Below, piece by piece: positions 1 to 64,000 of a DNA stretch of 64,000 nucleotides; the first letter of the stretch is position 1; the number at the start of each line of letters is the position of its first letter. Below the pieces are notes generated by a model. That model worked only from the letters and a program-made list of their open reading frames with translations. It was not told the DNA's origin and did not search any database. Source of the stretch: Gammaproteobacteria bacterium (GTDB lineage: Bacteria > Pseudomonadota > Gammaproteobacteria > UBA4575); the NCBI GenBank assembly GCA_965222615.1, contig CBDCUI010000008.1, positions 512,001 to 576,000 on the forward strand. The letters run 5' to 3'. The translations under genes were made by a program, and so were the position numbers.

Positions 1-44
1 TTCAACAGGTAATGAAGGGTCATAAAGTACAAGAGTTCGAATAA
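1..44 (+). CDS. hscA: 3' end of Fe-S chaperone HscA (partial)
   Basis: Frame from nt 3 reads [13 protein letters not shown], like the HscA C-terminus; stop overlaps the fdx start (TAATG); isc operon order. Confidence 0.65.
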
Positions 45-382
45 TGCCTAAATTAACCTTTTTGCCACATGAAGAGATTTGCCCAGAAGGTAAAGTCATT
101 GAAGTCGATCCTGGCATAAGCATCTGCAATGCTGCATTGGCGAATGAGATTGAAATCGAGCATGCATGTGAAAAATCATGTGCCTGTACCACCTGCCATG
201 TCTACGTTCGAGAGGGCTTAGATTCACTAAATGATGCTGAAGAGAATGAGGAAGACTATCTGGATAAAGCCTGGGGGCTAGAGCCCGACTCACGCTTGAG
301 CTGTCAGGCGATTGTAGGTAAAGAAGATTTGGTGATTGAGATTCCCAAATACACCATTAACATGGTCTCGGAAAGCCGCTAA
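44..382 (+). CDS. fdx: ISC-system 2Fe-2S ferredoxin
   Basis: [14 protein letters not shown] and SRLSCQ motifs. Confidence 0.95.
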
Positions 383-686
383 AAATGCGTCTTTTGTCCC
401 GATATTGTGTTGCTCCTCTTCACTGCGATGCTCATTTACTGGTGTGTAAACTGCGCTTCTTGCTCGGAACGCGCCTCATCTCGAAACAAAATTCGCTATT
501 TTTAGCTAAGCAAGCGAGTCTTTTGTCCCGATATTGTGTTGCTGTTCCTCGCTGCGATGATCATTTACGGCTAGGGCTAGGTATACTTCGTTTCTCATTC
601 GGGACGTGGCTCACCTCGAAACAAAATCCGCGATTTTTAGCCAAGCAAATAGGTCTTTTGTGCTGATATTTCGTTGCCGTTCCTCA
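379..686 (+). repeat. Tandem ~130 bp palindromic (MITE/REP-like) repeats, 2 full copies plus 1 partial
   Basis: GTCTTTTGT(C/G)C..GATATT recurs at 389, 518 and 653; full units contain TCATTTAC and end TCGAAACAAAAT..GC.ATTTTTAGC.AAGCAA; imperfect terminal inverted repeat CTAAAAATGCGTCTTTTGT / ACAAAATTCGCTATTTTTAG. Confidence 0.8.
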
Positions 687-759
687 TTATTCTAGTTGTG
701 AAAATCTTTTTATTTCTTAGGCACTTAATGTATGTACACTATTTCTTGAGGAGATTAAT

Positions 760-960
760 ATGAGTTTAAAATGGACAGATAGCCTCGATATTGCCATCGA
801 ATTAGATGAAGCCCATCCCGATGTGGATCCTCAATATATCCGTTTTACTGATTTACATGCTTGGGTATGTGCGTTAAGTGAGTTCGATGATGATCCAGAG
901 GCATCCAATGAGAAAATTCTTGAGGCTATTCAAATGGCCTGGTTGGATGAACGCGACTGA
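760..960 (+). CDS. iscX: Fe-S assembly protein IscX
   Basis: [15 protein letters not shown]...IRFTDLH...[13 protein letters not shown]; GAGGAG RBS. Confidence 0.93.
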
Positions 961-1131
961 TAACTGGTTAATTCTTCCTTCTTTCTGACCCCTCTAAAGC
1001 ATTGCCTCTCACCTGTGGCTGGGAGTAGAATTCACTGAAAAATATAGAAAAATTTGCGGGCAAATCAAGTCGTAACAATTATTTTTTAGAATTCAAATTA
1101 ATTTTATTTTTTAAACGCAGGAGCAAAGCAC

Positions 1132-1560
1132 ATGGCAAGGGAGCGCACGTTATCCATTCTGAAGCCGGATGCAGTTAAAAGGAATGTAATTGGGAAAATC
1201 AAAGCAATGATAGAAGAAGCTGGTTTATCAATCATTGCAACAAAGATGCTTAGAATGAGTAAAGTGCAAGCAGGTGATTTTTATGAAATGCACAAGGGAA
1301 AACCGTTTTACGATCCCTTAATTGAGTTTATGACATCAGGTCCGGTAATTGTACAAGTATTGGAAGGTGATGAAGCAATTGCAAACTATCGAAAGGTAAT
1401 GGGTGCTACACAATTTGGTGAGGCTGAACCAGGAACCATACGCGCAGAGTTTGCAACATCAACTGCACATAATGCAGTGCATGGGTCAGATTCCAAGAAA
1501 AGTGCGAAACGTGAAATAAAATTTTTCTTTGCCGAACATGAAATTTTTCCACGAGAGTGA
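1132..1560 (+). CDS. ndk: Nucleoside diphosphate kinase
   Basis: [27 protein letters not shown]. Confidence 0.96.
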
Positions 1561-1573
1561 ATATTTTTTTAGT

Positions 1574-2722
1574 ATGAAATTTAATTCACAAAATATTGCT
1601 GGTCAAAATTTGATGGGGATGTGTCATCAAGACTTAGAACAATATTTTTCTGTATTAGATGAAAAGTCTTTTCGCGCTACTCAACTAATGAAGTGGACTC
1701 ATCAACAAGGAATTATAGATTACGAGTTGATGACAAATCTTAGCAAATCATTACGCGAATGGTTGAAAGAAAACACTTTGCTGGAATTGCCAGAAATGAT
1801 CGACGAAAAGATTTCCGCAGATGGAACACGTAAATGGTTGTTACGTATCGATGATAACAATGCTGTTGAGACCGTATTTATACCTGAGGATGATCGCGCT
1901 ACTTTATGTGTGTCTTCTCAGGCGGGTTGTGCCTTAGATTGCACTTTTTGTGCTACTGCACGACAGGGATTTGCCGGCAATCTTAGCTCTGCCCAGATCA
2001 TTTCTCAATTATGGTATGCAGAACATCGTTTGCGTGAATTATTTAATAAACAGCGTGTCATCAGTAATGTTGTATTTATGGGTATGGGCGAGCCACTGGC
2101 AAACTTTGATAATGTAGTGTCGGCAATTCGTATCATGATGGATGATAATGCCTACGGACTTGGCAAGCGAAAAGTCACTGTAAGTACATCAGGCATTGTT
2201 CCAAAAATAGATAAACTTCGTGAAGAGCTGGATGTGAGCTTAGCAGTTTCTTTGCATGCGCCTAACGATGAGCTTCGCAATAAATTGGTTCCGATAAACA
2301 AGCGTTACTCGATTGCAGAGTTAATGGAAGCTTGCCGACGTTTTGTAGAATGGAAAAATCGTAAACACACGATTACATTCGAATATGTAATGTTGCATGA
2401 AGTTAATGACAGCACTGAACATGCTTTGCAATTAATACGATTGCTGAAAGATTTGCCTGCTAAAGTTAACCTTATTCCGTTTAATACGTTTCCCAACTCA
2501 GGATTTCAACGATCAACAGTCGGCGCGATAAATGAATTTAGTGCTAGGTTACAAGATGCGGGAATTACCACGATTACACGCAGACCACGTGGTGAAGATA
2601 TTGCAGCAGCTTGTGGGCAATTAGCTGGAGAGATAACAGACAAGACCAAGCGAAAGCTCCATTTTGAAAAATTGCACAATACTAATGTTACAAACCATAG
2701 GATAGAGGCAGTATGCGTGTAG
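1574..2722 (+). CDS. rlmN: Dual-specificity RNA methyltransferase RlmN
   Basis: CVSSQAGCALDCTFC radical SAM motif, MGMGEPL, AACGQL; start placed at ATG 1574 to avoid overlapping ndk. Confidence 0.95.
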   Translation: MKFNSQNIAGQNLMGMCHQDLEQYFSVLDEKSFRATQLMKWTHQQGIIDYELMTNLSKSLREWLKENTLLELPEMIDEKISADGTRKWLLRIDDNNAVETVFIPEDDRATLCVSSQAGCALDCTFCATARQGFAGNLSSAQIISQLWYAEHRLRELFNKQRVISNVVFMGMGEPLANFDNVVSAIRIMMDDNAYGLGKRKVTVSTSGIVPKIDKLREELDVSLAVSLHAPNDELRNKLVPINKRYSIAELMEACRRFVEWKNRKHTITFEYVMLHEVNDSTEHALQLIRLLKDLPAKVNLIPFNTFPNSGFQRSTVGAINEFSARLQDAGITTITRRPRGEDIAAACGQLAGEITDKTKRKLHFEKLHNTNVTNHRIEAVCV

Positions 2723-3495
2723 TGATTTCAAATATATTGGTTTTAATTGCGTTAGTGCTGAGCGTATTTGGTTGTGCAACCAATTCGAGTACAGACATCA
2801 ATACTGGTCCGAATAAAAAAGCTGCTGAGATTAATACTCAACTTGGCGTGAATTATCTGAGTCAAGGTAAATATAAATTAGCTGATGAAAAACTTCGTAG
2901 GGCCTTGAAACAAGATCCCAACTCATCGACTGCACATTGGGTATTTGCCTTATTGCAAGAAAGGTTAGGTGAGAACAAAGTGGCTGAAAGGCATTATCGT
3001 AAAGCAATATCCTTAAATCCAAAAGATTCCAAAGCGCATAACAACTACGGTACATTCCTATGTAACCAGAATAGGGTTCAAGAGGCAGAAAAAGAATTTC
3101 TTTTAGCGATTGAAAATCCACTGTATGCCCAAGCAGCATCTGCCTATGCCAATGCAGGACTATGTGCTTTAAAAATCCCAGACAAAGTAGCAGCAGAAGA
3201 CTATTTTCAAAAATCGTTGAGTATTAATCCAGAACAACGTTCGTCACTTATTCAAATGGCTAAGCTTTCATTCGAGAGAAAAGAATATGCGCAAACAAGT
3301 CATTATATTCAACGTTATGAACAAATTAGCAAGCATAATTCTGAGTCACTTTGGATTGCGTTTCAGTCAGAATCTAATTTAGGTAATCGAGAAAAAGCGA
3401 ATAGCTACGCAAACCAACTCAAGAAGCAATATCCTAGTTCACATGAGGCACGATTATTAGCTGAAACATATTGGCATGCAGAAAAAAGTAAGTAA
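2713..3495 (+). CDS. pilW: Type IV pilus pilotin PilW/PilF, TPR lipoprotein
   Basis: Lipobox-like VFGC, TPR repeats, NNYGTFLC, NAGLC; synteny. Confidence 0.9.
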   Translation: MRVVISNILVLIALVLSVFGCATNSSTDINTGPNKKAAEINTQLGVNYLSQGKYKLADEKLRRALKQDPNSSTAHWVFALLQERLGENKVAERHYRKAISLNPKDSKAHNNYGTFLCNQNRVQEAEKEFLLAIENPLYAQAASAYANAGLCALKIPDKVAAEDYFQKSLSINPEQRSSLIQMAKLSFERKEYAQTSHYIQRYEQISKHNSESLWIAFQSESNLGNREKANSYANQLKKQYPSSHEARLLAETYWHAEKSK

Positions 3496-3499
3496 TACA

Positions 3500-4408
3500 A
3501 TGTCGAAGCAGACGGCGCAAAAGAATACCGTAAGTATTGGTGCTTTACTTATTGATGCACGTAATAATGCTGCATTAAGCCAGGCCGATATAGCTGATCA
3601 GATTAATTTACCTCGTAGCACGATTATTGCACTAGAAAATGATGATTTTGAGCAGTTGCCAGAATCCACTTATATTCGTGGATATTTACGTAATTATGCG
3701 CGTGCTGTAGGGATCGATGCCGAAGATTTGGTGACTGTCTATAATGAACAACATCACGTTGAATCTGACATGGAGACAAGAACAAGCTCAAGGTATAGCT
3801 ATGATTCAACTATTTTATGGAGTACGGCTGCGGTATTTACTATTTTAGTTGGATTACTTATTAATTGGTGGATGGATGCAAGACCTGTTGCGGAGCAAGC
3901 TATTGAAGTAGTCGATGGCGAAAATTTTATAACCGTTGCTGATAATGAAACGAATGACGCTAAACAGTTATCGGGTTCTTCAAATAATAATCCTGAACAT
4001 AATACCGAGCAGGATATCGAGCAAGTATCAAACCAAACTTTCCCTCAAGAAGAGGTACAAGCTGCAAATACCAGCGAAACGCTAAGTTCAGATGTTGAAC
4101 AAGCCATGCAAGAAGAGTCTTTAAATCCAAACTTAGTTACACTTAACGAAGGCATGGATATCTTAACTGTTACCTATGTTGAAAAAAGTTGGACAGAAAT
4201 TCATGATGCAGACCAAAATCCACTTATACAAGGTTTGATTGAACCGGGAGTCGTGAGAAACTTAAGTGGTAAAGCGCCGTTTCATATTTTTCTTGGTAAT
4301 TCACCAGGTGTAGTTATTGAAGTAAATGGACAATATTTTGATCAATCCCAATATAATAGGAGTAACCGCACTGCGCGGTTTCAAATATCTGATAGTTCAT
4401 TTAACTAG
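3500..4408 (+). CDS. rodZ: Cell shape protein RodZ
   Basis: N-terminal HTH with YIRGYLRNYAR, one TM segment, C-terminal DUF4115-like region; synteny. Confidence 0.88.
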   Translation: MSKQTAQKNTVSIGALLIDARNNAALSQADIADQINLPRSTIIALENDDFEQLPESTYIRGYLRNYARAVGIDAEDLVTVYNEQHHVESDMETRTSSRYSYDSTILWSTAAVFTILVGLLINWWMDARPVAEQAIEVVDGENFITVADNETNDAKQLSGSSNNNPEHNTEQDIEQVSNQTFPQEEVQAANTSETLSSDVEQAMQEESLNPNLVTLNEGMDILTVTYVEKSWTEIHDADQNPLIQGLIEPGVVRNLSGKAPFHIFLGNSPGVVIEVNGQYFDQSQYNRSNRTARFQISDSSFN

Positions 4409-4437
4409 CCACTCACCTCTAACAATAAGAAGCACAA

Positions 4438-5700
4438 ATGTCTAAGCGGATTCAATCAATTCGCGGAATGCACGATGTATTACCACCGGCAAGTGAATTG
4501 CTACGGGAGATAGAGCGTGTGTCACAAGCTGTATTGCAGCAATACGGCTATCAAGAAATTCGTACGCCATTACTAGAGCAAACAGAATTGTTTAAACACT
4601 CTTTGGGAGAAGTAACTGATATTGTTGAAAAAGAAATGTATACCTTTGCAGATCGCAATGGTGATAGTTTAACTTTGCGTCCTGAGGGTACCGCAAGCTG
4701 TGTGCGTGCAGGAATTCAACATGGGTTTTTGTATGGACAGCCGTCGCGTTTGTGGTATTGCGGACCTTTTTTCCGCCATGAAAGGCCGCAAAAGGGACGC
4801 TATCGTCAGTTTCACCAGGTAGGTGTAGAGACGTTTGGTCTTGCAGGTCCTGATATTGATGCAGAGCTAATCATTTTAAGTCAATATATTTGGAAAAATA
4901 TTAATTTACCGCAAAATCCAAAACTGGAAATTAATAGTCTAGGTACTTCAGAAGTTCGACAAGCTTATCGTGAGAAATTGATTGCTTATTTAAAACAGCA
5001 TGAGAATAAACTAGATGCAGATGCTAAGCGCCGCCTACAGAGTAATCCAATGCGAATATTGGACAGTAAAAACCCTGACATGCAAGATATCATACAAAAC
5101 GCACCTAGCCTCACGGAATGTCTAGATGCAGAATCCGCAGAACACTTTGCGAAATTACAAACATTATTAAGTGCTGCCAATATCGAATTCACGATTAATC
5201 CGCGTCTAGTTAGAGGTTTGGATTATTACAGTAAGACGGTATTCGAATGGATAGCGGATGGTTTGGGAGCGCAAGCCACAATTTGTGCTGGCGGACGCTA
5301 TGATGGCTTGGTCGAGCAACTTGGTGGAAAACCTTGTCCTGCGGCTGGTTTTGCCATCGGCATAGAAAGAATTGCTGAATTGCTTAATGCTAGAAAACAT
5401 AGTATTGATGCTTATCTTGTGCTGGTGGGAGAACAGGCTGAGAGCTTGGGGATGAAACTAGCTACAGAAATGCGCTTAATACATCCTGAATTTTCTGCGG
5501 TCATAAATTGTGGTGGAGGTAGTATAAAATCACAAATGAAGCGGGCCGATCGTTCAAATGCTAGGCTTGCAATTATCTTGGCAGAAGATGAGATTAAAAA
5601 TAATACTGTGTCTGTAAAGTTTCTACGCGAACAACGGGAACAGGAAACCATACCACAAGATAATTTAATATCATTTTTAAATGAATACTTCAGTAAATAA
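4438..5700 (+). CDS. hisS: Histidine--tRNA ligase
   Basis: LRPEGTA, FRHERPQKGRYRQFHQ, LVRGLDYY, GGRYDGL. Confidence 0.97.
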   Translation: MSKRIQSIRGMHDVLPPASELLREIERVSQAVLQQYGYQEIRTPLLEQTELFKHSLGEVTDIVEKEMYTFADRNGDSLTLRPEGTASCVRAGIQHGFLYGQPSRLWYCGPFFRHERPQKGRYRQFHQVGVETFGLAGPDIDAELIILSQYIWKNINLPQNPKLEINSLGTSEVRQAYREKLIAYLKQHENKLDADAKRRLQSNPMRILDSKNPDMQDIIQNAPSLTECLDAESAEHFAKLQTLLSAANIEFTINPRLVRGLDYYSKTVFEWIADGLGAQATICAGGRYDGLVEQLGGKPCPAAGFAIGIERIAELLNARKHSIDAYLVLVGEQAESLGMKLATEMRLIHPEFSAVINCGGGSIKSQMKRADRSNARLAIILAEDEIKNNTVSVKFLREQREQETIPQDNLISFLNEYFSK

Positions 5701-5710
5701 GTGAGAGAGC

Positions 5711-6334
5711 ATGGCTGATTACGAAACCGAAGAACAACAAGTCGAGGCACTTAAAGAATGGTGGAAACAAAATGGCATTGCGGTAATCGCAGGTGCGGTA
5801 TTGGGTATTGCCGCTTTAGCCGGTTGGCGGGGTTGGAATTGGTATCAAGAAAAACAGGCAATGCAGGCATCTGATATCTATATTAATGTGCAAAATGCTT
5901 TGATTAAAAATGATACCAAAGCTTTGCAAACCCAAGCGGGCACCCTGCGTTCTAAATATAAATCCACACCCTATGCTGTATTAGCGACTTTGCATGAAGC
6001 AAAGCTACAGTCAGAAAAGGGTGATTTGAATGCGGCAGCTGAAAGTTTACGCTGGGCAATGAATAATAGCTCACAAGCTTCTGTCAAAGATATTGCACGA
6101 ATTCGATTGGCACGTGTGCTGGTAGCTGACAACAAGCTCGATGAAGCCGCGGCAACCATCAACCACAATTTACCTAAAGCCTATGCCTCATTGGTTAATG
6201 AAATACGTGGTGATATTTTTTTTGCAAAAGGTGAAACTGAACAAGCTAAACAAGCTTATGACCAAGCACTAGAATCTGCTGATGCAAGTAGCATCGAATA
6301 TCTGCGCATTAAACGCAATGATTTAGGCAGCTGA
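5711..6334 (+). CDS. yfgM: YfgM family TPR protein
   Basis: YETEEQQVEALKEWWKQNG start, TM segment, TPR; synteny. Confidence 0.9.
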   Translation: MADYETEEQQVEALKEWWKQNGIAVIAGAVLGIAALAGWRGWNWYQEKQAMQASDIYINVQNALIKNDTKALQTQAGTLRSKYKSTPYAVLATLHEAKLQSEKGDLNAAAESLRWAMNNSSQASVKDIARIRLARVLVADNKLDEAAATINHNLPKAYASLVNEIRGDIFFAKGETEQAKQAYDQALESADASSIEYLRIKRNDLGS

Positions 6335-6349
6335 CATTTATCATTATTC

Positions 6350-7534
6350 ATGTTTGTGAAACCTCGAAACAAGATCTTTATCCTATTTGTTCTGACTTGT
6401 TGCTTATCGTTTTCCGCGTGCAGCGTATTAAAGAAACCAAAACAGTGGTTTGATAAAGAAGATGATCCTCGTGAACCAACGAAGTTAGTAAATATTGAAA
6501 CTGAAAAAGTAAATGTGAAATCTATTTGGCGTAATTCGGTGGGTAATTTAGAAGATGCCTATAATTTAATTCGACCTTACATAACAGATGAGCGTATTTA
6601 TCTCACGGATGCAAAAGGTCGTGTGGAAGCTTGGCAGCGAAGTGATGGCAAACGTATCTGGTCAGTGTCACTTAAGGAAAGTATTTCGGGTGGTGTGAAC
6701 GGTGGTGAGGGTATCGTTGCGGTTGGTACAGAGTCTGGAGAAGTGATCACACTCAGCGCTGCGGATGGAAGCGAAAAATGGCGAGCTTCGGTAAGCAGTG
6801 AAGTGATGACCATCTCAGAGTCAAAATATGGTGTGATTGTTGCGCGTACTAATGATAATAAAGTGCATGCACTGGATGTGGGTAATGGCAGCATTGCGTG
6901 GAGAGCCAGCCGAGGTACACCTCCATTGACGTTACGTGGAGCAAGTGAACCTAAAGTAGTAGGAGATACCATAATTGTTGGTTACGACGATGGCAAGATG
7001 ATGGCCCTTAATATGCGTGACGGTGAAACACTATGGGAAACCACGGTTTCAGTTCCGAGTGGACGCTCTGAATTGGATCGTGTTTCAGATGTTGATGGTG
7101 AAATCGATACATTCGATGGCATCGTATATGCCGTTAGTTTTAATGGGCGCGTAGTAGCGGTTGATATGGATACCGGTAAGAGTATTTGGACAAAAGATTT
7201 TTCTTCTTACGTAGGTCTGAGCGTAGATGAAACTCGAGTATATGTTACCGATGTAAGTGATAGTGTTTGGGCATTAGATAAAACTTCGGGTGCCACACTG
7301 TGGCGACAAGATAAACTTTTATATAGAAAACTTACCGCACCTAAAGTAATGGGTGATTATGTGGTCGTTGGTGATTTCAAAGGTTATATGCACTGGTTAT
7401 CTCAAGAAGATGGAAAAATTGTAGGTAGAGATAATGTTGCAGGAGACGCCATTGAAGTTTCACCAATCATTAAAGATGAGCTGGCGTACGTACTTTCAAA
7501 AAATGGTTCATTGAAAGTATTACAGTATCAGTAA
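6350..7534 (+). CDS. bamB: Outer membrane assembly lipoprotein BamB
   Basis: Lipobox FSAC, PQQ-like propeller repeats, GRSELDRVSDVD. Confidence 0.92.
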   Translation: MFVKPRNKIFILFVLTCCLSFSACSVLKKPKQWFDKEDDPREPTKLVNIETEKVNVKSIWRNSVGNLEDAYNLIRPYITDERIYLTDAKGRVEAWQRSDGKRIWSVSLKESISGGVNGGEGIVAVGTESGEVITLSAADGSEKWRASVSSEVMTISESKYGVIVARTNDNKVHALDVGNGSIAWRASRGTPPLTLRGASEPKVVGDTIIVGYDDGKMMALNMRDGETLWETTVSVPSGRSELDRVSDVDGEIDTFDGIVYAVSFNGRVVAVDMDTGKSIWTKDFSSYVGLSVDETRVYVTDVSDSVWALDKTSGATLWRQDKLLYRKLTAPKVMGDYVVVGDFKGYMHWLSQEDGKIVGRDNVAGDAIEVSPIIKDELAYVLSKNGSLKVLQYQ

Positions 7535-7687
7535 TACTTTTTTCATTGCAGGCATCGCGATGCATTTTATGTGATGTGTGCCTCAAATGAATATTCGCAT
7601 TTCACTTGTCTGTAATCTTATCTGCTTGTTTAGCAAACAAGTAGTACGGTCTAAGAAGTGGTTTTATAGCGACTAGATTACAATGAA

Positions 7688-7710
7688 AATATGTTATATT
7701 ATAACGTAAT
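7688..7710. promoter_or_regulatory. Putative Zur box
   Basis: ATATGTTATATTATAACGTAA resembles the gammaproteobacterial Zur palindrome AAATGTTATA-N-TATAACATTT and lies upstream of a metal uptake cassette. Confidence 0.75.
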
Positions 7711-7764
7711 AATTTAAACTTATAATGGTCTAATCATCAAAGTTTAAGAAGTAAACTTAGTTCA

Positions 7765-8100
7765 ATGCTTATGAATTTCGCACCAAAGAAAATAGTTGTT
7801 ATTAGTTTGCTATTGATTTTGGTGAGCACTCAATATGTGCTTGCACGACATAGCATTTCCCACCTTGATTCAAATAATCATTCTACTCAACGAAGCACCG
7901 AGGATAATGAAAACAGTAGTGATATTTGTCAAACATGTGTTACTACGAAAAATTTAAGTCAGAAGTTTCTCCTTGAGACTAGTTATTTCTTCAAGTTATC
8001 AAAGCCTGGTTATTTAATATTTTGTTTACCGGGATTTGTTGGTTTTCAATCTCTTAACAAACCTTTTCGGTCACAAGCACCACCCATTCTTTTCTTTTAA
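7765..8100 (+). CDS. DUF2946-like leader protein (signal peptide, HxxxH, CxxC, C-terminal QAPP); probable metal-sensing arrest peptide
   Basis: Hydrophobic N-terminus, HSISH, CQTC, FRSQAPPILFF*; same layout as CutF/CruR leaders. Confidence 0.7.
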   Translation: MLMNFAPKKIVVISLLLILVSTQYVLARHSISHLDSNNHSTQRSTEDNENSSDICQTCVTTKNLSQKFLLETSYFFKLSKPGYLIFCLPGFVGFQSLNKPFRSQAPPILFF

Positions 8101-8136
8101 GAATTTATTTTTTATTGAATTTAAAAAGGAAAGATT

Positions 8137-9492
8137 ATGTCCAGATTATATTCATGGGCAGTCACTTGTGTGGTGGCTGCCAGTATTTTGTGGAGTCAAA
8201 GTGGGTTTTCAGCTGAAAACACTGAGTTGACCGAATTAAAAAGTGAAATTGCAGAAATGCGAAAGCACTATGAAGATAAAATTAAGTCATTAGAGCAAAA
8301 GTTATCTTCATTACAATCTAAACAAGAACAATTAACTAAGCAGACACCTGTAACTCAGGCTGCAAATGTACCAGCTACTAATCAACGCAGGATTGCTTCA
8401 AATGATTTCAACCCATCCATTGGTGCAATTTTGCAAGGTAAATACAATAGCTTTTCAAAACGCCAATCTGAATTTGCTGGGTTTGCCGTAGGTGAAGAAG
8501 GTGAACGATCCTCAGAAGGATTTACATTAGATGAGACCGAAATCAATCTTGCGGCTAGTATCGATGATAAGTTCCGAGGTAGTTCAACAATTGCATTAGT
8601 CGAAGAAGACGGAACGGAAGTTGAACTCGAAGAAGCCTATATCGAAACCACTGGATTACCTTACGGGGTGAGTGCAAAAGCCGGAAGATTTTTTGCAGCA
8701 CTTGGTTACTTAAATGAATACCATAGTCATGCAGACGACTTCGCCGATCGTCCCTTGCCTTATCGAGTATTTCTAGATAATCAATACAACGATGATGGTA
8801 TTCAAACTACGTGGATTGCGCCTTTTGATTTGTATACAGAGCTTGGCTTCGGGGTATTTCGGGGACGTGACTTTCCAGGCGGGGGTGAAGGTGATTCCAA
8901 TATTGGTGCATGGAGTGCCTTTGGGCGCATTGGTGGTGATGTGGGCGATAATTCTGCATGGCGAGTCGGTTTATCGACGTTACAAGTTGATGATTTAGAG
9001 CGTTCCAGTAATGAGGACTTATTGGATTTTATCGGTGATAACAAAATCTATATAGTGGATGGCCGCTATATATGGGCACCTACAGGAAACAATCGTAACA
9101 AAGAATTAATTCTTCAGGCTGAATATTTTCATCGCGATGAAGATGGCACTTACGATGATCTCGATGTAGGTACAGGGCCGATTTCTTACGATGAAGATCA
9201 ATCGGGTTGGTATGCACAAGGCGTTTACAAATTTCATCCACAATGGCGCATTGGCGCACGTTACAGTGAACTTAATGCAGGAGATGTCCCAGCGGGCTTA
9301 ATTGGAAGTGCTTTGGATGATGAGAATCATGACCCATATAGCCTTTCATTGATGGCGGATTGGACTAATAGTGAATTCAGTCGTTTGCGTTTGCAGTACA
9401 ACTTAGAAGAACTAGCGGATAAAAATCGCGATCATCAAATTACGCTTCAATACATCATGAGCATGGGTGCGCATGCAGCCCATCCGTTTTAA
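8137..9492 (+). CDS. Zinc-regulated outer membrane porin/receptor-like beta-barrel protein
   Basis: Signal peptide, coiled coil, FNPSIG, NEYHSHADDFADRP, SEFSRLRLQY, terminal GAHAAHPF. Confidence 0.8.
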   Translation: MSRLYSWAVTCVVAASILWSQSGFSAENTELTELKSEIAEMRKHYEDKIKSLEQKLSSLQSKQEQLTKQTPVTQAANVPATNQRRIASNDFNPSIGAILQGKYNSFSKRQSEFAGFAVGEEGERSSEGFTLDETEINLAASIDDKFRGSSTIALVEEDGTEVELEEAYIETTGLPYGVSAKAGRFFAALGYLNEYHSHADDFADRPLPYRVFLDNQYNDDGIQTTWIAPFDLYTELGFGVFRGRDFPGGGEGDSNIGAWSAFGRIGGDVGDNSAWRVGLSTLQVDDLERSSNEDLLDFIGDNKIYIVDGRYIWAPTGNNRNKELILQAEYFHRDEDGTYDDLDVGTGPISYDEDQSGWYAQGVYKFHPQWRIGARYSELNAGDVPAGLIGSALDDENHDPYSLSLMADWTNSEFSRLRLQYNLEELADKNRDHQITLQYIMSMGAHAAHPF

Positions 9493-9503
9493 AGAGGTGA
9501 TGC

Positions 9504-10406
9504 ATGCATAAACGAGTATTGTTTTCTCTTATAATACTTTTAATTGCGCCTGCTACTTCTGTTGCGAAGTTAGACGTCTTCGCGTGCGCTCCTGAATGGG
9601 GCGCACTTGCAAAAGAAATCGGAGGAACAGAAGTGTCGGTGTTTACTGCATCGAAAGCCTCACAAGATCTCCACCACCTTCGAGCAAAACCTAGTTTTTT
9701 AGCTAAAATGCGCCAGGCAGAACTTGTATTTTGTACCGGTGCATCACTTGAGTCCGGATGGCTGCCTGTACTTTTGCAAAAAGCCGGAAATTCTACGGTA
9801 CAACCGGGTCAAGTCGGTCTCTTGCTGGCAAGTGAATATGTGCAAAGGCTTGAGATATTGGAATCTGTAGATCGTTCAATGGGTGATGTTCATAGTGAAG
9901 GGAATCCTCATATACATTTAAATCCATATAATCTAATCCAGATCGCTGAAGAGTTAGCAAAACGCTTGACGTTACTTTTACCTGCAAAGAAAAAATTATT
10001 TTTTAGTAATTTAGAAAACTTTAAACAAAGCTGGCAACAAAATATCGAAAACTGGGAACAGCAAGCACAACCACTCAGGAATAAAAATGTTGTGGTCTAT
10101 CATCAGAATTGGATTTATTTACTAGATTGGTTGAGCTTAAATCGAATTACAACTCTAGAACCGGTGCCTGGTATACCTCCACGCGTTGCTCATTTAGAAA
10201 TCGTTCTTGCATCCGTAAAAAATCAAGACATCAAAGCCATTTTGTTAACACCATATCAACAAAACAAAGCAGCCATGTGGCTTTCTGAGCATTCGAATAT
10301 CCCTGTCGTTATCTTACCCTACACAGTAGGTGGGAGTGAAAAAGCAAAAGATTTAAAGTCGTTGTTTAATGAAACTGTGCGAATATTGCTAGAAGTAAGT
10401 TCATGA
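9504..10406 (+). CDS. Zn/Mn ABC transporter substrate-binding protein
   Basis: QDLHH, GDVHSEGNPHIHLNP, YHQNW, EPVPGIPP. Confidence 0.88.
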   Translation: MHKRVLFSLIILLIAPATSVAKLDVFACAPEWGALAKEIGGTEVSVFTASKASQDLHHLRAKPSFLAKMRQAELVFCTGASLESGWLPVLLQKAGNSTVQPGQVGLLLASEYVQRLEILESVDRSMGDVHSEGNPHIHLNPYNLIQIAEELAKRLTLLLPAKKKLFFSNLENFKQSWQQNIENWEQQAQPLRNKNVVVYHQNWIYLLDWLSLNRITTLEPVPGIPPRVAHLEIVLASVKNQDIKAILLTPYQQNKAAMWLSEHSNIPVVILPYTVGGSEKAKDLKSLFNETVRILLEVSS

Positions 10407-11173
10407 ATATATCTGCTGATTTGATTGTGTTACTACTTCCAGCCCTTGCAGCGGGATGTCTAGTAGCAACAACACACGTCCCGCTCGGAATAGAAGTATT
10501 AAAACGTGGGATTATTTTTATTGATCTAGCCATTGCACAAATTGCCGCCATGGGTGTGGTAATTGGTCATGCGGTATTTGATCAGGCGGGGCAAATTCAA
10601 TCACTCATACTAGCATTAGTATTTGCTTTATCAGGCGGCGGCTTGTTTGCATGGTTAGAAACAAAGCAATTCAGACATTTAGAGGCAATGATAGGAGCCA
10701 TTTTCGTAGTTAGTGCGTCCATAACGATTTTACTTCTCGCCAAAGATCCTCATGGAATTGAAGCGATGGAAAAATTATTAGCGGGACAGATTCTTTGGGC
10801 GAAATGGTGGCCAGATTTAATAATTACATTAATAGTGTATTTAGCAGTCTTATTTATTTGGTTTAGGCGAAATACTAAGAATGCATTATTATTTTATTTT
10901 ATATTTCCAGTAGCAATTACTTTTTCGGTTCAGATCGTAGGAATCTATCTCGTATTTGCAAGTTTGATTATGCCTGCTATTGCCACAAGTCGCATGAGTG
11001 AAAAAAATAAATTGCTTAATGCATATATGGTTGCCTTTATTAGTATCATTTTAGGGTTGGTTTTTGCAGTAATTGCCGATTTGCCTACTGGACCAATGAT
11101 GGTGTGTGTCTACTTTGCGATTTCTATGTTACTGCTTATTAGTGGCTATAGATCAAGTAAAATTGTGAGTTGA
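10403..11173 (+). CDS. Zn/Mn ABC transporter permease (ABC-3)
   Basis: THVPLGIEVLKRGIIFIDLAIAQIAAMG; multiple TM segments. Confidence 0.88.
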   Translation: MNISADLIVLLLPALAAGCLVATTHVPLGIEVLKRGIIFIDLAIAQIAAMGVVIGHAVFDQAGQIQSLILALVFALSGGGLFAWLETKQFRHLEAMIGAIFVVSASITILLLAKDPHGIEAMEKLLAGQILWAKWWPDLIITLIVYLAVLFIWFRRNTKNALLFYFIFPVAITFSVQIVGIYLVFASLIMPAIATSRMSEKNKLLNAYMVAFISIILGLVFAVIADLPTGPMMVCVYFAISMLLLISGYRSSKIVS

Positions 11174-11301
11174 ATACATTATTTGTGGCCAACATAGAAA
11201 CTTAGATTTAGCAATTTCGTCCTTAATCTTGCCACTAGCCAATACGCATATCATGTTATATTGCGATGCTTTTTTAAATTTAGGCATATTCAAAAAGTCA
11301 C

Positions 11302-12708
11302 ATGAAACCCGTCATTGCCATCGTGGGTCGCCCGAATGTTGGTAAATCTACATTATTTAATTATTTGACCAAGTCAAAAGATGCGTTGGTTGCAGATCAA
11401 GCAGGGCTCACGCGTGATCGTATCTATGGCATAACTCGTAGGTTTGAAAACCGTTATATCGTGATTGATACAGGTGGTATTGCGCCGTCAGATGACCTTA
11501 ATGATCGGGATAAAATGAATATCGCGATCAGCACGCAAGCTTGGATTGCCATAGAAGAAGCCGATATGGTGTTTTTTCTGGTTGATGGGCTAAATGGGTT
11601 AGTGCCTCAAGATCAGGAAATATTTAATAAACTTCGAAATTCATGCCAAGAAGTCTTTGTACTTGTTAATAAAGTAGATACGGGTTCATCCAATACACTT
11701 GCCAGTGATTTTTACACACTAGGTGCAGAGCATATATTTGAAATTTCGGCAAAGTCTGGCAAAGGAGTGCGTAGCCTCGTCGATGAATTGAAAAAGCAAC
11801 TTCCTTCAGAACAACAGACACAAATAGATGTAGTCGATGAAAAAATTATTAAAGTTGCTCTAGTCGGCAGACCCAATGTCGGTAAGTCTACCTTGGCAAA
11901 TGCCCTGATTGGTGAAGAAAGATTTGTAACATCGGAAATACCAGGAACTACACGTGATAGTATTTCACAGCGTATTGAAAAATTTAGCACGACGTTTGAG
12001 CTTATCGACACCGCAGGAGTACGTCGCCGTAGTAAAGTGCATGATACGGTCGAAAAATTTAGTGTGGTAAAAACACTGCAAGCTATCGATGCAGCACATG
12101 TAGTTGTGTTGTTACTAGATGGCACGCAGGAGTTTGCAGAACAAGATGCGCGTTTGGCAGGTATGGTAGTAGAAAGTGGTTGTGCAGTAGTTATTGCGAT
12201 CAATAAAATAGATGTGTGCTCGCGTGATGACTACAAAGGTATTCAAAAAGGCTTTGATCTTAAATTGCGCTTTTTAACTTATGCCGAGCGACAATTTATT
12301 TCAGCTAAACATAAAGAGGGTGTTACTAAATTAATGCGTGCAGTGGTGCGCGCCTATCATTCTGCAAATATAGAAATTACCACGGGCGAACTAAACAAGA
12401 TGTTAGAAAGCGCAGTTGAAAGTTTTCAGCCGCCTTTAGTGAGAGGCCGTAGAATCAAACTTAAATATGCTGCACAAGTGAGTAAATGCCCACCAACGAT
12501 TTCTATCCATGGAAATCAAATTGCTAGGATCCCAGGATCCTATAAACGCTATTTGGAGAATTATTTTCGTAAGGCGTTAAAATTAGTGGGAACACCAATC
12601 GTTTTATTATTTAAGCAACCAGAAAATCCATATGCAGGTAAACGCAACAAACTCACACCGCGACAACAGCGCAGTAGAAAACGACTTATGAAAAAAGTCA
12701 AAAAATAA
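11302..12708 (+). CDS. der: Ribosome biogenesis GTPase Der
   Basis: Two GRPNVGKS P-loops, DTGG/DTAG, C-terminal KH-like domain. Confidence 0.97.
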   Translation: MKPVIAIVGRPNVGKSTLFNYLTKSKDALVADQAGLTRDRIYGITRRFENRYIVIDTGGIAPSDDLNDRDKMNIAISTQAWIAIEEADMVFFLVDGLNGLVPQDQEIFNKLRNSCQEVFVLVNKVDTGSSNTLASDFYTLGAEHIFEISAKSGKGVRSLVDELKKQLPSEQQTQIDVVDEKIIKVALVGRPNVGKSTLANALIGEERFVTSEIPGTTRDSISQRIEKFSTTFELIDTAGVRRRSKVHDTVEKFSVVKTLQAIDAAHVVVLLLDGTQEFAEQDARLAGMVVESGCAVVIAINKIDVCSRDDYKGIQKGFDLKLRFLTYAERQFISAKHKEGVTKLMRAVVRAYHSANIEITTGELNKMLESAVESFQPPLVRGRRIKLKYAAQVSKCPPTISIHGNQIARIPGSYKRYLENYFRKALKLVGTPIVLLFKQPENPYAGKRNKLTPRQQRSRKRLMKKVKK

Positions 12709-12732
12709 ATGTGCTAATGTGACCAGAATAGA

Positions 12733-13554
12733 ATGAATATACAAGCATCAGTAATTGTTAGCACCTATAATCAACCACGTGAACTTGAACTGGTGTTGTG
12801 TGGGTTAACTATGCAAACGCATAATCCCTTAGAGATTATTATTGCCGATGATGGTTCTACGCAAGCAACTAAAGATCTAGTTAATCAGTGGGTGAAGAAA
12901 AGCCACATTCCGATTCAACATGTTTGGCATGAAGATGTTGGTCATCGGAAATCAACAATCAATAATATGGCGGCAAGCAAATCGACTGGTAATTATTTGA
13001 TTTTTCTGGATGGGGATTCGATTCCGCATCGGCTGTGGGTGAAAGATCATCTAAATGCAGCACAACAAGACACTGTGGTATGTGGCAGGCGTGTACGTTT
13101 GGGCCCCAAAATCAGTCGTGAAATCGATTTAACCTTCATTCAATCAAGAAAGCTTGAGAAACTTACCGGACCAATGCTTGTCAGTGCACTTCGCAGAGAC
13201 ACCAAACGCTATATGTTAGGAATACGTTTACCAAAAGGTGTGGCACGAATTTTTCACCCACAAGAGCGGCGTCTCATGGGCGTTAATTTTAGTTTATATA
13301 AAAACTTGTTTGAATGTGTTGGCGGTTATAAAGAATATGATGATGCAAGTTATACAACGACAGAAAATCTACGCGAAGATGCGTTATTAGAAATCCAACT
13401 TTTAAATGCAGGGGTTCGTCGGTATCCACTTATTAATCAAGCCATTGTTTATCATCTTTTTCACCCCGAAAGACCACCGAATAAGAAAATCGATGCAAAA
13501 ATACAATCGCTATATAAATCTGCCTTAGAAAAAAGAAGACTCAGTTCAAGCTAG
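12733..13554 (+). CDS. Glycosyltransferase family 2
   Basis: SVIVSTYN, IADDGS, FLDGD, ED motif. Confidence 0.88.
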   Translation: MNIQASVIVSTYNQPRELELVLCGLTMQTHNPLEIIIADDGSTQATKDLVNQWVKKSHIPIQHVWHEDVGHRKSTINNMAASKSTGNYLIFLDGDSIPHRLWVKDHLNAAQQDTVVCGRRVRLGPKISREIDLTFIQSRKLEKLTGPMLVSALRRDTKRYMLGIRLPKGVARIFHPQERRLMGVNFSLYKNLFECVGGYKEYDDASYTTTENLREDALLEIQLLNAGVRRYPLINQAIVYHLFHPERPPNKKIDAKIQSLYKSALEKRRLSSS

Positions 13555-13557
13555 ATT

Positions 13558-14049
13558 ATGAAAATACTTCATACGATTTTTACTGTATTGATTATTACTG
13601 CGATCGTGCAAACTATTTATTATTATCCACTACTGCCCAATACCGTTGCATCTCATTTTGATGGTCTGGACGACCCCAATGGTTGGTCATCAAAACTGGT
13701 GTTTTTTTTAATATACGCAGGGGTGTTATTGCTCACTACATTTATTTTTATTGCTATTCCGGCAAGGCTAGCTAAGAGAGTTGGCAAGGGCCTAAAGATT
13801 CCCAATAAAAGTTATTGGTTAGCGCCCGAGCGCATACATGACACTATTCAATTTTATCGAAACCATTTTTTATATTTTGGAATTGCAAATGCCCTGCTGG
13901 CGGTTTCTGTAATTCAATTGGTTATCATGGCGAATTTTAAAGAGCAGCCTAGACTAGATAACATCATCATATGGTTGCTGATAATATATTTTATTTTTAT
14001 AATATGTTGGTTAATTCTTTTTTATGCTAAATTCAGACGTCCAAACTAG
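13558..14049 (+). CDS. DUF1648-like membrane protein
   Basis: LPNTVASHF...PNGW motif, 4 TM segments. Confidence 0.65.
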   Translation: MKILHTIFTVLIITAIVQTIYYYPLLPNTVASHFDGLDDPNGWSSKLVFFLIYAGVLLLTTFIFIAIPARLAKRVGKGLKIPNKSYWLAPERIHDTIQFYRNHFLYFGIANALLAVSVIQLVIMANFKEQPRLDNIIIWLLIIYFIFIICWLILFYAKFRRPN

Positions 14050-14074
14050 CGGGTATTTGTCGATTATTACCAAC

Positions 14075-16141
14075 TCAAACTAATTTAAGTTGCAGTTGGT
14101 TTAAATTGCTTTTTAGTATATTCAGTTTTTCTTTTGTGCAGGCTTCGCTAGGGTTATACAGTAAACTATTCAGCATGTTCATGATTGGACGATAATCATT
14201 ATCGTTTAGTTTGTGTTCAACACCCAATTTCTCTATGAATTGTGCTGGTGATTCTTCAGGCCTGCGAATTGATCCTAGCTTGTGGAGTTTGTGCGTAAAA
14301 TTTTGAAAAATGGCTATCACTGGATGTTTATTGCGTCGACCTTGTTGCATCAATAGTGAAACTGCTACAAACATAACACTTAAAATCGCACCAGCTAGAA
14401 GAACTAGTGCAATTTTCATAATAGTTATTTTGCCAAGTAGTTTTTGTAAAAAGTCTGTTTGAATGTTAGCGTCATAGCCAATTACAAATAAATTCCAGCG
14501 GTGTTCAAGAGATTCGAACAGAAACATTAACTTGCGTAAACTTGGTATGCCTTTCAAGCGCATGGTAGTAAACGAAGACAGAGAGGCTAGGTCGGTTTCA
14601 GGCAATGCCGCATTTAAACCATCCATAATGCGTGAAGGTGCGACGGCTGCAGTGGGATCTATTCGTTGCCAGCCCTTATTAGGTAACCAAATTTCTGCCC
14701 AGGCATGTGCCATATATTGGCGCACGACTATGTGTTTTGTAAGTGGGTTGATTTCTCCGCCTTGATAACCTCCTACCATGCGAGCAGGAACACCTGCAGC
14801 ACGCATCATGTATACAAAAGCACCTGCATAGTGTGAACAAAATCCTGCGCGGGTATCGAACCAAAATTCATCTATACTATTTTTGCGCGATAGGGTTGGT
14901 GGTTCAAGTGTGTAGTGATAAGGCTTGTTTTTGATATGAGCCAAGATTTTTTCTACAAACTCTTCCGTACTTTTTGATTCACTATAAAGTCTACGTGCGT
15001 AGTCAATAATGCGTGGATTGTCGTTGTGATCAACATGTGTGGTTTGCAATTTAAGAAATTCTGGCAGCCAAGTGTTTAAAGTGGCATTCGGATAAGTATT
15101 TACTTCATAACGCAATAAAGACTGCACTGGTGAGCGATTCACTAATCGATAGTCCCACATAATTCCGGTAGATTTAGTTTGTGGTAATGCTAAGTCGAGA
15201 CCAAACAGCCAGCGATCATAAGTGGGTTCTAATAAAATAGAATAAGAAACTTTATTTTGTCCTCTTATATTTGGAACAAACCAGCTTACTTTTCTATTTT
15301 TTGCCCAATCTACTTTGGGAATATTTAGGAATTTTCTTGGGATACTGGCTTCAGACCAGGTACCATTTTCAAAATCCGAATAGACTCTGCCTCGCCAATA
15401 CATTTCATTGTTGTTAGGAGGAGAGTTTTCAAAAATTGCTCGAAATACAATTGCGTCGGAGCGCGTAAGATTGGCGATATCTCCAGGAGTCATTTCTGAA
15501 CTCAATCCAGTGCGTGCGGTTTGATTTGGATTGGCAATAGCCCACAGTGGACCAATTCTTGGAAATAAAATAAATAGAACAAACATCAATGGCATGGCCT
15601 GTGCCAATATTTTGGTAGAAATTTTTATAGAGACAAAAGGTGCCACTCGTGTGTGGAATTGATTCATGCCAACCATGGCTGCAGTGACCAAGACTAATGC
15701 AGCGAGCTCATAAATAACGATGCCGATACTGTGATTAAAGATAAATTCTACGGCAATGATGAAATAAGCGATAAATATCACCACATAGGCATCGCGCCGT
15801 GTTTTCATTTCTAATAGTTTCAGCGCAAAGGCGATTACTAATAATGCCGCCCAAGTCTCTAAGTTTTTAGTTATGCCTTCAAATACCAGGATGCCTACCG
15901 CACTTGTAGCTACTAATGCCGTTTTAAACCAAAAAGATGGAAAGTTTGCACGTCCTAAAAAAATCATCCAACGCCAAACTACACAAAATAGCCCTACACA
16001 GATGATCCATAATGAAATTTGTGCAGTGTGCGGGATTACCGTCATCGCAAATGCAGTCATTAACATGATTAAACTGTTGCGTGGTATTTGCGAGACGGTG
16101 CCGTGGTCCCACACTTTAAAGTGTTTAGTGCGGATGCCCAT
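14075..16141 (-). CDS. Membrane transglutaminase-like protein (TgpA type, DUF3488 plus TGase)
   Basis: GFCSHYA, RMVGGYQGG, HAWAE, DPT; N-terminal TM bundle. Confidence 0.9.
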   Translation of the reverse strand: MGIRTKHFKVWDHGTVSQIPRNSLIMLMTAFAMTVIPHTAQISLWIICVGLFCVVWRWMIFLGRANFPSFWFKTALVATSAVGILVFEGITKNLETWAALLVIAFALKLLEMKTRRDAYVVIFIAYFIIAVEFIFNHSIGIVIYELAALVLVTAAMVGMNQFHTRVAPFVSIKISTKILAQAMPLMFVLFILFPRIGPLWAIANPNQTARTGLSSEMTPGDIANLTRSDAIVFRAIFENSPPNNNEMYWRGRVYSDFENGTWSEASIPRKFLNIPKVDWAKNRKVSWFVPNIRGQNKVSYSILLEPTYDRWLFGLDLALPQTKSTGIMWDYRLVNRSPVQSLLRYEVNTYPNATLNTWLPEFLKLQTTHVDHNDNPRIIDYARRLYSESKSTEEFVEKILAHIKNKPYHYTLEPPTLSRKNSIDEFWFDTRAGFCSHYAGAFVYMMRAAGVPARMVGGYQGGEINPLTKHIVVRQYMAHAWAEIWLPNKGWQRIDPTAAVAPSRIMDGLNAALPETDLASLSSFTTMRLKGIPSLRKLMFLFESLEHRWNLFVIGYDANIQTDFLQKLLGKITIMKIALVLLAGAILSVMFVAVSLLMQQGRRNKHPVIAIFQNFTHKLHKLGSIRRPEESPAQFIEKLGVEHKLNDNDYRPIMNMLNSLLYNPSEACTKEKLNILKSNLNQLQLKLV

Positions 16142-17114
16142 ATAACGCCAATTCTTTTAGTACACAATCTAAATGCGCTTTGCCTATATTGGGTTCAATC
16201 ACTAATTGTGGAAGTTTTAAGCCAAACTCTTTTTCATTGCGATATGCACTAAGTGCCATCCCTGTTAACTTACTTAAACGCAATTCCGGTTCGCCTTCGA
16301 TTTGATACCAATCCAGCAGCAAACGTGTATCCGCATAAGTAGCGAATTGCTTTACTAATAATTCGTCTTGCCGAGCGTAAGACCGCCATAGAATATGGCG
16401 GGGGGAATCTCCAGGTTGATAACTACGCATATCGTAAAAATCATCACTGCCGCTACGATGAGTTAAATGGCCTTCATCATCCGTGCCATAATTTATTAAT
16501 GGGTGATTATGAAACAAGGGCTTGGGATAAATAATGGCTTTGGCATCTAGATCCACCCAGGTCCATGCGCGTAATAAACCAAGTGGAAAATAGGTTTCTA
16601 CTAACAACCTATTTGGATTTAACCAGCCACGTCGTTTGGCTTTGACAAAAAGATGTATGATGGCGGATTCTGCATCATACAATTCAGCCCATTGTTTCAC
16701 TGCGTTTGGCCAGCCAAGCTGAATGCCTTCACGTTTAAAATTTTCAGGGCGTGTAACTTTGATAACGAATTCGATATCTTCTCCTGCAAAACCTGAGCCA
16801 CATTTTAGTAGTTCAATCGTTACACCAGATAGGTTTCTATAGGTGTAGAAAATAGTGATAAAGAAAACACTGCTTAACCAAAATACTAAACCAAAAATAA
16901 GCGAGTTTTCATAATTAATTGCACCAACAAGCAGAGTTAGTAATAAAGCACAAAAAACAAAACCTGTACGGGTAGGAAAAATAAAAATCGATCGCTGGTT
17001 AAGCGTGATAGTCTGTTGTGGTGGGATACGCCGTTGTAACCAGCGTTTAAATTGTTTTTTAAACGGTCTTTTAGGTTTAGAAAAGATATTTTTTGAAATA
17101 CTAAGCGAGGACAT
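16125..17114 (-). CDS. DUF58 domain protein
   Basis: IFIFPTRTG, FPLGLLRAW, RSYQPGD...ILWR; start placed at ATG 17114, overlapping the MoxR stop region. Confidence 0.85.
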   Translation of the reverse strand: MSSLSISKNIFSKPKRPFKKQFKRWLQRRIPPQQTITLNQRSIFIFPTRTGFVFCALLLTLLVGAINYENSLIFGLVFWLSSVFFITIFYTYRNLSGVTIELLKCGSGFAGEDIEFVIKVTRPENFKREGIQLGWPNAVKQWAELYDAESAIIHLFVKAKRRGWLNPNRLLVETYFPLGLLRAWTWVDLDAKAIIYPKPLFHNHPLINYGTDDEGHLTHRSGSDDFYDMRSYQPGDSPRHILWRSYARQDELLVKQFATYADTRLLLDWYQIEGEPELRLSKLTGMALSAYRNEKEFGLKLPQLVIEPNIGKAHLDCVLKELALYGHPH

Positions 17115-18069
17115 CGACACCGCTGAGAAGCTTTTGTGCAAGTGAGGTACCACCGTGTCCAGTAAAATCAGCGTTGCCTCGTAGTCGATGTTCAACCGCA
17201 CTGGGTAATACTTGTTGTACATCTTCAGGCACGACATGGTCACGTCGATGGACCAATGCCCAAGCCTTAGCTGCACGTAATAACGACAAGGCGCCACGTG
17301 GTGATAGACCAAAAGCGAATTCTTTTTCTTTACGCGAAAAATCAACTAAGCGCTGAACATAGTTTAAAAGTGCTTCTGCAACTTTTACGTGTTCAACTTC
17401 TTCCTGAATGGCCAATAATTTTTCTGCACTGATTACTGGTTGAAGCTTATCTAATTTACTACGGCGATCACCTTCAATTAAAAGTTCACGCTCTGCATTC
17501 TTATCAGGGTAACCGAGTTCGATACGCATTAAAAAGCGGTCCATCTGCGATTCAGGCAATGGGTAAGTGCCTGTCTGCGTTGCTGGATTTTGTGTAGCAA
17601 TTACATAAAACGGTTGCGGTAACTGATAAGTTTCTCCATCCACGGTAACAGTTTGCTCTTCCATTACCTCTAAAAGTGCACTTTGGCTTTTAGGCGTGGC
17701 TCGATTGATTTCGTCGGCGAGTAATACTTGAGTAAATATAGGTCCCGGCATGAAGCGAAAAGAAGAAGTATCTTTTTCAAAAATCGATACGCCAATAACA
17801 TCACTTGGTAATAGATCGCTAGTGAATTGAATGCGATTAAAATCCAATCCCAAAACTTGTGATAGGGTATGTGCAAGCAAGGTCTTGCCCATACCTGGCA
17901 AATCTTCAATAAGCAAATGGCCTCGAGCAAACAAACAAGCCAAGGCCAGTCTAATTTGCGTTTCTTTGCCCAATAAAATTTGGTTCACTGCATGGATGAC
18001 TGCATCTATAGTCTCTGCTTGCATGTTATCCACCGAAGCGAGCTTAGGTACAGTCGATTCGTTAGCCAT
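17101..18069 (-). CDS. MoxR family AAA+ ATPase
   Basis: EDLPGMGKT, RIQFTSDLLPSD, DEINRA, ATQNP. Confidence 0.94.
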   Translation of the reverse strand: MANESTVPKLASVDNMQAETIDAVIHAVNQILLGKETQIRLALACLFARGHLLIEDLPGMGKTLLAHTLSQVLGLDFNRIQFTSDLLPSDVIGVSIFEKDTSSFRFMPGPIFTQVLLADEINRATPKSQSALLEVMEEQTVTVDGETYQLPQPFYVIATQNPATQTGTYPLPESQMDRFLMRIELGYPDKNAERELLIEGDRRSKLDKLQPVISAEKLLAIQEEVEHVKVAEALLNYVQRLVDFSRKEKEFAFGLSPRGALSLLRAAKAWALVHRRDHVVPEDVQQVLPSAVEHRLRGNADFTGHGGTSLAQKLLSGVDVLA

Positions 18070-18311
18070 AAGAAGATTGCATATAAATTGAACTTTATTT
18101 GCCTAACCATAGCGTTTATCTAGCAATTGGGTCTATGTCACTGGTCAGGTATTTGCATCGAATGTGACCATTTTTATCTAGTCATGGCCTGAATTTGAAC
18201 GCAAATGGTTTAGCCTTGTTAACACGCAAAGAATTCAAAGACTTATCTATTTTACATGAGGATAGGGCTGAACCTTCGGAAATATTGAAATATTCATGAG
18301 AGTAAAAAGGG

Positions 18312-18369
18312 AAGCACTTTTAAGTGCTTGTGTTGGTGCGGTTTGCGGTTAGTACTAAATATTTAGTAC
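18312..18369. promoter_or_regulatory. Two palindromes upstream of the aor operon (putative operators)
   Basis: AAGCACTT-TT-AAGTGCTT at 18312-18329 and perfect 18-mer GTACTAAATATTTAGTAC at 18352-18369. Confidence 0.45.
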
Positions 18370-18442
18370 CAGGTTTCTGCACAGTTAGCTTAGAAAGTTG
18401 GTAAAATAGTTCCTAATAACAATAAGCATAAAAGAGGTTGCT

Positions 18443-18910
18443 ATGTTTCGCGCTCTCAAAATTGAGCCAGAAAAATGTACTGGTTGTCTTCAGTGTGAGT
18501 TGGCCTGTTCACTTGAAAATGAAGGCATCATGAATCCCTCCAAATCACGTATCAAAGTTTTTACTTTCCATCACGAAGGTCGTTTTTCACCTTACACCTG
18601 TACGCAATGTGAAGAAGCATGGTGTATGCACGCCTGTCCTGTTGAAGCCATTGTGGTAAATGCAGAAACCGGTGCAAAAGAAGTTTTTGAAGATGTGTGC
18701 GTAGGCTGTAAGGTTTGTACGATCTCATGTCCTTTTGGCACGGTGAACTACAATCACGATAGTGGCAAAGTAATTAAATGTGATTTGTGTGGTGGAGATC
18801 CGGAATGCGCAAAGGCTTGTCCTACGGAGTGCATCACTTATGTAGATATTGATATGACCGGATACGATCGCATGCATGCATGGGCTGCAAAAGATGCAGG
18901 CGTAGCTTAG
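18443..18910 (+). CDS. 4Fe-4S dicluster electron transfer subunit (AorA-like)
   Basis: Four Cys clusters: CTGCLQCELAC, CTQCEEAWCMHACP, CVGCKVCTISCP, CDLC...CAKACP. Confidence 0.9.
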   Translation: MFRALKIEPEKCTGCLQCELACSLENEGIMNPSKSRIKVFTFHHEGRFSPYTCTQCEEAWCMHACPVEAIVVNAETGAKEVFEDVCVGCKVCTISCPFGTVNYNHDSGKVIKCDLCGGDPECAKACPTECITYVDIDMTGYDRMHAWAAKDAGVA

Positions 18911-18922
18911 AAGGAGAGAAAC

Positions 18923-20791
18923 ATGGCTTGGACACAAAAGATTTTACGCATTAATTTAACTACCGGGAGCTGCCAGGAAGAACCTTTGAATATGGAATGG
19001 GCGCAAGCGTATTTAGGCCAACGAGGCTTGGCAACAAAGTATCTATGCGAAGAGGTCGATCCGAAATGCGATGCCTTGGGGCCAGATAACAAGTTGATCA
19101 TGGCGACAGGCCCACTAACCGGAACCATGGCTGCAACAGGCGGGCGTTATTCAGTGATTACGAAGAGTCCTCTTACCAATACTGTTGCATGTTCTAATTC
19201 TGGAGGTTTCATTGGTGCAGAAATGAAAATGGCAGGTTGGGATATGTTTATTTTTGAAGGTCAATCTAATTCACCTGTTTATTTATATGTACACAATGAT
19301 TCTGCAGAGCTATTACCTGCAGATGAATTATGGGGCAAGTCAGTATGGGAAGCCGATGAATTACTACATCGTAAATATCAGGATCCGCAACTGCGCATCA
19401 GTTGTGTAGGCCGTGCAGCAGAATCAGGGTGTTTATATGCAGCAGTGATAAATGATTTGCACCGTGCAGCAGGACGCTCAGGTGTGGGTACGGTGATGGC
19501 AGCAAAAAAACTGAAAGCGGTTGCAGTGCGAGGAACTAAAGGCGTAGGCAATATAAAAGATGCCAAACGTTTTTTTGTAGTCACTGCAGAGCATAAGAAA
19601 GTATTGGCGGAGAATGCAGTAACAGGTGAGGGTCTTCCTGTTTACGGCACTCAAGTATTAATGAATGTGATTAATGAAGCAGGTGCAATGCCAACCCGAA
19701 ATATGAAAGAAGTGCAATTTGAAGGTGCGCATAAAATTTCAGGTGAAGCCATGCATGAAGCACGTGAAACGGATGGTAAAGCCAATTTGACAACTAATGG
19801 TGCGTGTTTTGCTTGCACGATTGCCTGTGGGCGTATTTCAACGATTGATCAGGGCCATTTTAGTGTCAAAAACAAACCAGAATATTGGGGTAATTCGGGT
19901 GGCTTAGAATACGAAGCTGCATGGGCCTTGGGTTCAGATACCGGTGTAGACGATTTAGATGCCTTAACGTATGCCAACTTTATTTGTAATGAAGACGGTT
20001 ATGATCCAATTACTTTTGGTTCTACTTTGGCGGCTGCAATGGAATTGTATCAAGAAGGATTGATCACTAAAGAGCAAACTCATGGGGTGGAATTAAAGTT
20101 TGGTAATGCCGAGGCAGTAACCAAAGCGGCTGAGTGGGTGGCAAAAGGCGAGGGCTTTGGTTTAGAACTTGGTTTAGGATCAAAACGTCTATGTGAAAAA
20201 TATAAACGCCCAGAGCTTTCCATGACAGTAAAAGGGCAAGAGTTTCCGGCCTATGATCCACGTGGCATTCAGGGTATGGGTCTTGGTTATGCTACTTCGA
20301 ATCGTGGTGCTTGTCATTTGCGTGGTTACACCGTGTCTTCTGAAATCTTAGGGATTCCTGAAAAAACGGATCCATTAGTAAACGAAGGTAAACCAGCATT
20401 GGTAAAAGCCTTTCAAGACGCTACTGCTGCTGTCGATTCTGCCGGTTTGTGTGTTTTTACTACCTTTGCTTGGACACTAGATAACATTGCTCCACAAATC
20501 GATGCCGCCTGCGAGGGTGAGTGGACAACTGAAAAACTAGTTGAAGTGGGTGAGCGAGTTTGGAATTTAGAACGCGATTTTAATCTTGCTGCAGGAATCA
20601 CTGGTAAGGACGATACTTTGCCCAAACGCCTATTAAAAGATGCTGCACAAACGGGTCCGGCCAAAGGGCTTGCTAATAATTTACATCTAATGCTGCCTGA
20701 GTATTATAAATTGCGAGGTTGGACAGCAGACGGAGTGCCTACACAAGAGACACGACAACGTCTAGGCCTGAATCCACAGGGTATCGCATAG
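18923..20791 (+). CDS. Tungsten-containing aldehyde oxidoreductase catalytic subunit (AorB-like)
   Basis: AOR family motifs TKSPLT, AAGRSGVGTVM, CFACTIACG, EYE, YATSNRGACH. Confidence 0.93.
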   Translation: MAWTQKILRINLTTGSCQEEPLNMEWAQAYLGQRGLATKYLCEEVDPKCDALGPDNKLIMATGPLTGTMAATGGRYSVITKSPLTNTVACSNSGGFIGAEMKMAGWDMFIFEGQSNSPVYLYVHNDSAELLPADELWGKSVWEADELLHRKYQDPQLRISCVGRAAESGCLYAAVINDLHRAAGRSGVGTVMAAKKLKAVAVRGTKGVGNIKDAKRFFVVTAEHKKVLAENAVTGEGLPVYGTQVLMNVINEAGAMPTRNMKEVQFEGAHKISGEAMHEARETDGKANLTTNGACFACTIACGRISTIDQGHFSVKNKPEYWGNSGGLEYEAAWALGSDTGVDDLDALTYANFICNEDGYDPITFGSTLAAAMELYQEGLITKEQTHGVELKFGNAEAVTKAAEWVAKGEGFGLELGLGSKRLCEKYKRPELSMTVKGQEFPAYDPRGIQGMGLGYATSNRGACHLRGYTVSSEILGIPEKTDPLVNEGKPALVKAFQDATAAVDSAGLCVFTTFAWTLDNIAPQIDAACEGEWTTEKLVEVGERVWNLERDFNLAAGITGKDDTLPKRLLKDAAQTGPAKGLANNLHLMLPEYYKLRGWTADGVPTQETRQRLGLNPQGIA

Positions 20792-20793
20792 GC

Positions 20794-22047
20794 ATGACAC
20801 AACACGTCATCATAGGTGCAGGGCCTGCAGGAATTATTGCAGCAGAAACTTTGCGTAAACTTGACTCTGCTTCACAGATAACCGTCATAGGTTCTGAGCC
20901 AGAGCCGCCATACTCTCGCATGGCAATCCCTTATTATTTAATTAATGACATTAAAGAGTCCGGTACTTATCTACGCAAGAGTTCTAATCATTTTGCAGAT
21001 AGAAATATTGAAATTATTCAGCAACGAGTCAACACGGTTGATGACAAACAACATTCACTTAGTTTGCAAAATGGTAACACGATCAACTATGACAAGCTTT
21101 TGATTGCTAGCGGTTCGCATGCAGTTACTCCGACTTTACCAGGTATTGATGCCCCCTACGTGCATAATTGTTGGACGTTAGAAGATGCCCGCAACATTGT
21201 TAAATTGGCAACAGAAAATGCAAACGTGGTGTTAGTAGGCGCTGGATTTATTGGTTGTATTATTTTAGAGGCTTTAGCAAAACGTAAAGTGCAACTTAGT
21301 GTAGTAGAAATGGAAAATCGTATGGTGCCTCGCATGATGGATGATGAATCAGGTAGCTTGATTAAGAAATGGTGCGAGAATCAAGGCATAAATGTCTATA
21401 CCTCAACGCGTGTTGAAGAAATCGACAATAACACTGTGAGATTGAGTGATGGGGAGTCATTAAAAGCCGATTTAGTGATTATGGCAACCGGTGTAAAACC
21501 GAATACGAATTTTCTTGAGGGAACTGATGTAAAAATTGAAGATGGAGTTTTGGTTAATGAGTTTTTGCAAACTGACTGTGATGACATTTATGCTGCAGGC
21601 GATGTTGCACAAGGAAAAGATTTTTCAACCAATAATTATTCGGTTCAAGCTATACAGCCCACCGCTGCAGATCACGGAAGAATCGCGGCCAACAATATGC
21701 TGGGAAACAAATTACGCCACCAAGGCAGTATTAATATGAATGTATTGGATACCATGGGGCTCATATCCAGTTCTTTTGGTTTATGGATGGGTGCAGAAAG
21801 TGGTGATTCGGCCAAACTCAGTGATCCGGATCGTTTTCGATATCTCAATCTACAATTCCAAGACGATGTGCTAATTGGCGCAAGTAGTCTAGGTTTGACC
21901 GAGCATGTAGGGGTAGTGCGTGGCCTTATTCAGAGCAAGACAAAGTTAGGTAAATGGAAATCACGACTCAAAGCGGATCCCACGCGGCTTATGGAAGCCT
22001 ATCTAGGATGTACCCAGGCGGTTGGCCACAACGCTGGCATGATCTAA
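20794..22047 (+). CDS. FAD/NAD-dependent oxidoreductase (AorC-like)
   Basis: IIGAGPAG, VGAGFIG, YAAGD; start placed at ATG 20794. Confidence 0.88.
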   Translation: MTQHVIIGAGPAGIIAAETLRKLDSASQITVIGSEPEPPYSRMAIPYYLINDIKESGTYLRKSSNHFADRNIEIIQQRVNTVDDKQHSLSLQNGNTINYDKLLIASGSHAVTPTLPGIDAPYVHNCWTLEDARNIVKLATENANVVLVGAGFIGCIILEALAKRKVQLSVVEMENRMVPRMMDDESGSLIKKWCENQGINVYTSTRVEEIDNNTVRLSDGESLKADLVIMATGVKPNTNFLEGTDVKIEDGVLVNEFLQTDCDDIYAAGDVAQGKDFSTNNYSVQAIQPTAADHGRIAANNMLGNKLRHQGSINMNVLDTMGLISSSFGLWMGAESGDSAKLSDPDRFRYLNLQFQDDVLIGASSLGLTEHVGVVRGLIQSKTKLGKWKSRLKADPTRLMEAYLGCTQAVGHNAGMI

Positions 22048-22123
22048 AGCCAGCTCTAACTCGGCCTCACAAAAAAATTACTATTTTTAGAAATACCTTT
22101 AAGTATCACGCAAGGTAAATGTA

Positions 22124-22375
22124 ATGAAAATTACATTAAAACTGTATGCAACGCTGGGTGATCTGCTTCCTGATCATGCGCGTCAAAATATGGTGGAAAT
22201 CGAAGTAGCCGAAGACGCTACTCCAAACCAAGTAATAGATGAATTTAAAGTACCGCAGGAACTAGTGCATTTGGTGTTGTTGAACGGACGCTATGTTGAA
22301 CCCGAGCAGCGGGATCAATCGATACTTCAGCCTGATGACGCATTGGCAATTTGGCCCCCTATTGCAGGTGGGTGA
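22124..22375 (+). CDS. MoaD/ThiS family sulfur carrier (AorD-like)
   Basis: Ubiquitin-like size, ends PPIAGG. Confidence 0.88.
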   Translation: MKITLKLYATLGDLLPDHARQNMVEIEVAEDATPNQVIDEFKVPQELVHLVLLNGRYVEPEQRDQSILQPDDALAIWPPIAGG

Positions 22376-22379
22376 TGAT

Positions 22380-22673
22380 TTGAGCAAAACAATCCGCTTT
22401 TCAAAAGAGATGGGCATCAGTCGTGACGATTTATATCGAGCCTTACCTTCTATATTCCAACAACAACCTTATAAAATTAAAGATGATTCAATCATTGCCA
22501 AGAAGAATCAAAGAAGTTTAGTGATTAATATATTAAAAGAAGATGTTCGTAAACTGGCTTCAATGAAAGTACCGCGTTTAGTATTAGATTTTTGTTTTGA
22601 AAACTACACTCAGGCGCAAGTGACCTCTTTTGAGAAGCGTTTTTTATTACACTTACAAAAAGGAGGCGGCTAA
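22380..22673 (+). CDS. Small conserved protein closing the aor operon (AorE-like)
   Basis: KEMGISRDDLYRALP...FLLHLQKGGG; TTG start inferred. Confidence 0.6.
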   Translation: MSKTIRFSKEMGISRDDLYRALPSIFQQQPYKIKDDSIIAKKNQRSLVINILKEDVRKLASMKVPRLVLDFCFENYTQAQVTSFEKRFLLHLQKGGG

Positions 22674-22689
22674 GCCACACATATTAATT

Positions 22690-23112
22690 TCACTTCCAGC
22701 CAACTGGTTCATAGCCTTTATCAACAAGGCAGCGCTCAACAATATATTTGAATTCCGGACTAGGCTCATTGGAGCGTTTTATTCCTGAAAAGAATCGGCT
22801 CAGACCACGGTTAATGGCGCCCACTGCAGCACCTACACCGGCATTCCCGGTCACGGCCCCGCTAGCGGCACCTGTGGCTGCACCTTCTGTAGCACTGCCA
22901 GCAGTTCCTTTCGCTATTTCTCCTGCACCATTGGCTTTCGCACCACTGTCTTTGGCAAGTTGTATACATTCGTCAATATCTTGCCTTACCTGTTTATCGC
23001 CCACCTCTTTAGCATGTTCGTTGGGATACAGAATAGGTTGCGAAGTGGCACAAGCACAAAGCATTGTCGTGGCAAACCATATAGGCAGAAAAGTTGATGA
23101 GCGATGCATCAC
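22690..23112 (-). CDS. Glycine-zipper lipoprotein
   Basis: Lipobox LCAC, GAATGAASGA zipper, ERCL..KGYEPVGW. Confidence 0.75.
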   Translation of the reverse strand: MMHRSSTFLPIWFATTMLCACATSQPILYPNEHAKEVGDKQVRQDIDECIQLAKDSGAKANGAGEIAKGTAGSATEGAATGAASGAVTGNAGVGAAVGAINRGLSRFFSGIKRSNEPSPEFKYIVERCLVDKGYEPVGWK

Positions 23113-23187
23113 TGTATTTTACTCCTAATTCGCTAGTGTATTGTAAGACAAACTTTCAGAAATAAAGTTACAACTAAAAATGATGCT

Positions 23188-23266
23188 GGACTGCCACGCA
23201 AGCTAATGCTTGCTCGCAGTGACGGATTTTCTTGTCATTGCGAGTCATGAAATGACGAAGCAATCT
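23188..23266. repeat. Palindromic intergenic repeat element (GTCATTGCGAG...GCAATC type)
   Basis: GGACTGC...CTCGCAGTGAC faces GTCATTGCGAG...GCAATCT; internal hairpins GCAAGC-TAAT-GCTTGC and GTCAT-GAA-ATGAC. Confidence 0.65.
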
Positions 23267-23281
23267 AGTCAATTAATATAA

Positions 23282-24229
23282 TCAAGGCAGTTTGGCTTCT
23301 AAATCTTCGACATTTACTTTAGGGTGGGCTTGCTTGAATTTTTCCAATTGTCGAGCGGCCTCGGCATAATCTTTTCTGGCGATCAACTTCTCAATCATTA
23401 ACAACCAGTCTCCTACAGGTATAGGAGCAAAATCAGTATCTTCTTTAGATTCAGCTCTGTCATCATGCAGCATGGGCTCTTGTTGTGCATCCGATTCGAA
23501 ATCTTTTCTAGATCTTTCTCGCGACATCGTTTCGGTATTGCCATTTGTACTATATGTACCTTCTTGAACAGTGGATGGCTGTTCATTAAGTATAGCTCTG
23601 GGAGAATCTTGCAAGGGTTCTAAGGTTCTGTTTGGTCTTGACGATTTAACCTCAGACTTAGATTTCATACTGGGTGCTGCAACAGATGGTTGTTCAGCTG
23701 GAACTTGTTCAAGTTTATTATTCCGTTGATACTCATCTAGCTGTCGAGATTTTTCTAATGTCGGTGTTGGTTGTGATACTGTTTCCTGGTCAAGTTTTTT
23801 TCTTGCTTCTAATTTCTCTTGCGCCGCATTAGCAGGTGTTTGAGTTTCGGCACGACCAGATAATTCTTCTGTCTCTGTCGCAATGCCATCAGTAGGCATA
23901 GAAATTTCATCAATGGGTGCATTGAAATCACCAGCCCCGCTTTTATTCTTTGTCGTAGTTTGCATATCAGATTCACTCGAGGGAATGGGTGGAATTTCTA
24001 ATTGTTCAGGGCTTTGATCAAGTTGTACCAGTAGTGCAAAAACTAACACCACACTTGCGGCCAACGATAGAGGCACTTTCCAACCACCACCAAAATGACT
24101 GCCACCACGTTTTGATGATTGTTTGTTGGCGGCATACTCTAAAATCTCTTGATCAAGCTCAGCAGAAGGGGCTTCATTTGCGCCTTTTTTATAAAGCTGT
24201 TTTAAAACTTGATCGTCTTGAGAATTCAT
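23282..24229 (-). CDS. Putative anti-sigma factor (single TM, low-complexity periplasmic region)
   Basis: Directly downstream of an ECF sigma; PSAELDQEIL, WKVPLSLAASVVLV, C-terminal helical domain. Confidence 0.65.
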   Translation of the reverse strand: MNSQDDQVLKQLYKKGANEAPSAELDQEILEYAANKQSSKRGGSHFGGGWKVPLSLAASVVLVFALLVQLDQSPEQLEIPPIPSSESDMQTTTKNKSGAGDFNAPIDEISMPTDGIATETEELSGRAETQTPANAAQEKLEARKKLDQETVSQPTPTLEKSRQLDEYQRNNKLEQVPAEQPSVAAPSMKSKSEVKSSRPNRTLEPLQDSPRAILNEQPSTVQEGTYSTNGNTETMSRERSRKDFESDAQQEPMLHDDRAESKEDTDFAPIPVGDWLLMIEKLIARKDYAEAARQLEKFKQAHPKVNVEDLEAKLP

Positions 24230-24252
24230 ATCTTTAGTTCAATTTTACATAT

Positions 24253-24816
24253 TTAATTTATTAGAGCAGCTTTAAGTTTGTTTTTAGCATAACGCAAACG
24301 GCTTTTAGCCGTTTCAGGATTTACCTTAGTGATTTCAGCTATTTCATTCACATTCATGTCTTGTTCAAAATGTAACAACGCTGCTTCTTTTTGGCTTGCG
24401 GGAAGTTCATCAAAGGCATGCATGAGTTGTTTAGTTTTTTGTTTCAAAGTGAACTCATCTTCAGGTAATGCCAAGGTATTTGACGTGTTAGTAAGTTCAT
24501 AATTCATTTCGGCTTCCTCGAATTCAACCACCTGAGCGGGTTTACTTTTTCTGTAGTAATCGACCAGCGTATTGTGAGCAATCGTAAACAAATAAGTTGT
24601 AAACTTTGCTTTGGGTTGATATCGAGTAGCACTGTTAATCAATTTAATCCATACCTCTTGATAAAGTTCTTCAGATTGCGGTTCGTCACTGCAATGCTTT
24701 ATAAAGTAACGATACAATGCATCTTTATATCTGCGATATAGTGTCTCAAAGGCTGCTTGATCTCCTTGCTGGTATTGCAGCATTAAGGCTTCGTCAGATA
24801 CATGCTTGTCCTCCAT
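24253..24816 (-). CDS. ECF RNA polymerase sigma factor
   Basis: SDEALM...AFETLY, EELYQEVW, region 4 ETAKSRLRYA. Confidence 0.92.
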   Translation of the reverse strand: MEDKHVSDEALMLQYQQGDQAAFETLYRRYKDALYRYFIKHCSDEPQSEELYQEVWIKLINSATRYQPKAKFTTYLFTIAHNTLVDYYRKSKPAQVVEFEEAEMNYELTNTSNTLALPEDEFTLKQKTKQLMHAFDELPASQKEAALLHFEQDMNVNEIAEITKVNPETAKSRLRYAKNKLKAALIN

Positions 24817-24956
24817 AGAATAAGCAGACTAACCATGCCAACAAGGTAACGCAATACCGTTTGTTGCCTCTATATAAACGAAAAAGTTTACATAAAGGGT
24901 TAGTCCCAAGCGTGATTCTCACTACCGTTTATCTGATAGCATGCTAGGATATTTAA

Positions 24957-26120
24957 ATGGCGCTGTGCAGAATATCCAAACGCCTTGAGCAGCTAGAGTC
25001 GTTTCACGTCATGAGTTTAATGGCGGAGGCAAAACAGCTAGCAGCACAAGGGCATCACGTTATACACATGGAAATGGGTGAGCCCGATTTTTCCACGCCT
25101 GAACCTATAGTAGAAGCAGGTATCGCAGCATTACGTGCAGGCATAACGCACTATACCCCTACACTGGGACTGCCAGCTTTACGCGAAGCCATTGCAAATT
25201 TTTATCAAGAAGAATATGGCGTTACCGTATCTGCCGAACAGATTGTTATTACGCCTGGATCCGCCTTGGCATTACAACTGGTTTTAAATGTAATGATATC
25301 GGCTGGAGACCAAGTTGCGATTGCAGATCCTGCTTATCCAAGCACACATAATTTAGTTCGCTTACTGGGTGGTGTGGTATTGCATATGCCCGTGAGCGAA
25401 GCCTCGTCATGGCAACTTAATCTTGAATTATTAGAGCAAAATTGGAATGAATCCGTTAATGCAGTATTAATAGCAAGCCCCTCTAATCCAACTGGCACCA
25501 TACTCACAAATGATGAATTACAGAAAATTGTAGACTTTTGTGCAGAGAAGGGTGTATTTCTATTGGTCGATGAAATTTATCATGGACTAGTGTACTCGCA
25601 TGCACCTCGTACTGCAGTTGATATCAATGAAAATACATTCGTTATAAATAGCTTTTCGAAATTTTATGGCATGACGGGTTGGCGAGTGGGCTGGATTGTT
25701 GCGCCAAAAAGATATTTAAAAGAAATAAACAAACTTGCGCAACATACATTTTTAGCGGCCCCTACACCAGGACAATATGCAGCACTCGCAGCTTTTCAAA
25801 AAGACACAAAAGAGATTTTGCTAGCAAGACGTGAAGAATTTAAACAACGACGGGATTACTTAGTCAAAGCGCTCAAATCAATAGGTTTTGGAATTCCAGT
25901 AAAACCCGAAGGGGCCTTCTATATCTATGCTGATTCGTCAGCATTTTCAGATGATAGCTACGAATTTGCGCGCAAGGTATTAACAGAAAAACATGTCGCA
26001 TTTACACCAGGGATTGATTTTGGAGTAAACGGTGCTAAACAACATGTGAGATTTGCCTACACCACCAATCTAGAAAATCTAAAAATAGGTATTGAACGTT
26101 TAGCTGAAATAAAAGCTTGA
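24957..26120 (+). CDS. PLP-dependent aminotransferase class I/II
   Basis: GEPDF, SPSNPTG, DEIY, SFSKFYGMTGWRVGW. Confidence 0.93.
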   Translation: MALCRISKRLEQLESFHVMSLMAEAKQLAAQGHHVIHMEMGEPDFSTPEPIVEAGIAALRAGITHYTPTLGLPALREAIANFYQEEYGVTVSAEQIVITPGSALALQLVLNVMISAGDQVAIADPAYPSTHNLVRLLGGVVLHMPVSEASSWQLNLELLEQNWNESVNAVLIASPSNPTGTILTNDELQKIVDFCAEKGVFLLVDEIYHGLVYSHAPRTAVDINENTFVINSFSKFYGMTGWRVGWIVAPKRYLKEINKLAQHTFLAAPTPGQYAALAAFQKDTKEILLARREEFKQRRDYLVKALKSIGFGIPVKPEGAFYIYADSSAFSDDSYEFARKVLTEKHVAFTPGIDFGVNGAKQHVRFAYTTNLENLKIGIERLAEIKA

Positions 26121-26431
26121 ATGCATCCCAATAGATGCACTGATAAAAAAGTTTAACAAAAGAAAATAAATAATTATTAAAAGTAAGTTAATGATCTAAA
26201 TAATTAAAAAATAAAGAAACACAGCAATGACAAAATTTTGACACTTAACAAAACTGAACATTAATTATTCAGTTTTATAAAAAAACGTACAACAAACAAA
26301 CAACTTGAAATAACAACTTCATACAAAACAAGTGTAGTTACACAATAGAAACAAAAATAACTATTGAAATATACATTTAGACCGATATAGTTAAATCAAT
26401 AATCAAAATTAAGAAATTTTGGGGAGAATTT

Positions 26432-28030
26432 GTGGGGATTCCGGGGCAGAGTAAAAATAATCTAATTCATTTTTTTCGTTTAATTTTTTTGGTTTCAACT
26501 TTGTTCCTAGCTTATGGAGCATGTGTTCACGCTGGTGTTGGTCAATGTGTGTGCACATCAAATTGTGGCAATGTTCCATCAATAAATGCAAGTTCACCTG
26601 GGCAATGTTTTCCCTATTTTACTGAAGCATATAACAATACTTTTGGAACAGACTGTACTCACTCGCCAGAATTGATTGATAGTAATCACAATCCAAATGA
26701 AAATTTCACTTGGGATACATATGGCATGCATAACGTAGGTGGATCGCATGTAATTTGTCAAAATCCTGGTGGTGGTATGGTTCAATTCAGATACTGCTCA
26801 AATAACACTCAAAATTACCCAGAGTGTGAAACAAACCAAGTTTCACTTCCCAGCACATTAGGCGGGAAACAACCATCCTGCCCAAGAGGTAACCCAGTAC
26901 ACCCAGCCACAGGAAATAAGTTTCAAACTGAAACAGATTTTGCAAATACAGGTGAACTTTCGTTTACACGTTATTACAACAGTTTAGGAGAAGAAGAATA
27001 TGGGCTAGGCAAAGGCTGGAGTGCACAATATCACCAACATTTACTTATCTCATCGAGTATTTTAATAGTCCTAAATAACCAAGATGGACAGAGTCACGCA
27101 TTTAATTGTTCCTCTATAGGTGAATGTGAAAAGCTTGCAGATATAAAGGATTTACTAGAAAAAACTGCTACAGGCTTCCTGCTAACAACAGAAGATAATG
27201 TTGTTGAATCGTATGATCTTAATGGCAAACTTATCTCTATCACCTCGTTGTCAGGCCAAACTCAGACTTTAAGTTACAACAGCACGACAGACTTACTTGA
27301 GACCGTAACTGATAACAATGGCAGAATAATTAGTTTTACCTACGATACTCAAGAACGCCCTGCAACTATCACCGATCCAGATGGTGAGGTTTATACCTAT
27401 GACTACGATACCAATAACAACTTAGTTAAAGTTACCTACCCAGACAATACCCCAGGAACCAATACCGATAATCCAACCAGACAATATCAATACAACGACA
27501 CCAACTATCCAAATCACCTCACCGACATTATCGATGAAAATGGCAACACCTTTGCCAGTTTTGGCTACGACACCCAAGGCCGAGCCATCTTTACAGAACA
27601 TGCCAATGGAAATGAACGAATAGATCTAACCTACAACGCAGATGGTACTACTACAGTAACTGATTCACTCGGAGCAACCAACACCTACACCTATGAAATT
27701 ATGTTCGGGGTCCCCCGAACCTCAACCATAACTGGCGGACAGTGCGGAAGTGGATGTACCGGAGAAGGACAAGCACAAACCTATGATGCAAATGGATTTC
27801 TCGCAAGCCGCACCGACTTTGAAGGCAACATCACAACTTTTATTAATAACAGCCGAGGCTTACAAACTTCTCGAACCGAAGCCGTCAGCACCCCCGAAGA
27901 AAGAACCATCACCACCGAATGGCATTCCGATTTTAGATTGCCCACCAAAATAACCGAACCGGGTAAAGAAACCATCTTTACTTATGACACACAGGGCCGA
28001 CTCCTGTCGCGTGCGGAAAGAGAGATTTAA
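26432..28030 (+). CDS. Split-RHS N-half module 1: signal peptide, Cys-rich head, DUF6531-like domain, YD repeats
   Basis: GGGGAG RBS and GTG start; signal ending VHA; CPRGNPVHPATGNKFQ; FTRYYNS; YD repeats; ends QGRLLSRAEREI*. Confidence 0.88.
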   Translation: MGIPGQSKNNLIHFFRLIFLVSTLFLAYGACVHAGVGQCVCTSNCGNVPSINASSPGQCFPYFTEAYNNTFGTDCTHSPELIDSNHNPNENFTWDTYGMHNVGGSHVICQNPGGGMVQFRYCSNNTQNYPECETNQVSLPSTLGGKQPSCPRGNPVHPATGNKFQTETDFANTGELSFTRYYNSLGEEEYGLGKGWSAQYHQHLLISSSILIVLNNQDGQSHAFNCSSIGECEKLADIKDLLEKTATGFLLTTEDNVVESYDLNGKLISITSLSGQTQTLSYNSTTDLLETVTDNNGRIISFTYDTQERPATITDPDGEVYTYDYDTNNNLVKVTYPDNTPGTNTDNPTRQYQYNDTNYPNHLTDIIDENGNTFASFGYDTQGRAIFTEHANGNERIDLTYNADGTTTVTDSLGATNTYTYEIMFGVPRTSTITGGQCGSGCTGEGQAQTYDANGFLASRTDFEGNITTFINNSRGLQTSRTEAVSTPEERTITTEWHSDFRLPTKITEPGKETIFTYDTQGRLLSRAEREI

Positions 28031-28033
28031 TGT

Positions 28034-29623
28034 ATGAAAAAAAGTGCTTTACCTAACTTAAGTACATTAATACTGAAATCAGTTAGGCAACTACTTGTAC
28101 TAATTTTATTTTTATCAAGTACTACAAGTCTTGCTGCTGAGGTTTGGACACGAAGTGGGGGAATGGGTTATGGGTATTTTCCAACGGCTGCTGCATACTG
28201 CCAAGTATTTCAACAACAATTTTGTCACACAGAATGTAATCCATTCCCAATGACATGTGCGAGTCCTGACTGTAGCGCAGTGGGATGTACCGTTCAATAT
28301 AGAGTAACTCCTGCCACTAGTTTTTTGGTTGCAACTGAAATTATTTTAAAGGGGCCTTTACCAGCTGGAGAAACCATCAACAAAACCGAAAAAACCTTAG
28401 GCTCCCCTGCACCAGAGCAATGTGTGGGTAATCCAATTGATATTGCAACGGGAAACAAATATCAAAAAGAAACAGACTATGTTGATTCAAGAACCAGCCA
28501 AATTGTATTTGAACGCTACTACAACAGCATCGCGATAGATGATTCGCTTACAGGTAATCAATCATCACGTGCACTTGGGAACAACTGGAAACACACCTAC
28601 CAAAGAAGCATCTTTAACTCTGATGATGGTATTGATGAAGGCGTCGCGATTGCCTATCGACATACCGGTCGAGTTGAAAACTTCTTCTTGAATACAAGTA
28701 CTAATCAATGGGTACCCGATGCTGATATCACTAGCAGGCTTATACAACTAACGGATAGCACAGGAGATAAAATCGGTTGGGAATACACTACTGAACAAGA
28801 TGTAGTAGAAACCTACAATGCAACTGGTGTATTGCAAGCCATAACAAATAGAAACGGAGTTATACAAACACTCCACTATGATCTCGTGAGTGGCCTACTT
28901 ACTTCAATAACTGATTCATATGGCAATTCAATGTCATTCACCTATGACCTCAACGATCGTATACAAACCATGACCGATCTGGATGGCAAGTTATATCAAT
29001 ACACCTATTCACCTAATCTGATTCAAGTCGTGTATCCAGATGAGACACCTCAAAATAACGTAGATAACCCTATACGTGTCTACCATTACGAAGAAGCAAA
29101 TAAAACACTTCTTACAGGCATTACCGATGAAAATGGAAACCGATTTGCTTCTTGGGATTATGACGACACTACGAATAAAGCAATCCTCAGCGAACACAAC
29201 AGTGGGGTAGATAGGGTAACGGTAACGTATAACAATGATAGTACTACCACGATAATAGATGCGTTGGGCGCAAGTGACACATTTACGTTCCTAGATGTAC
29301 AAGGTGTAAGTCGTGTTTCAAATGTCGCAGGAGATCAATGTAATGTATGTGGAGCACAAGCACAGGCCTATACATATGACTCAAATGGATTTGTCGCTTC
29401 AGAAACCGACTTTGAAGGCAATCTCACTACCTTCATAAACAACAGCAGAGGATTACAAACAAGTAGAACTGAAGCGGTCGGCACACTCGAAGAAAGAACC
29501 ATCACCACTGAATGGCATCCCGATTTTAGATTGCCAACCAAAATAACCGAGCCAGGAAAAGAAACAATATTCACTTATGACGCTCAGGGCAGATTGTTGT
29601 CACGTACGGAAAGAGAGATTTAA
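28034..29623 (+). CDS. Split-RHS N-half module 2
   Basis: Signal ending SLA; CVGNPIDIATGNKYQ; FERYYNS; ends QGRLLSRTEREI*. Confidence 0.88.
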   Translation: MKKSALPNLSTLILKSVRQLLVLILFLSSTTSLAAEVWTRSGGMGYGYFPTAAAYCQVFQQQFCHTECNPFPMTCASPDCSAVGCTVQYRVTPATSFLVATEIILKGPLPAGETINKTEKTLGSPAPEQCVGNPIDIATGNKYQKETDYVDSRTSQIVFERYYNSIAIDDSLTGNQSSRALGNNWKHTYQRSIFNSDDGIDEGVAIAYRHTGRVENFFLNTSTNQWVPDADITSRLIQLTDSTGDKIGWEYTTEQDVVETYNATGVLQAITNRNGVIQTLHYDLVSGLLTSITDSYGNSMSFTYDLNDRIQTMTDLDGKLYQYTYSPNLIQVVYPDETPQNNVDNPIRVYHYEEANKTLLTGITDENGNRFASWDYDDTTNKAILSEHNSGVDRVTVTYNNDSTTTIIDALGASDTFTFLDVQGVSRVSNVAGDQCNVCGAQAQAYTYDSNGFVASETDFEGNLTTFINNSRGLQTSRTEAVGTLEERTITTEWHPDFRLPTKITEPGKETIFTYDAQGRLLSRTEREI

Positions 29624-29691
29624 TGTTGTGCAATCACTTTATACTAACTTCATATTACTCACAATAAAAAATAACTGAATGGGAGACTATT

Positions 29692-31386
29692 GTGAAGAGA
29701 TTTGAAAATCCCATCTGGGAACATTCTTCCTCGAATAATAGAGAATTATCAGACACTCAGGACAATATACTTAAAGTATGTGTCCGAGTTATTATTTTTT
29801 GGCTTTTAGTTTTAATGCTATTAGTATCTTATGCAGATGCAGAAATAGCAGGGTGTAATTCAATATTCGATGACGCTTCGTTTGCGGAAGGTGTAGTAAG
29901 AACATTCGGTACAAATGTTAATAACCCGTTTGTAAACATAACGCATAATGAACCACCAATAGTATGTACAGCAGTTGATGGTCAGGGAGAGTATTGTGGA
30001 GATCACCCAATAACAGGGGACACTGCGTGTGTTGCACATAGATATAAATGTCCAAATGTATTTAATGTGTGGGTAGGCCCTGGTTCGCAGCACTGTCCTT
30101 CTGGTGACCCTTGTCCACCTGGGTGGGAAGATAATGGCGTAGGCGGATGTTCGTATGCAGATACAAACATCCAGTTCCCTAAGGAGAATGGCATGCCTGA
30201 AACTGCCTGTTTAGGCAACCCAATAAACCCTGCCACAGGAAATAAATTTCAAATTGAAACTGATATTACCTCATCAGATAGATTAACGTTTTCACGATAC
30301 TACAATTCAATCAAAGACGAAGAATTAGGAACTATAATAATTGAAGGAAAATGGACATTTGATTATTTTCAAAGTTTGAAAATCTACACAAATGTAACTA
30401 CAAATTTATATTTTGCATTTGTTAACAGACAAGACGGGAAAAAATACCAATTCACATGTTCGGAATTACCTGGACCTTGTAGTAGTGATACAGATGTAAA
30501 ACTAACTCTAGATAAAACAATCAATGGGTACACGCTACTGACTGAAAATAACATTACAGAAAATTACGATACCGATGGTAAATTGCTATCAATTACTGAT
30601 CTATCGGGGCGAACACAGACACTTAGCTATAACGTGGGCAATGGACTGCTTGAAACAGTAACAGATTTCTTTGGCAAAACACTTGTATTCACACACGATG
30701 TAAATAAACGGTTGGAAACGGTTTCTGATCCTGACGGGGACGTATATACATACATATATAACGCTACGACTGGAAATTTAGAAAGTGTCATTTATCCAGA
30801 CGATACGCCAGGCACCAGCACAGATAACCCTAAAAGAGAATATCTATATAATAACCCTAATTTTGATTCGCTCTTAACAGCTATTATAGATGAAAATGGG
30901 AATATATTTTCAGAGTGGGCTTATGACGCGCAAGGAAGAGCAGTCATGTCTAAATATGCAGGTGGGGCCGAACAAGTAAATATAACATACAATTCTAATG
31001 GTACTGTGAATGTTACGGATTCTCTAGGTGCAAGCAATATATATTCATTTGAAGTACATGCACACTCAAATAAATTATCTTCTATAAGTGGCGGACAATG
31101 CGGCAGTGGCTGTTCAAATCAAGGCCAAGCACAAACCTATGATGTGAATGGCTTCTTAGCCTCACGCACAGACTTTGAAGGCAACGTCACCACATTCATA
31201 AACAACAGCCGAGGCTTACAAACCTCACGTACCGAAGCGGTAGGCACACCCGAAGAACGCACGATCACTACCGAATGGCATCCGACATTTAGACTTCCAA
31301 CCAAGATTGCTGAGCCTGGAAAAGAAACCCTCTTTACTTATGACGCGCAGGGGCGTTTGTTAACACGTTCTGAAAGGGAGCTATAA
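29692..31386 (+). CDS. Split-RHS N-half module 3
   Basis: GGGAG RBS and GTG start; signal ending ADA; CLGNPINPATGNKFQ; ends QGRLLTRSEREL*. Confidence 0.88.
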   Translation: MKRFENPIWEHSSSNNRELSDTQDNILKVCVRVIIFWLLVLMLLVSYADAEIAGCNSIFDDASFAEGVVRTFGTNVNNPFVNITHNEPPIVCTAVDGQGEYCGDHPITGDTACVAHRYKCPNVFNVWVGPGSQHCPSGDPCPPGWEDNGVGGCSYADTNIQFPKENGMPETACLGNPINPATGNKFQIETDITSSDRLTFSRYYNSIKDEELGTIIIEGKWTFDYFQSLKIYTNVTTNLYFAFVNRQDGKKYQFTCSELPGPCSSDTDVKLTLDKTINGYTLLTENNITENYDTDGKLLSITDLSGRTQTLSYNVGNGLLETVTDFFGKTLVFTHDVNKRLETVSDPDGDVYTYIYNATTGNLESVIYPDDTPGTSTDNPKREYLYNNPNFDSLLTAIIDENGNIFSEWAYDAQGRAVMSKYAGGAEQVNITYNSNGTVNVTDSLGASNIYSFEVHAHSNKLSSISGGQCGSGCSNQGQAQTYDVNGFLASRTDFEGNVTTFINNSRGLQTSRTEAVGTPEERTITTEWHPTFRLPTKIAEPGKETLFTYDAQGRLLTRSEREL

Positions 31387-31389
31387 GAC

Positions 31390-32952
31390 ATGAATAAAAT
31401 TCGAAAATTAGATCAAATTATGTCTCTAATTTTTGTCTGTGTAACATTTTATTTTGGTACAACTAGTTTTTTATTTGCACATCAACCACCTTCTGCACCG
31501 AGTATTTGCATTGGTATGTTTTCGTCATGCAGCCCTGCAGCAAGGAGCACATGTTTTTCTGATTCTAGTTTTGTCCCAGAATGTGGTGCGATTATGAATG
31601 GTCCAGGGCTTTGTAGTGGGACAAACTTTTACCAATATAGACATACAAGTTTTGGGCATCTCCACCAATATGGATGCATTGATACTGGCGGGTGTTCTAC
31701 AAGTGAATATGCTGATGGTTTTGGAGCATGTGTAGCTGATACCCAACTAGATTTAGTAAGAACCTTGGGTGATCCAGAAGGATCATGTCCAAGAGGTAAT
31801 CCAATTCATGCTTCTACTGGTAATAATTTTGAAACTGAAATAGATTATTCCTTAAGTAATGGTGGTTTAAATTTCATTCGCTATTACAACAGTCTTTCTC
31901 AAAATGATGTTGACCTTGGAATAAAATGGACAGCGTCTTATTTCCAAAATCTTTCTGTTAACTTTTTTTTCGTCACAGTTAATCAAGCAGATGGTGGAAT
32001 TGAAAAATTCTCATGTACTGCAAATACATTTCAAAACATAGGTCCATGTACATCAAGTTCTGATGCAATTATTCAACTTGAAAAAACAAATTCAGGCTAT
32101 TCATTGACAACTAAGAATAATCAGATTGAAGAATATGACCCAACCGGAAAACTTCTATCGATTACATCAACTACAAATGGAATTCAAAATTTAGCTTACA
32201 ACTCGACGACCAACTTACTTGAATCGGTAACTGATCAATTTGGTCAATCATTATCTTTTGCATATGATGTAAATAATCGTTTAGAAACTGTTACTGATCC
32301 AGATAATAATGTTTATAGTTATTCTTATGATTCTAATAATAATTTAGAAATAGTCACTTATCCTGACAATACTCCTTTAAACACTAATGATAATCCGACA
32401 AGGACTTATCATTATGAAGATACAAATTTACCAAATCATCTTACGGGAATCACAGATGAAAATTCTAACCGATATGTAACTTGGGGTTACGATACCCAAG
32501 GTAGGGCTATGTTCAGCGAGCATAACGGTGGTGCAGATCGAACTGACTTTACATATAACTCGAATGGAACTACTACTGTTACAGATTCCCTTGGTGCATC
32601 AAATACATACTCGTATGAAATGTCAGTTGGTATTCCGCGAACAATTACAATTACTGGTGGACAGTGTGGTAGTGGCTGTTCGGGCGAAGGGCAAGCACAA
32701 ACCTATGATGTCAACGGATTTCTCGCATCAAGAACCGACTTCGAAGGCAACGTCACCACATTCATAAATAACAGCCGAGGTTTACAAACTTCTCGAACCG
32801 AAGCAGTAGGCACACTCGAAGAACGCACTATCACTACCGAATGGCATCCAGATTATAGACTGCCAACCAAAATCACCGAACCGGGGAAAGAAACCGAATT
32901 TATCTATGACACGCAGGGCCGACTCCTGACACGTACCGAGCGGGAGATCTAG
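31390..32952 (+). CDS. Split-RHS N-half module 4
   Basis: Signal ending LFA; CPRGNPIHASTGNNFE; ends QGRLLTRTEREI*. Confidence 0.88.
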   Translation: MNKIRKLDQIMSLIFVCVTFYFGTTSFLFAHQPPSAPSICIGMFSSCSPAARSTCFSDSSFVPECGAIMNGPGLCSGTNFYQYRHTSFGHLHQYGCIDTGGCSTSEYADGFGACVADTQLDLVRTLGDPEGSCPRGNPIHASTGNNFETEIDYSLSNGGLNFIRYYNSLSQNDVDLGIKWTASYFQNLSVNFFFVTVNQADGGIEKFSCTANTFQNIGPCTSSSDAIIQLEKTNSGYSLTTKNNQIEEYDPTGKLLSITSTTNGIQNLAYNSTTNLLESVTDQFGQSLSFAYDVNNRLETVTDPDNNVYSYSYDSNNNLEIVTYPDNTPLNTNDNPTRTYHYEDTNLPNHLTGITDENSNRYVTWGYDTQGRAMFSEHNGGADRTDFTYNSNGTTTVTDSLGASNTYSYEMSVGIPRTITITGGQCGSGCSGEGQAQTYDVNGFLASRTDFEGNVTTFINNSRGLQTSRTEAVGTLEERTITTEWHPDYRLPTKITEPGKETEFIYDTQGRLLTRTEREI

Positions 32953-33050
32953 CCATGTCATATATAAGCAAAAGATTACAACAAACTTTAATGAATCAAT
33001 TATTAAATAACTTCAAACAAAAAACACAAAATCCAACGGGGAGAGACACG

Positions 33051-35789
33051 ATGGGGAACTACACCAACACACACAAGAACCATCAAGGCGCCATAGCAAT
33101 ACTGGGAATATTGCTAATCGCATTTACGTACGATGCCAATGGCAATGTGTTGACTATCGATGGGCCTCGTACTGATGTAAGTGACGTAACCACCTTTACC
33201 TATGACGCCATGGGTAATCGCGCCACCATGAGTGTGGATCCCGATGGTGCTGGGCCTGCCCCTGCGCAAGTGACGCAATTCACCAGTTATGACAACAGTG
33301 GCCGCATACTGTCCATGACCGATCCCAATGGAATAGTTACCGACATGACCTACGATGCCAGAGGACGACTCTTAACCCGCACCGTCGCTGCCGGCACAGG
33401 AAGTGCCGCCACCACAACCTTTGAATACGATGGCGTCGGCAACGTAACCAAGATTGTTCTTCCCAGTAACAACGAACTCAACTACACCTACGATGCAGCA
33501 CAACGCTTAACCAGGATTACCGATCGCCAAGGCCACTACATCCAATACACCTTAGACAATCTTGGTAATCGCACCAAAGAAGAAGTTTTTCAAAACAACG
33601 GAACTCTACGCCGCACCCAAACCAGAGTATTCGATCAACTCAGTCGTATGATCCAAAGTATCGGTGGCGAAAACCAACTCAGCGTATTTGGCTATGATGG
33701 CAACGGCAACCAAATCTCAGTCCTCGATCCACTAAACAGGAATAGCACGAGTGAATACGATGGTTTACAACGCCTAATCAAACAAACCGACCCGGATACC
33801 AATGACACACAGTATGCCTATGATGCCAGAGACAACTTAACCAGTGTTACTGATCCAAGAGGTCTCACCACCACTTACACCTACAATGGACTCGATGACT
33901 TAACCCAACTCACCAGTCCAGATACCGGTACAACAACCTATACCTACGACGATGCGGGTAATCGCACCAGTCAAACCGATGCAAGAAACATCACCACCAA
34001 CTACAAATACGATGCCTTAAACCGACTCATCCAAATCGAATATCCCGGGCAAGCCGGTCTCAATATCGATTTTATCTATGACACCATATGCGTCCATTGC
34101 AAAGGACGGTTGCGAGAAATCCAAGACAACACCGGGCGCTATGTATATGCCTACAGTCGATTGGGCGAAGTCACCCTAGCCAGAAGAGTCAGCCAAGGAC
34201 AAATCTATGATACGAGATATACCTATGACAAAGCCGGCAACAACACCAAGATTACCTATCCCTCAGGCAAAGAAATTCAATACGTCTACAACAGCATTAA
34301 AAGAGTAAAAGAAGTTAAACTAATAGATGGAGCCACCACCACAACCCTAGCCAACAACATCGTGTATCGCATGTTTGGGCCAATGCAAAAAGTAGAGTTC
34401 GGAAATGGACTCATTACAACTAGCAACTACGATATGGATTATCGACAGTTAAATAGTCGAACCTTACCCTTAATCGATTATCGATATATCTACGATGAAG
34501 CCAACAACATCACCAGTTGGCGCAACATTGCGAATACAAGTGAGAACCAAGACTTTATCTACGACAATCTCGATCGACTCACCAGTGCCGATGGCAACTA
34601 TGGACTCATCAACTACACCTACGATGCCGTGGGGAATCGACTCACCAAAACCGACAATGGCAATACCGACACCTATGCCTACAAACCCACAAGACATCAT
34701 CTCGATGACATTACCGATGCCAATAGTGTAGTAACAGACTACAATCACACCGCAGCGGGAAGCATCAACAGAATAGGAACGGATACCTATGGCTATAGCA
34801 AAACCGGCAGGATGGCCAATGCGATAATAGGAGGAATAAAGACTACATACCGATATGATGGCAAAGGGCAGAGAACCTTAAAAACCGAAGATGCCACCGG
34901 CAACAAAACCCTGTATCACTATGATGAAGCAGGACAACTCATAGCAGAAACCCAAGCAGATGGCACCACGATACGAGAATACATCTATCTGAATGGCCAA
35001 CCGATCGCGATGCTAGAGAACAACAACCTCTACTACTATCATTTGGATCATCTCGGCACACCACAAATGATGACCGATGCCACCCAAACAGTAGTATGGC
35101 AAGCTAATTATGATCCGTTTGGAAATGCAACAGTTGCAGTGAATACAGTTACTAATAATATTCGTTTTCCCTCACAGTATTTTGATTCGGAAACTGGACT
35201 ACACTACAACATTCTAAGGGACTATGATCCAGGTACAGGTAGGTATATGCAAAGCGATAGCATTGGGTTAACCGGCGGTCTTAATACATATTTGTATGCA
35301 CTTGCGAATTCAACGCGTTATATTGATTTAGATGGAGCAATGCCATGTGAGCGAGGCGATTATCCTTGTTTGAATAGCATGGGTGGGTTTTTTAATCCTA
35401 AGGCATTCCCACAAAGAGGACATCGAGGTATTTTCCCAGGAGGTGGACCTTTAGAACACCACAATCGAAATGTTAATCAAACATGTCCTCCAAAAAACCC
35501 GTGTGATACCACAAACAACAATCAATGCCAGGAATCGAATTGTAAGGATTGGGTGTTTGAAGGAAGACCAGGGCTACATTGTAGCTACAAGACATATCGA
35601 GGCGTATCAAGTTCTAACCAAGGTTTCCAATGTTCATATGATGAAACTGGAAATCTAGTTACAGATTCACGTTGTGCAGGAACGTTTGACTTTAGTCCTC
35701 CCTATGATGAGTTCGGGAAGCCGACTCCAAATAGAGTAGGTAAGCATTTTAGTAAAGATGTTATACCTTTTTTATTATTCGGAAATTAG
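33051..35789 (+). CDS. Split-RHS C-half: YD shell, RHS core and Cys-rich C-terminal cargo domain
   Basis: GGGGAG RBS before ATG 33051 (ORF open from 32955); short hydrophobic leader, then FTYDANGNVLTIDGPRTDVSD; HLDHLGTP, YDPFG, ETGLHYN, GRYMQSD; ~150 aa variable tail. Confidence 0.9.
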   Translation: MGNYTNTHKNHQGAIAILGILLIAFTYDANGNVLTIDGPRTDVSDVTTFTYDAMGNRATMSVDPDGAGPAPAQVTQFTSYDNSGRILSMTDPNGIVTDMTYDARGRLLTRTVAAGTGSAATTTFEYDGVGNVTKIVLPSNNELNYTYDAAQRLTRITDRQGHYIQYTLDNLGNRTKEEVFQNNGTLRRTQTRVFDQLSRMIQSIGGENQLSVFGYDGNGNQISVLDPLNRNSTSEYDGLQRLIKQTDPDTNDTQYAYDARDNLTSVTDPRGLTTTYTYNGLDDLTQLTSPDTGTTTYTYDDAGNRTSQTDARNITTNYKYDALNRLIQIEYPGQAGLNIDFIYDTICVHCKGRLREIQDNTGRYVYAYSRLGEVTLARRVSQGQIYDTRYTYDKAGNNTKITYPSGKEIQYVYNSIKRVKEVKLIDGATTTTLANNIVYRMFGPMQKVEFGNGLITTSNYDMDYRQLNSRTLPLIDYRYIYDEANNITSWRNIANTSENQDFIYDNLDRLTSADGNYGLINYTYDAVGNRLTKTDNGNTDTYAYKPTRHHLDDITDANSVVTDYNHTAAGSINRIGTDTYGYSKTGRMANAIIGGIKTTYRYDGKGQRTLKTEDATGNKTLYHYDEAGQLIAETQADGTTIREYIYLNGQPIAMLENNNLYYYHLDHLGTPQMMTDATQTVVWQANYDPFGNATVAVNTVTNNIRFPSQYFDSETGLHYNILRDYDPGTGRYMQSDSIGLTGGLNTYLYALANSTRYIDLDGAMPCERGDYPCLNSMGGFFNPKAFPQRGHRGIFPGGGPLEHHNRNVNQTCPPKNPCDTTNNNQCQESNCKDWVFEGRPGLHCSYKTYRGVSSSNQGFQCSYDETGNLVTDSRCAGTFDFSPPYDEFGKPTPNRVGKHFSKDVIPFLLFGN

Positions 35790-35795
35790 TATTTA

Positions 35796-36095
35796 TTGAA
35801 GTTACATACTGATATGACTTCATTTATTACAGGCTTATTAGTGTGGGGTATTGCTATTTACGCCCTAAATCCATGGAAAGTATTGGAAGAAAATTCTAAT
35901 AACACTTCATTCCAGACGAATATTATTCTTTTGGTAGTTATATTACTCTCTATATTTGGAATTTTTATGGGCACTTATGCAATAAGAAAAGAGGCCTCAA
36001 GTAAAGCAATTGCTATTATAGGAATGGTGCTTAATGGTGCGTTTTTTTCCTTCTGCGTTATAGGTTTATTAATTGCGCTATTTGGGTCTGTGTAA
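35796..36095 (+). CDS. Small 3-TM protein, putative immunity/accessory protein
   Basis: Starts 6 nt after the RHS stop; three hydrophobic segments; function inferred from position only. Confidence 0.6.
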
Positions 36096-36327
36096 GATTT
36101 CCTGGCCAGTATTACGACCAGGAGACGGGCGCACACTATAACTATCATAGATACTACGACCCAGAATTAGGTAGATATAGAGAAGCAGATCCATTATTGC
36201 AACCAAATCGATTTTTAACAGATGATTTTGCGTTTTATGTTCCAGACTTGATTCAAGTATCTGCCTCGTGGCTACATCCTTACTCATATGTGACTTCCCG
36301 ACCAATTACTTTAACTGACCTAGCCCG
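36095..36327 (+). pseudogene. Orphan RHS core fragment truncated by IS30
   Basis: Reads [34 protein letters not shown]...[15 protein letters not shown]; no start codon; ends at the IS left end. Confidence 0.85.
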
Positions 36328-37431
36328 GGCAGATTCTAGATCCAAGTGCACCACTAACTTAAGTGGCAGGACATGAATTCTTATCCAAGTAAAATGAGGT
36401 TTTCGAGATCTTATTTTAGCAGGAGGGATTCATGTCCTACGTACATGTTAGCGCAAAAGAACGTCATACATTAATGTATTTGTTGCATCTTCGTTTCAGT
36501 TATCGAGAGATTGGACGTCGATTAGGCCGTCATCACAGCACCATCTCAAGAGAAGTCAAACGTAATGGTCGCAGGTCTGGTTGGAGTTATTGGGATGAAT
36601 ACGCGCAGTGCCAAGCGCAACAGCGTAAACGTCAGCCTCGTCATCGGAGAAGACGAGATCATCAAACACTCTATAACAAGGTCATCGCGTACTTACGCCA
36701 AGGCTGGTCCCCGGATGCCATCAGTGGCTGGTTGCGCAGACATTACAAGAAGCGTTCTCGCGTACAGGTCTGCACAGAAACGATTTATCAGTGGATCTAT
36801 TGTGATGCCCAAACAGGCGGCACGTTATATCACTATTTAGCCTCGCAGCATAAGAAGCGCAAACGACAGCCTTTGAATAGGCTCAAAACGATCGGCATTT
36901 CACATCGAGTAGGGATTGAACATCGTCCTGATCATATTGAAAAAAGACAACGACTAGGCCATTGGGAAGGCGATACGGTGGAAGGGGCCAAAGGCTGTGG
37001 CGGTGTGGTGACCTTAGTCGAACGTAAAAGCCGGTTTCTTCTTGCAGGTTTGCTTAAAGACAAACAAGCCCTCACCTTTAGTCAAGTTTCACAACAAGCA
37101 CTTAAAAACATTCCAAGTACACTATGCAAAACATTGACCTTGGACAATGGGAAAGAAAATGTCCTGCATCAACAAATCAGCCAATCAAAAAAGATGAAGA
37201 TCTATTTCACCGATCCGTATTCACCTTGGCAACGCGGTACCAATGAACAAACCAATGGTTTATTGAGAAGAACCTTTCCTAAAGGAACTGATTTTCGTAA
37301 AGTATCTAAACAACAACTTAAAAAAGCCGTTAAACGCATTAATCAACGACCTCGTAAAATACTCAACTACTTAACACCTGAGGAAGTTTTTATGAATGCC
37401 GTGAATGGTGCACTTTGAATTGGAACTCGCC
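36328..37431 (+). mobile_element. IS30 family insertion sequence
   Basis: Imperfect 25 bp TIRs GGCAGATTCTAGATCCAAGTGCACC / GGTGCACTTTGAATTGGAACTCGCC (18 of 25 match); no target duplication visible. Confidence 0.88.
36432..37418 (+). CDS. IS30 family transposase
   Basis: HTH STISREVKRN, GHWEGDTV, DNGKE, SPWQRGTNEQTNGLLR, RPRK. Confidence 0.95.
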   Translation: MSYVHVSAKERHTLMYLLHLRFSYREIGRRLGRHHSTISREVKRNGRRSGWSYWDEYAQCQAQQRKRQPRHRRRRDHQTLYNKVIAYLRQGWSPDAISGWLRRHYKKRSRVQVCTETIYQWIYCDAQTGGTLYHYLASQHKKRKRQPLNRLKTIGISHRVGIEHRPDHIEKRQRLGHWEGDTVEGAKGCGGVVTLVERKSRFLLAGLLKDKQALTFSQVSQQALKNIPSTLCKTLTLDNGKENVLHQQISQSKKMKIYFTDPYSPWQRGTNEQTNGLLRRTFPKGTDFRKVSKQQLKKAVKRINQRPRKILNYLTPEEVFMNAVNGAL

Positions 37432-37465
37432 TGAGGTTTTATGAATAAAGAAAGAGGGTTGTTCA

Positions 37466-38158
37466 ATGCCCCGCAAACCACGATTTTATCTCAAAGGAGT
37501 GCCCTGTCACATCGTACAGCGAGGCAATAATCGAGAGCCCATCTACTTTGAAAAAGAAGACTATCTTTCCTATTTAGAATGGTTAGAAGAAGCTCTAATA
37601 CGCTATGAATGTGAGATACATGCCTATGTGCTCATGACCAATCACGTCCATCTTCTTATTACCCCGAATACCAAGAAAGGCATCAGCCAAACCATGCAAT
37701 ATGTAGGCAGACACTATGTACCCTATATAAATCATATGTATGGAAGGAGCGGAACCTTATGGGAAGGACGATATAAAGCCAGTTTGATAGAAAGTGAAAG
37801 CTACTTACTCACCTGTATGCGCTATATCGAACTTAACCCCGTGCGTGCCAACATGGTAAAAAGTCCAGGACAATATAAATGGTCCAGCTACCAAAGCAAT
37901 GCAACGCAAAAAGAAGACCCGCTACTTACTCAACACCCCAAATACAAAGCATTAGGAAGAACGAAACAACAACGAAAGCATGCATATAGAGAACTGTTTC
38001 GACACCACATCGATGACAAAGATTTACATAACATACGAGAGTGTTGGCAAAGTGGCACGCCCTTGGGGAATGATCGTTTTCGAGCCAAGATTGAGCAACG
38101 ACTGAAAACCAAAGTAGGCCAAACTCAGCGTGGAAGACCAAGGAAAACCACTGTCTAA
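37466..38158 (+). CDS. REP-associated tyrosine (Y1/HUH) transposase, RAYT-like
   Basis: MPRKPR, HIVQRGNNR, YVLMTNHVHLL, LWEGRY, YIELNPVRA, WSSY. Confidence 0.9.
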   Translation: MPRKPRFYLKGVPCHIVQRGNNREPIYFEKEDYLSYLEWLEEALIRYECEIHAYVLMTNHVHLLITPNTKKGISQTMQYVGRHYVPYINHMYGRSGTLWEGRYKASLIESESYLLTCMRYIELNPVRANMVKSPGQYKWSSYQSNATQKEDPLLTQHPKYKALGRTKQQRKHAYRELFRHHIDDKDLHNIRECWQSGTPLGNDRFRAKIEQRLKTKVGQTQRGRPRKTTV

Positions 38159-38230
38159 ATAACGCTCCTAAAAACAAAAAAGAACCAGGCTAGAGGTGTG
38201 GTGTTGATTATTATGCGGTTAGTTAGTATA

Positions 38231-38245
38231 TACGCCAATGGCGTA
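38231..38245. promoter_or_regulatory. Palindromic operator of the higBA-like module
   Basis: TACGCCA-A-TGGCGTA, 11 nt upstream of the toxin ATG. Confidence 0.6.
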
Positions 38246-38256
38246 CAATAATAGCA

Positions 38257-38587
38257 ATGGTTATCATTGAAACCTACATCTTTACACGCATCATTCGTGA
38301 ATTGATGGATGACGAAAACTATGCGCAGTTAACAGTTACAAGAGTTGTTGGCCCAGCAACCTGACAAAGGCGATGTCATCCGTGGTAGTGGTGGCTTGCG
38401 CAAAGTGCGTTGGAAAGTAGAAGGTAAAGGTAAGTGTGGCGGGGTACGAATCATCTATTACTGGGTTAGTGCAGATGATCAAATATGGATGCTGTATGGA
38501 TATGCGAAAACAAGTCAGGAAGACTTAAGCAAAGAGCAGCTAAAAGCTTTACGTGAAATCGTAACGAGGTGGAAACATGAACGATAA
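38257..38587 (+). pseudogene. HigB/RelE toxin, frameshifted
   Basis: MVIIETYIFTRIIRELMDDENYAQL joins QELLAQQPDKGDVIRGSGGLRKVRW...GGVRIIYY only if 7 nt of CAGTTA-A-CAGTTA (38326-38338) are removed. Confidence 0.8.
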
Positions 38588-38882
38588 AATGTTTAATGAA
38601 CTACTAAAAAGTGTACAAGAGATGGATCAGATTTCCAAAGGTAAAAAACGTGCTTCACGTCGTTTTACAATTAAAGCCCCTCAAGTGAAACGCATCCGTG
38701 AAAGGACTGGTTTATCACAAGCACATTTTGCAAGACTCATTGGAGTGAGTAAACGTACTTTGGAAAATTGGGAACAGGAACGAAGGCAACCTACAGGGCC
38801 AGCGCGAGCGTTATTAAAAATTTTGGAATCAGACCCAGAAGGGGCAGTGCAAGCCTTACATAGTTCATCACAAGGGCTCTGA
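38577..38882 (+). CDS. HigA-like Xre HTH antitoxin
   Basis: IRERTGLSQAHFARLIGVSKRTLENWEQ..RQPTGPARALL. Confidence 0.88.
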   Translation: MNDKMFNELLKSVQEMDQISKGKKRASRRFTIKAPQVKRIRERTGLSQAHFARLIGVSKRTLENWEQERRQPTGPARALLKILESDPEGAVQALHSSSQGL

Positions 38883-38968
38883 CTTCTTTTCAGCTTCTTT
38901 TCCAGGGTAAAGCAAACAGATCGATTATCCAGTACACTATTCTATAGCAATTTAAATGAGGTAAGGCT

Positions 38969-39157
38969 ATGCAAACTGCGAAACAAGAAGTAGAAGCGAT
39001 GCTACAGCATCTACCTGATGAAAGTACGATAGAAGATATTCAATATCATCTGTATGTATTGGAAAAGATCAAGCGAGGGCAAAATGACATTGCTGATGGC
39101 AAGAGCTGTAGTCACGAACAAGCAAAACAACGACTAAGTCGATGGCTCAATTTATAA
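38969..39157 (+). CDS. Antitoxin partner of a ParE/RelE toxin
   Basis: LPDESTIEDIQYHLYVLEKI..G; GAGG RBS; overlaps the toxin start. Confidence 0.8.
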   Translation: MQTAKQEVEAMLQHLPDESTIEDIQYHLYVLEKIKRGQNDIADGKSCSHEQAKQRLSRWLNL

Positions 39158-39450
39158 CGTGGTCGGATGAATCCTTATCAGATATCGAAAGTATTGCTGA
39201 ATTTATCAGTCGTGATTCCATACACCATGCACAACGCGTCATCGATGAAATTATACATATTGTTGAAACGCTTCAGAGTCAACCTAAGATGGGCCGTGTA
39301 GTTCCTGAATTAAAACAAGAACAGATACGAGAACATTTTATTTATAGTTATCGAATTATTTATGAAATTAAAGATGAGCAGTTGTATATCTTAGCTGTCA
39401 TTCACGGTAGACGGTTATTGGAAAATATAGAAGAACGATTTAAAATATAA
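39142..39450 (+). CDS. RelE/ParE family toxin
   Basis: ITWSDESLSDIESIAEFI, PKMGRVVPE, YRIIY, ILAVIHG. Confidence 0.88.
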   Translation: MAQFITWSDESLSDIESIAEFISRDSIHHAQRVIDEIIHIVETLQSQPKMGRVVPELKQEQIREHFIYSYRIIYEIKDEQLYILAVIHGRRLLENIEERFKI

Positions 39451-39564
39451 CAAAACCTAAACTTGGTAGGAGTGCGTGTAACTTAGCTTGCAATCCTCGC
39501 CTATGGCCAACAAGCTGTGCGCTATGCTTATGGCCAGAATTAATCCCAGTTCAGATATAACTTT

Positions 39565-40272
39565 TTATTTCAACCCAAAATGCGGCAGGATGATTTGTAA
39601 ATATAAATCTGCAATCTTTTGATGGCCATCATTATTGGGGTGAAAGCCATCCTTTTTACTTACTAACATATCTCCAGGGGCGGCTTTGAAGAAATCTACA
39701 ATGGGGACTTTATATTTTTGTGCTTGGCGTGTAATCGCTTGGTTAAATGCGGTTACTCGTTCTAAGGTAACATCTCGGTCCGGATCTTCGCGAAATTTTT
39801 TAATTTGAGTTAGATCCGGAAGATTCATGATTACAATATATGCATTGCTTTCGCTGCGTAGGCGTGCCAGCATACTTTCAAGGTCTTCTTCAAATTCACC
39901 AGCGTCATTACCGCCGATTAAATCATTTGCCCCTGTCCAGATGGTGACTAAGTCAATATCTTTGTCCCGTTTTAGTGCCGCTTTTGCGGTTTTCTTAATT
40001 GCGGGAATGTCGGCAGTGGGAATACCTAGGTTTAATAAGTTTACTTTGCGGCCGCGATCTTCAAATCCATCCTTAATACGGTAGACATAACCTCTTGTAA
40101 TCGGGCTCGCTCCAATGCCAAAGGCATCACTCGCACCCAGTGCGACATAATTTACAGGTGGGAGGACATTTGCGGGACCTTCTTTTATGTCATCGTCATC
40201 TGAAGATGAGGCACAACTGATAACTGCTAAAATTGCAAATAGATAAATGAATATATGGATAAGTTTTTTCAT
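39565..40272 (-). CDS. SGNH/GDSL hydrolase lipoprotein
   Basis: Lipobox VISC, YVALGAS, GAND, DGFHPN. Confidence 0.87.
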   Translation of the reverse strand: MKKLIHIFIYLFAILAVISCASSSDDDDIKEGPANVLPPVNYVALGASDAFGIGASPITRGYVYRIKDGFEDRGRKVNLLNLGIPTADIPAIKKTAKAALKRDKDIDLVTIWTGANDLIGGNDAGEFEEDLESMLARLRSESNAYIVIMNLPDLTQIKKFREDPDRDVTLERVTAFNQAITRQAQKYKVPIVDFFKAAPGDMLVSKKDGFHPNNDGHQKIADLYLQIILPHFGLK

Positions 40273-40446
40273 AATTAATTGTCAGGTTATGTATGGGCTA
40301 TTGTATAAGTAACCGACCGAAGCGTGACTTATTAAATAGATTAGTGAGATTGCCCCTTTGCTAGTATGTATTTGTATTGTGCATATATTTGAATCCCTTG
40401 TCATGTTAGAAAGTGTAAATTTTGCTATTACCACTTGGATTTACAC

Positions 40447-40630
40447 TCATCAGCATTTTCTGACGATAGCTACGGGTTTGTGTGTGAGGTTTTAGCAAAA
40501 AAACATGTCGCATTTATACCGGGAACTGACTTTACAGCAAGCCGGGCAATATAATGCATGCGATTTGTCGATACTACCAGTCCAGAAAATCTGAAAGTTG
40601 GTATTGAAAAATTAGCTAGCATAAAGTTAG
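40447..40630 (+). pseudogene. Decayed duplicate of the aminotransferase 3' end
   Basis: SSAFSDDSYGFVCEVLAKKHVAFIPGTDFTASRAI*CMRFVDTTSPENLKVGIEKLASIK aligns without gaps to SSAFSDDSYEFARKVLTEKHVAFTPGIDFGVNGAKQHVRFAYTTNLENLKIGIERLAEIK. Confidence 0.88.
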
Positions 40631-40661
40631 AAAACATCTTTATAGCTTTGCAAAGGAATAA

Positions 40662-41219
40662 GTGATGAAAGTAGTTGTTTATGGTGTGGTATTACTGATC
40701 TTTATGAATATGTCGATAGTTAGTGCAGGCGAAGAAAGTAATACGCCTGAACCGGAAGGCTCTTTAGTGCCGATGGACAATACTCGCTTACATGAGTTGT
40801 TAATGCGGATTGATCCTGATCTTGAAGGGGAGCTAGGTCTGTGGACGATGCGGTTTGAAAACATTCGGGCACGGATAATTACCGATGAGAATGCAGATCG
40901 TATGCGTGTAATTGTGCCAATCGTAAAAGTGAAAGATGTACAGGAAGGGGAACTGCTACGCTTAATGCAAGCAAATTTTGATTCTGCACTGGATGCGCGC
41001 TATTGCATAGCAAATGGAGTGATATGGAGTGCGTTTATACATCCGTTTTCAATTTTATCTGATAAAGAATTGATATCGGGCTTGGCGCAAGCAATAACGG
41101 CTGCCGCTACTTTTGGATCAACCTATAGTTCTGGAGCGTTAATCTTTAAAGGTGGAGATAGTGGCGAAAAGCAGCGCAAATACTATGAGAGTATTGTAGA
41201 GAAAGGTCTAGCTATTTAA
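40662..41219 (+). CDS. Exported protein with a YbjN/T3SS-chaperone-like fold
   Basis: Signal peptide; ADRMRV, RLMQANFDSALDARY, WSAFIHP. Confidence 0.65.
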   Translation: MMKVVVYGVVLLIFMNMSIVSAGEESNTPEPEGSLVPMDNTRLHELLMRIDPDLEGELGLWTMRFENIRARIITDENADRMRVIVPIVKVKDVQEGELLRLMQANFDSALDARYCIANGVIWSAFIHPFSILSDKELISGLAQAITAAATFGSTYSSGALIFKGGDSGEKQRKYYESIVEKGLAI

Positions 41220-41225
41220 GCAAAA

Positions 41226-41297
41226 GAAACTCTGATTTATTCTACATACGTCGTTAAAAAATGTCTCAGATGTTTTGTACAAATAAATCAGAGTTTC
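41226..41297. repeat. 72 bp element with perfect 16 bp terminal inverted repeats
   Basis: GAAACTCTGATTTATT (41226-41241) and AATAAATCAGAGTTTC (41282-41297), between convergent genes. Confidence 0.7.
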
Positions 41298-41298
41298 C

Positions 41299-41508
41299 TC
41301 AGCTGAGCTCTAAAGTAGAGTGGTGATATAAATTTGAAGCTCGTTTGCACAAACGTTTTCGAATGGCTTCTTGATAATGGTCATCAAATTTGGGCATTTG
41401 AGAAACAGCAGAGATGAGATACCACAATCCATTTTGTTGGCTCATGAAGTAAGAAACCATCTTATTGGCTTCTCGTTTGGCTCTTGCAATAAGGAGTTCG
41501 TCTTCCAT
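41299..41508 (-). CDS. Small hypothetical protein
   Basis: 69 aa ORF with an AGGAG RBS. Confidence 0.45.
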   Translation of the reverse strand: MEDELLIARAKREANKMVSYFMSQQNGLWYLISAVSQMPKFDDHYQEAIRKRLCKRASNLYHHSTLELS

Positions 41509-41694
41509 TGCATTTCTCCTTAGTGGATCTTCAATGAATCGCTATTGTGCACCTGACATATAAAAGAGAGTTAGGCTCCTAGTATTAATGGTGTTAAATA
41601 CCCAAATAAGTGGTGAGATAACATTAATTAGAACGATGAATGGTAAAAAAGTTCCGCTTATAAAACTTATATGCTTTAACTATTGTGAACTCGG

Positions 41695-42450
41695 TCAAGT
41701 TTTCTTTTCTAGGGAAATTGTCTGAGCAGATTGTTTTAATTCGCCAATCCATAAGGCCGTTGCGGCGGCTACTCCTACTGGCATGGCAAAAAAGTTAAGT
41801 ACAGGGACGATTGTCATTACCACTAATGCCATGCCAAAGCCAAGACATACAAAACGGTTTTGCTGTAATAGAGTGAGCTGTTGTTTGAAAGTTAAATTAC
41901 GATTACCCATGGGGTAATCTAAATATTCAATCGCTAATAACCACGCGCCAAAAATAAACCATAGAAATGGTGCGAATACATTTAAACCCGGTATAAGAAA
42001 TAGCAGCAGTAGTGGAAGCACCCGTATTGCCAAGTAAAATAGTTTTTTAAATTCATTTAAAATACCAACACGCGCGCCGCGTAAAAGATCCATATAGCCT
42101 TCGCCGCTGTCTATTTTTTGATGGGATAGATGTTCTTCAATTTTTTCAGATAGCACGCCATTAAATGGGGCACCAAAAATATTGGCGACGAGGGTGAAAG
42201 TGAAAAATACGATCAACAAACTTGCAGCAAAGAAAATAGGCCAGATTAAAACCTCTAGCCATTCAAGCCAGGTGGGTAAATATTGCTCTAAAAGTGTGTC
42301 AAAACGCTTCGATCCATACCAAATTACACCAGAAAATAAAAAAATATTTATTAGTGTGGGGATTACCACATAGCGCTTGATACCCGGCAATTTTAGCAAC
42401 TCAAAACCTTTCAAGACGTAAGCGGCACCTTTAATTGCTTGGGGGATCAT
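41695..42450 (-). CDS. cysZ: CysZ / EI24 family membrane protein
   Basis: PGIKRYVVIP, ANIFGAPFNGVLSEKIE, EYLDYP; synteny with smc-zipA-ligA. Confidence 0.88.
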   Translation of the reverse strand: MIPQAIKGAAYVLKGFELLKLPGIKRYVVIPTLINIFLFSGVIWYGSKRFDTLLEQYLPTWLEWLEVLIWPIFFAASLLIVFFTFTLVANIFGAPFNGVLSEKIEEHLSHQKIDSGEGYMDLLRGARVGILNEFKKLFYLAIRVLPLLLLFLIPGLNVFAPFLWFIFGAWLLAIEYLDYPMGNRNLTFKQQLTLLQQNRFVCLGFGMALVVMTIVPVLNFFAMPVGVAAATALWIGELKQSAQTISLEKKT

Positions 42451-42490
42451 TTTAAGATCTCATTTTAAATCTAGAGGTTGAGTAATATAC

Positions 42491-42889
42491 TTAAAGTGAA
42501 CTGGGAAGAACAACAGGGGTCTGGGCCTGCCAATTTGGTTGGCGATGTTCAACGATTACTTGGGTGTAAATCCCTCCCCGCACATTGAAGTCCGCGGTAA
42601 TTCGCATAAATCGGGGCTTTAGCAATGAGGCAAGATCGCTTAAAATTTCATTAGTTATTGCTTCGTGAAATGCACCTTTGTCTCTAAACGACGTCAAATA
42701 CAATTTGAGAGTCTTAAGTTCTATACATAATTTATCTGGAACGTATTCTATTAATATATCAGCAAAATCGGGTTGTCCCGTTAATGGACACAAGCAGGTA
42801 AATTCTGGAATACGCATACATATTGTATAGTCCGTTTCGCGTTGTGGATTTTCAAAGGTGTCTAAAACTTGTTTTTGGTTATTAGTCAT
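42491..42889 (-). CDS. queF: NADPH-dependent 7-cyano-7-deazaguanine reductase (short type)
   Basis: [34 protein letters not shown]. Confidence 0.94.
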
Positions 42890-42940
42890 TGGCTTTTAAT
42901 TTTAATTTATCAATAAGCATATTCTAACGAAATAGCAACG

Positions 42941-45900
42941 ATGCGGCTCAGTTCTATAAAAATGTCGGGGTTTAAGTCATTCGTAGACCCGACTTCGTTG
43001 GTATTTCCTACATCTATGGTTGGTATTGTTGGCCCTAATGGTTGTGGTAAATCCAATATCATCGATGCAGTGCGCTGGGTGATGGGGGAAAGCAGTAAGC
43101 ATATCCGTGGAGATACTATGGAAGATGTCATTTTTAATGGCTCTTCTACGCGCAAACCTGTAGGTCAGGCGTCTATCGAACTTCTTTTTGATAACAGTGA
43201 TGGCAAATTAGGTGGAGAATATTCTGCCTATAATGAAATTTCAGTACGTCGACAGGTTACACGTGATGGGCAATCAAAATATTTTCTAAATGGCACAAAG
43301 TGTCGGCGCAAAGATATCGTAGGTTTATTCTTAGGTACCGGTTTAGGTCCACGTAGTTATGCAATTATTGAACAGGGCATGATCTCAAGGCTGATTGATG
43401 CCAAACCTGATGAGTTGCGTGTTTATCTAGAAGAGGCCGCGGGTATATCGAAATATAAAGAACGACGTCGTGAAACCGAGAACCGAATACGGCACACGCG
43501 TGAGAATTTGGATCGCCTCAATGATGTTATTGAAGAAATCACAAAACGCATTGAGCACTTACAGCGCCAAGCTAAGGCGGCTGAACGCTATAAGGTGTTA
43601 AAGGCTGAAGAACGGCAAGCTAAAACAGAACTGTTGGCATTACGTTGGCAGTCGCATCAAGAGGAAGTACAGCAACGTAAAGATTCTGCGGAGCATAAGC
43701 AAACCGAAATAGAAAAAGTGATGGCGGATATTCGTGCGATAGAAGCTGAAATTGAAAAGTTACGTCAACAACATGCCGGAGAAACTGAAAAGTTTAATGA
43801 AATTCAGGGCAGTTATTATAAATTGGGCGGTGAAATTTCCCGAGTTGAACAATCTATCCACCATGTAAAAGAACTCAACAGCCGTTATGACGAAGAATTG
43901 GCAGAGGTTCAACAGGCATGGGCGCAGGCAGAACAAGCATTGCTTGACGAACAAGCCAAAGCTGCTGAGTTGGAAACGAAAATTGCGGAAACAGAACCAA
44001 AATTAAATTCTGCGCGTGATCAGTTGACTTCAAATACCCAAAAGCTTAGTGATGCTGAAGAAAAGATGGCGGTTTGGCAAGAGGCATGGGAAGAGCTTTC
44101 TGCAAAAATGGCTGAGCCTACCCAGACGGTTGAAATTGAAGCTTCGCGTATTGAATATTTGGAAGAGCGCTTAGAACAGCTAGCCGATCGCAAAGACAAA
44201 CTGCTTGAAGATCAGCACCAGTTTAACAAACATAAATCTTCTCTTGAATCTAAGGATCTTGCATCGCGTGTCGATGAAACCAGTACTGCCTTACGCAGCA
44301 TATCCCCTCAAATGCTTGAGTTGAATAAGAGTATTAGTGCGGGTCGTGATAAAAGACAAAAGCTAACCATGGAATTAGAACAGGCGCGTGAGAAATTGCA
44401 GTCTGTACAAACGCAGCTTACTTCGTTACAGGCACTGCAACGAGTAGTTTTAGGTGAGGAAGGCAAAGCAGTAAGTCGGTGGTTGGAGCAAAAGGGTTTG
44501 CATAAGGCACCGCGCTTGATGGATAAACTTAAAACTGAACCTGGTTGGGAAGCTGCAGTGGAAACCGTATTGGGTGATTATTTAGAGGCTGTGTGTGTGC
44601 AAGACATTGAGCAGACAGCAAATTCATTGGATGGCATCAAGACTGGAAGATTGATGATGTTGGATCAAGAGACTGCGAGGCAGACTGTTGATACTGAAGG
44701 CACACTGGCATCGAAAGTTAAGGCACCGGTTGATTTAACTGAACTGCTTGGAGGGGTGTTGATAGCCGGCACGATCAATAGTGCTTTTAACAAGCGAGCA
44801 AGTCTGCAGCCAGGGCAATCCGTTATTACCAAAAATGGTATTTGGATGGGTACAAACTGGTTGCGTATTTCCCGCATTGCCGCGAATAAAGGTAATGTAT
44901 TGCAGCGTAAGCGAGAAATTCAGCATTTAGAAAAAGCTATCACGTCACAGCAGGCAGTAATTGATCAATTAGCTGCAGAATTGGAAGTTTGTGAAGAGCA
45001 GCTGTACAAGAAGGAAAATGAAAGAGATCATGTGCAGCAAAATTATACAGATGCACAAAAGCAGCACGCGCAGGCTGAAGCAGAAATGGCAGGTTGGGAG
45101 AGTGAACAAGAACATGTAATCCGCCAGGAAGAACAGTTACGTGACTATCTGGATGAAGTAAATCATCAAATTAAACAAGCTGAGGAAGAATTAGATGAGT
45201 CGGTTGAAGCTAAAGAGCAAGCAGAAATTGTGCTTGAAGAATTTAGCGAAGATCGGGATGCTTTAATAAAACAACGTGACGATACCGTATTTAATTTGGA
45301 TGGTGCACGTAGTGAAGAAGTTGAGCGGCGTGAATCATCACATCGGCTTGCGCTTAATTTAGAATCTTATCGAAGTTCATTAAATGCAACACAGACTTCT
45401 CTTTCAAGAATGAAAGAACACGTCGAACAATTACAGCAACGTAGTGAATCTTTACAAACTTCTATTCAAGAAGGGAATGCGCCACTTGAAGAACTCAATC
45501 AGCAATTAAAAGAATTTGTCGATCAACGCGTCAAGATTGAACACGATTTAACAGATGCAAGAAATACGGTTCAAAAAACAGATGATACCATCCGTAGCAA
45601 GCAGGAACGAAATGTAGAAACTCAACGCAAGCTAGAAGAACTGCGGAATGAACTGAATGATTTACAGTTAGCTTGGCAAGAAGCAAATGTGCGTAGTACT
45701 ACTATAAAAGAGCAACTCGATGAATATGATGTTTCACTTAATTCCTTATTGAAACAAATTCTAGAAGATGCCTCGCTTGCAGAGTGGGAAGAAAAAGTAC
45801 AGTCACTAGAGCGTAAGATCACTCGCTTAGGACCAATTAATCTTGCCGCGATTGGTGAATTTGAAGAACATAATGAGCGTAAAGAATATTTGGATCATCA

Positions 45901-46444
45901 ACACGAAGATCTCATTAATGCATTAGAAACACTTGAAAATGCAATTCGAAAAATCGATAAAGAAACTAAAGATCGTTTTAAAGATATATTTGAAAATGTG
46001 AATACCCATTTGCAGGGGATGTATCCACGATTATTTGGTGGTGGCAAGGCATTTTTAGAAATGACGGGTGATGACTTGTTGACAACTGGGGTATCCATCA
46101 TGGCGCGCCCACCAGGTAAGCGACTATCTTCAATTCAACTATTGTCAGGTGGTGAAAAGGCGCTTACTGCCGTGGCATTAGTATTTTCGTTATTTGAACT
46201 GAACCCAGCTCCATTTTGTCTACTAGATGAGGTGGATGCACCCTTGGATGATGCCAATGTCACGCGTTTTTGTGAGTTGTTGAAAGATATGAGTGACCGC
46301 GTGCAGTTTATATACATCACCCATAATAAGAGCACTATGGAATACGCAAATCAATTATTAGGGATCACTATGAATGAACCTGGCGTATCTCGAATAGTGT
46401 CTGTAGATGTTGAGGCAGCTGCTGAAATGGTAGCTGCATCATAA
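42941..46444 (+). CDS. smc: Chromosome partition protein Smc
   Basis: GPNGCGKSN, coiled coils with hinge, LSGGEK, LLDEVDAPLD. Confidence 0.97.
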   Translation: MRLSSIKMSGFKSFVDPTSLVFPTSMVGIVGPNGCGKSNIIDAVRWVMGESSKHIRGDTMEDVIFNGSSTRKPVGQASIELLFDNSDGKLGGEYSAYNEISVRRQVTRDGQSKYFLNGTKCRRKDIVGLFLGTGLGPRSYAIIEQGMISRLIDAKPDELRVYLEEAAGISKYKERRRETENRIRHTRENLDRLNDVIEEITKRIEHLQRQAKAAERYKVLKAEERQAKTELLALRWQSHQEEVQQRKDSAEHKQTEIEKVMADIRAIEAEIEKLRQQHAGETEKFNEIQGSYYKLGGEISRVEQSIHHVKELNSRYDEELAEVQQAWAQAEQALLDEQAKAAELETKIAETEPKLNSARDQLTSNTQKLSDAEEKMAVWQEAWEELSAKMAEPTQTVEIEASRIEYLEERLEQLADRKDKLLEDQHQFNKHKSSLESKDLASRVDETSTALRSISPQMLELNKSISAGRDKRQKLTMELEQAREKLQSVQTQLTSLQALQRVVLGEEGKAVSRWLEQKGLHKAPRLMDKLKTEPGWEAAVETVLGDYLEAVCVQDIEQTANSLDGIKTGRLMMLDQETARQTVDTEGTLASKVKAPVDLTELLGGVLIAGTINSAFNKRASLQPGQSVITKNGIWMGTNWLRISRIAANKGNVLQRKREIQHLEKAITSQQAVIDQLAAELEVCEEQLYKKENERDHVQQNYTDAQKQHAQAEAEMAGWESEQEHVIRQEEQLRDYLDEVNHQIKQAEEELDESVEAKEQAEIVLEEFSEDRDALIKQRDDTVFNLDGARSEEVERRESSHRLALNLESYRSSLNATQTSLSRMKEHVEQLQQRSESLQTSIQEGNAPLEELNQQLKEFVDQRVKIEHDLTDARNTVQKTDDTIRSKQERNVETQRKLEELRNELNDLQLAWQEANVRSTTIKEQLDEYDVSLNSLLKQILEDASLAEWEEKVQSLERKITRLGPINLAAIGEFEEHNERKEYLDHQHEDLINALETLENAIRKIDKETKDRFKDIFENVNTHLQGMYPRLFGGGKAFLEMTGDDLLTTGVSIMARPPGKRLSSIQLLSGGEKALTAVALVFSLFELNPAPFCLLDEVDAPLDDANVTRFCELLKDMSDRVQFIYITHNKSTMEYANQLLGITMNEPGVSRIVSVDVEAAAEMVAAS

Positions 46445-46487
46445 TTTTCTACTGTTAACTATATTTGCGCACACACATGCGAACCAT

Positions 46488-47249
46488 ATGGCGATAGAAC
46501 TTCGTATAGCATTATTACTGGTAGGACTGGCAGTGTTGGCCGGATTGTATTTTTTTGGTAAAGCAAAACGAATTTCGCATAAGAAAGAAGACCTTGATTT
46601 CAATTTTGAGGCAGATAAGTTTCTTGATGTGCTTGAAATTGATCAAGCCCTAGAGCTTGATGCGGAAGAAAATCAGGAAGCTATAAAAGAGATAAGTGAT
46701 TTAGTCCATGAAGATATAGTTGAATCGCCAAGGACCAAGAAATCAACATTAAGACATCAACCAAGCTTGTTGGATCAAAAAGCGGAAAAAGAAGTAGAGC
46801 AAGAGCAAGAGCAAGAAGAAAAACTTGTAGTTTTGCATGTTGTAGCAAAGCGTCCACAGAAATTTAATGGTAAGGGGATTATCAATCTCACAAAAGAACT
46901 AGATATTGAATATAGAGATAACCATATATTTCAAAAGAGTGTTGAACGTTTTAGTGGCAAGAAAGCACTCTATATTATTTTAAATGTGGTTAAGCCTGGC
47001 ACATTTGAGTTGGATGCGATGCATCAATTTGAGACACCTGGGATCAGTTTTGTGATGAATTTACCTGGTCCGGAAGAAGGATTAAAGGCATTTAATATAA
47101 TGCTTGAAGACGCAAGAAAATTTGCCGAGCGACTAAATGGCGATATTCTTGACGAGTCACGTAATAAACTTAGCCCACAAACTATTGCGCATCTGCAAGA
47201 AGAAGTACAACTTTTCAGTTTAAAAAATTCACGTAGCGTTCATAGTTGA
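46488..47249 (+). CDS. zipA: Cell division protein ZipA
   Basis: N-terminal TM, charged linker, C-terminal KPGTF...TPGISF FtsZ-binding domain; synteny. Confidence 0.85.
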   Translation: MAIELRIALLLVGLAVLAGLYFFGKAKRISHKKEDLDFNFEADKFLDVLEIDQALELDAEENQEAIKEISDLVHEDIVESPRTKKSTLRHQPSLLDQKAEKEVEQEQEQEEKLVVLHVVAKRPQKFNGKGIINLTKELDIEYRDNHIFQKSVERFSGKKALYIILNVVKPGTFELDAMHQFETPGISFVMNLPGPEEGLKAFNIMLEDARKFAERLNGDILDESRNKLSPQTIAHLQEEVQLFSLKNSRSVHS

Positions 47250-47300
47250 TTGTAATCGTTGCAGTTCAAAGCAATGTGAATTTCTTGCGTTTTATTCTAA

Positions 47301-49340
<2,040 letters not shown>

Positions 49341-49361
49341 ATAAATGGGCAGCGCTGAAGT

Positions 49362-49742
49362 ATGAAAAAAATCGAGCGCAGAGCAATACCACGATACCAC
49401 GTTAAGCTAGCAGTTGATGTAACTTTAGATAATTCGACGATTCAAGGAGGTACTTCCGCTGAGGCATCGTTTGCTGGAATTCAGATTGTGTGTGAAGGCC
49501 CCATTGCAGGTAAATTACTTAATAAGTATATACAAGTTACTCCTGGGAAAAACCTTATAGCAAAACTGCAAATTAAAATTCTAAATAAAAATGGGATTTA
49601 TCAAATTATTACTTGTGGGGCTCGTGTAGTTTCAGTAAATCGCATTTCTCAAAGCAGCTATAAGGTTGGCTTTAACTTTTTGGAATTTGAGGAAGGCGAT
49701 GAAGTATATTGGCAAAATTTTATCTCTACTTTAAGGGGTTAG
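49362..49742 (+). CDS. PilZ domain protein
   Basis: ERRAIPR (RxxxR) plus degenerate EASFAG; ends KVGFNF. Confidence 0.7.
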   Translation: MKKIERRAIPRYHVKLAVDVTLDNSTIQGGTSAEASFAGIQIVCEGPIAGKLLNKYIQVTPGKNLIAKLQIKILNKNGIYQIITCGARVVSVNRISQSSYKVGFNFLEFEEGDEVYWQNFISTLRG

Positions 49743-49872
49743 TCATAGTCAAATCGCTAAAGTAAAAATCTACATTTTTTGCGTATCTACTGCGTCTAGC
49801 TAATTTGTTAAGCACTATAATGATTTTTTCTATAGTATTGGTTTTAATTTGAATTTAGTAAAGTAATACAAC

Positions 49873-50628
49873 TTGTCAAATATTCACCCAACTGCAGTGA
49901 TATCTCCTAAAGCTGAGATCGACAGCGATGTAAAAATCGGGCCCTATAGTGTGATTGAGGATCACGTGGTAATAGGGTCTGGCACAGAAATTGGGCCGCA
50001 ATGTGTTGTGCACGCCTTTGTTAAACTCGGTGTAAATAATCAACTACATGCACAAGTCATTATCGGTGGCTTACCTCAGGATATAACTTTCTCAGGTGAA
50101 GAGACTTGGGTTGAGATCGGTAATCAAAACATCATTCGAGAAAATTGCACCATACATCGTTCTACCAATCCAACTAGTCCAACTCGTATTGGCTCTAATT
50201 GTTTTTTAATGAGCTACTCACACGTGGCACATGATTGCCAGTTGGGCGATGAAGTCGTGCTCACGGCATATGTAGGCCTAAGCGGTCATGTAGAAATCGG
50301 AGATAAAGCAAATCTAGGTGGACATGTAGGCACACACCAGTTTATTCGCATTGGCACGTTGTCGATGGTTGCTGGTTACACGCCGGTGCGCAAAGATGTT
50401 ATGCCGTATTGTTTGCTTGGAGGTGATCCAGTACGACATTATCGATTAAATACGATTGGTTTGCGTCGTGCAGGGATAAAAGGTGAGCGTTATCGAAAAT
50501 TAGAAAGCGCATTTCGACAAATGCGTGAAGGCAAGGCTATAGACGATCTTGATGGTACGCCTGAAATTGATCATCTTCGAAACTGGATGTCTGCCCCATC
50601 AAAGCGTGGTGTGTATGGGTTTTTGTAG
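49873..50628 (+). CDS. lpxA: Acyl-ACP--UDP-N-acetylglucosamine O-acyltransferase
   Basis: IHPTAVI, hexapeptide repeats, GGLPQD, IRENCTIHR, HVAHDC, HQF. Confidence 0.88.
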   Translation: MSNIHPTAVISPKAEIDSDVKIGPYSVIEDHVVIGSGTEIGPQCVVHAFVKLGVNNQLHAQVIIGGLPQDITFSGEETWVEIGNQNIIRENCTIHRSTNPTSPTRIGSNCFLMSYSHVAHDCQLGDEVVLTAYVGLSGHVEIGDKANLGGHVGTHQFIRIGTLSMVAGYTPVRKDVMPYCLLGGDPVRHYRLNTIGLRRAGIKGERYRKLESAFRQMREGKAIDDLDGTPEIDHLRNWMSAPSKRGVYGFL

Positions 50629-50694
50629 ATTTTAGAAGGCCCTGGATGAAGCAGAGATTCTTTTATTTTATCTGTGATATGTGGTTAAAAAATA

Positions 50695-51210
50695 GTGTTT
50701 AAACTCGTAAAAGATTTTTTCAATATATGTTTATTACGAGGCGGTCCTGAAGAGCTGCCATATTCTTATGTCCTTTTAGGTGTGACTATCGTTGTAAATG
50801 TTTTTCTTTCGGTTTTAATTGGATCTATGATCCACAATTTAAAACTCGCTGGTTTGACAAGTATAGCTGCATTATTTTTCTCATTTGTATTTGTAAAGTT
50901 GTTATTGCATAAAAAGCCAGAACGTTTTGTGCAAACATTTAGTGCCATGTTAGGCGTGGATGCCATTATTAGTATTATTTCACTACCGAGTGTTTATTCA
51001 TTGGCATATTTAAAACCTGGGGAAACTGCAATTATGTTTTTCAATTTAACTGGTTTTGCACTATTGGTATGGGTTGTGATTGTCTATGGATATATTTTTA
51101 GTAAAGCCTTGTCGTCGATGATGGGTTATGGAGTAGCCATTAGCGTTGGTTATGCATTACTGACTATCATGATTATTGAATTTATTGTGGCAGGAAATAC
51201 AGTTACATAA
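50695..51210 (+). CDS. Conserved membrane protein
   Basis: ICLLRGGPEELPYS, ERFVQT; 5 TM segments; stop overlaps the mpl start. Confidence 0.7.
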   Translation: MFKLVKDFFNICLLRGGPEELPYSYVLLGVTIVVNVFLSVLIGSMIHNLKLAGLTSIAALFFSFVFVKLLLHKKPERFVQTFSAMLGVDAIISIISLPSVYSLAYLKPGETAIMFFNLTGFALLVWVVIVYGYIFSKALSSMMGYGVAISVGYALLTIMIIEFIVAGNTVT

Positions 51211-52592
51211 TGCATATTCATATATTAGGGATTTGTGGCACCTTCATGGGAAGTCTAGCAATCATTGCTAAACAACTTGGCCATGAAGTATCGGGTTCGG
51301 ATATCAATGTTTATCCGCCTATGAGTACGCAACTTGAAATGGCGGGTATCGAACTCAAACCAGGCTATTCAGTTGATCATTTATTTCCAATGCCCGATCA
51401 GATCATTGTGGGTAACGTCATTGCACGGGGCAATGAAATTGCAGAGTATCTACTTAATAACTATATACCATTTACTTCTGGCCCCGCCTGGCTACATGAG
51501 CACGTCCTACAGAACCGCTGGGTGCTTGCTGTTGCAGGTACGCATGGTAAGACCACGACTACCAGTATGCTGGCGTGGATTCTTGAGTCGGCAGGATTAC
51601 AGCCTGGTTTTCTAATTGGAGGGGTACCCGAAAATTTTGAGTTTTCGTCCCGATTGGGGGATTCTAAGTATTTTGTCATTGAAGCCGACGAGTATGACAC
51701 GGCTTTTTTTGATAAGCGGTCTAAATTTGTACACTACTGTCCCCATACCCTCACATTAAATAACTTAGAATTTGATCATGCCGATATATTTAATGATATC
51801 GATGACGTAAAGCGACAATTCCATCATTTACTACGAATAATGCCGAGCGAAGGAAGATTGATCGTGAATCATGATGATCCAAATATTAAAGATGTAATGA
51901 ACATGGGATGTTGGACACCAGTTGAATCTTTTTCCGTAACAGATCGTACCGCAACGTGGTTTGCAGGTGATATTGATCTGCGTAGTTCGCAATTTGCGCT
52001 GCAACATTTTGGTAGACCACGTGGGATCGGGGCATTGAGCTTGTTTGGCCGACATAATATCGCTAATGCGCTTGCGGCAATCGCAGCAGCACAGCATGCC
52101 GGCGTAGAAGTCGAAGAAGCATTACAAGCATTGGCATCTTTTTCTGGTGTTAAACGTCGCTTGGAACACAAAGGGACATTTGATCAAATTAGTGTATATG
52201 ATGATTTTGCTCATCATCCAACAGAAATCGCTGCCACTATATCGGCATTCAAAGAGCAACGTCCACAAGGGCGTATCGTTACAGTTTTTGAACCTAGATC
52301 AAATACTATGCGACTTGGTATACATGGCGATCAGCTAGCGAATGCATTTAAAGATGCGGATAAAGTATTTATGTATGAGCCTGAAGATATTGAATGGTCG
52401 CTGCAAGAAGTTGCAAACCAAATGCAACCAGAATGTAAAGTTTCCTCAAAGGTAGAGCAAATAATTGCAGATCTACTGAGTGAAGTAAATAAAGGCGATA
52501 ATATTTTAATTTTAAGTAATGGTAGTTTCGATGGTTTATCTGCAAAGCTTATTTTGCAGTTATCGAACCGCGAATCATCAGCATTACACTAA
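51210..52592 (+). CDS. mpl: Murein peptide ligase
   Basis: MHIHILGICGTFMG, GTHGKTTT, EADEYDTAFFDKRSKF, DDFAHHP. Confidence 0.96.
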   Translation: MHIHILGICGTFMGSLAIIAKQLGHEVSGSDINVYPPMSTQLEMAGIELKPGYSVDHLFPMPDQIIVGNVIARGNEIAEYLLNNYIPFTSGPAWLHEHVLQNRWVLAVAGTHGKTTTTSMLAWILESAGLQPGFLIGGVPENFEFSSRLGDSKYFVIEADEYDTAFFDKRSKFVHYCPHTLTLNNLEFDHADIFNDIDDVKRQFHHLLRIMPSEGRLIVNHDDPNIKDVMNMGCWTPVESFSVTDRTATWFAGDIDLRSSQFALQHFGRPRGIGALSLFGRHNIANALAAIAAAQHAGVEVEEALQALASFSGVKRRLEHKGTFDQISVYDDFAHHPTEIAATISAFKEQRPQGRIVTVFEPRSNTMRLGIHGDQLANAFKDADKVFMYEPEDIEWSLQEVANQMQPECKVSSKVEQIIADLLSEVNKGDNILILSNGSFDGLSAKLILQLSNRESSALH

Positions 52593-52614
52593 ATCATCTT
52601 TTTAACAAACCATA

Positions 52615-53922
52615 ATGACTAACCGAAGAAAACGTCGTAGCTTGTCTTCTGGAGACAAGATTGGGAAATATCAACTTGAAGAGGTTATTCATCAAGGTAA
52701 ATACAGAACTATATATAAAGCGCATGATCCTTTTTTAGATCGAGATGTAGCGATTAAGGTTAGTACTTTCCCAGAACAACAAGATGAGGAAGAGAATTCT
52801 CAGCAAATTCGCAACTCATTTTTTCTTGAAACACGTGCGGTCGGAAAATTACAACACCCAAACATTGTATCTGTATATGACGCAGGAGTAGGTGATCGAC
52901 AGACTTATATTGTTATGGAATATATCAAAGCTAAAAGTTTAGCTGCCATGTTAAAGAACGGTGAGAAAATTTCTGTTAATAAAGCATTAGATATCGTTTT
53001 TAAATGTTGTAAGGCACTTGAATATGCGCATAGTAAAGATGTTGTCCACCGGGATATTAAACCAGGCAATATACTGTTAACAGACGAAGGCAATGTAAAG
53101 ATTGTCGACTTTGGGGTAGCGAAAGTTCGTAATAGTATTGATACCTTATCAAGTGGTTTGTTTGGTTCACCTTCATACATGGCGCCAGAGCAAATAGAAG
53201 AACAAGAAGTGGGTCCGTCTACAGATTTATATGCACTTGGAATAGTTTTGTATGAGCTGCTCACAGGAAAAAAACCATTTGATGCGGATAATGTACATAC
53301 TTTGATGTACAAAATTTTGCATGAACAACCTGAATCATTAAGTGATCTGGGCATTGAGCATGCGACTCAATTACAGCCATTATTTGATGAAGCATTAGCG
53401 CGAAGTCCTGAACAACGTTACCCATCCGCAACTGATTTTGCATCGGCATTGCAAAGTGTAGATAACGCGCTTAGGTATAAAGAAAAGGAAATAGATAAGA
53501 GAGTAAATGCCGAGCAAGCTGGAATGTTAGGTTTTTTTCATGATTTTAGTGAACAACAGTTAGCAGAGTTTGTTGATGTGGCAACCTGGTTAAGGATTGC
53601 AGAAGGCCAAACAATTTTATCTGCAGGAGAAATAGACCAAACTTTTTATGTGATCGTTGGTGGTACGGCTACTGTATTTAAATCCAATGAACCGGTTAAG
53701 TCTTTACTGGAAGGGGATTGTTTTGGTGAAATTGGATTATTGAGCTATAAACAGCGAGCTACAAGCATCATGGCGAGCACAGATATGTTATTAATGAAAA
53801 TTACTTCTTCTGATTTAGATAAAATGTCATACACTTTGCAGGCACAATTCTACAAGGCTGTTGCAACCTCATTAATAAAACGTTTGTCAGACCACGAAGC
53901 CACTGCTGATAAAGCTGCATAA
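52615..53922 (+). CDS. Ser/Thr protein kinase with C-terminal cyclic-nucleotide-binding domain
   Basis: VAIK, HRDIKPGN, DFG, YMAPE; GDCFGEIGLL...RATS. Confidence 0.9.
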   Translation: MTNRRKRRSLSSGDKIGKYQLEEVIHQGKYRTIYKAHDPFLDRDVAIKVSTFPEQQDEEENSQQIRNSFFLETRAVGKLQHPNIVSVYDAGVGDRQTYIVMEYIKAKSLAAMLKNGEKISVNKALDIVFKCCKALEYAHSKDVVHRDIKPGNILLTDEGNVKIVDFGVAKVRNSIDTLSSGLFGSPSYMAPEQIEEQEVGPSTDLYALGIVLYELLTGKKPFDADNVHTLMYKILHEQPESLSDLGIEHATQLQPLFDEALARSPEQRYPSATDFASALQSVDNALRYKEKEIDKRVNAEQAGMLGFFHDFSEQQLAEFVDVATWLRIAEGQTILSAGEIDQTFYVIVGGTATVFKSNEPVKSLLEGDCFGEIGLLSYKQRATSIMASTDMLLMKITSSDLDKMSYTLQAQFYKAVATSLIKRLSDHEATADKAA

Positions 53923-53975
53923 GCAGTATAATAGCAACATTTTTAACACGGTATAGCGACCAAAAAGTAACTTCA

Positions 53976-54569
53976 TTGCCTCCACAACTGCTAGAATTGC
54001 CACTATTTCCTCTAAATACGGTTATTTTTCCCGGTGGAGTATTACCATTGCGAATTTTTGAACCACGCTATTTGGATATGGTGAAGGATTGTATGCGTAA
54101 TGATCATGGATTTTGTATCGTATCAATTCGCAGTGGAAGAGAGACCGGTCATGCCGCTGATGTATACAATACAGGAACCATATGCAGTATTAGCGATTGG
54201 GAAACGCTGCCCGATGGGTTGCTTGGTATCACCGCAAATGGTGAGAAAAAAGCTCATATCTCTACCACTAAAATTGAATCAAATCAGCTTGTCATAGGTC
54301 AATTGGAAGAGATTGAGGAGTTGCCGGACCCGAATTTGCCAGAAGAATTTGAATCCATGAAAGAATTATTACAACGTATTATTACGAAAGTTGGGCAGCC
54401 TTATACGACTTTGCCGGCCAAATACGAGAATTCGGGGTGGGTAGGTGCTCGTCTTATTGAATTGTTACCTCTACAATTGTCATTGAAGCAACGCCTCTTA
54501 GAAATAGATGATCATATTGTGCGTTTGCATCATCTTAAAGAAGCGATGCAAGAATCTAAATTCATATAA
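53976..54569 (+). CDS. LON peptidase N-terminal domain protein
   Basis: LPLFPL..VIFPGGVLPLRIFEPRYLDMV. Confidence 0.88.
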   Translation: MPPQLLELPLFPLNTVIFPGGVLPLRIFEPRYLDMVKDCMRNDHGFCIVSIRSGRETGHAADVYNTGTICSISDWETLPDGLLGITANGEKKAHISTTKIESNQLVIGQLEEIEELPDPNLPEEFESMKELLQRIITKVGQPYTTLPAKYENSGWVGARLIELLPLQLSLKQRLLEIDDHIVRLHHLKEAMQESKFI

Positions 54570-54591
54570 ATTAAATAACCAGGAGAATACT

Positions 54592-54963
54592 GTGGCAACG
54601 ATTGCCTTAACAAAAGAAAATTTTAACGAAACAATAGAAAATAATGAAACCGTAATTATTGATTTCTGGGCTTCATGGTGTGGCCCGTGTAGATCATTTG
54701 CTCCGACGTTTGAATCTGCTTCTGAGAATCATGAGGGAATTGTATTCGCTAAAGTAGACACTGAGGAGCAACAGGAATTGGCTCAAGCTTGCAATATACG
54801 CTCTATTCCAGCATTGATGATTTTTAGAGATCAAATACTATTGTACTCACAGGCTGGGGCATTACCCCCTGCACAGTTAGAAGACGTAATAGAAAAAACT
54901 CAGGAGTTAGATATGGATCAAGTAAGAGCAGATATTGAAAAGCAGAAATCGAGTGAAGCTTAG
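54592..54963 (+). CDS. Thioredoxin
   Basis: DFWASWCGPC; AGGAG RBS before GTG 54592. Confidence 0.92.
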   Translation: MATIALTKENFNETIENNETVIIDFWASWCGPCRSFAPTFESASENHEGIVFAKVDTEEQQELAQACNIRSIPALMIFRDQILLYSQAGALPPAQLEDVIEKTQELDMDQVRADIEKQKSSEA

Positions 54964-55034
54964 CTGTGAACTTTTATAAAGTTACTCATCACAAATAATT
55001 ATTTATTGATAAACTAATACCAAGTTAATTACTA

Positions 55035-56846
55035 ATGTCTGTGCTGGGAAATAATGATCAAGTAGTGAAGCGATATACAGTACGCCATGTACTTAATATG
55101 GCATTACTACATAAAAAAGAGCTTATCGCGGCACATATTATTGCAATAGTGGCGGTCTTAGCGAGCATTCCAATCCCGCTACTTATACCACTATTGATTG
55201 ATGAGGTTTTATTAGACAAACCTGGGAAAGTGGTTGCGACAATCGGGAAATTTTTTCCTGAGTCTTTGCATAGTCCTTTTCTTTATATTGTTGTTCTTAC
55301 CATAATTTGTATTGTACTTAGATTAATCTACCTTTCACTCAATGTTTGGCAGACAAAGAAGTTTGTCACTATAGCTAAAGACATCATCTATCGAATTCGA
55401 TATCAGTTGCTTGATCGATTAAAGCATGTGGCGATGTCGGAGTATGAAACTTTGGGCGGCGGTGCTGTAGCATCCAAGTTTGTTACTGATTTAAATACGG
55501 TGGATCAATTTGCTGGGGAGACCGTCAGCAAATTTTTGGTAGCAGCTTTAACTATTATCGGTGTCGCAGGAGTATTGGTTTGGCTGCATTGGCAATTGGC
55601 GTTGTTCATTTTATTTGTCAATCCGCTAGTGATTTATGTCACGATGGTAATAGGCAAACGAGTAAAAATTCTTAAGAAAAAAGAAAATAAGGCATTTGAA
55701 AAATTTCAACAGTCTCTAACAGAAACCCTTGATGGTATACAACAAATCCGTGCCAGTAACCGTGAAGCTTATTACTTAGATCGAGTTAGAGAAAATGCAG
55801 AACAAGTTAAAGATCACTCTTCGGCATTTTCTTGGAAGAGTGATGCTGCCAATCGGCTTTCTTTTTCAGTATTTTTAATTGGTTTTGATATTTTTCGCGC
55901 AGTGAGTATGGCAATGGTGCTGTTAACCGATTTAACTATTGGCGAAATGATTGCTGTATTTGGTTACTTATGGTTTATGATGGGGCCCGTACAGGAAGTA
56001 CTCGGCATTCAGTATTCATTTTATGGAGCTAAGGCAGCGCTAGGTCGAATTAATGAGTTACTTTATTTGCCAAGCGAACCTCAATATCCGCATATTGAAA
56101 ATCCATTTGCTGGTAAACATGCCGTTAGTGTTCAAGTCGATAATATTAAATTTGCCTATGGAGATGGTCCATATGTATTAGATGGCGTAAATTTGTCTAT
56201 TGCCGCTGGTGAAAAAGTCGCGTTAGTTGGAGCCAGTGGTGGTGGTAAGTCTACACTGGTTCAAGTCTTGTTAGGGTTGTATCCACCTCTATTTGGTGAA
56301 ATAAAATTTGATGGTGTGCCTGTATCAAAAATCGGTATGGAAGTTGTGCGTGAGCATGTTGCATGTGTATTGCAACATCCTGCCTTATTTAATGACACAG
56401 TGCGCATGAATTTAACTCTGGGAAGAGAAATCCCTGATGCGGCGTTGTGGCGAGTACTCGAAGTTGCACAAATTAATGATGTAATAGAAAAAATGCCTAG
56501 GGGTTTGGATAGTTTAATTGGAGTAGACGGAATTCGATTGTCAGGAGGACAACGTCAACGCATCGCTATTGCAAGAATGGCACTTACTAATCCCCAAGTC
56601 GTAATATTGGATGAGGCCACCTCTGCACTGGATGCCGAAACCGAAGCAAAATTGCATACGGCATTGGCAAGTTATTTAACAGGTCGGACGATAATTATCG
56701 TAGCTCATCGTCTCAGTGCAGTAAAACAAGCAGATACCGTTTACGTTTTTGAAGATGGAAAAGTGACAGAGCAAGGCGGTCATGATGAGCTACTGCGATT
56801 AAATGGCCTTTACTCTAAGCTTTATGGACAACATCAAATTGCATAG
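55035..56846 (+). CDS. ABC exporter, fused permease/ATPase
   Basis: TM domain, GASGGGKST, LSGGQRQR, ILDEATSALD, AHRLS. Confidence 0.93.
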   Translation: MSVLGNNDQVVKRYTVRHVLNMALLHKKELIAAHIIAIVAVLASIPIPLLIPLLIDEVLLDKPGKVVATIGKFFPESLHSPFLYIVVLTIICIVLRLIYLSLNVWQTKKFVTIAKDIIYRIRYQLLDRLKHVAMSEYETLGGGAVASKFVTDLNTVDQFAGETVSKFLVAALTIIGVAGVLVWLHWQLALFILFVNPLVIYVTMVIGKRVKILKKKENKAFEKFQQSLTETLDGIQQIRASNREAYYLDRVRENAEQVKDHSSAFSWKSDAANRLSFSVFLIGFDIFRAVSMAMVLLTDLTIGEMIAVFGYLWFMMGPVQEVLGIQYSFYGAKAALGRINELLYLPSEPQYPHIENPFAGKHAVSVQVDNIKFAYGDGPYVLDGVNLSIAAGEKVALVGASGGGKSTLVQVLLGLYPPLFGEIKFDGVPVSKIGMEVVREHVACVLQHPALFNDTVRMNLTLGREIPDAALWRVLEVAQINDVIEKMPRGLDSLIGVDGIRLSGGQRQRIAIARMALTNPQVVILDEATSALDAETEAKLHTALASYLTGRTIIIVAHRLSAVKQADTVYVFEDGKVTEQGGHDELLRLNGLYSKLYGQHQIA

Positions 56847-56999
56847 GAAGCTGTGATTTATTCTGCCCTTATTAAATTTTTATGGTATTAAAAAGATTTT
56901 CGAAATACTCATGTATACCTATATACACTCCATCTTGTCAAAATCTTTTTACCTCGTCTCAGGCATTTCATTAATAAATCAGAACTTCCTGAATCTTTT

Positions 57000-57364
57000 A
57001 TGCGGCCAGTCATTAAAGTCAATTAAGCAAACTAACGAGTATTATTTTGAAGAAGATTGTTACATCACAGAGATTTCTAACTCTATAGATGACGAAGCGT
57101 TGTCTATTGCACGTGCTCGAGTCGAACCAGGTGCAAAGACAAAATTACATTGTCTTAAAGAAATAACCGAAAGATATGTAATTTTGAGTGGTGAAGGGTT
57201 GGTTGAAGTTGGTTCCACTATTGCTCAGAGTGTCAATGTTGGAGATGTAGTGATTATTCCTCCGATGTGTCCACAAAAGATAACTAATACTGGTAAAAGA
57301 TGATTTGATTTTTTTGGCAATCTGTACACCAAGATTTAATAAAGAGTCTTATCAAGAACTTTAG
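57000..57364 (+). pseudogene. Cupin domain protein with apparent frameshifts (pseudogene or sequencing error)
   Basis: EYYFEEDCYITE..SIARARVEPG..H..ERYVILSG; removing one A near 57296 restores DDLIFLAICTPRF; removing one A near 57016 links ATG 57000. Confidence 0.7.
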
Positions 57365-57698
57365 TAATAATTGAAAGTTGGAAATGAGGTTTTAAAAATA
57401 ACTTAGTATAGTCCAAGTGTCTTATTTAGTCGGCAATTAACAACTATTATATCTATTAATTAAATTCTTCTTTTTGTTTGTATATGGGGCTGTATGTTTT
57501 TAGATATCACAAATTTTATTGTTTGGTTTAAAAATATTTTATCCAGTAAAAACAATGGCATGAGAGGGGTAGTTAAATTTTACTTGTTGTGAGTTTTAGC
57601 ATCGCCTACACTTATTTTATGTGCTGTATTTAACAGCATTTACGCACTTAGTACGTATATTGATAATAATAAAGTAATAAGGTAAGGAGGATATAAAA

Positions 57699-58019
57699 AT
57701 GGGTAATCTTGGAAGATGGCTTTTTCTCGCGGGACTCATAATTTGTATAGTTGTAGGTCTTGGTTTGGCAAACAATCCATGGGTGCCGGCAGCTTTAGCA
57801 ATTCTTGGAGTTGTTGTCGGATTACTGAATGTAGGCACTAGTGAATCGACAAGATTTTTACTAGCGGCAATCGGTTTAATTATTTGCGCTTCGTCGCTGA
57901 ATACGATTCCATACATAGGCCAGCATGCTTCATCTATAGCAGGCTATCTGGTTTCCTTTATTGCAGCAGCTGTCTTTGTTGTGGCGATTAAGAGTTTGTT
58001 AGAGACCGCTGGCGACTAG
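57699..58019 (+). CDS. Small 4-TM membrane protein
   Basis: AAGGAGG RBS; LGVVVGLLNV..SE..RFLLAAIGL. Confidence 0.75.
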   Translation: MGNLGRWLFLAGLIICIVVGLGLANNPWVPAALAILGVVVGLLNVGTSESTRFLLAAIGLIICASSLNTIPYIGQHASSIAGYLVSFIAAAVFVVAIKSLLETAGD

Positions 58020-58041
58020 TATAGTTTGCTTTATATAACCT

Positions 58042-58071
58042 AAAAGGCCCACGTTTACGTGGGCCTTTTTT
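58042..58071. terminator. Bidirectional intrinsic terminator
   Basis: AAAAGGCCCACGT-TT-ACGTGGGCCTTTTTT between convergent genes. Confidence 0.88.
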
Positions 58072-58085
58072 ATGTTACATAGTAC

Positions 58086-59363
58086 TTAAATCGACTGAAA
58101 AGATTTATTTGCAATCTCAATCGTTTTTTCAATATCTTCTTCGCTATGCGCACTCGATATAAAGCCAGCCTCATAGGGAGATGGGGCTAAGTAAATACCT
58201 TGTTCCAGCATATTGTGAAAAAATTTATTGAAGTGATCTGAATTGCATGAAGTTACTTGTGAAAAACTGGTTATTTTTTCTTCTTCTGTGAAAAATATTC
58301 CAAACATGCCACATACGTAGTTTGCGGCGAGAGGAATGTTATTGTTCTTTGCTGATTCTAATAAGCCATCTATGAGTAATTTAGTTTTGCGCTGTAATTT
58401 GTCATGAAAGCTTCTATCAGAAAGTAATTTCAACGTGGTTAAGCCTGCAGTCATGGCAATAGGGTTACCTGATAGTGTACCTGCCTGATACACCGGTCCA
58501 GTCGGGGCCAGTGATTCCATGATTTTTCGCTCTCCACCAACTGCACCAACTGGCATGCCCCCGCCTAATATTTTTCCTAATGTGGTCAAATCAGGGATGA
58601 CTTTATAAAGTTGTTGAGCGCCTCCACGTGCAACACGAAATCCTGTCATGACTTCGTCAAAAATTAGAATTGATTTATGTTCAGAACAAAGTTGACGTAA
58701 ACCTTGTAAAAAACCTTTGATTGGCGGGATACAATTCATATTGCCAGCAATAGGTTCGACAATTACACAAGCTATTTCTTCACCCAGCTTGGCAAACACC
58801 TGTTCAACCTCATCGAGATCGTTGTAAGTCAAAGTAATGGTGTGTTCAGCTAACTCGGGCGGGACACCCGGCGAGTTGGGTACGCCTAGGGTAAGTGCAC
58901 CGGAGCCGGCCTTGACTAATAGAGAGTCTCCATGACCATGATAACAGCCTTCAAATTTAATAATCTTATTGCGGCCAGTGTGTCCACGCGCAAGGCGTAT
59001 CGCACTCATCGTTGCCTCCGTCCCTGAACTTACCATGCGTACCATTTCGATAGACTCAATCAGCTCACACACTTTTTTGGCCATCTCGGTTTCAATTTCG
59101 GTGGGCGTTCCAAAACTTAGCCCATGTTCCGCGGCACGTTGGACCGCTTCAATCACTTCGGGATGTGCATGTCCCAAAACCATCGGCCCCCAGGAGCCGA
59201 CATAATCAATGTATTCTTTATCGTGAATATCGTAAATATAAGCGCCATGCGCACGCTTGATGAAAACAGGTGTACCGCCGACTGCCTTAAATGCACGTAC
59301 GGGAGAATTGACACCACCGGGTATATATTTGTGGGCCTCGTCAAAGGCTTGTTGATTATTCAT
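58086..59363 (-). CDS. hemL: Glutamate-1-semialdehyde 2,1-aminomutase
   Basis: [40 protein letters not shown]. Confidence 0.97.
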
Positions 59364-59433
59364 GGTTTACAGTGGCATTGTTCATGAAATGCGATCCTAA
59401 CTAATGTCACTCAGTTAAGAAAGCTCTGATATA

Positions 59434-60064
59434 TTAATTAAACTGGTGGATCAATTGTAGGAGTTCTTCTGCAGCTTGTTTGGGCGCATCTGTGGCAAAT
59501 AATGCATTGATTACAGCAACCATATCGACTCCAGTCGTTAACAATAGTTTGATATTATTTTTGTTAATGCCTCCAATTGCGCATACGGGCACATTTAGCT
59601 CATTTTTTTGCCCGAGTCAGTAAATCGATATTTGCATGCGGGGCATTTGGTTTGCTGGGTGAATTGAAGAAACTTCCAAATGCCACATAGTCTGCACCTG
59701 CACGAATTGCTGCAGCGGCATTATCGAATTCGTTATAACAAGAAGCGCCACAGAGTTTATCGTTACCAAGTATTTTTTTTGCCTCACTAATCGATTTATC
59801 CTGTTTGCCTAAATGTACGCCATCTGCATCAATTAATTTAGCCAGTTCTATATCATCATTGATAATTAATAATGCTTGGTGTTTCGTAGTAAGCGATTTA
59901 ATTTGATTTGCCAACGCATATTTATTTTTATGACTACTAATTTTGTCACGAAACTGAATAATTTTAACACCTGCAGTTAACACATCGTTTACTTTTTCAG
60001 TAAATTTTGCCGAGCCAATATATTGAATGTCAGCAATGGCATATAAGCCTTTAAGTTTTTGCAT
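59434..60064 (-). pseudogene. thiE: Thiamine phosphate synthase with a 1-nt frameshift (pseudogene or sequencing error)
   Basis: GLYAI, QFRDK, INDD, DGVHLG, SPSKP; stops at RAKK*, but removing one base from the 7-nt run at 59603-59609 restores PVCAIGGI...DMVAVI to a stop at 59434. Confidence 0.85.
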
Positions 60065-60078
60065 TGCAAGGAAGATTT

Positions 60079-60885
60079 CTACTTAACCCAATGGAAACGA
60101 TTAGGAATTTTTTGCCCCATACCAAGCTGACGAGCAGTAACTAAGCTTTTCCAAGTGAATTCTTGTGCCTGATGTGTAGCTGAAACTACATCTTGTCCAT
60201 GCGCGAGATAAGCAGTAATCGCGGAAGACAGTGTACAGCCGGAGCCATGAAACTTATCAGGCAAACGATCCCATGTATACTTATCAAGTTTGCGATGATT
60301 TCCGTATAAGATGTTATTAACTACAGGCGTGTTTTCGTGACTACCCGTTACTAATACGTAGTGTGCACCACGTTCCAGTATCGCCATTGCGCAAGCATCT
60401 AAATTATCGGCTTCTGGAGCAAGTTTTCTTGCTTCAATACTATTTGGTGTTACTACCGTTGCTTGTGGAATCAATAAAGAAATTATTGCTGAGACAACTG
60501 CATCACTCGCTAAAGTTTTTCCTCCTCCTGCAACGATAATAGGATCTAATACTACAGGGATACCAGCATAGTCAGTGAGCAGCGTATGAATTGCTCGTGC
60601 AGTTTCGATACTTTCGATCAGTCCTATCTTGATTGCCGCAACATTCATATCTTCTAGTATTATGCGTGCTTGTTCGACAATCATGCGCTCATCTATTTGA
60701 GACGTTTCAAGTACATTGGTAGTATCCTGCGCAGTAATAGAAGTAATAATTGGTGCTGTATGGCAACCTAAGCTAGCTAAGGTTTCAATATCAGCTTGTA
60801 TACCAGCCCCGCCAGTGGGGTCGACGCCTGAGATTGCCATTACCACTGGCGTGTTTGCAATAGCGTTCACAATATGAAGTAGCAA
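60079..60885 (-). CDS. thiD: Hydroxymethylpyrimidine/phosphomethylpyrimidine kinase
   Basis: DPTGGAGIQADI, VLDP, TPN, FHGSGCTLSS; exact start uncertain. Confidence 0.9.
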   Translation of the reverse strand: MLLHIVNAIANTPVVMAISGVDPTGGAGIQADIETLASLGCHTAPIITSITAQDTTNVLETSQIDERMIVEQARIILEDMNVAAIKIGLIESIETARAIHTLLTDYAGIPVVLDPIIVAGGGKTLASDAVVSAIISLLIPQATVVTPNSIEARKLAPEADNLDACAMAILERGAHYVLVTGSHENTPVVNNILYGNHRKLDKYTWDRLPDKFHGSGCTLSSAITAYLAHGQDVVSATHQAQEFTWKSLVTARQLGMGQKIPNRFHWVK

Positions 60886-60898
60886 CTAGAAAACATCC

Positions 60899-61072
60899 AT
60901 GCAGTATAAAACATATATGTGCGTAATTTGTGGTTGGATCTATGATGAAGCCAAAGGCTCACCTGAAGAGGGTTTGGCTCCTGGTACTCGCTGGGAGGAT
61001 GTACCTCTTAATTGGAAGTGTCCGGAGTGTGGAGCGGTTAAGGACGATTTCTTGATGATGGAGATCTCATAA
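60899..61072 (+). CDS. Rubredoxin (57 aa, not in the ORF track)
   Basis: MQYKTYMCVICGWIYDEAKGSPEEGLAPGTRWEDVPLNWKCPECGAVKDDFLMMEIS*. Confidence 0.95.
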   Translation: MQYKTYMCVICGWIYDEAKGSPEEGLAPGTRWEDVPLNWKCPECGAVKDDFLMMEIS

Positions 61073-61195
61073 ATGATCTTTTTTGTGCCTAGTTAGTTTC
61101 CAGATTTTCAATTTGTTCAATTTTTTGGCTTATGAACTAAGTATGAGTACTTTGTTTTTGAAGAGTCTCAGCTCTCACAGATACAGAACCTTGGT

Positions 61196-61765
61196 TTATA
61201 AATGATTCTGAGACTGACGAATCTGTGCATATAAATATGCAATTTTTGCAGAAAGTTCTAAGGAACAAGTCCATTTGTAAGCTAGGTTTAACGATTCTGC
61301 GCAAGCATACACGCCATGACCCCTCACCACTGTAATACAGTCTTTATTCAATGTGTCTGCAACCATAGTGGGCGATAAGTCTAAATATTGATCGAATTCA
61401 ATTGTGTGTACAGTAACCACTGGAAAATATAATTTACCCTCAAAGTCTTCAGGAACGAAGTTTTTGCCATCCATGGTAATTGCAATAGTATACGGGCCAT
61501 GGCTGTGTAGCACAGCTTGCGTCCTTGGATTTCTCTTATATACTTCTATATGTAGTTTGGCATCATAAGAAGCATTTTCACCTATAGATCCATTTACGTC
61601 ACATGCAATTAAATCATCTGCATGCAAAGTATCTGCGCATGCACCGGTTGGTGTTACCCAAATGGTGTTTTCAATACGTATGGATGCGTTGCCACTATGG
61701 GAGTCGTTATAGCCAAAACTTCGTAACCATGCATAATATCTAACAAGATCTTCTTTAGGATTCAT
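61196..61765 (-). CDS. Class II aldolase/adducin family protein
   Basis: SGNASIR, HIEVY, VLHSH, VRGHG. Confidence 0.88.
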   Translation of the reverse strand: MNPKEDLVRYYAWLRSFGYNDSHSGNASIRIENTIWVTPTGACADTLHADDLIACDVNGSIGENASYDAKLHIEVYKRNPRTQAVLHSHGPYTIAITMDGKNFVPEDFEGKLYFPVVTVHTIEFDQYLDLSPTMVADTLNKDCITVVRGHGVYACAESLNLAYKWTCSLELSAKIAYLYAQIRQSQNHL

Positions 61766-61823
61766 GAGTTTCTTTAGTAAAAATTCTTAAATAGAAAAAT
61801 TAAATACAGAAAAGGACGATGAG

Positions 61824-62759
61824 ATGTCAGCATTAATTTGTGGCTCACTTGCATTTGATACCATTATGGTCTTTCCAGATAGATTTAAGGAACATATCTT
61901 GCCTGAGAAGGTGCATATTTTAAATGTATCTTTTATGGTGCCGCAGATGCGTAGAGAGTTTGGTGGATGCGCGGGGAACATCGCTTACAATTTACGTTTA
62001 CTTGGGGGGGAAGGCTATGCGATGGGCACGGCAGGAAGGGATTTCGAGCCATATTCAAATTGGATGAACAAATGTGGAATGGACCAAAGATATATCAAAA
62101 AAATTGGTGATGAATATACTGCCCAAGCCTTTATTACAACTGACTTAGATGATAATCAAATCACTGCATTTCATCCTGGTGCCATGAACTGTTCGCATCA
62201 GAATAGAGTGCCTACAAGTGACGGTATCAGTCTTGCAGTCATTTCACCGGATGGTAAAGATGGCATGATTCAGCATGCCAAACAATGTGAACAAGCGGGC
62301 ATTCCCTTTATCTTTGATCCAGGCCAAGGCATGCCCATGTTTGATAGCGAGGAATTACTTTCATTTATTGAACAAGCAAGTTACATATGTGTGAATGATT
62401 ACGAGTCACAACTTCTACAGGAACGTACCGGTTTATCGATCGCACAAATTGCCGAACACGTTGAAGCAGTGATTGTTACACGTGGCAGTAAAGGATCAGT
62501 AATTCATACAAATGGCGAATCGATTGAAATCCCGGCAGTAAAAGCTGACTCTGTAAAGGATCCAACAGGTTGTGGAGATGCTTATCGGGGGGGCTTGTTG
62601 TATGGAATGATGAATAATTTTGATTGGGAACTTACTGGCCGTATTGCGGCACTACTGGGTGCAATTAAAGTTGCGCATCATGGTACCCAGAATCATCATT
62701 TTACTTTGCAGGAGTTTAAAGATAAGTACCAAAAAGAATTTGGTACGTCATTTTGTTAG
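61824..62759 (+). CDS. PfkB family kinase (adenosine kinase-like)
   Basis: GGCAGNIAY, FDPGQ, DPTGCGDAYRGG. Confidence 0.9.
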   Translation: MSALICGSLAFDTIMVFPDRFKEHILPEKVHILNVSFMVPQMRREFGGCAGNIAYNLRLLGGEGYAMGTAGRDFEPYSNWMNKCGMDQRYIKKIGDEYTAQAFITTDLDDNQITAFHPGAMNCSHQNRVPTSDGISLAVISPDGKDGMIQHAKQCEQAGIPFIFDPGQGMPMFDSEELLSFIEQASYICVNDYESQLLQERTGLSIAQIAEHVEAVIVTRGSKGSVIHTNGESIEIPAVKADSVKDPTGCGDAYRGGLLYGMMNNFDWELTGRIAALLGAIKVAHHGTQNHHFTLQEFKDKYQKEFGTSFC

Positions 62760-62774
62760 TACGGCAAATGCGAG

Positions 62775-63428
62775 TTACTTTAGACTTAGGCGGTTCCAAT
62801 TTTTTTTGATTGCATGTGCAGTTAATTCTTTGTCTGCATCTACTGCGATAGGGTAGTCTACAAGCTCTAATAACGGGATATCATTCCGTGAATCAGAATA
62901 AAAATAACTACCTTCTAGGGTAAGTGAGCTAGACGCTAGCCATTGTTCTAAACGAGTTACTTTGCCTTGGCCAAAGCAAGGGGTGCCTTCTACTTTACCG
63001 GTAAACCTACCATTTTCCATCGCTGGTTCAGTTGCAATCAAGGTATCGACATTAAATATCTCTTGCATGGGTTCAGTAATAAAGCGATTAGTTGCGGTAA
63101 CGATTACAAGTTCATCTCCAGCATCACGATGTTGCGCGATCAAATCACGTGCCTTAGTTTTTACGATGGGCTTAATACGTTGTTCTATATATTCATTACG
63201 CCACTCTAAAAGTTCTGCATAATTATTTTCTGCTAATGGCTTAAGTGCAAAATTTAAAAATTCATAGACATCGAGTTTTCCAGCAAGGTACTGTCTATAA
63301 AAACGTTCATTTTCATTTTTATAAAATTCTTCGTCTACCTTGCCAATCGAAACAAGGTGTAGACCCCACTCGTAGTCACTGTCTCCAGCCAATAGGGTTT
63401 CATCAAGATCAAACAATGCTAATGCCAT
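62775..63428 (-). CDS. HAD-IB family phosphatase
   Basis: FDLDETL, TATN, GKV, YSDSRNDIPLL. Confidence 0.9.
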   Translation of the reverse strand: MALALFDLDETLLAGDSDYEWGLHLVSIGKVDEEFYKNENERFYRQYLAGKLDVYEFLNFALKPLAENNYAELLEWRNEYIEQRIKPIVKTKARDLIAQHRDAGDELVIVTATNRFITEPMQEIFNVDTLIATEPAMENGRFTGKVEGTPCFGQGKVTRLEQWLASSSLTLEGSYFYSDSRNDIPLLELVDYPIAVDADKELTAHAIKKNWNRLSLK

Positions 63429-63569
63429 GGAATTTTTGTACTTGTAGGTCTAAACACGAGATTTTAAGTACTTAAGCCCTTGTAATCTATACTTTTATCA
63501 GGATTTATAAAGAGGATTTATTTGATGAAAAAATTTCCTTATGGAACAATATAGTACGGAGTGAAGGGA

Positions 63570-64000
63570 ATGGGTAGTAAGCGACAAGTCATCGATGCCT
63601 CGGGTTATCGTAGAAATGTTGGCATCATTGTAACCAACAACACACGTCATGTGATTTGGTGTAAACGCTGCGGGCAAGATGCCTGGCAGTTTCCACAAGG
63701 TGGTATTCAACAAGATGAATCGATTGAGCAGGCCTTATATCGTGAACTAAAAGAAGAAACCGGACTAGAACAAGGTGATGTTGAACTAATTGCTAGCTCT
63801 AAGAAATGGTTGAGTTATAAACTACCCAAAAATCTAGTACGCACGAACAGTATGCCTAAATGTATTGGGCAAAAACAGCGTTGGTTTTTATTAAGGCTTC
63901 AAACCGACGATAGTAATATTTGCCTAAACCAAAGTAGTAAACCTGAATTTGATAATTGGCGCTGGGTGGATTACTGGCACCCACTGCAAGAAGTTGTATT
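63570..64000 (+). CDS. rppH: RNA pyrophosphohydrolase RppH (partial, runs off the window)
   Basis: VIDASGYRRNVGII, WQFPQGG, Nudix RELKEETGL, GQKQRWF, PEFDNWRWVDYW. Confidence 0.94.
   Translation, partial: MGSKRQVIDASGYRRNVGIIVTNNTRHVIWCKRCGQDAWQFPQGGIQQDESIEQALYRELKEETGLEQGDVELIASSKKWLSYKLPKNLVRTNSMPKCIGQKQRWFLLRLQTDDSNICLNQSSKPEFDNWRWVDYWHPLQEVV

Follow-up and report, generated by a model that had tools for sequence, protein, structure and literature searches.

A putative Sec-exported Rhs toxin, probably built from two polypeptides, with four alternative N-terminal halves

Organization of the locus

The window (the whole 64,000-nt stretch of DNA analysed) contains five consecutive ORFs for YD-repeat proteins, four N-terminal halves (N1 to N4) followed by one C-terminal half (Table 1). 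The original prediction of four tandem genes, each with a signal, a DUF6531 segment and YD repeats, was confirmed. DUF6531 (PF20148) was detected in N1 to N4 with E values of 8e-18 to 2e-8, together with RHS_repeat matches in each, and is absent from the C-half in the Pfam scan. YD (RHS) repeats of PF05593 occur in all five proteins (E values of 1e-14 to 9e-66), with TIGR01643 matches also, and the C-half has eight RHS_repeat stretches. A hydrophobic core lies within the first 70 aa of all four N-halves (KD10 2.7-3.3). The heads are Cys-rich (7-9 Cys within 97-124 aa) and unrelated, as had been proposed: they do not align with one another, and none has a Pfam family match at E ≤ 0.5. All four N-halves stop at one common point, ending in ...TYDxQGRLLxRxERE(I/L).

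The gaps between successive ORFs from N1 to the C-half are 3, 68, 3 and 2 nt, and the ERE codons also provide the Shine-Dalgarno sequence of the ORF that follows. Three of the starts (N1, N3 and the C-half) are uncertain, that of N3 because of its GTG codon, shared with N1, and its long N-region. Judged from the sequence, the internal ATG at 33051 (MGNY...), which has a good Shine-Dalgarno sequence, is the likelier start of the C-half than 32955. The best promoter-like site upstream of N1 is weak evidence for a promoter, since the region holds no excess of such sites (33 vs. 33.2 in shuffles). The reading frame of the C-half differs from that of N4, and a non-RHS stretch separates the two, with 56 residues preceding FTYDANGNVLTIDGPRTDVSD; the YD sequence resumes at FTYDANGNVLTIDGPRTD, after a hydrophobic leader.

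Table 1. Positions of the genes and sequence features in the window
Feature	Position	Strand	Remarks
Promoter-like site upstream of N1	26364-26391	+	Best one; TTGAAA-16-TATAGT, 10/12
N-half 1 (N1)	26432-28030	+	532 aa; putative signal peptide, head rich in Cys (about residues 35-152), DUF6531 plug (153-224), YD repeats, tail EREI; GTG start
N1 tail	27803-28027	+	Equivalent to N4 tail
N-half 2 (N2)	28034-29623	+	529 aa; layout as N1
N2 tail	29396-29620	+	Equivalent to N4 tail
N-half 3 (N3)	29692-31386	+	564 aa; layout as N1; tail EREL; GTG start
N3 tail	31159-31383	+	Equivalent to N4 tail
N-half 4 (N4)	31390-32952	+	520 aa; layout as N1; DUF6531 136-207
N4 conserved tail	32725-32949	+	Last 75 aa; proposed docking segment
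C-half ORF	32955-35789	+	944 aa
C-half leader	32955-33122	+	Residues 1-56; hydrophobic core AIAILGILLIA at 33090-33122, directly abutting FTYD
C-half YD-repeat shell portion	33123-35030	+	Residues 57-692 (Pfam); matches fused G007_1707
RHS core / C-terminal plug	35031-35336	+	Variant aspartyl-protease motif SDSIGL...DLDGA
C-terminal cargo domain	35340-35786	+	149 aa, 9 Cys
Small hydrophobic ORF	35796-36095	+	99 aa; by eye, three hydrophobic stretches
Orphan Rhs-core remnant, open frame	36035-36376	+	Homologous part 36092-36196; cut off by IS element
IS30-type insertion element	36334-37425	+	Inverted repeats 36334-36358 and 37401-37425; transposase 36432-37418
IS200-like Y1 transposase	37466-38158		Downstream of IS30-type transposase

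The two halves tile fused relatives

Alignment showed that the N- and C-halves are complementary, as the original prediction had it. The N-halves align to the fused protein G007_1707 up to residue 551 and the C-half resumes at 563; the corresponding end and resume residues are 516/526 in G001_1291 and 529/542 in G001_1798. Only the ~9-residue inter-hairpin loop of the fused relatives is left uncovered by the two halves. The fused junctions read ...LLTRTEKDL-SNNNT-RTTTFTYDSNGNVLTINGPRTD, and a natural split/fused pair with 71% identity has its break in the matching loop. The DxxGR motif is described as a hairpin turn in Rhs shells (PMC10684867); thus, the break leaves both hairpins whole. The order given in the original prediction, PTKITEPG shortly before DGPRTDV, holds in five fused relatives. 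The three closest fused proteins, G007_1707, G001_1798 and G001_1291, have identities of 49-60% to N1, N3 and N4, 39-47% to N2 and 54-57% to the C-half, whose shell aligns to residues 563-1189 of G007_1707 with 57% identity.

Recurrence of the split in other bacteria

Among the near-length matches, 99 of 120 end close to the last position of N4, either 0-3 (97) or 8-9 (2) residues past it. In a length-unbiased search, the best 150 cluster representatives comprise 67 that end at the break, 69 that continue for at least 400 aa (fused), 11 that continue for less than 400 aa and 3 that stop short of the tail; relatives are neither all fused nor variable in their break point. N-halves ending at the break were found in 20 of 79 genome loci. 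The next ORF is a C-half in all 18 that have downstream DNA, the other two ending at a contig edge. These 18 loci have one N-half in 14 cases, two in 3 and four in 1. Among the 80 metagenome loci, 12 were flagged as split and 10 proved true splits after inspection; L170 and L190 were rejected as frameshifted fused genes. Cultured carriers are Marinobacterium stanieri DSM 7027, Pseudomonas mangrovi TC11, Pseudomonas fluvialis and Exilibacterium tricleocarpae.

In the N-region tree, split and fused proteins are interleaved, with at least 5-7 changes between the two states, indicating either recombination or easy interconversion. N3 is the sister of the fused gene of G007. The recurrence of the break point in many other bacteria argues for a real toxin architecture, and the split build looks like an undescribed way of making Rhs toxins rather than a broken gene.

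Conserved tails and selection

The tails of the N-halves in the window share amino acid identities of 0.87-0.91, compared with 0.38-0.57 for the bodies, and form direct repeats of ~220 nt with ~82% nucleotide identity. Tail excess, defined as a body identity below 0.60 with a tail identity of at least 0.87 in a co-resident pair of N-halves, was found in 6 of 6 pairs in the window, 3 of 6 in L035, and the single pairs of L041 and L084. The one pair of L115 falls outside this definition (tail 0.85), and there is no tail excess in L081, which has two modules (body 0.82, tail 0.69). Of 938 non-co-resident pairs, only 2 have the pattern, and these link two loci of one genome. The tail dS is just 0.24-0.26 in L041 and L084, and in the window it is about 1, below the saturated body dS; gene conversion could partly lie behind the common tails. 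The tail segment is conserved in fused proteins as well, and this conservation therefore does not specifically mark an interface.

The dN/dS of the window modules is 0.15-0.25 for the bodies where dS is finite and 0.05-0.09 for the tails, at a tail dS of 0.84-1.67. The N-half modules are under purifying selection and are not decaying.

Export signals, core and cargo of the C-half

Signal peptides were assessed by a crude hydropathy and AxA scan. A hydrophobic core is present in 31 of 36 N-halves from the loci, and 19 of the 22 C-halves scored have a hydrophobic core and, immediately ahead of the resumed strand, an AxA-like site, as in the junction ...LGLPAQA/AERSWSYTYN of one relative. By this test, C-halves would generally carry their own Sec signal. 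The window C-half has the hydrophobic core without the c-region. Its leader aligns with the cleavable signal peptides of its three closest relatives (P0122-P0124; 65-68% identity over the whole protein and 74-88% over the first 330 residues) minus 11-12 residues, which in the relatives make up the cleavage region (...FAMPVHA) and the first residues of the mature protein. The deletion is in frame and leaves the hydrophobic core intact (KD 3.2). The window C-half may therefore be impaired in export or processing, or may stay membrane-anchored.

The RHS core (PF03527) spans C-half residues 693-726, and TIGR03696 matches residues 719-794 with 76 bits (cut-off 32.5). Compared with the consensus DPxG-x18/19-DPxG, the core motif reads DSIG...DLDG(A): it retains the two Asp residues but differs in the prolines and the final Leu; relatives have DPIGL...DPxGL and vary at the positions altered in the window. 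The cargo domain belongs to no known family. Its homologues in 400 other genomes of the class are one clear match (39% identity, E 7e-18) and one marginal match (E 5.5e-4).

Proposed assembly and alternative explanations

The locus probably encodes a Sec-exported Rhs (YD-shell) toxin made from two polypeptides, in which one C-half can be capped by any of the four N-halves. The N-half would contribute its signal peptide, a variable head rich in disulfides, the DUF6531 plug and about the first third of the β-spiral. The C-half would bring a leader of its own for export, the remainder of the spiral, the C-terminal plug with the aspartyl-protease RHS core, and the encapsulated toxin. After export, the last hairpin of the N-half (...FTYDxQGRLLxRxEREI) would pair with the first C-half hairpin (FTYDANGNVL...), closing a single shell in the manner of TcB and TcC in Tc toxins, and one cargo would gain four alternative outer faces. 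Since the putative docking tail was kept while the heads and bodies diverged, a single C-half could be capped by any N-half. These comparisons of sequence lend good support to the predicted assembly in trans and to a free pairing of heads; we infer that all four N-halves are used simultaneously and that the heads have a targeting role.

An unlikely alternative is that the split family is functional in general and the window copy is impaired, being either recently disabled or membrane-tethered. The loss of the cleavage region and the altered core motif point this way, as do the IS element and the orphan remnant directly downstream. However, the deletion in the leader is in frame and spares the hydrophobic core, the -3/-1 rule for signal cleavage is still satisfied by the L-I-A that precedes F, all five ORFs are open and constrained, and both catalytic Asp residues are kept in a motif that varies at the same positions in relatives. 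It is extremely improbable that the array is a pseudogenised single Rhs gene with decaying duplicated fragments. Mobile elements do lie nearby, and the two rejected metagenome loci ending near the break show that frameshifted fused genes occur, but dN/dS is well below 1 at saturated dS, the stop position recurs in so many cluster representatives, and the signal peptide of the relatives sits exactly at the resumed strand.

That there is no joint shell, the N-halves being stand-alone secreted YD proteins such as adhesins and the C-half a self-sufficient shorter Rhs toxin, is quite unlikely. A signal and a ribosome-binding site are present for every gene, and some C-halves bear large heads of their own (L034, L035, L114, L118), as such a division would have it. 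However, a shell of the C-half alone would be open at one end, because it has no DUF6531 N-terminal plug; moreover, the two halves match fused relatives nearly residue by residue, N- and C-halves are adjacent at every genome locus with downstream DNA, and the N tails track the identity of the locus rather than that of the N body. It is very unlikely that the array is a reservoir of cassettes in which recombination at the tails swaps the N-half beside, or expressed with, the C-half, one being used at a time. Rhs loci are classical recombination hotspots, and the tails as direct repeats, their dS below that of the bodies, and the interleaving of split and fused states on the tree are all consistent with such swapping. 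Against it, each module has a signal peptide, a Shine-Dalgarno sequence, an intact frame and translational coupling to the next, and expression requires no fusion to the C-half; in addition, no deletion joints of the array occur in the contigs of four runs, in which rare variants are dropped.

A doubtful extension of the two-chain toxin is that extracytoplasmic assembly of Rhs shells, from two or three separately exported pieces with fixed inter-hairpin breaks, is common to many proteobacteria, the lid piece (N-plug and head) being an exchangeable recognition subunit whose binding or release opens the shell. If true, this would give a physical mechanism of cargo release and a combinatorial repertoire of heads by toxins.

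Relation to known systems

Rhs/YD shells are regarded as one-chain containers, with Tc toxins as the sole two-chain exception. In the Tc BC cocoons described for TcdB2-TccC3 and YenB-YenC2, two polypeptides form one YD shell, the RHS core protease and the encapsulated toxin are both on the C chain, and one B can take several C (PMC4612132, PMC11067744). The window resembles Tc toxins in gene layout, two YD chains with the cargo on the second, and its C-half matches TccC3 and YenC2 at the core only (E values of 1e-6 to 7e-10). However, no TcB mid-N domain (PF12256, TcdB_midN) was found in the 99.8%-complete source genome, with the control detected, and the N-halves have no SpvB or beta-propeller match in Pfam, their matches being confined to DUF6531 and RHS_repeat. 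The break also lies elsewhere in the shell, both chains bear Sec-type leaders, and the N-terminal chain is multiplied rather than the cargo chain. The search for the TcA-type domain VRP1 (PF03538) is uninformative, as it gave no match in the source genome or in any of 14 control genomes.

The single-chain Rhs effectors Tse5, RhsA, Rhs1/Tre23 and Tse15 share with the window the DUF6531 plug, the YD-hairpin barrel and a C-plug with a paired-Asp motif, which is a variant in the window. The best PDB sequence matches are 8h8a (8e-57) and 7q97 (2e-43) for the C-half and 7q97 (2e-17) for N4. DUF6531 is reported as the N-terminal plug of solved Rhs shells, and Tse5 as self-cleaved into three peptides that are held together non-covalently (PMC10684867). 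Whereas Tse5, RhsA, Rhs1 and Tse15 are made as one chain and delivered by a T6SS via PAAR/VgrG, in the window the shell is encoded in two genes, each with a putative signal peptide. The lack of PAAR noted for the window extends to the whole 99.8%-complete genome, in which neither PAAR (PF05488) nor TssC (PF05943) was found, both controls being detected. The fused Sec-signal DUF6531-Rhs proteins of the same clade (G001 and G007 relatives) have the order of parts and the PTKITEPG...DGPRTD region of the window, but in a single ORF; at the site of their inter-hairpin loop, split genes are interrupted by a stop, followed by a new start and a signal peptide.

Many genes annotated just as 'RHS repeat protein' or 'YD repeat-containing protein' have the exact common break and a predicted signal peptide per piece, and some split loci hold several alternative front halves in an array. 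Should the pieces assemble as proposed, they would provide a natural shell seam open to study by mixing purified parts, polymorphism would exist at the recognition end as well as the toxin end, and annotation should cease labelling the halves as fragments.

Downstream region and C-terminal variation

The 99-aa ORF directly downstream of the C-half has only a sub-threshold holin match in Pfam and no NCBIfam match; from its position, this small membrane protein is a candidate immunity protein, which would be its likely role in the proposed two-chain toxin. The claim that the window contains no recombinase gene was wrong, as IS30-type and IS200-like Y1 transposase genes lie directly downstream.

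Orphan CT cassettes typically have no starts, and their expression requires recombination. Rhs loci with orphan toxin cassettes resemble the window in having tandem alternative modules with a common conserved junction segment, but the alternative modules of the window are N-terminal, complete and separately translatable. The proposed reversal of the usual layout is only half borne out, as a remnant of a classical orphan C-terminal cassette is kept at the locus. One other genome has near-identical C shells with toxins that differ; together with the remnant, this indicates that N- and C-terminal polymorphism coexist. The source genome also encodes a 2270-aa Rhs protein, followed by five orphan cassettes.

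Anatomy of the Rhs locus

Reading of the window showed six tightly packed open reading frames (ORFs) on the + strand at 26432-36095: four tandem front-half Rhs ORFs (the N-halves, N1-N4), one back-half ORF carrying the RHS core and a C-terminal cargo (the C-half), and a small hydrophobic ORF. The start codons of several ORFs in the array are uncertain. Each of N1-N4 contains DUF6531 and RHS_repeat (Pfam), and all four share the C-terminal end ...TYDxQGRLLxRxERE(I/L). Their heads, from the signal peptide to DUF6531, comprise 97-124 residues with 7-9 cysteines and cannot be aligned with one another. The C-half holds the RHS core and eight RHS_repeat stretches (Pfam), with the Rhs-associated core domain at residues 719-794 (NCBIfam). 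Its ORF differs in frame from N4 and starts 2 nt past the N4 stop; the YD shell resumes at FTYDANGNVLTIDGPRTDVSD after 56 non-RHS residues. The ORF coordinates, Pfam matches and alignments thus bear out the original prediction in its description of the ORFs, heads, shared tail and out-of-frame C-half. From N1 through the C-half the gaps between ORFs are 3, 68, 3 and 2 nt, and at three junctions the ERE codons themselves form the Shine-Dalgarno of the next gene.

In the C-half the core motif takes the variant form SDSIGL...DLDGA, which keeps both aspartates; relatives differ at the same positions. The cargo domain (149 aa, 9 cysteines) has no assigned family, and 400 other genomes of the class yielded one clear homologue and one marginal (E 5.5e-4). 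No Pfam family matched the heads or the cargo domain at E<=0.5, and NCBIfam gave no model specific to either half. Promoter and terminator scans of the region performed no better than shuffles.

Features of the Rhs locus and its surroundings (window positions)
Feature	Position	Strand	Remarks
ORF beside the sigma factor ORF	23282-24229	-	one hydrophobic segment (by eye)
ECF-type sigma factor ORF	24253-24816	-	by eye from translation
N1	26432-28030	+	532 aa, ORF
N2	28034-29623	+	529 aa, ORF
N3	29692-31386	+	564 aa, ORF
N4	31390-32952	+	520 aa, ORF
C-half	32955-35789	+	944 aa, ORF
Hydrophobic small ORF	35796-36095	+	99 aa
Orphan Rhs-core remnant	36035 on; homologous part 36092-36196		beyond the small membrane ORF; cut by the IS30-type element
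IS30-type transposase	36432-37418		element with 25-nt inverted repeats at 36334-36358 and 37401-37425
IS200-like Y1 transposase	37466-38158		after the IS30-type element
RelE-like toxin and HTH/Xre partner	38345-38882		just past the transposases
ParE-family toxin	39142-39450		just past the transposases

Complementarity of the two halves

Single-ORF, full-length homologues are present in the genome of the window and in relatives. BLAST comparisons showed that the N-halves map up to residue 551 and the C-half from residue 563 on in the 1707-aa fused protein of one relative (G007). In a second relative (G001) the corresponding residues are 516 and 526 in a 1291-aa fused protein and 529 and 542 in a 1798-aa one. 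In a side-by-side alignment the fused junction reads ...LLTRTEKDL-SNNNT-RTTTFTYDSNGNVLTINGPRTD, and in the split genes the N-half ends after the residues that correspond to TEKDL, while the C-half picks up at FTYD. The halves, which in the original prediction looked complementary, therefore tile the fused proteins of both relatives.

According to PMC10684867, the hairpin turn of solved Rhs shells is formed by the DxxGR motif; the break therefore sits between two complete hairpins. The same paper identifies DUF6531 as the N-terminal plug of the Rhs barrel, and thus the N-halves carry the lid together with the initial part of the spiral. The C-half holds the remaining spiral, the C-terminal plug and the cargo, with no N-terminal plug of its own in the Pfam scan.

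Conservation of the break

A length-restricted search with N4 gave 481 matches at E<=1e-10. Among the 120 listed, 99 end near the last position of N4 (97 at 0-3 residues, 2 at 8-9), and the other 21 run on past the break. Because of the length restriction, the search was repeated in a length-unbiased library of 50%-identity representatives. Among the best 150, 67 stop at the break (66 of them within 0-3 residues), 69 run on for at least 400 residues, 11 run on less and 3 have no tail coverage. These counts argue against relatives that are only fused or that break at variable points.

Among 79 genome loci (one genome per species), 20 have N-halves stopping at the break, two of which are cut by a contig end. 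The next ORF is a C-half in all 18 with downstream sequence, so the same N-then-C order and split point recur elsewhere. One N-half was counted in 14 loci (or at least one, where the flank is short), two in L041, L081 and L084, and four in L035, a Thiotrichales MAG. Cultured carriers include Pseudomonas mangrovi TC11, P. fluvialis, Pseudomonas sp. NCHU5216, Marinobacterium stanieri DSM 7027 and Exilibacterium tricleocarpae. Twelve of 80 metagenome loci were flagged as split; inspection retained ten, some with two or at least three consecutive N-halves, and L170 and L190 turned out to be frameshifted fused genes. A sample of 60 relatives of the window's genome showed homologues in fused form only, in G001 and G007, and within this family the split has so far been seen in the window's genome alone.

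For the N region, a quick LG+G4 tree covers 84 rows (27 split, 57 continuing), limited to those with a match to N4 that begins no later than residue 150 and extends at least to residue 495; the alignment leaves out the last five residues. The split or fused state changes at least 7 times on this tree, 5 of the changes being forced by starred branches, which in a quick tree deserve less trust than those from a careful search. Shuffled labels required 22.9 changes on average, and none of 500 shuffles was as low as observed. A split-only clade of 18 rows (support 96) unites Pseudomonas, Marinobacterium, Cellvibrionaceae and Sedimenticolaceae. By contrast, the sister of the window's N3 is the fused gene of G007 (support 99), and that of one L035 module is the fused gene of L033 (support 100). 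The tree is most simply read as N regions having recombined between split genes and fused ones.

Export signals and the C-half leader

C-halves at other loci start with textbook signal peptides that end a few residues before the resumed strand, as in ...ALGLPAQA/AERSWSYTYN and ...VSGPAAA/DRAVSYTYN. A crude scan (a hydrophobic 10-mer with KD>=2.0, then an AxA-like site) was passed by 19 of the 22 scored C-halves, by 31 of the 36 N-halves from loci and by N1-N4. The three C-half failures are one borderline case (1.96), the fragmented, frameshifted-looking L125 and the frameshifted gene of L170.

The hydrophobic leader noticed earlier on the window's C-half is present in an atypical form. The closest metagenomic C-halves (P0122-P0124) are 65-68% identical to it over the whole protein and 74-88% over the first 330 residues, and their leaders read ...FAMPVHA/DRTTSFTYDANGNVLTIDGPRTD. 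Aligned to them, the window's C-half lacks 11-12 residues, from the end of the hydrophobic region through the cleavage site into the first mature residues; its core AIAILGILLIA therefore directly abuts FTYD. This leader may be cleaved, act as a membrane anchor or be defective, and it is the main caveat for the window's locus. The first ATG of the C-half (32955) is coupled to the N4 stop, and a second ATG inside the ORF, at 33051 and preceded by a strong Shine-Dalgarno, matches the start of the relatives' signal peptides. Joining of N4 to the C-half by intein-type splicing, read-through or frameshifting was rejected, because the sequence between them shows homology to the cleavable signal peptides of relatives and each upstream module is followed by another complete gene.

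Constraint and shared tails

The modules could instead be decaying fragments, a reading that the substitution rates argue against. Between pairs of N1-N4, dN/dS is 0.15-0.25 in the DUF6531-plus-YD body wherever dS is finite (synonymous sites are saturated or nearly so), and 0.05-0.09 (dS 0.84-1.67) in the last 73 aligned codons; the comparison is meaningless for the unalignable heads. The modules are not decaying.

The last 75 residues of the window modules are 87-91% identical, compared with 38-57% for the bodies. Fitting 972 non-co-resident pairs from 45 N-halves gave tail = 0.45 x body + 0.39 (residual sd 0.071). Co-resident tails lie above this line by z of 3.3-4.6 in the window, 2.3-4.4 in L035, 5.1 in L041, 5.2 in L084, 3.2 in L115, 2.5 in L123 and 1.0 in L120; L081 lies at -1.0. 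Tail identity reaches at least 0.87 in only 2 of 938 non-co-resident pairs with body identity below 0.60, and both join L084 and L086, two contigs of one MAG. The C-half shells of these two loci are 94-100% identical over most of their length, with one stretch of ~150 residues at 67-72%; third-position identity in the near-identical parts is mostly 0.84-0.94. Their toxin domains are unrelated and their three N-halves differ strongly in body, which amounts to a heads-by-toxins matrix inside one genome. With shells alike and N bodies unlike, the N tail therefore tracks the accompanying C shell and not its own body. A shared docking surface would predict such a pattern. Gene conversion also contributes to the shared tails; tail dS is 0.24-0.26 in L041 and L084, 1.2-1.6 in L035 and about 1 in the window.

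The three N-halves of L084 and L086 have bodies 30-40% identical and tails 89-96% identical. Contigs of four sequencing runs showed no deletion joints across the modules, and one match of 28 nt with 3 mismatches was judged spurious. A contig of X1, which may be the source sample, covers 25900-33842 with zero differences from the window.

Proposed assembly and known systems

Most likely, judging from the genes, two exported chains close one shell. Sec would export both chains, and the C-half would fold around its own C-terminal domain. An N-half would then dock via its last hairpin and the neighbouring turn, with DUF6531 closing the N-terminal opening and the disulfide-rich head staying exposed. 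Four N-halves with one shared tail would thereby give one cargo shell four outer faces. The comparisons show the gene anatomy, the tiling, the conserved break, the relatives' export signals, the constraint and the tail pattern; from them we infer that the halves assemble, that all four N-halves are in use, what part the heads play and which path leads across the outer membrane.

In its working the locus would come closest to the TcB-TcC cocoon of Tc toxins, where two chains make up the shell and the second bears the cargo. The Pfam scan of the N-halves and the search for the TcdB mid-N domain both set the locus apart from the Tc toxins. In a profile search of the window's 99.8%-complete genome TssC, PAAR and TcdB mid-N were not found, nor was VRP1, for which the control was also silent. 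By sequence the locus belongs to the DUF6531-Rhs clade, yet it breaks the one-chain rule of that clade. Full-text searches of the literature outside subscription journals turned up no account of Rhs genes that break at a fixed position and have a signal peptide on both pieces, although supplementary files may list such pairs, and passages of PMC10684867, PMC4612132 and PMC3482391 do not describe the arrangement. The split would surprise a specialist and, on a comparative basis, opens the question of shell assembly to experiment.

Other breaks and insertions

The same Rhs clade has a second recurrent break ~190-200 residues further on, with tails ...RVYDALNRLQQITGxxQ, and another at about residue 1186 of the fused reference (loci L090, L095, L080, L099 and L043; proteins P0083, P0086, P0087, P0103, P0108 and P0111). 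In L090 and L095 the ORF after each break opens with its own signal-peptide-like leader; these two loci and L080 resemble shells made in three pieces. In L099 (Collimonas humicola) a single C-part is preceded by two tandem N-parts whose tails are identical.

Four C-halves (L034:11206-15876, L035:10399-16092, L114:1735-3207 and L118:2217-4859) carry 370-1000 extra residues after the signal peptide, made up of acidic TSP3-like repeats and Ig-like segments; only then does the shell resume, at its usual strand. Large insertions are therefore tolerated in the seam loop as well. The ORFs L077:9380-13999 and L047:9071-11875 end at a common earlier place, ...DENxNRFAT, and the ORF after the broken N-part has no signal peptide in L077 and L105:4442-9103. 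These three loci may represent frameshifts or yet another break point.

Genomic neighbourhood

The original prediction was wrong in stating that the window has no recombinase gene, since IS30-type and IS200-like transposase genes lie directly downstream of the array. The toxin genes just past them make 38345-39450 look like a small mobile or toxin-antitoxin island adjoining the Rhs locus. Elsewhere in the same genome, at G000:C9:26700-38200, a 2270-aa Rhs-matching frame is followed by five frames of ~300 aa, all of which match the C-half in its core region. Here the layout is that of classical C-terminal orphans, and the genome has both it and the N-terminal array. The ECF-type sigma factor ORF lies two genes upstream of the array, and a regulatory link of this ORF and its neighbour to the array is possible.
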